A DNA stretch of 47,936 nucleotides, filler included, from Jimgerdemannia flammicorona (taxonomy: Eukaryota): the NCBI GenBank assembly GCA_003990765.1. It is 2 parts of 2 records of this genome, joined end to end, with 100 filler letters (N's around TTAATTAATTAA, not from the genome) between each part and the next. Parts side by side here need not be neighbours in the genome. Positions count along the whole stretch, not along the records: positions 1 to 23,937 come from RBNJ01001044.1; 1 more part is not named here. One strand, 5' to 3'. Position numbers and translations under genes: made by a program. Shown one piece after another: positions 1 to 47,936 of the stretch (within the stretch, counting starts at the first letter, position 1; every line of letters starts with the position of its first letter). The notes below the pieces were generated by a model. That model had not been told where the DNA came from. It saw nothing but the letters and a program-made list of their open reading frames with translations, and did not search any database.

Positions 1-294
1 AAAAAAAAAAAAAAAAAAAAAAAAAAAATAGAAATATAATAGATTAAATTAAAATAAATAAAATATATATTATTTGATAGAGATTAGATTAATATTTATT
101 TTCTGAGTAGAGAAATATTATACAGATGTATTATATAATATTATTATATTTAAAATATTACTATTGACTCTTTTATAACTCAGGTAGCAGTCTTGATAGT
201 CTATTCTTTCAGACTCTCAAATAGGTAAATATCAATATTTGTTATATTATAGTACTAGTACTCTGTAACTCTATGTAACTCTGTAGTAATATAT

Positions 295-1801
295 TGTAAT
301 GGTGATCTCAGAATGATGACATCATCATAGGAGATAGTCTTTTCTTACAAGCCATCAGATTGAAGTATAAGAAGATTATATGGCATAACTCATCTAGATT
401 ATAAGATAAATAATAATGACCAACTATGAGTTATTGTGATCACAAGACAGATATCTCAAGGAATATAAAAGAAAAATCAAGATACTGCAGTAGCAGTAAT
501 CCAAACAAGGCTCACAGAAATAGTTCAAAAGACTTACTATAAATAAATACCTACTGCTTGCCAAATCTCAAAGTTCAGGAACCACTAAGGCCCCTCAGTT
601 CAGGAAAAAATATTTCAAGACATTAGAAAATCTATAAGAACCTACACAAGAAGGACTCCTAGCCTCAACCTGAATACTAGTGACTCTTATTATTATATCC
701 TCTATCACTACAAAATGGAAACAAGAATCACCATTGCTACTGAATATCTCTGGATATAGCAGAAGTGTGAAATAGGAAACCTCCTCTACCAGGAATTCCC
801 TCAGGCTAGTCCCCAAGAGATTCAAGATACTACCTCCATAGATATACATAAAATAAGGACAGCCAAGAAGATTCATCAGATCTTCAGACATATACATACC
901 ATAGTTGATCTCCAACTTAGAATATACCAGAGTCTCAGACTTTAAGGAACTATCAGTCTGCTATACTAATGCACTAGAGGTCATGGTGGTCACAGAAGCC
1001 CAGTCCACTATCACCCTCAATAGTGATGAAGTAGAAGAGTTCTAGTATCCCATCTTCCAGGACAATCTAGATCAATTCATACAAGAATTGATCTCAGCAT
1101 TCCAAGGCCTCAGCATCCAGGTTAGACCTCTCTAAGACCCCACATTTGTTCTTTATTTTGTAAAAGAGAATGTCATAGATTGGAGAGCCCTCACTACTGC
1201 CAAATGAGATGACATCATTCTGTATAACATATGTAAAATAGATAAAACATTCCCAGACCTCATTTCCTTTAAGGACATCCTGACCTCTGGTAGCAATAAA
1301 GATGAAGCCCTCATAGTTCTGAATATTCTGCTCTAAGTTCTTGGTAATACTGAAATCTTCTGACATCCTTTTTCTATAACATCTGAATCTTTGAGCACTC
1401 TTTTCCTATACTACTGAAATCTACTAATATTCTGAACTTGTGCAACCATTTATACAGATACTTGAATTTGTACTTACAACTATAGTTTTCTATATTTCAG
1501 TATTTTATTTGGTTATTGGAATTTATATTTAGCTTTATAACTTAGCAACTATTAAATTATATTTTGTATAAATATCTCTCTTATTTTCTTTGAAATAAAG
1601 TCAGTCAAGTTCACTTATACTCAATTCTATACAAGCAATCTAAGAGATAATAAGACAGTTTAAAGATAAGAAGTTTGAGGACTATAAGACCTAGAGAAGG
1701 CACTCCAATAAGAACTTGTTTATAACAAACTTGTGGTTAGTCTAAGAGATATATCTTTAAGAGATAATATATTTAAAGAACTCAGCAACTACTACATAAC
1801 A
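295..1801 (+). repeat. Family A 5' LTR (~1.5 kb)
   Basis: Colinear with 7516-9018; TG...CA ends; TATAAA at 1567 and AATAAA at 1594; followed by a degenerate TGGTATC-like putative PBS (~1805-1825, tRNA not assignable). Confidence 0.93.
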
Positions 1802-1830
1802 ACTTGATATCTATTGGCTGGTGATTTAAG

Positions 1831-4800
1831 ATGAATCACTCACTTTCAAGTTGAAAGATAAATAATTACCACAATAACTACTCTGACTACAAGAGTTACC
1901 CCTGTAAGAATTCAAGATAAGATAGAAATATATTTCCTCACATTCTATAGATATACTACTGAAGAGTCAATCCTGACCTTCATTGAAGACTTTGAACAAT
2001 TTGCCACCATATGAGCCCTCACCATAGATGCATATGTAATTAGTTCTTCTACCAGTCAGTCTCAGAGGATCTACTAGAGATAGGTTTAATGCAACCACTA
2101 TTACTAATACTATTACAGTCAAACTGGCCAATATGAAGAACTTTCTCAGAACTATATACTATACTGAAGAGATCAAGAAAGCTATCAAGGATCAACTCAA
2201 CACTATCTGTCAAGGGCTTAGTAAAGACCTCAACTTATTCTATACTCAAATCTGCTACCAAATTATCTTGGCTGACTATGATGATGCTCTCAAGGAACAA
2301 ATAGCTGATTCAATCTTCCTCAAAGGAGTTCATCCTGAAATTGCTCTAGCAATCTGGTCTACCCCAGTTACTCTGACCCTTAACCAGAAAATGGTCTTTG
2401 CACAGTAATATTAGACTGTCAGACACCCTGCCAAACACTTAATAGAAAATATAACTGATATCAAGATGGAGCCACAAAAGCCAACCAGTATTATACCTAC
2501 CACAGTTGTAAATAGACAACTATCCCCACCTACCTCTAAGGCAGCCAAAGCTGATTCAGTGAAGGAACTTGCCAAGCAGTTTGCTGAGATGACTACACAC
2601 CTTGGTAATATTGTTAGAGAAATTTGAAGCACCAACAAGAGACCAGTACAGAGATTTGTAGTTACTACAGAAGAATACAATATCACATACTTTAGATATG
2701 AAGAAGAAGGCCACTATATAAAGAGTTGTATAACTGAAATAAGATATAAAGCCCAATCAAGCAATACTATCAGAACTAGAGAATAAACTAATATAGTAGT
2801 CATTGAGGAGATTAGTAATACTGATGATAAAGAATACTATGAGGAGTCTGAATTCTATCCTGTTATTAAAGATATCAGAACTCAGTCTAAGCTCTATGAT
2901 AAGAAGAGTAACAGCAAGCCAGTTGGAAGACCAAAAAAGACCTCAGCTATCACTATTCAAAGCAAGACCCAACCTGAGGAGATTGATTAAGATAAGAAGT
3001 TAGATGAAGCTGCCTGCTAAATTATTGAAGACACTACTCCCATCTCAGGAGAAAGTGAAAGCAAGAAAGAACAGAAGCTATATAAGACCAAGATCCACTA
3101 GTATAATATCTACAATGATCTCAAGAAACAGAAGATCAATAGTACTTTTGAACAACTAGCTAAAGTCCCTATCTTTAGACAGTAGTTGAGAGTAGGACTT
3201 ACAACTACTATCAAGAACCAAGAGTATAAGATCATAAAAGCTCAAAATATATAAGAAGATGAACAAGAAGACTCAGGTGAAGAATCTAAAGATCAGTGCA
3301 AGACATCAGCCTATACTCTATATCAGATTGAAGATTATATCTTTGATGTCATTATTAATACTAGTGCTGGAGGATGCCTCATAAGTAAGAAGACAATTGA
3401 TCACCTAGGCTGAGATATTGAAGAGTCTATCAAAATAATCTATATCACAGCAGATGGTATATGAGCTACCCTCTTAGGCAAGATATGAGAAGTCCCCATC
3501 AAGATAGGAGGAGCTATCATCCTAGTAGACATAATTGTTATAAGTACCACCAACTATGACATCCTTATTGGTAACCAATAACTTCACAAGACCAAGACTG
3601 TCATTGATCTCAATGCCCAGAAGATATAGATCAACTATAGAGGAAGAAAGATATAAGTCTCTATCAATATCTACAAAGAAGTACTACCAGACATGGAGAA
3701 AGAAGATGAAGAAGACACAGAAATCTTCATATACTTGGCATATAAGAACAAGAGCAAGACACTCAAGCTCACAGATAAGCAGTGGTACAATAAGATCATT
3801 GATGGCTATGTCCCTCAAGAAAGATGTCTCCATGGTATTAGGATGTACTACTCTGAACACCTGAATGACTACTGGTCCTATATCAGTAAAGTCAGAAAAA
3901 TATGCCAACAAAAGTATGAGCAAGAAGCTACTGAAGCAAAAAGAAAAGTCAAAGAAGATGACCAGCCCCCAGAGCTTCAAGCTGATAGTGATGATAAGGA
4001 GGAACAAGAACCAGACATTATTCTCAAGGTCAAGAAGTTTCACCCTGAAGCCAAGGTCCCAGAATGTAAGACTGAAGGAACCATAGGAATGGACCTTACC
4101 AGCATTTAAGATACTATCCTTAAACTACAGACCACTACTCTACTTGGTACTGGAATTGGAGTCAAGTTGCCAGAGAACTATACTGAAATTATCAAGACCA
4201 GGAGCAGTCTGATCAAAAGTAAAATCTCAGTTAAAGGAGGAGTAATTGACTCTGATTATACTGGTAAGATCTTTCTCATAGTCAGAAATTACAACCCCAC
4301 CACCTCATTCAAAGTCAAGAAGTATGACAGAATTGGCCAGATGCTGATCTATGAAGTCAAGAAGTCTAAGATCACTGAAGCCATTGAACTCATCAAGACT
4401 AAGGGAGGAGAACAAGACTTTGAATCTACTGGAAAAGAAGCCTATACTGCTACCAAGATTACTGAACTCAAGCACAAGAAAGATAAGAACCAGAATAAGC
4501 ACACATATATCATTGGAAAAAACTTTCCCCTAGAAGAATAACTTCTCAAGATCCTATACTGGAATGAAAGAGTACTTGCCACAGACTTCAGGGATATATA
4601 CAATCAAGAATCTAAGTACTACTATGAAAGTTGATACCAGCAATATCAAGCTCATCTATCAAAAAGCCAGACCTATACCACTTGTCTACAGAGAATGGCT
4701 GAGAGCAGAACTCAAGGAAATAGAAGAAGCTGAAATCATCAAGCAAGCAATTAGTTCCTGGGCTTCACTCATTGTCCTCACTCTAAGGAAAAAAGGCAAG

Positions 4801-7155
4801 CCTGGAGAGTTTGCTCCAAGACTCAACATTGATTACAGGAAGCTCAATGCAATTATGTATCAAGAAAGATAAGCAGCTCTTTCCAAATATTCAAGAAATC
4901 CTTACCACTCTTAGAAGTAAAGCCAAATACTACACTACCTTGAATCTGTTCTCAGACTTCCATCAGATTAGTCTCACTCAAGATACCAGTGAGAAACCAG
5001 TCTTCATTATACCTGATACTATCTATATCTACCTGCAAATACCATTTGGAATATACAATACCCCAGTAAGTTTTCAGCAAATAATAAATAGAGTCTTTAG
5101 TAATGAAATTGGAAAATGGCTTTTTGTCTATATTAATGATGTGATCATCTTTAGTAACACTGTATGAAAATATATCAACTATATACAGCTGGCTCTTAAG
5201 AAGCTCAAGGAGCATGGCCTCTACATCAAGTCTAAGAAGTGTAAGTTTATAGCTCAGAAAATTATCTATCTAGGACATATTATCAACCAGACTAAAATTC
5301 ACATAGACTCCATGAAGATTGAGGCTGTTGCAGCCTACCCAAGACTCAGAACAACTATAGAAGTCTATGTCTTCCTTAGACTGGTCTCCTACTACAGAAG
5401 ATTTATCAAAGGATACTCCAATATTGCAGTACCTATCTATGAGCTACTGAAGAAGGAGACCAAATTTGAATAGACTAAGGAATATTAAGAAACCTTCAAT
5501 GAACTCAAAATTAGGTTGATGCAAGCACCCATCCTCAGAAGACCAGATTGGAACCTAGAGTTCATCCTGCAGACAGATATAAGTGCTATAGAACTTGGAG
5601 CAGTCCTATCTCAAAAGAAAGATAGATATGAATATCTCATCTCCTATACAAACTGAGGTATCTATAGAGCAGAACAGAACTATGAGTCATACAAGCTTGA
5701 ATGCTTAGCAGTAGTTTGGGTGATAGATAAGTTCTACTACTATTTAGCTGGAAAATACTTCACTATTTAAACAGACCATTCTGCTCTCACCTAGCTATTC
5801 CAAACTCTGAACCCCAAAGAAATATATATCAGATGGATCTATAGGCTGCAAGAGTATGACTACACTATCAAGCACTGCTCAGAAAGAATCAATACCAATA
5901 TCAATATACTCTTAAGAATATTCTGAAATACCCTCATTAAGACTATTCAACATGAATAAGGAGCTATACTATAAATTAATTAGCTACCTTAGATAGTGAA
6001 AGATGTCCAACCACCTTGAACTCTGGACTATCACCATCATTAACCAGACTTAGAAACAATTTGAACTAGACAACATCATACTCAGAAAAGGAGGAAAGCT
6101 CATAATACTCAAATATAAAAAGTATCAAGTAATGAAGAAAGTATATGAATAAGAATACCTAGGAGGAATCAATACATATGACAAAGCAAGAAGAATGATG
6201 TGATGGTCTAAGATAGAAGAAGATCTGTACTAATTTGTCAAAGGGTGTGACAAGTACCAAAAATAGAAATAAGATCAGTAAGACCAGACACTCAGATCAT
6301 CAAGAATTGAGCCCATCTCCTTCTACTATATTACAATAGATATCATTAGACTACTAGTAATACTATCAGGAAACTACTATATTATAGTTATTGTAAACCT
6401 CTTTACCAAATAGATAAAAGCAGGAGCATTATAAGAAACCAATGCTCTCTCTATAGCCAACTTTCTATACTGAGAAATCATCTGCTACTATAAGACACTA
6501 AGACAAATCACTATAGACTACAGTACTGAATTTATCAATAGATTCTATGAGATAATATATCAGGAATATAAGATTCAGTATATCAAGACCATTATGTATC
6601 ACTCTCAAGGAAATGGACAGACAGAAAGAACTAATAAGACTCTCAAGAACATCCTGGCAAAGATCTCAGATACATATGACAATTGAGATAACTACCTCCC
6701 AACTACCCTTTCTATCTTATGAGACATATAGTCACAGAGTACACACTTTACTCTGAGAGAACTGCTTTTCAGAGAAGAAGATTCCAATGGAATCTCAGCC
6801 ACAAATCTGAATCTAACATAGAGATAGATTGACTCAGAAATCCAGAGACTATACCAAATCAGAAAGAAGGCTGAAGATTATATCATCAAGTTATAAGTAC
6901 TGACAAGAAAGAATATAGAAAAGAATCACAAGACTCTAAAACCCATCTAAATTAGAGAAAAGGTCCTACTATATCAAAATATAGTAGAAGCCTTATGGTC
7001 ATGAAAACTGGAGCCCAAATGAGAAGAACTCTTCTATATGTAAGATATAAAAAAAAACTACCTTCTGACTTAGAAAAGTCTCAGAGACCATACTGCCTAT
7101 CACAGTATATAGGAACAGACTCAAGAAGTATCATGAATATATACAAGAGAAGTAA
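1831..7155 (+). pseudogene. Family A gag-pol pseudogene
   Basis: Gag-like 'DSIFLKGVHPEI'; degenerate protease 'IINTSAGGCLIS' ~3351; RT 'IDYRKLN', 'QIPFGIYNTPVSFQ', 'VYINDVIIFS'; RNaseH 'FILQTD...LGAVLSQ' ~5560 and 'TDHSAL'; integrase 'QGNGQTERTNKTLK' ~6605, ending 'RNRLKKYHEYIQEK*'. Many transition-type stops. Confidence 0.9.
4020..4440 (+). pseudogene. dUTPase domain in family A pol
   Basis: 'KVKKFHPEAKVP..KTEGTIGMDL', 'LLGTGIGVKLP', 'IKTRSSL', 'GGVIDSDYTGKI', 'DRIGQMLI', degenerate motif V 'KGGEQDFESTG'. Confidence 0.9.
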
Positions 7156-7515
7156 AACATGATGACTGCCCATGAGGTTCTAGTCCATGAATCATAACAG
7201 CATGTCCCATGACTAGTAGATAAGCTGTCTGGACTATTCTATAAGAGATATGGTACTAATAACTACTTATCTATAAGACTTTTAAAGCTAGAGGAGTTCA
7301 AACCATCAACTGATTGGTCAAGATCAGAATCAGACCCTTGCTCTATATAAAGGAAGTGATCCTTCACCATTATGCCAAAATATATAAGAAAGATATCAGC
7401 CTATAAATACTACTTTTCAACTCCCTACCAGAGGTTATACATAGAATAAGCAAATTTTTCAGACTGGACTAATAAATAAGAGCATTCAAGAGAAGATCTT
7501 TATTCAGGAGGAAGA

Positions 7516-9018
7516 TGTAATGATGATCTCAGAATAATGATATCATCACAGAAGACAGCCTTTCCTTACAAGCTACTAGATCAAAGTATAAGAAGATTAT
7601 ATGGTATAACTTACCCAGGCTATAAGATGAGCAATGATGACTAATCATAAGTTATTATGACCATAAGATAGATATCTCAAGAAATATAAAAGAAGAATTA
7701 AGAAACTGCAGTAGCAGCAATCCAAACAAGGCTCACAGAAATAGTTCAAAAGACTTACTATAAATAAATATCTGCCACTTGCCAAATCTTAAGATCCAGA
7801 AACTACTAAGGCCCTTCAGTCTAGGAAAGGATATTTCAAGATATCAGAAGAGCTATGAGGACCTGTACAAGAAGGACTCCTAGCCTCAACTTGGGTACTG
7901 GTGACTCTTATTATTATATTCTCTACTGCTACAAAATGGAAACAAGGATCACCATTGCTACCAAATGTCTCTGGATGTGGCAGGAATATGAAATAGGAAA
8001 TCTTCTCTGCCAGAAATTCCCTCAGGCCAGTCCCCAAGAGATTCAAGATACTATCTCTATAGATATATGAAATAAGAATAGCTAAGAAGAATTATCAGGT
8101 CTTCAGGTATGTACCATGATCAATCCCCAACTTAGAATACACCAGAGTCTCAGACTTTAAGGAACTGTCAGCCTGCTGTACCAATGTACTGAAGGCCATG
8201 GTGGCCACAGAAGCCCAGTCTATTATCACTCTCAATAGTGATGAAGTAGAAGAGTTCTGGTATCCCATCCTCTAGAACAATTCAGATCAATTCATATAAG
8301 AATTGATCTCAGCATTCTAAGGCTCCAGTATCCAGATTAGACCTCCCCAAGATCCCACATTTGTTTCTTATTTTGTGGAAGAGAATGTCATAGATTGGAG
8401 AGCCCTCATCACTGCTGAATGAGATAATATCATCCTGTGTAACATATGTGAAATGGATGAAATATTTACAGACCTCATTTCCTTCAAGGATATCCTGACC
8501 TCTGGTAGTGATAAAGATGAAGCCCCCATGGTCTTGAACATTCTGCTCTAAGTTCTTGATAATACCAAAATCTTCTGGCATTCTTTTTCTATAACATCTG
8601 AATCTTTGGGCACTCTTTTCCTATTTTACTAAAATCTACTGATATTCTAAACTTATGCAACCATTTGTACAGATACTTGAATTTGTACTTACAACTGTAG
8701 TTTTCTGTATTTCAGTATTTTATTTAGTTATTGGAATTTATATTTAGCTTTATAACTTAGCAAATATTGAATTATATTTTATATAAATACCCCTCTTATT
8801 TCCTTTGAAATAATGTTAGTCAAGTTCACTTATACTCAATTCTATACAAGCAATCTAAGAGATAACAAGAAGTTTAAAGATAAGAAGTTTGAGAACTACA
8901 AGACCTTGAGAAGGTACTCTAATAAGAACTTGCTTATAACAAACTTATAGTTAGTCTAAGAGATATACCTTGAAAAGAATCTGATATATTTGAAGGACTC
9001 AGTGACTACTATATAACA
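7516..9018 (+). repeat. Family A 3' LTR
   Basis: Starts right after the PPT; matches the 5' LTR with mostly transition differences. Confidence 0.93.
7530..8551 (+). pseudogene. LTR-internal (U3) ORF of family A, unknown function; other copies at ~313-1336 (+) and ~39880-40930 (-)
   Basis: Manual translation gives 'IFQDIRRAMRTCTRRTPSLNLGTGDSYYYILYCYKMETRITIATKCLWMWQEYEIGNLL...RIAKKNYQVFRYVP*SIPNLEYTRVSDFKELS'. Many stops are CAA/CAG/TGG in a sister copy. Start is approximate. Confidence 0.75.
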
Positions 9019-9479
9019 ATATATATATATTGTGGCATTGGTTATGTATGATGAACTTCGATTGCATGGCTCAATGTGTGCCACTTGGTGAAGCACGCGA
9101 TGTATAACTGAATGCGTTTCACAACAGTTATGGGTCAATGATCGCATGACAGGTCGTTTGATTCATGTAGTAATTGATAATGGGGAGGTCGTTCAGTTGT
9201 TCAATGGCTCAGGACATCGATGGCTCAATTGTTTAGTGGAAAAAAGGTGTTGTTGCTAACAGAGGGCAGTTATTATGCTGGCTAAGTTTCCTGGCGGCGA
9301 TTAACTTGTCAGCAAACTTAGCGACAATGGGCTTGCTCTTTATGTGGTCAATTAAAGTGGTCCGTGGCGCAGTAGCTCGGAAAAAACAGAGGTTGATGGC
9401 TTGCTCATCCATCTTAACTTGTTAGGTTCCTGGCAGTCGTTCAGGTCTTTGGCAGTGGGTCGGCCTTTGGCGGTCTAGT

Positions 9480-9680
9480 ATCCTTTAGCTGGGTATCCTT
9501 GGGTTTCTGGGTCTTGAATCTCGGCGGTCTCAAATGCATGGTCCGAATGGTGGTCTGGTCTTGAATCCTTGGCTGGGTCTCGGGTCTTGAATGGTGGTCT
9601 GAATAGTGGTCCGAATGGCGGTCTGGTCTTGAATCCTTGGGTTTCCAGGTCTCGAATGGTGGTCGAATGGCAGTGGTCAG
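9480..9680 (-). repeat. Degenerate tandem repeats in family B U5 (also ~19570-19770)
   Basis: Recurring TCTTGAATCCTTGG and GGTC(C/T)GAATGG units. Confidence 0.7.
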
Positions 9681-10049
9681 GTAACATTTTCTTTCTGTGG
9701 CAAGAGAAAATTCTTTAACTCAAACCTCGAGCGATTGTTGCTCTAGTTATCTTGTTCTCAGAATTTATCCAGTCTCTTGGAGGCAGTGTGTTTTCTCTGT
9801 AAAACTATCTGGCTGAGGCTTTATTCACTCTAAGAATATGGGTTATTTATACAAGTTTGCTAGCTATGAGAGAGGGGGTACAACTAAGGCTAAAGTATAC
9901 TATATTGTGGCAAACTTATGCTATTGGTTTGCATGATGCAAGGTGCAGGCTATTGTTTACTATGGATTGGGTTGTAGGGGATTGCAATGCTAGATTCGGA
10001 CTTGCTGACATGAAGGCTGCACAATTCTCATAGCTGACAGGTGGTGGTT

Positions 10050-11126
10050 CTAGAGGAAATAGTACCCTTTGTCCGCGGCAGGCAAATCTTGCTGGGTTAA
10101 GATTTCTTCTTCATCATACCTCTTCTCAAAAGGGGGAAGCGCTGGCCAAGAAGTGAGGGGGTAGAAAAGTGGCCAGTTATCTTCAACAACATTCTCCAAC
10201 CCTTGAACAGCTTGAATGTGGACAGAGGACTGGTAGACTCTCTGTTGCTCCTCTTCTTCTTCTGAAGGCTCATCAGTTTCAGTGTCAGAGGGGGTTTCTT
10301 CAGAGGCAGGGTCTTGGAGTTCTTGGGCTTCCTCCTTAAAGACAGGGACCTCTTGGGCTTCTTCTTGATTCGGTTCCCAAATGATGAGATGTGAATTGTG
10401 GCTGACAGGGTGGTGGGTGGTAGGGGTAGCTCCAATGGGTGCTTCTATAGTAATGGGTGGTCCTTCAAACATCTCCATAAGGCTCATTAGGTGATCTTGA
10501 TAGTTGTCTCAGAGTGGGGTGGTGTGGAAACCTGGTTGAGTAGGTTCGGTTTGTTGACTTCCTACAGCGACGCAGTTGCTACCAATAGAGTTGGCTACTT
10601 CAGATTCTATCCAGTCAGCATCTTCAGTTGAAAGGTAGGAAAGGCTGCCAGTCATTACTCCTTGCAAGTGTGCTATGGCCCAGGGAATATGGTGGAAGAT
10701 TTGGTAGACATGGAGGGCTCTCTTGATTAGCCGGCTAGTGGTTATCAATTCGGTAATGAGGCCTTCCCAGTCGTCTTCTTGAGTCTCATTGCGAAGGCAG
10801 TGTCCAATTTTGTAGTTATGCCAGAGGGTCATTCGTTCGGTAGTGTCTTTGAGCTGTTGGGTCATTATATACCGGTAGTTGATGAAGTGTCCAAGGTCCT
10901 CGGTGTAGAAGTTCAAGTGTTTGGAAGTATCTGGGCACCAAATGGCCTTCTTGATAGCTTCAAAGATCAGGGTCTTTGGGCCAGGCAGAGGGGTAGAGTG
11001 GCGGGAGGTCTGGTTGGTTCGGCGAGTGGGAGACATTGTGTGGTGGGTACTTGGTTCTTTGGTGCCGATCCCTGAGGTGGGGTATGGTTCCTTAAATAAC
11101 ATGGTCTTCATTTTGGCTCGGATCAT
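10050..11126 (-). pseudogene. LTR-internal (U3) ORF of family B, ~358 aa, unknown function
   Basis: ORFs 10509-11126 and 10050-10487 are in one frame, split by a single TGA that is CGA (Arg) in the other LTR ('TTPLRDNHQGHLM'). Confidence 0.85.
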
Positions 11127-11567
11127 CTTGTCTTCTTTGGGATAATCACCTAATGGGTCAGGCTGTCTATTTGATTGTCATGCCATTATGTCGTCTGACC
11201 TTAGCAGTCACCAGTACTCCATTGTCAATTGTGTACATCACATCTGCCCCTTGCAAAATTAGAGCCATCCTCAGCGGTGAGGGTTACATAGAGTTGGGTG
11301 GTCTTAACTCCAGGGATGAGTGAAATGCTGGCGCATTTGTGAGGACTAGCCATCCTTGTCTAGGGCGAGGGCTCCCATAGTCATAGCTGGGGGTTCGAAC
11401 TCATTGGAAATAGTATTACTTGTAATCCGAGGCAATTTCTTAGTAACAATGTCTGTCACATGGATGGGCTTGAGTCTGGTTCCAACGTTGTTGGCTTTCT
11501 TGAGTTCCGAGTGAAATGTCCATCGTATATCCAGCAGAGACGATACAGACAGAGTGAACAGGATTGT

Positions 11568-14500
11568 TTAAATGCGTTTTGCTTCTCTTGAGTAGTAGAG
11601 TCTTATGCGGTTGCGATGTATCTTGGTCTTGAGTATAACTCTATCCAAGGTCTTGAGTTGATAAGTGTGGTTTGAGAATACTTGGTGTATGAGATAGGGA
11701 CCTTCCCATTTTGGTTCAAGCTTGGCACTCCAATTTCCTTCTATGATAGTATAGTATACCAGAACCTTTTGTCCAATGAGCAGGGGTTTGAGGTCAGCTT
11801 TGCAGTCATAGTATCTCTTTTGTCGTTCTTGTGCCTTGGCGATAAATCCTCGTGCTTGCTGGCGTATGTCATATAACCGGGTGATCTCTTCTGTGACTCG
11901 TTTTGACAGATCTAGCTGGACTGGTTCAGTAGGATCTTGTGCTTCTCAGCCATACACCAAATAGAAGGGGGTCTGTTGGGTAGCAGTTGCCTTAGAGGTA
12001 CAGATACTGAACAGAATTGCCGGTAGATAGATATCCCAGTTTAGTTGATCTCTGGTTCTACTGAGACCTCGCTTGATGGTCTGGTTCATTCATTCAGTAA
12101 GTCCATTTGCCTGTAGGTGATAGGCTGTTGTTGGTCGTAGCTTGATCTTGAAGTTGCTTGCAAAGGTCTTTATGGCTTGGTTGACGAATTCTTGGCCTTG
12201 GTCAGTAATGATTTCCTTGGGCACACCATGGCGGCTGAAAATTTCATCATACAGGATCCCAATAATTGTCTGAGCATCAGCAGTCTCGATGGCAAAGGCT
12301 TCGGGCCATTTTGTCAGGTGGTCTTCAATAGTGAGGATGTAGCATCTTCCTCGGCTGGTTATTGGTAGGGGTCCAATAATGTCTATTCCCAGTCTTTGAA
12401 AGGCTCCAGCTGGTGCTACGATTGGTATTAATGGTGCTCTGTTGGTAGGCTTTTGTTGGTATCTTTGGCAGATATCACATTGTTGAATGTGCATTGAAAT
12501 TTGTTTTCTCATCTTGGGCCACCAGTATCACTTCTTGATTCCTGCAATTGTGGCACCAATTCCTCAGTGTGTATTTTGGTCATGATTTGTTGTCAGGATC
12601 TTCAATATTTCTTCTTCTCTTAGAACTCGGGTGTACTGCTCTCCTTCAACTCTCCAAAGTTTGCCATCGCCTTCTTGAGATTTCTTGAAATTCCTTTAGA
12701 TAAACAACTTGTGGGCTGGTTGGATTCCTTTCTTGAAGCTTCTATGGTGCAGACTCCAGGTGAGGGCGAGGCACAATTCTTGGTTCATTTGGGTGAGTGG
12801 GAAGTAGCCTTCTCTTGTGGGGGCTCCTTCCCTTCTTGTTGGTTTCGCGGGATTCTTGACAGGGTATTGACATTGGAATTCTTAGCACCTTTTTTGTAGA
12901 CAATAGTGAACTGATATTCTTGCAGAGACATGATCCATCTAGCAAAGATTCCTGAGGGCTCCAGCTTGTTAAACAACCATTGTAGAGCTTGATGGTCAGT
13001 GATGAGGGCGAATCTCTTTCCCAAGAGATAGTGTCGGAAGTGGTCCACAGCCCAAACTACTGCTAGGCATTCCAACTTAGTGGCTCCATAGTTCGCTTGT
13101 GTTTCATTCGTGACCTTGCTAGCATATTCGATAACATGCTCCCTCTTCTGGTCATCTTGCTGAGACAGAATTGATCCAAGTCCTAAGGCTGAGGCATCAG
13201 TTGCCAGGATGAATGGTTTGCCAAAGTCTGATTGCACCAGGACAGAGGCTTCAGTAAGGGCCTTCTTGAGTAGGTCAAATGACTTTTGTTGTTCCTTTTT
13301 TCAGTAGAATGGTTGGTCCTTCTTGGAGATATCTCAGAGAGTTGCTGCCTTATCTGAAAACCTTGGGATGAATCGTCGATAGTAGGATGCCAGCATAAGG
13401 AAGGATAGGGTCTCCTTTGCTGAGGTCAGGGTTGGGTAGTTCTTGACTTTCTCCACCTTGCGGGGGTCGGCATATGTTCCTTGAGCTGAGACAACATATC
13501 CCAGATATTCGACTTGATGTTTTCCAAAGAAGCACTTCTTGGCATTGAGTCTGAGTCCTGAATTTCGAATGGTATTGAATACTTCACGAAGGTCTTACAA
13601 ATGCTGCTTGAATGTCTCAGAGTAGATGATGACATCATCTATGTACACTAGTACATTACTTCCAATGAGGTCCCGGTAGACATAGTTCATCATTCGTTGG
13701 AATGAGGCAGGTGCATTGCAGAGTCCAAAGGGCATTTGTAGGTATTCATACTGTCCTCGTCTGGTGATGAAGGCCGTCTTGCAGATATCTTCTTTGGTAA
13801 TGGGTATTACTTGAAATCCTTGGAACTGGTCAGTAGTGGTCATGTATTTGGCTTTTCCGAGGGCATTGATGAGGTCATCAATTCTTGGCAGTGGGTAGGC
13901 ATCTTCTGTGGTGACTTTGTTGAGTTTTCTGAAATCCATAACTAATCTCCATCCTCCTTTCTTTGGTACTATGATTGCTGGTGAGGCCCAGGGGCTTGAT
14001 GATGGTCTGATGACTCCATTTCGTAGCATTTCGTCTATGTGTTGTTGTTCGAATTCAATCAGATGATGTGGTGTTCGGTAGGGTCATTGTCGGATTGGTC
14101 TTGCATCTCTAGTATATATAGGGTGTTCTCCATATTGATATAGTGGGAAGTTATCGTATGTGGTGGTAAATATATCTTTGTACTCCTCTATCAACTCCTG
14201 CATTTGTTGTTGCTGGTCTTTGGTTAGAGTTGTCTCGATGTCGACAGCTTTGATTGCTGAATTTGCTGAGTCTTCCTCTCTGGTACCATCAGTCTCACCG
14301 GAGAGGGCTTGCCATTTCCCAAAAATTCGAAGACTTCTTCCTTGTAGGTATCTATCAGTGGTTCAAAATATCCCAGTGTTATTCCCTTGGGGATAGTTAT
14401 CACTTCGAAGCCTGAGTTTCTGATAGGGATGTGGATTGGTGACATCTGGTCATGAATTCGTTCTTTGGCCAGGAGGATGTGGTATTCCTTTTGAAGCTCC

Positions 14501-17500
14501 AGTGATAGTGCAAATATCAAGTTGTTTGCTTCTACTGGTAGGTGCACATCTAGGCCTTTTTGCTGGTAGGGCTGCAGGAGGATGTCTTCTCTTGCTTGGA
14601 TTGGGCAGCAGATATGGGGTCTCATTTGTCGGAATTGAGCAACTGTTGCCAAATGAACCTCGATAGGTGGTGTCCATAGATTTCTATTGGTGCTTCCAAA
14701 GCCTCCTTGTCCTCTGTTGGTATCTTCTAGTTGGTCTACCTCTTGGATGGTCGGCTGTGATGTCTTGATAAACAGAATTTGGCAGATGGCTTCCATAGGA
14801 CTGAAGAATCGGCTGGTTCTACTAGAATTGTGGATGATGATCTTCAAGGGACCTCGGTAGTCCTGATCGATGACTCCTCCTTCTACTGTGACTCCTTTGG
14901 TTGCCAATGAGGATCTTGAGGCCAACTGTCCATAATGCCCAGGTGGTATAGCGAGTGCGATCTGTAGGTCAAAAGTCCTGGTACTTCTGGGCCAGATTCT
15001 TGCTTGGTAGGGGAGGCAGAGGTCATAACCAACTGATCCTTCTGTTTGTGCAATAGGTGGCTGTGCCCAGGGTGAAAGCAGCTTGATCTGGATAATTGGT
15101 TGAGCTTTGAGAAATGGCACTTCAGCTGTTGCCATGGTAGGTGAGAAGTCCATGTGCTCTGGTCTGAAGAAAGGCCAGTGAGCTCCTGTCTTTGAGTTTC
15201 TTGTGTAATTGAATCCAGTCTTTCCTAGAGGGTCCAGAGCTTCCATAAGGATGAAGGCAAGGTTGACACCTTCCTTTCCTTGATGAGGGCGGCAGTACCA
15301 GCGAATGATGGCAAGAACTTCCAATGGTAGGTCCCAGATAGAGGTCTTGCTCTTGAACTTGCAATCTCCTTCATGGTTGATTTCCTTGTACTTCCGACAG
15401 GCCCAGCAAATTTGAGGTTCTTGCAGGGTGGGGTCCTTTCTCTTGACTCGGCTCTTGTAGACATCTTCGCTGAGGTGAACATCTCGATGTTCACACCAGT
15501 AGCAGGTAAAGGTTTTTCCACAATCACAATGTCCCTTCTTGACAAAGTCTTCATTTCGCTGTTTGACCTCCCTACTGGTAGGGAATCTCTTCCGATACTT
15601 GTCATAGGTGGGCTGTGTGATCTGGAGGGCCCGGGTGATAGTGCAAGAGCTATTGCTTTCTCCTTCGATGGTAAGGGACTCAAATGTTTGGCAGGCAAGA
15701 ATCTTCTGTCCTTCCTTATAGGTCTTCTTGAAGGTCTTCAGGGTTGGAGGTTGTATTCGGCTATGGGATGGTGCTTGCTTCAATTCATCCTTGTTATCAA
15801 TTTCTGGCATTGGAACCTTCTTGAGATCCAGGATTTGGCAATTGCTGCAATCATCTCTTGGTGAGTGGAAGCTGATGAAATGTTCACATATGCCTCGACA
15901 AAAGGCTCACATGATCTGATTTTCTACTAGTAGTGGTGGTGGTTGAGCAGAAGGTCCTGTAAACTTGAGTGCTGCCCTTGCATTAATGGCTCTATCAATG
16001 CTTTCTTCCAGGCCTTCAACACCAATAACTCCAATGAAAGAGTCTTCTTGTTTGCCTTCTTGGTCCCTTGGGGCATCAAAATTACTTCCTAGTTATTGTA
16101 GGAAATTGGCCTCACTTTCATCCTCAGTAGTAGTGGGGGTGTCACCATGTCCTTGCCATTCTGTTTCTGAGGCTTGATTTGTCCTTTTAGATGATCCTTT
16201 CGAGTCAATGGGCACCTTGTGCTTCTGTCCATGAATGGAGAAGACCAGGAGTTGTTTCTTGATATCTACGTTGGCTCCAACTCAGCTTAACCAGTCAGTT
16301 CCCAGGATCAGGTCATAGGAGGTTATGGGGGTCACGACGGCTTTGGGTACATTGAGGTGGGCCTTTCCAACTTGAATGGGGATGTCTCTGACAAGTCCAA
16401 GGGGTGTGGAAGCTGATCCATCGGCCATAATAACTCTTGCTTTGGTTCCTTCATCTATTCCCCATCCAATTCGCTCCAATATCCTTTGGGTGATGATGCA
16501 TACTGCTGCTCCAGTATTGATGAGAATTCTGGCATTTTCACCATGCACTTTTCCATCGGCGAGTCTTGTAGATTGATGTTTATGTCACTGGCTCTCATGG
16601 ACTGTGTGGATAGTGCTAGGTTCTTGAGTGTGTGGTCCTTGGACTGGAAGTCTCTTGGTATCTTCCTTGGCTTCTTTCAGGAATTTTTGCCTGACCTCTG
16701 GTGCATTCTTGAGGACTTGCACAACTGTAAGACCAGCATTCTGTAGGCGGATATGTTCCCAAAGTGAGGCTGCTGCATGGGGCTTGCTGCTTCTTTGGTG
16801 TCTTGGTCCCTTGGGGTGTAGTCTCTCATTTCTGATGGACATTTCGTCAGCTGAAGATTCTATACTCATATGCTCATCTTCTTTAAGGTCTGGCAGGGTA
16901 GAGCTGGGGGTTGTCCTAGATGGTCCAGCTTCTGGTTCAGGAGTATCTCTTCTAACTCACTTCTCCTGTTCTTGTGGAGTGTCTGAAGAAGAATGGCCAT
17001 GTTGCAGATGCTTGCCGGTGGATACTGTTACTGACAGTTGAGGTGGGGGGTTCCTTCGTGATCTTCCTCGTCCTCTAGTCTCCACAGGGGCAGCTTCCCA
17101 TGTTACCTTGGATGGGAAGGCCTCGAAGTATGGGTAGATGTCATCTTCTTGACCATGGAGCCAGGCTGCTTCTTCTTCCATCTCCTGAGTTTCTTCATCC
17201 ACCTGAAAGAGGTTGATATTTCTGTCATTGGACTGGGTGGATTGGTTCCTTGGACAATTCCTCTGGATGTGGCCTTGATTTCCACAGCTGAAGTAGGTGG
17301 GACCATAGGAACCAGTCGCTGATGAGGCTGTAGTTGCAGCTGGTAGTGCTGGAGCAGGACCTCTGTTGGCTTGTTGCCAGTAGTCTGGTCTGTTATCATG
17401 ATGGTAGTCTTGTTGTCTTCTACCTTGGTTGTTCAGCTGAGCAACCACGATGGCCAGGTCCTTCATTTGCTTGGTGAGCATTGTCATGGGGTCTTCTTGA

Positions 17501-18888
17501 ACTCTTGATGGTGGCTGCTGCTGTGGTTGCCTGAATGGGGTTGGATTTGTGAGTGCTGGTCTGTTCTCATAGTTGGCTATCTGGGCTCTGAGGAAGGCAT
17601 TCTCTTGCTCCATGGTTGTTCCTTGGGTCCTTGAGGTTTTGGCTCAGATTGGCTCAGGATAGCCTTGTACTTGTTGTACTGGTCTATAATCTGCTTCCCA
17701 ACATCCTTGTGCTCCAGCAACTTGCTGTTCAATATTTCGATATCCCATCCTGATAACTTGCCTTCGGAGTTCTGGGTATAAGCCATTGAGGAAGGTAGTT
17801 GAGGCTAGGGCCAGTTGGACTGCTGGTTGAAGGTTCGCCTTGATCATTTGAGCTTGAATCCGATGGTAGAAACTCTTGGGAGTTTCATTGCCAGCTTGGC
17901 TCATATAGGTCAAAGCCTCCTGTACTTCTTGTTGGTGCTCGAATCCATTGAACTGGGCATGGAGCCAGGCTTTGTGAATCATGTACCTTGCTACATGGTT
18001 CCTATCAGGTTGAAGGCCATCATTCAGTTCCTCAATATGGATTCCTCCTCCGGCTTGCTTGGCTTAATTGTACCTCTGTAGGGCTGGTCCTCTCAGGAGT
18101 GACTCTACAATTCTGAGTTTTCTTGCAGCATCCCATTGTTTGGCGGCTGCTTGAACTTCAATTTCTCCAAAGAATTCCTCAATATCTTCATTGTTTGCAC
18201 CATGGAACTTCTGAAGGTAGTTCATGTCTGGCTCATCTTCACTATCTGAGTATTGTTCAGGGGTAGGGGATCTGGTGGATCTTCGGGGTGATGGGAAAGG
18301 TGGTGGTGGTTGTACTTGATGAACTAGTGGTACTGGCAGAGGGTGGTGTCTTGGTGAGGGTGAGGATAATCTGGCTCTTCTAATTAATGCTGGGGTTGAA
18401 GTCCTGGGTAGTGGTGGAGATCTTCTGATTGACTGGTGATAGTGGCGAGGTGTAAGTGACCAGAGTACTGAAGTTCGGGCAACTGATGGTGGGAGTGGAC
18501 TGATATAACTGATAGTGAGTTCATCTGCCCCTTGCTGTTGTAAAGTAGTGAGGTCTGATTCGCCTTGTTGTGGGTCAGTGTCACTGTCTGGATAATAGTA
18601 TAGATTGAATTTGTCCCTTTGATGGTCTGATCCCCAATTGTCGTCTTGCTCTGGTTGATATGGATGATAGTCCTCTTCTCCTTCTGATGTTTCAAAGTAT
18701 ACCCGGTCTAGTGGAGTGACTCGAGTGACAACAGTAGTTATGTAGTCACTTCTGTCTGAGTTCTTCCTATGGATAAGGGTCTGATACTCCTCGGGGATAT
18801 CCTCTTCTTCTTCTTCTTGGTCTAAGTCTTGGATCTGAAGGGGCAGTTCTGGTTGCCCTCTGAGTTGTCTCCTTTCTCTTGAAGTCAA
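11568..18888 (-). pseudogene. Family B gag-pol polyprotein (probably one ancestral ORF)
   Basis: Capsid 'QKFHGANNEDIEEFF...LRGPA'; knuckle 'YFSCGNQGHIQRNC'; PR 'LINTGAAVCII...LILGTDWL'; RT 'DFRKLN..DAYPLPRID', 'YIDDVII'; RH 'LATDAS', 'TDHQAL'; IN 'CDICQ', 'GIDIIGP', 'ITDQG', 'EGPY'. Gag to dUTPase share one frame; two later frameshifts. Confidence 0.95.
14680..15095 (-). pseudogene. dUTPase domain in family B pol
   Basis: 'SVGYDL', 'GQLASRSSL', 'GGVIDQDYRG', 'ICQILF', 'RGQGGFGST': all five dUTPase motifs. Confidence 0.95.
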
Positions 18889-19100
18889 ACTGTAATCTGG
18901 GTCACTTCTTTCTTCTGATTCGGTTTTCTGACTACTAGTGTTGAGTAGGGTCCTGGCTACTGTTCTGACAAGGGTGTGGGCTTTCTTTTCTGCTGAGGAG
19001 GGCTGTTGCTGCCCCTGGTTTGGTTGCTGACTTGGTCCTGCTAAGTTCTCTACTGTAGATCACTGGGTTCTTGAGCCAAATGGTCAAGTCTTTTGAAAAC

Positions 19101-19119
19101 TTTCCCAGTTGAGCCCCCA
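19101..19119 (-). promoter_or_regulatory. Primer-binding site, tRNA-Pro-like
   Basis: Minus strand TGGGGGCTCAACTGGGAA just after the 5' LTR resembles the canonical tRNA-Pro PBS TGGGGGCTCGTCCGGGAT. Confidence 0.8.
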
Positions 19120-19122
19120 AAA

Positions 19123-21338
19123 TATGGCATTGGTTATGTATGATGAACTTCGACTGCACGGCTCAATGTGTGCCACTTGGTGAAGTGTGCGATATATAAC
19201 TGAATGCATTTCGCGACGGTTACGGGTCGATGATTGCGTGATGGGTCATTCGATTTGTGTGGTAATTGATAATGGGGAGGTCGTTCGGTTGTTCAATGGC
19301 TCAGGATGTCGATGGCTCAATTGTTTAGTGGAAAAAAGGTGTTGTTGCTAACAGAGGGCAGTTATTATGCTGGCTAAGTTTCCTGGCAGCGATTAACTTG
19401 TCGGCAAACTCAGCAACGACAGGCTTGCTCTTTATGCGGTCAATTAAAGCAGTCCGTGGCGCAGTAGCTCGGAAAAAATGGAGGTTGACAGCTTGCTCGT
19501 CTGTCTTAACTTGTTAGATTCCTGGTGGTCATTCGGGTCTTTGGCAGTGGGTCAGCCTTTGGCAGTCTAGTATTCTTTGGCTGGGTATCCTTGAGTTTCT
19601 GGGTCTTGAATCTCAGCGGTCTCGAATGCATGGTCTGAATGATGGTCTGGTCTTGAATCCTTGGCTGGGTCTCGGGTCTTGAATGGCAGTCTGAATGGCA
19701 GTCCGAATGGTGGTCTGGTCTTGAATCCTTGGGTTTCCGGGTCTCGAATGGTGGTCGAATGGTGGCAGTCGGGTAACATTTTCTTTCTGTGGCAAGAGAA
19801 AATTCTTTAACTCAAACCTCGAGTGATCATTGCTCTAGTTATCTTGTTCTCAGAATTTATCCAGTCTCTTGGAGGCAGTGTGTTTTCTCTGTAAAACTAT
19901 CTGGCTGAGGCTTTATTCACTCTAAGAATATGGGTTATTTATACAAGTTTGCTAGCTATGGGAGAGGGGGCGCAACTAAGGCTAAAGTATACTATGTTGT
20001 GGTGAACTTATGCTATTGGTTTGCACAATGCGAGGTGCAGGCTATTGTTTACTACAGATTGGGTTGTAGGGGATAGCAATGCTGGATTCGGACTTGCTGA
20101 CATAAAGGCTGCACAATTCTCATGGCTGACAGGTGGTGGTTCTAGAGGAAATAGTACCCTTTGTCCGCAGCAGGCAAATCTTGCTGGGTTAAGATTTCTT
20201 CTTCATCATACCTCTCCTCAAAAGAGGGAAGTGCCGGCCAAGAAGTGAGGGGGTAGAAAAGTGACCAGTTATCTTCAACAATATTCTCCAACCCTTGAAC
20301 AGCTTGAATGCAGACAGAGGACTGGTAGACTCTCTGTTGCTCCTCTTCTTCTTCTGAAGGCTCGTCAGTTTCAGTGTCAGAGAGGGTTTCTTCAGGGGCA
20401 GGGTCTTGGAGTTCTTGGGCTTCCTCCTTAAAGACAGGGACCTCTTGGGCTTCTTCTTGATTCGGTTCCCAAATGATGAGATGTGAATTGTGGCTGACAG
20501 GGTGGTGGGTGGTAGGGGTAGCTCCAATGGGTGCTTCTATAGTAATGGGTGGTCCTTCAAACATCTCCATAAGGCTCATTAGGTGACCTTGATGGTTGTC
20601 TCGGAGTGGGGTGGTGTGGAAACCTGGTTGAGTAGGTTCGGTTTGTTGACTTCCTACAGTGACGCAGTTGCTGCCAATAGAGTTGGCTACTTCAGATTCT
20701 ATCCAGTCAGCATCTTCAGTTGAAAGGCAGGAAAGGCTGCCAGTCGTTACTCCTTGCAAGTGTGCTATAGCTCAGGGAATATGGTGGAAAATTTGGTGGA
20801 CATGGAGGGCTCTCTTAATTAGCTGGCTAGTGGTTATCAATTCAGTAATGAGGCCTTCCCAGTCGTCTTCTTGAGTCTCATTGCAAAGACGGTGTCCGAT
20901 TTCATAGTTATGCCAGAGGGTCATTTATTTGGTAGTACATATCTTTGAGCTGTTGGGTCATTATATACCAGTAGTTGATGAAGTATCCAAGGTCCTCGGT
21001 GTAGAAGTTCAAGTGTTCGGAAGTATCTGGGTGCCAAATGGCCTTCTTGATAGCTTCAAAGATCAGGGTCTTTGGGCCAGGCAGAGGGGTAGAGCGGCGG
21101 GAGGTCTGGTTGGTTCAGCGAGTGGGAGGCATTGTGTGGTGGGTACTTGGTTCTTTGGTGCCGATCCCTGAGGCAGGGTATGGTTCCTTAAATAATGTGG
21201 TCTTCATTTTGGCTTGGATCATCTTGTCTTCTTTGAGATGATCACCTAATGGGTCAGGCTGTCTATTTGATTGTCACGCCATTATGTCATCTGACCTTAG
21301 CAGTCACCGGTACTCCATTGTCAATTGTGTACATCACA
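19123..21338 (-). repeat. Family B 5' LTR (2216 bp)
   Basis: Same sequence as the 3' LTR plus a 4-bp insertion near 20937; terminal CA mutated to TA; adjacent to the PBS. Confidence 0.96.
20142..21222 (-). pseudogene. Second copy of the family B LTR ORF (5' LTR)
   Basis: Same reading frame, disrupted at other places (4-bp insertion ~20937; TGG>TGA ~20772). Confidence 0.85.
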
Positions 21339-22825
21339 ATATATATATAGTTACTCTTTATGATATATCAGCAATACTGATCCAAAATTTGAGCTCTATT
21401 AAGGGTATAGTTAGTGAGATATTGTAAGAGGAAGTAGAAGTTTAGTAATATTAGTAGAATATAATCTAGATCAAAAAGTATTTAAAAGAAGAATAATATA
21501 ATTTATAAATGACAATTTGTAGTCTATATATATTTTTAATATAATTCAATATCATTTGAATGGGTTTATTTTATTTATATATTCAAATATATGATATTAT
21601 ATTTATCTTTCAAAAAAAACCCCCCTCTCCTAAAAAAAAGAGAGAGAGGGGGGGGTAGGATATATCTAAAAGTAATGAGAAAAATTACTTAAATACTGTG
21701 GGAGGTTAAAAATAGAATATTGTAGATGAAGATAAATACTAGAATAGAGAGTAATAATATTTAAATAATATATAAAACCTGTGATTATACTCATATACTC
21801 AGGCAATACTGTAAGCCAACCATATATTACATGTAGAGCATTACAACTCAACCATAAATGTAATACATGGTATTGAGATACTGGTGCCAAAAAAAAAAAA
21901 AATCAAATTATGATGCTGGTTCTATATCAAAATTTTGATTCTATTGCTCAGTTATTAGTGGCTAAATTTTAATAATTGCTTTAAATTCTTATTGCATCAT
22001 TCAGATAGATATATTTAGATCAGGATCATTGGGTTTGGTTTGGCCCTAATCCAAACTTATTAGAGGAAAAATAAGGAGAGATATATTGAGTTACAATTAT
22101 TTCTCTATTGAATTTTTGGAGCATACCGAGACCACTGCATGAGTGAAACTGATTCACATGCATCCGACTCTGTGAAGATGGAGGATGGTCATGGATTTGG
22201 TTAGTAATTCAATAGCTTATATAGCTATAATGTTGGTACTGATAAAATGTATATATATAAATAGTGGTGGGTAGTCCATGGTGTAGAGAGTTTTTAATTT
22301 TAAAAAAGGAGTCATTGCTTCAGCTACTCCTTAAATAATAACAATTCAAACAGTATTTCAATATTGAGAGAGTGCTTAATAAATGCATTATATAGACAAA
22401 AAATATTATAGAGTTCAAGATGTTCTCAAAAATTGGTAATATTTATCCATGATCAGTAGCATAGAATGGCATGATGTACTTCCATCAGTCCAGAGTATAT
22501 GGGTGTCTGATACTTCAGAAAACGAAAAGATAATTAATATGTAGATTGAAGAATTAAATGAATTGATATACTCTGATTCCTACTCTTTGCTTGATTAATA
22601 GGCATGTATTTTGATTGGCAGAGAGAACACACAAAACATTATGTAGTAAGAAGTCAGTGTGGGTACTAAAGAGGTGATTGAATTGAAGTAATACATAGTT
22701 GAAATGTGTGCAATGCAAATGTATAAAAGCCAACTAATTCAGCATCTCCCTACTGCCATCAACTCTCTCACACTACCACTACATCTTCCACAATCTTTTC
22801 AAAAAAAAATTGATCTACTCATCTC

Positions 22826-23188
22826 ATGCATATGCTTCGTACTCTCCTGCTCCTCACCTTCGTGTGCCTCGTACTTCTCAAGAGCGTGCAAACACTGTCC
22901 ACTGACCCTGCTGAGGCCCAGGAGATTACCGCTGAATCCAACGATTTTGAGGCTGCAGCAAGGCCAAAGGAAAGAACTCCAAGGGCTACCCCAAGGATTA
23001 CAACTACCCTAAGGGCTATCCCAAGGATGGCGATTACCCCAAAGATTACCCCAAGAAATATTCTCCAAAGGGTAGTAAAGAAAGGAAAAACCAATGAAGG
23101 TACAACTGAAGCGAGAATCCTCACCAGAAGACCAATTACTGGGAATTTGAGAGATATGCAAGATATATGTGATTCGAAGGTTATGTGA
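22826..23188 (+). CDS. Putative small secreted protein (118-120 aa) with basic xTP(R/K) repeats
   Basis: Signal-peptide-like 'MLRTLLLLTFVCLVLLKSVQT'; acidic segment; 12-bp repeats encoding TPR/IPR/TPK; TATAAAA at ~22722; CpGs retained; no intron needed. Confidence 0.65.
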   Translation: MHMLRTLLLLTFVCLVLLKSVQTLSTDPAEAQEITAESNDFEAAARPKERTPRATPRITTTLRAIPRMAITPKITPRNILQRVVKKGKTNEGTTEARILTRRPITGNLRDMQDICDSKVM

Positions 23189-23851
23189 AAAATCCGAGAT
23201 TTGAAAATGTAATTTTGTTGGCTCATAAATAAAGTAAAAGTAATCCTCCAAAGCTTCTCAGGTAGCAATTTTTTATATTGGAACGTATAATTTTGGTCAG
23301 CCTCGAAATTCTCATGCGGATCTGTAATTGACCACATCACAATGACGATTATTGTTATGGAAAAATAAATCACCTGTTAAAACTAATTATATATATATAT
23401 ATTTACCAATCATAAGGATTAACTCTTGATCCAGTAACAGCATTATGAGAAACATTATTTGCTGGTGCCTTCATCACAGCAGAGGCAGCAGAGTTTAATT
23501 GCCTGTTGCTTCTTATCCTCATCTAGAACCACGATGCTGTTCGAGCTGGTTAACGTCAATATTCGTCACACAACAGCGCCACCGCCATCCACTCCATTAT
23601 CAATTCCTTGCGCCTTTACTGACGATCTAGCACTGACTGGATGTACGGTACAATGATAATAATTATTCAAATTTGTGATCTGCGAAGGGTGCATAGTTGG
23701 TGAGAAATAGCCGTTGCGGAGTTTGGAAATATTAGTGAAGTTTAACCAAGGTCAAGGTTGTTGTATGGAAGGAATGGGGATTGTAATGAGGTTAATGAAT
23801 TATAATTTGTAGAGCCAGGTGTGGTTATGTTATTGATACGCTTAGTATGTG

Positions 23852-23908
<57 letters not shown>

Positions 23909-23937
23909 TTTTTTTTTTTTTTTTTTTTTTTTTTTTT

Positions 23938-24037
23938 NNNNNNNNNNNNNNNNNNNNNNNNNNNNNNNNNNNNNNNNNNNNTTAATTAATTAANNNNNNN
24001 NNNNNNNNNNNNNNNNNNNNNNNNNNNNNNNNNNNNN
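23938..24037. other. Artificial contig-joining spacer
   Basis: 44 N + TTAATTAATTAA (stops in all six frames) + 44 N = 100 bp; preceded by a long poly-T. Confidence 0.95.
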
Positions 24038-26390
24038 CTCCACTATTTATTACTCATCTATTAATAATTCTACAGTTGACCCTCCCACTACCCAATCCCC
24101 ATAGGGGTTCCACTCCTCCTTCCTATATGAACAAAGACCACTTTCTCACCCACAACACTAACCCTCCCCCCACTCTGCCTACAGATTTGTTTAACTAAAT
24201 GATACCTTCGACCCCCCTTCAATCTCCAACCAAGTCACCAGCCCATCAAGGTGTCTTCCATAAGGCTATGCCACCTTATCAGCCTGATCTCGGAGCCAAG
24301 TTTCCTCCCATCCTCAAAAACAAATAACCAGTGACTGGCCAGCCCCACCCAAATAGCCAAAGCCCAACCTAATGTCAGCTATTCCTTCCCTACCCCCCCC
24401 TCCAGTCTGCCCCTTAAATTCTCCCATTGCCCCTACACATCAACTCCCCTACACACTACTCCCAGATGATCCCCAATGTTCTGCCAAAAGGTACTAAGTA
24501 CCTCACACTCTCCTAACCAATGTTCAGGCATCTGTATATATCCCCCTTCCTACTCTACATTATAACACTCTTCACAGTCAAAGCAGCCTCCCTCGATAAG
24601 GTGATCAGAGTGAAAGTTGAGCATGATATTTCACCTCAGCATATACTACTAGACCACCCAGTACTTTGGTGGCAGCCACCTCCTCACCTTGGTACTCCAG
24701 GCCCAAATGCTATGTCAGTCCCACTCCTCGCTGATTCCTACACCCTGCCAACTGCTAGGCCACAGATCCAGGCCTGGTCTCTGTTGGTATTTGATCTCAT
24801 CACCAATGTCAAACTCAATTAAGGGAACACCCCCTAGTAACACTTGGTCCCATCTCTACATCACTGAGTCCCAAGCCTTCTCCCCTTCATTTCCCTATCA
24901 CCTAATTTCAATGTGGTGCACCCCCTCTACCACTCTCCACCAGAAGCCTTTGTATCACAATTGTCCAGAGTTCTGAAGGCTCACAAGTGCTAGGAGATCA
25001 CTAGTCGAACCCTTTGAAGAGGACCTCATCTCCCAGACTTTCTGCAGTAGGGAAACCCAACCACTCTCTCTCAACTCCACTGCTCTCTTCAGCCACCATG
25101 CTCTTAAGCAGTGCAGCCTCTTAGGAAAGTCAACCAGCCCAAGTCCCCCACTCGCCACTGGTAAGGACAAGACCTCCCAATTGATCTGACTCTGCCTTCC
25201 AGCCCAGATCCACCCCTTGGCCAGCTTCATCAAATGCTTCACCACCCAAGCTGAGAAGTCCAGATGATAAGCCAGATACCATATCTTCAGCAGCCAATAG
25301 ATGTTCAGAATCAAAATGCATCCTATCAGAGATAATTAACGTCCCCCCCAACTCCACAGAGTCTCCTCCCAAATGCCAACTCACTGCTCCCACCAAAGTC
25401 TGGGCAAAACCAATCCATATACTGACAGATAAATACCCAAGTACCATACTGCCTCACCAGCAGGGACAATTGCACCAATAATCTCCCCATCCACTAGACC
25501 ATTGCCTAACATCATTGTTTTGCACTTATGTTAATTAAGCCTAGCCCCAGAGTTCGCCTCATACCACTCCACTGTTTCCTTGAGCTTCTCAACATCTGAA
25601 ACTGATTCCACACTGACCACCATATCATCTGCAAATGCCCCTACTTTTCCACCCAATGCCAAAGATAGAGAGTTCCACTATCTTCTGTCTGATTCTGTCC
25701 ATAAAGGGCTCCAGAGACAAAGCATACAAAATGGGAGACAGTGGGTCCCCCTGGGGCACCCCCCTACCCAGGAGAAATGCTACCCCTCTATGTCTATTAC
25801 ACATGAGTGCTGCTCTACTCCCTTCCAGTAGGCTGACTATGGCAGTCCTGAACTGTCGTAGGACCCCAATCCTATCCAAAACTTTCACCAGCCAGACCCA
25901 TCACACTTGGTCATAGGCTTTCTCCTAGTCCAAAAAGACCAGATGCTCATCCAGTCTATTGGCTTGTACCCCTTCAATAACACCATACACCCATGCTGTG
26001 CCATCCCTGATGAGCTGGCCTCCAACAAAGCCCTGCTGCTCCTCACCCAAGACCTGCTGGGCCACCTTTTGCAGCCTTGTGACCACCACTTTGGTAACCA
26101 ACTTTCTGTCCATATCCAGTAACATAATCAGCCTCCAGTTCTTCCAGTCCTCTCAGCTTCCTTTGTTCTTATAAAGCAATATCACCAATCCTAGATTCTG
26201 TTCTCCCACCCATCTCCCCATCTGTAGAATCCAATCACACAGTGCCATCATCTCTCCCAGTACTCCAGGGACTCCCACCATCCTTTTTCAGAAGTCCCAG
26301 AGCAGACCATCCTCCCCAGGCACTATACCCAAGGTTGTTGTGGCAAGAATCTGATGGATCTCCTCCTCTAGCACTAGCAGTACTAAGTCA
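24038..26390 (-). mobile_element. Decayed non-LTR retrotransposon (L1/Tx1-like ORF2, RT plus C-terminus)
   Basis: 'KLVTKVVVTRLQKV...EEQQGFV', 'FLD*EKAYD', 'RGVPQGDPLSPILY', 'FADDMVV', 'YLG', 'LPVASGGLGL'. Confidence 0.9.
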
Positions 26391-26399
26391 CTCAACCCA

Positions 26400-27810
26400 T
26401 TTTTTATTTTTATTTTTTTATTTTTTTATTTTTATAGTCACTTGGACTCTTCCTTTATTATTCCATCTATCTTATATAAGTACAGTAAACCCACCCCCTA
26501 TTCAATCCCCCTAGGGGGGCCCCTCCCCCCTACCCCTTCTCAATAAAACACTACTTTATTGAATACAATCCCCACCCTCCTATCACTCTGTTCACATATC
26601 TTTGCCACCAAACCTTGCCACCAGCCTCCTGAAGGACCCCAACTTACCCACCATCCAGTCATCAGATCCCCCAATAGCTCCTCTCACCTTAAAACTTTCT
26701 TCAGCAGACTCATCTGCCACCCCTCCTCAAATACAAATAGCCAATGTCCCACCAATCCCACCCAAATTGCTAACACCCACCTAATAGTAAGCCAACTATC
26801 ACCCACCCCCCCCACCAGCCTAGATCTCAAGTCTTCTCAGCAATCCCCTTCATCCACTAGCCTGCACTCCATACCCAGTCTACTCCCTATTTCCACCCAA
26901 AGGTCCCCCAAAACCTCACACTCTCCCAGCCAATGTTCTGGTATCTGCACCAAACCCCCAGCTTGTCATACATTATAACACTCCTCATAATTGAAACAGC
27001 CACCATCTACCAGATGCCCAGTATGTAAATTCAGCATAACATTCCTCTACAGCATTCGCCATCACACTACTCAGAACTTGGGGGGAAGCCACTGTTATAC
27101 CTCAGCACTTCAAGACCAGATACCTGCCTAGTTCCACTCCTCACCGATCCTAACTGCCTGCCAACTGCTTGGCCAAAGGTCCTGGCCAAGACTCTGCTGA
27201 TACTCCACCCTATCCCCAATATCAAAGCAGCAAGTGGAGCACCCCCCAGTAGCAGTCTATCCCATTGCCACATACAAGGACTCCACAACACCTCTCCCTC
27301 ATTGTCTTGCCAGCGCAGACCAATTTTGTGTGCTCCATCAACCACTCCCCACCAAAAGCTCTTAAATCGCAACCACCAAATTCCATTGAGCTCTACCAAA
27401 GAGAGTAGATCTCTTGAGGACTCTTGGGGGGAGGTTTTCATCTCCTCACCCAACCCATCTGCTTGGGTAGGGTGCCAATCCTCCAATGCTCAATCAATGT
27501 TCTCAGCATCTGCCCCACCCTCCTCCTTACTCCACAATCCACTCCAATGCTCCTTTAATGATCCAAGAATGTCCTGTACCCTATGCACCAATGAATCATT
27601 GGCATTAAGCACCCCCTCCCACCTTTGCTACACCCTTCTTACCTGAAGGGCTCTTGTAAGAAACTTTGAGGGCTACTCTTCTTCCTCCAGCCCCTGTCAA
27701 CAAAGCCATGCTGCCAGACCCTGGACCCTTGCCTCTTCCTCATTCTGCAGCACCTGTCATAATTCAGCCACCTCCATTCTTAACCTTATCAATTGCCAGT
27801 CCTCCAGATT
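26400..27810 (-). mobile_element. 5'-truncated LINE copy with A-rich tail
   Basis: T-rich tail 26400-26433, then TATAGTCACTTGGACTC (shared with 43766); 'EECYNV...PEHWLGECE' matches the copy at ~24500-24570. Confidence 0.75.
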
Positions 27811-28910
27811 AATATAGTATTTAGATATATATAATATATAATAAGAATAAAATATATATTATAGTAAACTAACTATAAAGAAGATAAAAATAGATTATAT
27901 TAATATAGTAATATAATCTTATAGATAACTTAGTATAATATTAACATTAAATTTATTATTTTTAATAATTATTAATAAATATATACTAATAACTATTTTT
28001 TTTTTTTAGTAATTATTAATTATTATATATATAATTATATTAATGAAGTGACTATTATAATAAGTATATTAGTTAAATACTAAACATTAATTACTAACTA
28101 ATAATAGTTAATTATAATAATTATTCAAAGATAATTTTATTATTTTTTAACTTATTACTTTAATTTATTATAATACTATAAATCATATATATATTCAATA
28201 CTAACAAAAGTATAGCTCTTGAATAAATATTGTTACAAATAGTATTGATGACTTCTACTACCAGATAAAGTATAAAGGCATGAGTATCTCTCTCCTTTTC
28301 CCTCATCTTAATAAAAAAATAAAAAAAAAAAAAACTATTACATTTCAAACAGTATGTTACTGCCTGGCCCGTTTCATGGACACCCAAACGCTCCATTGAA
28401 TGCTAATACCAGGTCTTATATTTTGAGTTTGAAGTCATTGCTCTTCGAACTTATATTTGTTCTTGACCATTCCTCTCAATGGTTCGACTGTGCTATGTGG
28501 ACGCTTGACCCTCAGATGATTCATATTCTGGGATTTGCACATATACACACATTATGTATACGGATCGACTGCCCTCTCCTGGCTATGGGGGGCCCATAGC
28601 TCGATGCTGGACCGTGTCCATTGGGACCTGGGGTTTGGGCCGGGCGAGATTAGCTCGCAGTGAAAGGAGTGAGAAATTGTAAAATGATGTATTTTCGAGT
28701 GTATATACATTTAGTGTGGAGGGCATGGAGTGTAGCAATTGAAGAAAGGACAGGATATTAGCAGGATAGTAACACGAAAGGGATAAAAAAAATAAAAATA
28801 AAAATAAACCTTTTGAACATCGATAAATGTGACCTTAGTTTCGCTTTCATAGGAAAATCCCCAACGCCAACAAAAATCCCAATTAACCCCTGGCTACCCC
28901 AGTATACTGC

Positions 28911-29391
28911 TTAATTCTTCGTTTTCTTCTTCCCACTCCTGGCCTTCCCGCGCGTCTCCTTCCCGTGCACCTCCTTCCCGCGTGTTGCCTTCCCACCAGC
29001 TTCGGCCAGGTGCTTCATAATGGTCAACTTGCTGACCGCACCGGCCTTGGTGGCCATCTGCTTTTCGATGTTCTTGTTGATGCTCGCCGTCAGTTTCTAG
29101 TGGAAAAGAGGTGGTGAGAAGTGGCGATGTGACGATAAAATAAGGAACAGAATCTCTTCCGTATGCATACTTTTGTAACTCGGGCTTTTTTGACGAGCTG
29201 ATGCTTTTTGGGCGCGATGACTTTGGCTGTTGTTAGAGGAAACAGATAATGTCATGGTTCAGCAAGAGCGGAGATCTGCATCGAGCAACGGTTATCAAAC
29301 AGTTTGACGGATCACCTCCTCGCGTAGGACCAGTTTTGCGCTTCGTGTCTTTTTCGGCGGACTTTTTCTTCTTCCCAAGACCCTGGACCAT
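28911..29391 (-). CDS. Small basic DUF2462/UPF0390 (C19orf53-like) protein, 105 aa, 3 exons
   Basis: Exons 29391-29316, 29226-29171, 29096-28911 with GT-AG introns give MVQGLGKKKK...GPTRGAKVIAPKKHQLVKKARVTKKLTASINKNIEKQMATKAGAVSKLTIMK...; family recognised from memory of the motif pattern. Confidence 0.85.
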
Positions 29392-29534
29392 GGTTTGTTT
29401 GTTTGAGGGGTTAAGGATAAGACGGAATGGAATGTTTTCCGTTGACGCTACACCAAATAATTGATGACGTAACTAACCAGTCACAGACCAAACTCGGAAC
29501 TCACACCACCCAACCCATCCAACCCAACTCAACC
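29392..29534. promoter_or_regulatory. Compact bidirectional promoter
   Basis: 143 bp between divergent ATGs; contains ATGACGTAA (ATF/CREB-like) at ~29464. Confidence 0.6.
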
Positions 29535-31934
29535 ATGACCGACATGAAACGTAGCTGGTCCAAAAACTCTGCCGCCAACTCCATCGACTCCGATGCCTCC
29601 GATCCAGGACCAGCCTACGTAGAGCACACACACGTGGAAGAGGGAGAGACTGATCTGGCGAGGGCTGTGAGGGTGCAATTGGAGAAGAAGGCCGAGGAGA
29701 CAAAGAAGGAGGAGGAAGAGGAGAAGGAGGGACATGAAGGTACGTGGTAGGCAGGGAAACGAGTTGAGGGGATCAATCTCCCGTTTGTGTGAATCTGCCG
29801 GTAACTCTAGCGTTTTGCTTTGCGTTGTAGGCTTCCTCGACGAATGGCCGGACGATACAGATGTGAGTTTTATTTCTTCGCGATATCGCAGAGTTCGATG
29901 TTTACGCTCTTTGTAGGCCTCTTGGTGAAACGGCCATATTCCTCAACCGCGTCTCACAACATCTTTCGTCGTTCCACATCTCATCGTCCACGATCACAGG
30001 AGCTCGAACTCGTCCATTGCCGTCTCAAAGATCTTGCCAGCCTCGGATTGTCACGGTTCAAAAACTTGCAGGTAAATCCCGCCGTTGGTTTTCAGTGATT
30101 GCCTCGGTGACGTATGCTTGCACTTAGTGTGTTCAATCAATCGGGTGTGGGGCTCTTACCTCGACGATGGTCAGAAGGAAGATGGATATAGCGAGCTGAG
30201 TTTCATCCATAACCTGCTGCCCTTGCTCTTCTCTCACCTATACATACCTCATCCAACGTCATATCGTCCTTAACCCCCGCACCGCCAGAAACTCTGCGTT
30301 CGCCAGAATCTGATCACACACATCGACGGACTAGACACGCTATCACAGCTCAAGGAACTTGACATGTATGATAACAAAATATCGCACGTGCGAAACCTCG
30401 GCGGGATGACAGCGCTCGAGTGAGTAAATTGGAGGTGGGGAACTGGGAAGGGGAACCATGCTGGTTATTGCGGCTTTTGAGGAGGCCGAGAGTCGGTGGA
30501 TTAGATGGAAATGCGTTGTTCGCGGTCAGGCGGCAATGATGGATAACTCCCTTTTCGCTGACATATTCCTATTGTGTGTCGTCCGACCGCCCCCTATACA
30601 AAGGTACCTCGACCTCTCATTCAACAAGATTAAGACCATCGCCCACCTCGATCACCTCACTACCCTCACCAACCTCTTCTTCGTCAGCAACAAGATCTCG
30701 CGCATTGACGGGCTTGAAACGCTCACACTCATCACCAACCTCGAGCTTGGCGCTAATCGGATCAGGGTGAGCATGGAAACCTGAGGTTGCGAGTTTGAGA
30801 GGAAAGGAGTGGGTCCTATTGAGGACGAGTCGGGTGGATGGAACGGGTCTAACAGCATGTTCTTGTGATTCGATTGTTTGGGTTTGTTTGCTCTTTTTTG
30901 TTGGGTGACGGCCGTTATAGGTGATCGAAGGGCTCGACACGTTGGTAAACCTGGAGCAGCTGTGGCTCGGCAAGAACAAAATCACCAAGCTGGAGGTGAG
31001 TGGTCCAGGCCCTTATGTCTCAACGTGGTGAGATCTTTAGAAGTTATGCGTCACCCTCTCTTATCATATCGCTCATCTGACACTTCATTTTATCACCAAT
31101 TCACTCTTCACCCCAACGCGCAGGGTTTGAACTCGCTGAAGAAACTACGACTCCTCAGCATCCAGAGCAATCGACTGACACGGATCGAGGGTCTAGACGA
31201 ACTCGAAAACCTCGAGGAGATATACTTGAGCCATAATGCCATCGAACGGTTGAGCGGATTGGAGAAGAATGTGAGTGTGTCGATTAAACAGGACAGGGAG
31301 AAATTGTGGCAATTTACGGCACTGCGGAGATTCGTTTAAAGTTGTGTGATCGCTTCAGTTTGAATTATTTTTTTATTGATTATTATCACGATATCTAGGT
31401 AAAAATACGGACGATCGACATCGCAAACAATCGGCTGGAACACATCGAGGGTATTGCACACCTCACGAGGCTGGAGGAGTTTTGGGTAAATATTATTGGA
31501 TTGTTCCGCTCATTCATTGTATTGGGGTAACCTCATTGACATCTCCCACCTCCCACTCTTTCATTATTCATGACCGCATCTCTCGTTCTTGTTACGATCC
31601 TATTTTCTTTCAGGCCAATAACAACCTCCTCTCTTCCTTTGAGGAGCTCGAGCAGCAGCTAGCCGACAAGCGGCACCTCTCCACCGTCTACCTCGAGGGC
31701 AATCCCATGCAGCGCGACAACCAGCCAACGTACCGGACCAAAGTGAAGCTGGCCGTACCGCAGGTGAAGCAGATCGACGCAACGTATGTGCATTTCTTTT
31801 CTTTCTTTACGGTTTCTGGGATTCTGCGTTTTCTGCGTAGGTAGTGAGGGCTTCGAATGGAGCATTGGATGCGATTTGGATTGGTGTGGTAACATTGTCT
31901 CTGCACGGGGTTGATGTCTAGGTACGTGCGATGA
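29535..31934 (+). CDS. sds22: Protein phosphatase 1 regulatory subunit Sds22/PPP1R7 (LRR protein), ~10 exons
   Basis: Spliced LRRs 'ELELVHCRL', 'LCVRQNLI', 'LKELDMYDNKI', 'LDLSFNKI', 'LELGANRIR', 'LWLGKNKITKLE', 'LSIQSNRL', 'LEEFWANNN' and LRR cap 'VYLEGNP...YRTKV...QIDATYVR'. Confidence 0.95.
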
Positions 31935-33357
31935 TGAGGACGAGGTGCGCACCATCTGGGAAGACGGGCCGCGGGAAAGGTGGAAATGGGTTTAGGTCGA
32001 AGATAGGACGGTGATGTATTTTATCTCGTAGACGACTTAGCATGATGTCAACATTAAATATGTCATTTTCAACATCCGTCAATGCTCTTCTTGGACGACG
32101 TTCAACGGGCATACACTGGTAACTATTCCCAGCGATTGCTTGGTGGGTGTCGATCATTGCCGTCTTATGGAACAGGAGCTCGGCGGAGCAGCTATTACAC
32201 GTAGCGATCAACATCAACATATAATAATAGTAGATTTCAAAGACAAGTTCTATTGCACTTTAGCTCATTACTTCATTTTTTATATTTTGTCTCAATACAA
32301 TCTTATGGGGTCTCTGATTCTGAATTACTACTATGTACATATCCAAGCAATGTGCCAATGACAGTATAGCTCTCAAATAAACACCTCCTGCTTTGGAATT
32401 GAATGTTGTTGGGAATGGTGTTGGGGGATGACTTCAAAATCTGATCTATCCAGAGAAGTATAAAGCTACAAATATATCTATATTCTGATATATCATAAAT
32501 GTATTTTTAGCTTATATATATATTATTATTCATCTGCTTTATAGAGTGTTTGGGTTTCTTCTATAGAATGATTTTATTTATTTCTGAGTTAAAAGTGTCT
32601 TTAGCTTTATATTGTCTCTTGTTCTGTAATATAATATAGTCAAATTTGACTGCAATTTTTTTTTTTTTATAGATTTTTATAAAAACTTATAGTTTTTTTT
32701 TTTTTATTTTTTTTTATAAAATTTTTTTTTTTTTTTTTTTTTTTTTATAGTTAAATTTGACTATAATATAGAATAAGATATATATATAATATTAGTTACT
32801 TAATTATTTAAATCTATTATTTTAGATTAAATACATCTATCTTTATAATAAAACTATTTACTAACAATAATAATAAAGTAAGATTTATATTATTAGTTCT
32901 CTCTAAATTAAAATGAGTCTCTATTTAAAACTTTATAAAGATTATCTCTATGTAATATTCTCTAGTAATTAGATTAAAAAAGATTAGCTTTATTGAACTA
33001 GAGTTATTTTATACTAAATAATTAAAAATTATATATATATATTTTTTTTAAAAAAAAAAAATCTAAACTAAGACTTTCTTTAGATTTTAGAAAATATATA
33101 TATTATATTAAAAATAATTAACTAATATATACTTATTTTTTATAATTAATAATTGAGAATAAAATAATAGAAATAAACTTCAAACTTTTAGATAATATTA
33201 TTTAATAGATAGTAATATAAATTAATAATATACTAAATATTTTATAAATTTAGATTTTTAATATTATAAATAGTTTACTAATAAGTAATAAAAAAAGTAT
33301 ATACTTCTTTTTTTACTACCATACTAGTTACAAAGTTTTGATAAGTAATCTTCTAAG

Positions 33358-34312
33358 TAGTGCTCCAAATAGATGAAGTTAATCTGAATGAGATTCAATT
33401 CAGATTTGTCATATAATGGATTCAAATCAACTTAGATTGGTCTTGTAATCTGATCCAGATTGATCCAGATTGATCCAGATTGATCCAGATTGATTCATTC
33501 AGATTGATCCATCTGAATTGAAATCTTTAGTAATATCACTTTTTCTTTTATTCATTTTTGCTCTTGTTTTTTTTTTCCTATTATACTTAGTGACATCACT
33601 CTTTCTTTTGTTCTCTCTCTTCTTTTGTTCTTTCTTTATTCTTTTTCTTTGTTCTTTTTTCTTTCCTACTACATTATGAGGAAATAAAACAGCAGTCCTT
33701 AATTATATATTTGTCTAGTCTACTCATTTTTTACTCTGTAATGATCATCAAAAGAGAGAGTATTTAAGGTGGAAATGTACTCTCTACTGACAATGTTAGA
33801 TTCTTTCTTATATGAGCAGCATACAAGCTACTCATTGAGAGCCAAAGGGGTGATGGCAGTGGCAATGGTGATAGTAATGGTGGTGGTAATAGCAGGGATA
33901 AGGGAGAATTCTAGCAACAACTCACAGTGGCCCTTCAGACCTCAGAATTCACAGACCTCACAGCTATATATATGGTAGTCTTTTTGGAGCAGCCAATAGT
34001 AGATATAGGTTGCTCACTCTGCTACCACTTATTTACTTATGTTTATTTAAATTTCCCCAGTATGACCTAATTCACTTTGTGCTTTTCTTAGGGTCCATAG
34101 CTCTACAGTGAGATCTACCAACTTTATTTGCAATATCTGGTCAAGATAAAGAAAGGCTGGTAGATATTGTGGGGCATGTCTTTGGTAGCTGAGCTGTTGA
34201 GTCAATACATCATGTGACAGAGGTCTCAAAAGGAACAGAAATAAGCCTTTATGAGCAATCTTATGTACCTCATACAACTTGTACAACTCATTGGTATACA
34301 ACTTATTAGTAT
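33358..34312. repeat. Interspersed repeat, possibly a hAT-like DNA transposon end (copy 1)
   Basis: Begins TAGTGCTCCAAATAGAT; 10-bp subterminal repeats TGATCCAGAT at 33451-33490; colinear with 46802-47702. Class is an inference. Confidence 0.6.
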
Positions 34313-34666
34313 TGTGACGTATGGTATGAAATAGAAACAGGAAATAGACATTTGATTGTAGTACCTGAATCCAATTTCCGATTTAGTATAGTCTTTTACT
34401 GCGGACACTACATCTAAAACATTATCAGTGAAACTCTTGTTACTTTCACGAATTTCAGATAGGATTTCACATGAGATTCTACCTGAGAATTTCACATGAA
34501 AAGACTTAATACTTAGCCACATATTTAGTAGCAGAATTAGCGCACAAATCTGTATAAATAACTCAGTATTTTAGAGTGAATAAACCTCAGTCAGAACGAG
34601 TCAGATCAAATCAGTCCAATTCCAAAATCCATCCAACTTACTAAATTCCATGTCCACTACGTTACA
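34313..34666 (+). mobile_element. Short solo LTR (354 bp)
   Basis: Terminal inverted repeat TGTGACGTA...TACGTTACA; TATAAATAAC...AGAGTGAATAAACCTCAGTCAGA core shared with the family B LTR. Confidence 0.75.
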
Positions 34667-34814
34667 ATAGTTAAAGATAAGAAGTTTGAGGACTATAAGA
34701 CCTTAGGAAGGCACTCTAATAAGAACTTGCTTATAACAAACTTGAGTTAGTCTAAGAGATATACCTTGAAGAGAATCTGGCATATTTGAAGGACTCAGCA
34801 ATCACTACATAATA
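34667..34814 (+). repeat. 3' terminal fragment of a family A LTR
   Basis: Matches ~1656-1801 and ~8870-9018. Confidence 0.85.
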
Positions 34815-37800
34815 CTATTTAGTAAAGAGATCTACAATAATAATAATATAGCAGTTTTCTGATAGAGTTACTGGTAGTAGTCTAATAATGTCTATTGTAA
34901 TATAATGGAAGAGGATGGGCTCAATTCTTGATGACTCAGATATCTGGTCTTACTGATCTTATTTTTGTTTTTGGTACTTATTATACTCTTTGACAAATTG
35001 GTACAGATTTTCTTCCATCTTAGGTCACTATATAGTTCTTCTTGTCTTATTATATATATTAGTTTCTCCTAAGTATCCTTGTTTATATACTTCCTTTATT
35101 ACTTGATACTTCTTATATTTTGGTATAATGAACTTATCTCCTTTTCTGAGTATAGTATTGTCTAGTTCAAATTATTTCTAAGTCTGGTTGATGATAGTGA
35201 TAGTCTAGGGTTTGAGATAATTAGGCTAATTAATCTATAGTATAGCTTCTTATTTATGTTGAATAGTCTTGATAAGGATGTTTCAGAGTATCTTTAAGAG
35301 TATATCAACATTGGCATTGGTTCTTCCTGGGTAGAATTTGACAGTACAGTCATACTCTTGCAGTCTGTAGATCTATCTGTTATATATTTCTTTGGGGTTT
35401 AGAGTGTAGAATAGTCAGACAAGAGCAGAATAGTCTGTTTGAATGGTGAAGTATTTCTCAGCTAGATAGTAGTGGAACTTATCTACTGTTCAGACTACTG
35501 CTAAGCATTCAAGCTTATATAACTCATAATTCTGTTCTACTCCATGAGTATCTCAGCTTGCATAAGAGATAATATATTTATGTCCATCTTTCTTCTGAGC
35601 TAGTACTGCTCCAAATTCTATAGTACTTATATCTGTCTACAGGATGAACTCTAAGTTCCAATCTGGTCTTCTGAGAATAGATACTTAGGTTAACTTGGTC
35701 TTGAGTTTATTGAAGATTTCTTAACATTTCTTGGTCTATTTGAACTTGATCTCCTTCTTTAGTAGCTCATAAATAGGTACTATAATGTTGGAGAATTCTT
35801 TGATGAATCTTCTATAGTTAGAGGCTAGTCTGAGAAAGACATGGACTTCTGTAGTTGTTCTGAGTCTTGGGTAGACTGTAATAGTCTCAATCTTTATAAG
35901 GTCCATATGAATTCTAGTCTGGTTGATAATATATCCTAGGTAGGTGATTTCTTGAGCTACAAACTTATACTTCTTGAGCTTGATATAGAGGCTATGCTCC
36001 TTGAGCTTCTTGAGGGCTAGCTGTATATATATGGTTGATATATTTCTATATAATATTACTAATAATGATTATATATATCATCAATATAGACAAAGAGCCA
36101 TTTTTCAATTTCATTGCTGAAGACTCTATTCATTATTTGCTAAAAACTTGCTAGAGCATTATATATTTCAAATAATATTTATAGGTAGATATAGATAGCA
36201 TTAGGTATGATGAAGGCTGATTTCTCACTGACATCTTCTTATAGAAGCCTGAGAATAGATCCAAGATGATATAGTATTTGGCTTTGCTTCCAAGAGTGGT
36301 AAGGATTTCTTAAATATTTGGCAAGGGCTGCCTATCCTTCTTGGTAATTATATTGAGCTTTCTGTAATCAATATAGAGTTTTAGGGCAAACTCTCTAGAC
36401 TTGCTTCCTTTCTTTGAGGTAAGGACAATGAGTGAAGCCTAGGGACTGGTAGCTTGCTTGATAATACCAGCTTCTTCCATTTCTTTGAGTTCTGCTTGCA
36501 GTCATTCTCTGTAGACAAGTGGTATAGGTCTGACTTTCTGGTAGATAGGCTTGGTATTACTGGTGTCAACTTCATGATAGTACTTAAGTTCCCGATTATG
36601 GATGTCTCTGAAGTCTATAGTAAGTACTCCTTCATTCTGGTATAGGTTTTTGAGAAGTTATTCTTCTAAGGGAAAGTTTTTTTTCAATAGTATATATGTA
36701 CTTATTCTAGTTCTTGTCTTTCTTATACTTGAGTTCAATAATCTTGGTAGTAATATAGACTCTTCTTCCAGTAGATCCAAAGTCTTGTTCTTCTCTTTTA
36801 GTCTTGATAAGTTCAATGGCTTCAGTGATCTTAGGCTTCTTAACTTCATAGATTAGTATCTGGCCAATCCTGTCATACTTCTTGACTTTAAATAGGGTAG
36901 TGAGGTTGTGATTCCTGACTATAAGGAAGATCTCATCAATGTAATCAGGATTAATGACTCTTCCTTCAACTGAGATTTTGCTCTTAGTCAGACTGCTCCT
37001 GGTTTTGATAATTCTGACAGAGTTCTCTATTAAATCGACTCCAATTCTAGTACCAAGTAGAGTGGTGGTTTGTAGTTCAAGAATAGTATCTTAGATACTG
37101 GTAAGATCTATTCCTATAGCTCCTTCAGTCTTATATTCTAGGATCTTGGCTTTAGGGTAAAACTTCTTGACCTTGAGAGTGATATCTGGTTCTTATTCCT
37201 CCTCATTATTGCTATCAGCTTGAAGCTCTGGGGACTAGTCATCTTTCTCAGCTTTTCTTTTTGCTTCAGCTACTTCTTGCTTACACTTTTGTTGATGGAT
37301 TTTTCTGACTTCACTAATATAGGACTAGTAGTTATTTAGGTATTCAAGGTAGTATATCCTGACACCATGGATATACTTCCTTGAGAGGCATAATCATCAA
37401 TAATATTATTATATAACTGCTCATCTGTGAGCTTGGTTGTCTTGCTTTTATTCTTGTATATTGAGTACATAAAGACTTCTATATCCTCTTTATCTTCTTC
37501 CTCCATATCTGATAATACTCCTTTGTAGATATTGATAGAGACTTATACCTTTCTTCCTCTATAGTTGATTTGAATCTTTTGAGCATTGAGATCAATAATA
37601 GCCTTGGTCTTATAAGGCTATTAGTTACCAATAAAGATATCATAGTTAGTGGCACTCATAACAATTATATTTACTGGGATAGTAGCTCCTCTGATCTTAA
37701 TAGAGACTTCTAGGATCTTGCTTAGAGGGGTAGCTTATGTGACATAGACTATTCTGGTAGATTCTTCAATATCTTAGCCTAGATAGTCAATTGTCTTCTT

Positions 37801-40800
37801 GCTCATGAGGTATTCTCTAGCACTAATATCAATGATAGCATCAAAGATACAATCTTCAATCTGATATTAAATATAGACTGAGATCTTATACTGATCTTCA
37901 GATTCTTCATCTGAGTCTTTTTGTTCATTTTCTTGTACATTGTGAGCTTCTATGATCTTGTACTCTTGGTTCTTGATAGTGGTTGCAAGTCCTGCTCTTA
38001 ACTGCTATCTAAAGGTGGGGACTTCTGCTAGTTATCCAAAAGTAGTATTGATATTCTGTTCCTTGAGATCCTTATAGATATTATACTGATGGACTTTGGT
38101 CTTATACAGCTTCTGTTCTTTTTTGCTTTCACTTTCTCCTGAGACTGGAGTAGTATCTTCAATAATTTGATTAGTAGCTTTATCTAACTCTATGTCTTAA
38201 TTAATCTCTTCAGATTGGGTCTTACTTTGAATAGTGATGGTTGGGGTCTTTTTTGGTCTTCCAATAGGCTTACTGTTGCTCTTCTTATCATAGAGCTTGG
38301 ACTGAGTTCTGGTATCTTCAGTAATAGGGTAAAATTCAGATTTTTCATAGTATTTTTCATCATCAGTATTACCAATATCCTCAATGACTACTATATTGAT
38401 TTGTTCTCTGGTTTTGATAGCATTACTTAGTTGGGCTCTGTACCTTGTTTCAGTCATACAATTATTTGCATAGTGGTCTTCTCTATATTTGAAGTATATA
38501 ATAGTATATTTCTCTATAGTAGCTACAAACTTCTGTACTGGTCTCCTGTTGATACTTTGTACTTCTCTAACAATATCACCAAGATGTATAGTTATCTTGA
38601 CAAACTACTGGGTGAGTTCCTCTATTAGATTAGCTTTGGCCATCTTGGGGATAGGTGGGAATAGTTATCTATTGAGGGCTGTGATAGATATAATACTGAT
38701 TGGCTTTGGTAGCTCTATCTTAATACTAGTTATTCTTTTCATTAAGTGTTCAGTAGAGTGTCTGATAGTTCAATATCTCTATATAATAACCACTTTCTGG
38801 TCAAGGGTCAGAGTAGCTGGGGTAGATCAGATTGCTAGGACAATTTCATAGTAGACTCCTTTTAGAAAGATTGAATCAGCTATCTATTTCTTGAGATGAT
38901 CATTATAGCCAGCCAAGACAATCTGGTGGCAAATTTGAGTATAGAATGAGTTGAGGTCTTTATTGAGTCCTTAGCAGATAGTATTAAGTTAATCTTTAAG
39001 AGCTTGCTTGATCTCTTCAGTATAGTATATAGTTTTGAAAAAGTTCTTCATATTGATGAGTTTGACTGCACTAGTGTCAGTAATAGTAGCTGCATTAAAC
39101 TTGTCTCTGGCAGATCCTCTGAGATTGACAGATAGGAGGGCTAATTGTACCTCAATATTGAGGGCCCATATAGTGGCAAATTGTTTAGTAGTAAATCTAT
39201 AGAATGTGAGGAGATATATTTCTATCTTATCTTGAATTCTTACAGAGGGGTGACTCTTATAGTCAGAGTAGTTGTTGTGGTAGTTATTCATTATTCAGCT
39301 TAAAAGTGAGGGATCCTAATGATATCACTAGCTAATAGATACTAAGTTGTTACATATTAGGCACTAAGTTCTCTAAGAATGTTAGATTCTCTTCAAGGTA
39401 TATCTCTTAGACCAACTATAAGTTTCCTATAAGCAAGTTCTATTGGAGTATCTTCCCAAGGTCTTATAGTTCTCAAACTTCTTATCTTTAAACTATTTTA
39501 TTGTCTCTTAGATTTACTGATATGGAATTAAGTAGAGGACTAGAACTTTTATGCTCTTGAGTAGTTGAGTACTTAAATACTTGAGTGTTTTAATACTAAC
39601 TTTATTTTAAAGAAAATGAGAGAAGTATTTATATAAAATATAATTCAATAGTTGCTAAGATATAAAGTTAAATATAAAAATTCAATAACTAAATAAGATA
39701 TTTGAATACAGAAAACTTCAGATTATAAGTACAAATTTGAGTACCCATATAATTAGTTGTATAAGATCAGAATGCTGGAATAATTTCTAATAGTTATATA
39801 AAATCAGGATATCAGAATATTCAAGTATTCAAATAAATAGTTATATAAACAAATTAGAGTAGAATATTTAGAATCCTATAGACTTTATCTTCATTACTAT
39901 CATCAAGACTAGAGATCAATAATAGGATGTCTTTGAAGGAAATAAGGTCAGTGAACATTTTTGTTTCATTTATTTCATATGTATCAATTGGCAGAATAAT
40001 ATCATAACTAGTGATATCATTATGTTTAAGAGTAGCAGAAAGAAGATCAGAGACTCTCTAATCTATGATATTTTCCTCCACAAAGTAGGAGACAAAGGTG
40101 GGATTTTAAGAGGGTCTGATCTAGATACTGGAGCCTTGAAATACTAAGATTAATCCTTGCAGAAATTGATCTAGATTATTTAAAGATGAGATTCTAGAAC
40201 TTTTCTATCTTGTCACTTTTGAGAGTAATAGTAGATTGGGCTTCTGTAGCCACTATGGCTTCTAGTATATCTATATAGTAGACTGATAATTTCTTAAAGT
40301 CTGAGACTCTGGTATACTCTAAGTTGGGAATTGATCAAGATATATGTCTGAAGATCTGATAGATCTTTTTGGCTACCCTCAATTTATGTACATCTATAGA
40401 GATAGTATCTTATATCTCTTAGAGACTAGTCTGAGAGAATTCCTGATAGAGGAGGTTTCTTATTTCATATTTCTATCACATCTAGAGATATTTAGTAGTA
40501 GTAGTGATCCTTATCTCCATTTCATGACAGTAGAGAGTAAAGTGGTAAGGATTATCAGTATTCAAGTTGAGGCTAGGAATCCTTCTAGTGTAGGTTCTCA
40601 TAGCTCTTCTAATGTCTTAGAATATCCTTTCTTAGACTAAGAAGCTTTGGTGATTCCTAGACCTTACAGTTTGATAAGTAGCAGGCATTTTATTTATAAT
40701 AAGTCTTTTGAACTATTTTAGAATTTTGTAAGTCTTGTTTGAGTTACTATTGCTGCAGTTTCTTGATCCTTCTTTTATATTCCTTAAGATGTCTATCTTA

Positions 40801-40948
40801 TAATCATTATGACTTATAATTGGTTATCATTGCTCATCTTGTAGCCTAAGTGAGTTATACTATATGATCTTCTTATATACTGATCTGATGGCTTATAAGG
40901 AAAGACTGTCTTCTGTGATGATGTCACTATTCTAAGATCACTATTATA
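34815..40948 (-). mobile_element. Second family A Gypsy copy, truncated inside integrase; 5' LTR 39348-40948
   Basis: Reverse complement of ~295-6413 including gag, PR, dUTPase (~36760-37190), RT and RH; outer flank ATAT at 40949-40952. Confidence 0.92.
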
Positions 40949-40979
40949 ATATATAATTATTAATAAAGATAATAAAATA

Positions 40980-42950
40980 CTTCTTTCTGAAGTATGATAG
41001 TATATATATTAGTCTATATATATCTGTATATATAAGATTAAGGATCTTGAATATACACTTTAATAATTTCTTAAATAGTTACTACAATACTTTATTTTCT
41101 ATATATCTTAAAAAAGTTATCCTCTAGATATATATGTATCAGTAATCCATTCATCAAGCTATATTAGATTATTTTTTTAAGACTTAATTTGCTGATATAT
41201 CCTAAGTATTGATGTTATATATTGGATACATTAGATACAATTATTATATATATAAAGGCTTTTATACTATTCTCATTCAGCATACTATTGATCATATATA
41301 GATTACTATATTTTGAGACTGTTATTAGCTTATTATTATTCAAATCATATATAGTTATATATATATATCTCTTTATTGCTATAGGATATCAATTTGCTCA
41401 TCAAGAAGAGATTTTATTGCTATAGAGATATATCTTTACATTTCTCTTTTCTTGAGTATAGATGATATTGTTATCTTCTAGTTTGATAGATATAGAGTAT
41501 TTAAAGGACTTATATATAGAAAACTATTCTCTATATGATATTATATATTGTATAGTTCTAGAATCTATAAGTCAGATATCATTGTTATTAGCTATATTTA
41601 TAATATATTCATCAGATATATTGCTGATATTATTGCTACTTTTATTAAGTAAAAGTATTTTACTATTAACTAGAATCTGTAAATAACAGATTAGTAGATT
41701 TGACAGTAGTAAAACTGCTTATAGATCTTATACTGGCAGTACTGGTAGTAGAAATATAGTTATCTATATATATTACTTATATAAAGGACATACTACTACT
41801 ATCAGTTTCAGTAGTATTTATATTATCAAACTTCTCTTTATCTTGATAGTTTCTGTACTAGTATTTTCTATACTTATTTTCACTACTCTCCTTGTCATTT
41901 TTCTAGTGATAACAATTATACTTCCTATATCCATACTTACTATAGTATTTACAATAACTATTATACTTAATAGATTGACTGAACTGATTATTATTATATT
42001 AATTTTAGATTTAAGTTTATTAGCCTTATTGCTCATAATTTTGATCTCATTTGGTACCACCATGTCTATAAGACCTATAAAAGATATTTTCATCATTATT
42101 GCCACTATTTCCTTAGTGCAGTTTCTCATTTATGAGGCTTATTATCATATAGACATAGTCTGTGAGTCTGTTGCTCTTATATATAACTATGATAATAATA
42201 TTATATATATCGGAAAGTTCTCTTGTGAGTACTATAACTTTATTATTATTATTAATATAATCTACAGATATATTGAGAAAATTCACTTAATTTATCAGAT
42301 CATCAATATAACTAGTATATTCATAGATGCTCTTCTTAGACTTCATTTATAAATTGAATAGCTGAGATTTCAGATGAAATTAATTTAAATAAATACTTAC
42401 AGATAATAATTATATAGAGTTTCTCATATTTTATAAGCTATTATAGTATATATTATGAGTTTTATTTATGAATTCAATAATATAAATATGATCTTATATA
42501 TGTATATAATGCTCAGTAATTATTTGTGATATTATAATCTTGAATCAGTACTTATAGCTTTATATATTTTACTAAGCTATATTTATCAAAAAGATTTATT
42601 ATATAAAATATCTAAATAATATAATCTTTTCTATCAAAGATCAGAATAGACCTCTTGACTATATTTATATTTATAACTGAGACTATGTTTTCTATATTTA
42701 TTGAGGTTACACCTATAGAAATACTCATAATTAGTATATCTATATTATAACTTATATTGCTAAACTGATCATCTAATATTTCTAGTATAGTATATTTTAA
42801 AGAGATATATTTATTTGCTATAGCTACTTAATACTAGCAGGCTTATAATCTTTATTATAAAGAAAGAGATATTTTATTGAAGTTATATAGATCACATATT
42901 TTATATATTACTAATGAATAATATAAAACTAATAGAATAGTATAAGTTAT
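40980..42950 (-). mobile_element. Highly eroded possible LTR-retrotransposon gag/PR relic
   Basis: Minus strand 'HRLCLYDNKPH' (knuckle-like) and 'TLLLNKSSNN' (protease-like) in very TpA-rich DNA; weak. Confidence 0.3.
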
Positions 42951-43757
42951 ATACTGATATATCAAGTTACTATCCCAATAGATTATATAGTATAACTATT
43001 ATAATATTACTAATATTATAGACTAAGATTAATATAAAATTATTATAATTTTATTAATATTATTAATTTTATTATTTATAATCTTATTAGTAATATAAAT
43101 TTAATAATATTATACTTAATATTATATATTATTATTATAATATTAAAATATAATTTATTATAAAATTTAGATAAATAACTTTAGTATTTAAAATAAATAA
43201 ATCTTAAATTAAAATAGTTTAAAAAAAAAGAACTAGTAGCTTATAGATAGATATATTTTTTAAAATTATTCTACTTTTTGTAACTAACTTTAAAAGATCA
43301 AAAAGATTAAAAATTTAAGATAAAGAAATCTGATATACTTCTCAAGTTAAGTTCTAATATATTATAATATTATAAAAATAATTAATATATAATATAAAGA
43401 TTTATTAAAATAATAACTTAATATATTAGTATATAACTTATATTATTTTATCAGTTTTATCTTATTTATCAGTAATGTATATAACATATATAACTTTAAT
43501 AAAATAGCTCTCTTTTATAATAAAGGTTATAAGCCCCAGTAATACTAAGTAGCTATAGTAATATATCTCTCTAATATATACTAAAATATCAAGTAATAAT
43601 TAGCTTAATAACTCCAGTAATATAGATATATCAATTATAAGTATTCTAACTATAGGTACTATTATAGAAAATATAGTTCTAATTATTAGTATAAATATTA
43701 TCAAGAGGTCTATCTAGATCTTCAAGAGGAAAGATTATATTATTTTGATATTCTATA

Positions 43758-46700
43758 TTTTTTTTTATAGTCACTTAGACTCTTATATTTATTACTAACT
43801 AGTCTATAATATATATATTAATATAGATTAACCTCTCACCTGATCTCACAAGAGGCTTCTCTCTTCTTTCTATCTCTCTGAAAGGATATCACCCTCTCTG
43901 CTATCTCAATCTGTCTCTTACTCTACTTGCAAATCTTCTCTATAAGTCTCTAATGAAGACTCTCTTGAGATCTTCACTTTCTCTACTATTTGTTTAAAAG
44001 CTCTAATACTAACTACTCTTATCTAGCTACTGTAATGTATCTGGCTCAATAGAGGCAAATTACAAGATTGGGGATTGATGTAGTTTGGCTTGAGCCCCTA
44101 GTTACTTTGTTAAAAAGTAACAAAATATTCTAATATTTCTGAGGTCCTTAGTGTTTAGTGGTATAATAGTCAAGTCTGGATATAATACTAGTTTCTGTTT
44201 ATATGGTAGTCAATTTAGGTGGATTTTCTTATTGAGATAGATTCTTGAGTATGAGTAGTGTTTTGTATAGTATAGACAGTCTGGCAATTTAGCAGTTTCC
44301 TTATATAATTTCTATATGACAATCTCTGTATAGTATGATGATCTCTATATAGTATAGTGATCTCCTTATATATGATGGTCTGGTAATTTAGCAGTTTCCT
44401 TATATAATTTCTGTATGATGATCTTATTTGTAGTATTTCTTATATAGATTTGGTAGATAACTTGATTTAGTAGATGACTTAATTTTGGTACAAATTCTTC
44501 TGAATTGGTGGGCTTCTGGAAATAGCAGATAATATAATAACTCAGATAACTTGGATAATGTGGATAATCCAGATATTACAGATTTTTCTTGAATCAGTGG
44601 GCTCACTGGGAATAGAAGATAACATGGATTCTTCTTACTGAGAATAGATGAATAACTCAGGTATTGCAGATTCTTCCTAAATCAGCAGAGTTCTGGAAAA
44701 TAACTTGGATGGTACAGATTCTTCCTGAATCAGCTCTTCTGAGAATATCAGATAACTTAATAACTTGAGTAACTCAAATGGTGGATTCTTGGTAAAGTTA
44801 TATTAAACACTGGCTTCATTTATATAGAGTTATATTAATAGACTAGCTCTACTATAAGGTTGTATTAAAAGACTAGTTTATGGCAAGAATTGGGCTCTCT
44901 AGAAATAGTAGACTTCTCTTAAAAATGGTAGCTTATTTCTTAAGCAGCAGATTACTCAAATAGTAGTAAAGTTCTTTCTTGAACTTGGTAGATTTCTTAG
45001 ATTCTTCAGGCTTATCTGGCAAGCAAACCAAAAATAGACTCATTCTTTATATTGGAAAGTGGACCAGAGTAGAAAGTAAGCTTACAATCTCCTAGCAGTA
45101 GCTATAGAGTTTCTCTTGAAGTATAGTAGACAGACTTATCTTTTGCTTTAAATTTCAGACTGAGGTTTATTCACTCTTATCTCTGGGATATTTTATACAT
45201 TGTGGTTGCTATCTGGTTACTATATAGATAATTATAGATTTACTATCTCTAGTAATATTTGAGTATATTTATAGGATATAAGTATATCTATAGGACATGA
45301 GTATCTCTATAGGATATGAGTGTGTCTACAGAACATGAGTTTATCTGCCAGACATAGATGTGTCCTTGAGATATAGGTAAACAACCCTGATTTGATATCT
45401 TGGCTAATTATAAGTATGGTAGATATGAGTAACTATGCTATATTAGAAGTTCACATCATCTGACTATATTATATTATTTGCTTGTTACACTACCTATATT
45501 CCAAGTATCAACCTCTGGTCATTCTCAAAAATATACAATTAATATCCAGCAAGCTTAACTCAAACAGCTATAGTCCACCCCACCATCAACTACTTATCAT
45601 CAACCCTCTCTATCAGTCTTGTCTAGAGAGCAGCTCATCTCTCTTCTATCCTCTGCTCAATAGGGTATACTCTCAGCTAGCCCTCAATTGCTCTCCAGAA
45701 GTCCTCCAATATCTCACATTCTCCTAATCAGTATTTAGAGGTCTGAACCATCTCTCTCTCTTATCTGACATTAAAGCACTCTTTATACTCTAAGGTACTC
45801 CCTTCTACTAGATGTCTGATTAAAAGTTCAATATTACCTTATACTACAGAAGTCTCCACTACATTACTCAGAACTTAGGCAGAAACTACTATACTACTAA
45901 CTTGCTCTATAACTAGATATCAACCTAATCTTACTCTTCACTAATCTTCATCACTAGTTAAGCCTCTGGCTACAAATCTCCCCCTCACTCTTATAGATAT
46001 ACTATACTATTCTCAATGCAGAAATCATCTACTGGTATACTCTTTAGTAGAAGGCAGTCTCACTTCTACATCTGAGGTTCTTAGTCCTTCTCATTCTCAT
46101 TACCTCACTAGTAGTGACCAATATGATAGGCCCTATTAACTACTTCCCACCAGAAGTCTCAATAGTGTATCCTCTGACTTCTCTCTAGTATTGCTAGAGA
46201 GAGAAAATTCCCAGAAGTACTCCTGGATAAGAAATATACCTCTCATACCTACTGTATAAAGAGGACCCACTTTTGCTCCCTCAGCTCACTAGTTTGCTTT
46301 AGCCACTATATCTGTAAGCAGAATAAGTACTTTGTAAAGTTCACCAACCCAAGACCCCCCAGTCTACTGGTAAAGTCAGCACCTTCCAACCAATCTGACT
46401 ATATTACCTAGCCCAAATATAGGTCCTGACTATCTTCAGAATTCTCTTGATCACTTATACTAAAAAGTCCAAGAGATATTCTAGATACTATAACTTAGAC
46501 AGTCAATATATATTTAACACTATCACTCTTCTAGTTAGAGAGATATTTAGCCTCTTTAATCCAAGAGAGTGTTTCTTCACTCCATTAGATATTACTCCCA
46601 CTATACCTTAGACAACAAGGAGTCATATACTAAGAAATAGATCCCCAGATAATAAACTACCTCTCTTGCTGAGATAATTATTCCAATCATATCTCTACCT

Positions 46701-46801
46701 ACTCTACACCCTCCTAATATGAGAGTCTCATACTTGTACCAGTTAAGTTTAGCTCCTGAGTACTCTTTATACTATTGTACTACTCTCTTCAATACTGCCA
46801 C
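43758..46801 (-). mobile_element. Decayed LINE copy interrupted by a solo LTR
   Basis: Poly-T then TATAGTCACTTAGACTC; 46330-46760 parallels 25130-25570 (LPV..GGLG region). Confidence 0.75.
44031..45473 (-). mobile_element. Probable solo LTR (~1.44 kb) of another family
   Basis: TGTAATGTA...TATATTATA (eroded inverted ends); flanks CTAC/TTAT differ only by C>T; minus-strand TATAAA...AGAGTGAATAAACCTCAGTCTGA at ~45155-45197. Confidence 0.6.
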
Positions 46802-47702
46802 TAGTGCTCTAAATAGATATAATTTATCCAGATAAAATTTAATTCAGATTCATTATATGTATGATAAATTCAAATCAACTCAGATTAGTCTCATGATCTG
46901 ATCCAGATTAATCTGGATTGATTCAGATTACTCAAAATCTTTTATGATATCACCTTTTCTTTATTCTTTAAAATTTTTATTAACATCATCCTTTCTTTAT
47001 TCTCTGAAATCTTTGATAATATTACTCTTTCTTTATTCTCTAAAATTTTTAGTGACATCATTCTTTCTTTGTTCTTTAATACTTCTTTTTATTTCTTTTA
47101 TTATATTATGAATAAATAAATAGTATCTATTAATCATACATTGGTCTACTTATTTTTTTATCTATTCAATAATTATCAAAAGAGAAAATATTTGAGATAG
47201 AAAAATACTCTCTACTGATAATATTAAATTCTTTCTCATATAGGCAGTATACAAGCTACTCATCAAGAGCTAAAGTAGTGATAGTAATAACAATAGTAAT
47301 AACAATAGTGATAGCAATGATGAGAATGAGGGAGAATTCTGACAATAACTCACAGTGATCCTTCAGACCTCAGAATTCATAGACCTCATAGCTATATATA
47401 TAGCAGTCTTTTTAGAATAGCTATATAATAGTAGATATAGGTTGTCTTTTCACTACTATATTTAAATTTCTATAGCATGACCAAATTCATTTTATGCTGT
47501 TCTCTTTTTCTTAGAGTCTATAGTTTTACAGTGAGATCTATTGACTTTATTCATAATATCTAATTAAGATGAAGAAAGGCTAGAGAATATTGTAAGATAT
47601 ATCTTTAGTGACTAAGCTATTAAGTCAATACATTATATAGCAGAGATCTCAAAAGGATCTGAAGCAAGTCTTTATAAGTAATCTTGTATAACTCATCTAT
47701 AT
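46802..47702. repeat. Same interspersed repeat (copy 2), abutting a LINE
   Basis: Begins TAGTGCTCTAAATAGAT; shares e.g. CCTTCAGACCTCAGAATTCA(C/T)AGACCTCA with copy 1. Confidence 0.7.
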
Positions 47703-47936
47703 TGTGATGGTACAGCCGAATTTGGAAGAAGGAAATAGGGAATAGACACTTGATCGCACCCATTCCCAAAGTAGTATAGCCTTATAGTTAGCAGTCCTCG
47801 ATTTCAACATTGTCTAATTTCTTAGACATTATCCAAATCGAATACCCCGATTTAGCATAGCATTTAGACATTGTCTAAATGTTTCGACAAAGTCCAAATG
47901 ACTCATTTATTACTTAGCCACCCTCTCATAGCTAGC
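47703..47936 (+). mobile_element. Start of another short LTR, cut by the window edge
   Basis: TGTGATG start; motifs shared with the 34313 LTR; ends CCTCTCATAGCTAGC, like the sequence just upstream of the family B TATA box. Confidence 0.6.

Follow-up and report, generated by a model that had tools for sequence, protein, structure and literature searches.

The LTRs of two divergent Gypsy families of Jimgerdemannia flammicorona contain a complete protein-coding gene, which has the sense orientation and lies wholly inside the LTR, upstream of a core formed by TATAAATA and AATAAA; across the clade of dUTPase-carrying fungal Ty3/Gypsy elements to which they belong, its length is 261–342 codons. The sequence comparisons described below show that the gene is real and that purifying selection has kept it, while the similarity of the LTR DNA vanished between the families. 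The explanation that we hold to be probable for the whole set of observations is that of a selected U3 gene with its own promoter, the product of which would be a trans-acting regulator. The DNA analyzed, referred to as the window, is a stretch of 47,936 nucleotides, filler included, made of two parts of the J. flammicorona genome joined end to end; all the positions given count along it.

The Retrotransposons of the Window

A composition scan gave GC fractions alternating between approximately 0.2–0.37 and 0.44–0.51 along the window, which looks like a repeat-rich fungal region. Element B extends over positions 9031–21338 (minus strand). Its LTRs, delimited by self-comparison and alignment, are direct repeats of about 2.2 kb, with TG...CA ends and 93.5% identity: the 3′ LTR (2212 bp) is at 9031–11242 and the 5′ LTR at 19125–21338, both on the minus strand. 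The purine tract AAGGGGCAGA ends at 11243, directly before the 3′ LTR. The internal region (11243–19124, minus strand), which is broken by stop codons, was found with Pfam to encode gag, dUTPase, RT, RNase H and integrase. The last three follow one another in this order on the minus strand (RVT_1 at 13595–14029, RT_RNaseH at 12785–13237 and rve at 12090–12512), while the assignment of Gag relies on a weak zf-CCHC match (E 0.0068; 16.9 bits, below the cut-off of 20.8).

Concerning family A, the element A1 runs on the plus strand, with its 5′ LTR at 295–1835 and its 3′ LTR at 7516–9031 (self-comparison and alignment), and a second copy of the family, A2, was located by self-comparison on the minus strand at 40954–34815, with its 5′ LTR at 39334–40946. 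In both families, the pol region contains a dUTPase (PF00692) upstream of RT, with E values of 4.9e-30 for B and 2e-14 for A; a dUTPase has reportedly been described also for Tmt1. The identity between the pol products of A and B is 26–46%, with 39% over RT. Judged by these values and by the dUTPase present in both, A and B form separate families within a single Gypsy group that bears dUTPase.

The two LTRs of element B differ by 139 transitions and a single transversion, mostly in CpA (66) and CpG (56) contexts. From these nearly transition-only differences, and from their contexts, the breaks in the LTR genes of element B can be interpreted as RIP-like and posterior to insertion. All five copies of the LTR gene in the window were inactivated by RIP-like C>T mutation.

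Copies, Start and Length of the LTR Gene

The preliminary description of this DNA had placed in each LTR of element B a sense ORF of about 358 codons upstream of the TATA box. The ORF, its orientation and its position were borne out, while its length had to be revised. In the 3′ LTR, the frame open from 11126 to 10053 has indeed 358 codons, with a single in-frame TGA at 10506–10508, but the relatives described below and family A start at a methionine that matches residue 31 of B. The gene of B is thus of 328 codons, counted from this conserved Met31, and it occupies, with its TAG stop codon, positions 10050–11036 of the minus strand, with the ATG at 11036–11034. The 30 codons upstream in the same frame (11037–11126, minus strand), which included the methionine previously taken as the first residue, have no counterpart in the relatives and house a TATA-like box, TATA1; for these two reasons, this extension is probably not translated.

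In the 5′ LTR of element B, the corresponding frame runs from 21222 to 20145, and the gene was placed by alignment at 20142–21132 (minus strand). Three in-frame stops interrupt it, together with an insertion of 4 bp, and none of these is at the site of the TGA of the 3′ copy, in agreement with the previous claim that the two copies are broken at different sites and had an intact ancestor.

The three copies of family A are more decayed, and their stop counts were read by eye from the alignment output. The gene of the 5′ LTR of A1 (547–1336, plus strand) has six in-frame stops and one codon disrupted by an indel, and its ATG has decayed to ATA. The copy of the 3′ LTR (7768–8551, plus strand) has seven in-frame stops and one indel, with the start codon also decayed to ATA. 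The A2 copy (39854–40688, minus strand) has 12 in-frame stops and four indel-disrupted codons, and retains the ATG. The terminal stop is common to all three copies, and the internal stops are mostly at different sites. In A as in B, the gene is on the same strand as pol. The start context in this gene family is CAAA or CACA followed by ATG.

Homology of the LTR Genes of Families A and B

The unmodified protein of B already matched the decayed LTR of A2 with an E value of 0.006. For a stronger comparison, a consensus of A was built by aligning the three A LTRs and choosing C or G wherever the copies differed as C/T or G/A. So corrected for C>T and G>A changes, the consensus is open over 261 codons in one frame, the other two frames being rich in stops. 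The translated consensus matched the protein of B by blastp with an E value of 2e-17 (27% identity over 194 amino acids), and P0001, an intact relative of B, with an E value of 5e-20. The matching blocks listed earlier for the two families were recovered, with 12 of 12 peptide strings found at their places.

The A-B similarity was compared with shuffled controls. The Smith-Waterman score was 178, against 36.5 ± 5.5 for 1000 shuffles with a maximum of 62 (z 25.5). The match is specific to the coding frame, as the sense frame pair scored 175 and the other eight sense pairs 31–43. At the DNA level, blastn of the A LTR versus the B LTR gave no significant similarity (best E 0.10), as had been noted before, and nucleotide identity by codon position was 0.37/0.54/0.33. 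A frame-specific match of proteins, with DNA diverged to saturation, is the pattern expected of a selected protein.

Intact natural proteins link the two families. P0009 matches both B (7.6e-26) and A (6.8e-33), and P0009 and P0010 are intermediate, with matches to both A and B LTRs at E values of 1e-14 to 1e-33. P0020, an intact protein of 271 amino acids, is 78% identical to the A consensus from the first to the last residue. This full-length match validates the reconstruction of A and its start codon.

Relatives, Lineages and Selection

A word-based search recovered intact proteins of the B type, with 325–331 amino acids and 76–77% identity, which start at the methionine corresponding to residue 31 of B. 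A profile made of B-type proteins and open A fragments was then compared with 1.84 billion representatives and matched nine proteins, new lineages among them; with a wider profile, nine further clusters were found, more or less similar to A. Altogether about seven lineages can be distinguished: B; A; L001/P0022; P0009/P0017/L002; P0010; P0014/18; and P0015/19. Intact relatives of the B type are P0001, P0003 and P0007, and those of the A type are P0020 and P0008; the other lineages, too, have intact members.

The relatives come from short environmental contigs and, where named, are called 'hypothetical protein'. None of them is otherwise a named protein, contains a Pfam domain or is of NCBI or UniRef origin. 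Fused forms of 600–2000 amino acids were searched for and none was found, which is weak evidence. A metagenome scan with B-type patterns yielded no confirmed locus among 150 pattern matches, while a scan with the wider alignment yielded two loci, L001 and L002, the intact ORFs of which have 323 and 291 codons, respectively. Family B occurs also in four further contig sets, three of them labelled soil metagenome.

Concerning residence in the LTR, nine proteins of the family were compared with the whole window and matched at the five LTRs only. Outside the window, the DNA of L001 reaches the downstream core, that of L002 ends before it, and the other relatives are available as proteins only. The gene is inherited with the dUTPase-bearing Gypsy clade.

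Selection was estimated from Nei-Gojobori counts. The comparison of the two natural intact ORFs, L001 and L002, over 278 codons gave pN 0.40 and pS 0.72 (dN/dS about 0.23). The values versus L002 were pN 0.48 and pS 0.72 for B (dN/dS about 0.33), and pN 0.39 and pS 0.74 for the A consensus (dN/dS about 0.18). For the A consensus versus L001, pN was 0.28 and pS 0.77, a saturated value from which dN/dS is not computable, and identity by codon position was 0.67/0.74/0.44. With synonymous sites near saturation throughout, the dN/dS ratios are rough, but their direction, with pN below pS, is still clear.

These data bear on a very improbable explanation, according to which the ORF would have been taken up from the host in recent times, or would be a functionless frame that is open by chance or as a relic. 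The small size of the family in the database, with nine representatives among 1.84 billion, could be taken in its favor. Against it, at least two Gypsy families with RT about 39% identical and about five more lineages have the ORF, its conservation is confined to the coding frame, and pN lies far below pS. Moreover, the relatives are the nameless proteins described above, and the strand composition of the ORF is the same as that of pol. The previous suggestion of a selected protein is therefore sustained by the frame-specific similarity, the pN and pS values, and the existence of intact relatives in about seven lineages.

Promoter-Like and Polyadenylation Signals

Two sets of signals flank the gene. 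Upstream of it, a TATA-like box is found at −62 to −91 from the ATG in all four lineages with DNA, the flanks of the box being unalignable. The box of B reads TATTTAAGG, and those of A, L001 and L002 read TATAAAAGA or TATAAAAGG. In B, this TATA1 is at 11090–11098 (minus strand), 62 nt upstream of the ATG; in the 5′ LTR of A1, it is TATAAAAGA at 464–472 (plus strand), 83 nt upstream of the start codon. None of seven copies, B included, has an ATG between this box and its start codon.

Downstream of the gene, B, A and L001 have TGTATAAATA 177–230 nt after the stop codon, AATAAA 26–27 nt further on, and then (C/G)CTCAG(T/C)CA. The TATA box noticed earlier on the minus strand of the B LTR belongs to this set: it is the TATAAATA at 9851–9844, 198 nt after the stop codon (TATA2, presumably the genomic RNA promoter). 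In B, the distance from the first base of TATA2 to that of AATAAA (9820–9825, minus strand) is 26 nt, and AATAAA is followed by GCCTCAGCCA. In the 5′ LTR of A1, TATA2 is TATAAATA at 1567–1574 (plus strand), 230 nt after the stop codon, with AATAAA 27 nt later. The spacing from TATAAATA to CTCAGTCA is about 33–36 nt, and the TGTATAAATA core fits a TATA box with a putative start site at that distance downstream.

It seems likely, from this arrangement, that TATAAATA, AATAAA and CTCAG(T/C)CA constitute the promoter and start of the genomic RNA, with the polyadenylation signal just upstream of the start and the gene in U3. A polyadenylation signal between the TATA box and the start site would be transcribed in the 3′ LTR only, an arrangement known from some retroviruses. 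The placement of the gene in U3 follows from reading TATAAATA as the genomic promoter, and the promoters, start sites and U3/R borders were assigned from motifs alone.

A different assignment of the two boxes, which we consider rather improbable, is that TATA1 is the genomic promoter and that TGTATAAATA with the subsequent AATAAA is only a polyadenylation signal, composed of an efficiency and a positioning element. The ORF would then be the first cistron within a very long R, and a short mRNA would arise by early polyadenylation. Yeast polyadenylation signals include elements of the UGUAUA or UAUAUA type upstream of AAUAAA, and the conservation of TATA1 is also compatible with this assignment. 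On the other hand, an R longer than 1.2 kb would be needed, an ORF of 328 codons ahead of gag would hinder the translation of Gag, and the 33–36 nt from TATAAATA to CTCAGTCA suit a promoter of the TATA/initiator kind.

TATA1 is a candidate promoter of the gene itself. We give about even chances to the proposal that the expression of the predicted gene is driven by its own TATA box and the polyadenylation signal of the LTR. In that case, every LTR, be it 5′, 3′ or solo, would form a transcription unit complete in itself, with an mRNA of about 1.1–1.4 kb as its product.

The gene might instead be expressed in the manner of nef or sag, that is, from the genomic promoter, either through splicing or as the 3′ portion of the full-length transcript, with TATA1 being no promoter. 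This would agree with the location of the ORF, which is 3′ of pol in the genomic RNA, like the U3 genes of retroviruses. It seems unlikely in view of the TATA-like box, kept within a narrow range of distances in four of four lineages despite the unalignable flanks, and of the lack of ATG codons between box and start in seven of seven copies.

The spacer between the stop codon and TATA2 (9852–10049, minus strand, in B, with six TAGC words) displays one further feature. TAGC ranked first among the 256 four-letter words of the ORF-to-TATA2 spacers, with 17 occurrences versus 7.25 expected (z 4.3), a value to be read with the reservations that the word was noticed before it was tested and that the shuffle control was crude. 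Its density per 200 nt was 1.7–6.1 in the spacers of four lineages and 0.5–1.15 within the ORFs. The spacers had no 6-mers in common, and their shared 5-mers were no more than in shuffles.

Architecture of the Protein and Its Possible Role

AF2 models were obtained for P0008 (with 14 sequences) and P0020 (with 22 sequences), with a mean pLDDT of 66. They consist of a helical N-terminal domain of about 190 amino acids, followed by a short hairpin and then by a tail that is disordered. The pLDDT of the core was 82–96 in the second model, that of P0020, and the pLDDT of the tail was below 50. The proteins begin with MPP, MPA or MSP. The N-terminal part is mildly acidic (pI 5.6–6.6), and the C-terminal tail has a net charge of −11 to −26 and 19–28% of D plus E, as expected from the acidic C-terminal parts noted before. 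Most lineages other than B display in the tail the motif [DE]LIxF[ES] and, near the terminus, PxxLNF, while the B lineage is devoid of LIxF and PxxLNF. The earlier opinion that the protein is not env-like is supported by a highest 19-residue Kyte-Doolittle mean of at most 1.09 in nine of nine proteins.

The searches for a known family or fold were negative. The ORF of B gave no Pfam family, the only match being to Cgr1 and below threshold, and 14 of 14 members of the family gave none at E values up to 5. A profile search of PDB sequences had no matches at E values up to 10. Foldseek of the models versus the PDB, and a search of the viral structures of BFVD, had no matches at E values of 0.001 or better, and the ESM Atlas returned unnamed clusters only, at 0.86 or lower. 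VIA structural alignment gave best Z values of 4.1 and 3.8 for the two models, far below a meaningful level for helical models. A helix-turn-helix was considered from VirB/SopB/ParB matches of the first model (Z 3.4–4.1) and discarded, as the second, better-supported model gave generic helical bundles. The protein, hence, belongs to no described family, and a known fold is not recognized.

With respect to function, we tentatively predict a trans-acting transcriptional regulator of the LTR of its own family, with a build like that of VP16 or Tas. Acidic tails rich in F, W and L act as activation domains, and the tail of the LTR protein is, by sequence and model, disordered, net-negative and interspersed with bulky F, L and W residues. 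According to this proposal, the folded N-terminal domain would bring the protein to the LTR, either directly or via a host factor, and the site might be the spacer rich in TAGC. The acidic tail, studded with hydrophobic residues, would act as the activation domain, and the regulator would be encoded beside the promoter that it serves. The acidic character of the N-terminal domain and the lack of a fold match mean that direct binding to DNA is not indicated, and that recruitment by a host factor is as likely.

The main rival of a regulator function is that the protein is not an activator and would work as an anti-silencing or chromatin factor, for instance as an acidic binder of histones or heterochromatin in the manner of VANC of VANDAL transposons, or as an adaptor in trafficking or targeting; this, too, is possible at best. 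It is in line with the RIP-like attack of the host on the elements (139:1 transitions to transversions) and with the acidity of the whole protein, N-terminal domain included. In addition, LISFE and LIIFE match the clathrin-box pattern L-phi-x-phi-[DE], and [WFY]xx[LIV] motifs follow acidic residues in several tails. These motifs are nevertheless short, would be expected by chance in acidic-hydrophobic tails and are missing from the B lineage, and the Pfam, PDB sequence and structure searches disclosed no homology to any such factor.

Combining promoter and protein, it is conceivable, and we propose it with reserve, that every LTR of this Gypsy clade, solo LTRs included, is an autonomous gene composed of a TATA box, an ORF of 260–340 codons and the polyadenylation signal of the LTR, and that its acidic orphan product acts in trans on the neighboring genomic promoters of all members of the family, as an activator like VP16 or Tas or as an anti-silencing factor.

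Comparison with Known Systems

Genes located in U3 or overlapping it are known from retroviruses, namely MMTV sag, nef and the bel genes of foamy viruses. The arrangement of the ORF resembles that of sag, a complete sense ORF of about 320 codons that is wholly in U3 and is hence present in both LTRs, the fungal ORF being wholly inside the LTR and probably in U3. The products are different: Sag, from a vertebrate retrovirus, is a type II membrane glycoprotein, while the fungal LTR protein has no hydrophobic segment and no Pfam match.

The foamy virus gene tas (bel1) is similar as a 3′ accessory gene that overlaps U3 and is associated with a second promoter, which in the fungal LTR is putative. 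The activation domain of Tas is acidic and C-terminal, and the protein acts on the promoters of its own virus; this is the working analogy for the mechanism. Tas is a DNA-binding protein, a property not indicated for the LTR protein, and the tas gene lies only partly over U3, while the fungal ORF is wholly in the LTR. Homology to Tas was not found, either as a Pfam match or as a match to viral structures at an E value of 0.001 or better.

Nef of HIV and SIV is comparable in being encoded by an accessory ORF over U3 and in having an acidic cluster and short adaptor-binding motifs. It differs in that its N-terminal MG is myristoylated and its ORF is partly over U3; the fungal proteins have the starts given above and no Pfam or fold match. 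VP16 of herpesvirus offers a similar design, with a folded acidic core and a disordered acidic C-terminal tail in which F and L are important. This is an analogy of architecture only, and no fold match to the LTR protein was obtained.

Among retrotransposons, plant Ogre/Tat elements carry extra ORFs. These, together with the extra ORFs of bdelloid elements and of Athila, resemble the LTR gene as lineage-specific accessory ORFs added to gag-pol. They differ from it in being, as far as is known, internal, between pol and the 3′ LTR or before gag, and not inside the LTR, and in belonging to other protein families. In fungi, the gene brtn is reportedly antisense, by the title of Zhao et al. 2011, while the LTR gene of this study is sense and inside the LTR; it is set apart from brtn by description only. 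As cited in PMC8365987, brtn is an extra gene, of unassigned function, of the fungal Gypsy element Boty/BcGypsy1 of Botrytis cinerea. Two other sources describe ORF3 types in bdelloid elements, as accessory ORFs beyond gag-pol, with clades that carry dUTPase between PR and RT (PMC5408684), and mention an env-like ORF in plant Athila (PMC2864245).

In a literature search that covered few subscription journals, an ORF located inside the LTR was not encountered for any fungal Gypsy element. Some fungal elements are drawn with an 'add. ORF' in PMC2864245, and this may bear on the novelty of the LTR gene.

Meaning of the LTR Gene

At present, the family can be seen only in environmental assemblies, nameless and under the label 'hypothetical protein', which suggests that genes of this kind are systematically missed. 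LTRs are usually regarded as control regions without coding capacity, and gene annotation is preceded by their masking. The gene described here extends to fungal retrotransposons the placement of accessory genes in or over U3 that is known from retroviruses, and by implication solo LTRs can code for protein. It also provides a tractable candidate for the self-regulation of transposons, or for resistance to genome defense, in fungi that mutate their repeats. If the LTRs are truly autonomous genes with products that act in trans, a regulatory circuit of retroviral style would have arisen independently in a fungal retrotransposon, and solo LTRs would remain biologically active as producers of protein.

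Arrangement of the Gypsy elements and mutation of their LTRs

The two Ty3/Gypsy elements in the first part of the window, A1 of family A and element B, which lies on the minus strand, meet at positions 9019-9045, where the 3′ LTR end of A1 faces the 3′ LTR end of B across about 12 nt of (TA)n. One of the two elements was inserted immediately next to the other. The second copy of family A, A2, lies on the minus strand and is truncated or rearranged, since its similarity to A1 stops at A1 position 6413. It is adjoined by a 151-nt piece in plus orientation (34671-34821) that matches the A LTR end at 88%.

The two B LTRs (9031-11242 and 19125-21338) differed from each other by 139 transitions versus 1 transversion. 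When sorted by context, the differences fell on CpA (66), CpG (56), CpC (15) and CpT (2), a pattern that identifies them as the product of RIP-like hypermutation after insertion. Between the family A copies there were zero CpG changes, as if the CpG sites had been exhausted earlier.

In the B LTR, the part presumed to be U5 contains tandem repeats (9431-9668), among them two copies of a repeat of period 68 (9539-9668), near which others have periods of 12 and 18. The B family was found in several runs labelled as soil metagenomes, from five studies, and contig depth in the runs compared was far lower over the presumed U5 than over the presumed U3 part. The summed contig depth of the gene-bearing part of the LTR was 2-5 times that of the B internal region, as is to be expected if LTRs outnumber full elements.

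Other features of the window

Both Gypsy families of the window carry a dUTPase domain in pol, 5′ of RT (element B, 14224-15810, minus strand, E 4.9e-30; family A, 4167-4541, plus strand, E 2e-14). Passages of two papers describe this domain as seldom present in retrotransposons (PMC2864245, PMC5408684).

Within the GC-rich 29-32 kb there are plus-strand ORF fragments with leucine-rich repeats (30458-31339; LRR_4, E 5e-8 and 9e-8), which probably belong to an intron-containing host gene lying between repeats. Two pairs of diverged direct repeats were also present, 33358-34273 with 46802-47696 (70% identity) and 24304-24960 with 26717-27372 (67% identity). At 24-28 kb the plus strand is very strongly skewed towards C over G.

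Protein tails of the LTR gene and a sequence word clustered downstream of it

Two short motifs, [DE]LIxF[ES] and the near-terminal PxxLNF, are conserved in the tails of four related database proteins (P0020, P0008, P0010 and P0017) and of the intact ORFs at two metagenome loci (L001 and L002). In two lineages the former matches the clathrin-box pattern. The tails of the B lineage have neither [DE]LIxF[ES] nor PxxLNF.

In each of the four lineages, the stretch from the LTR gene to TATAAATA, the presumed TATA box for the genomic RNA, holds a sense-strand cluster of TAGC words, frequently in the form (A/T)TAGC(C/A). The TAGC-bearing stretches are 9852-10049 (minus strand) in the B LTR, 1041-1217 of L001 and 1252-1535 of L002, and the A LTRs contain them likewise. 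TAGC may be a response element.
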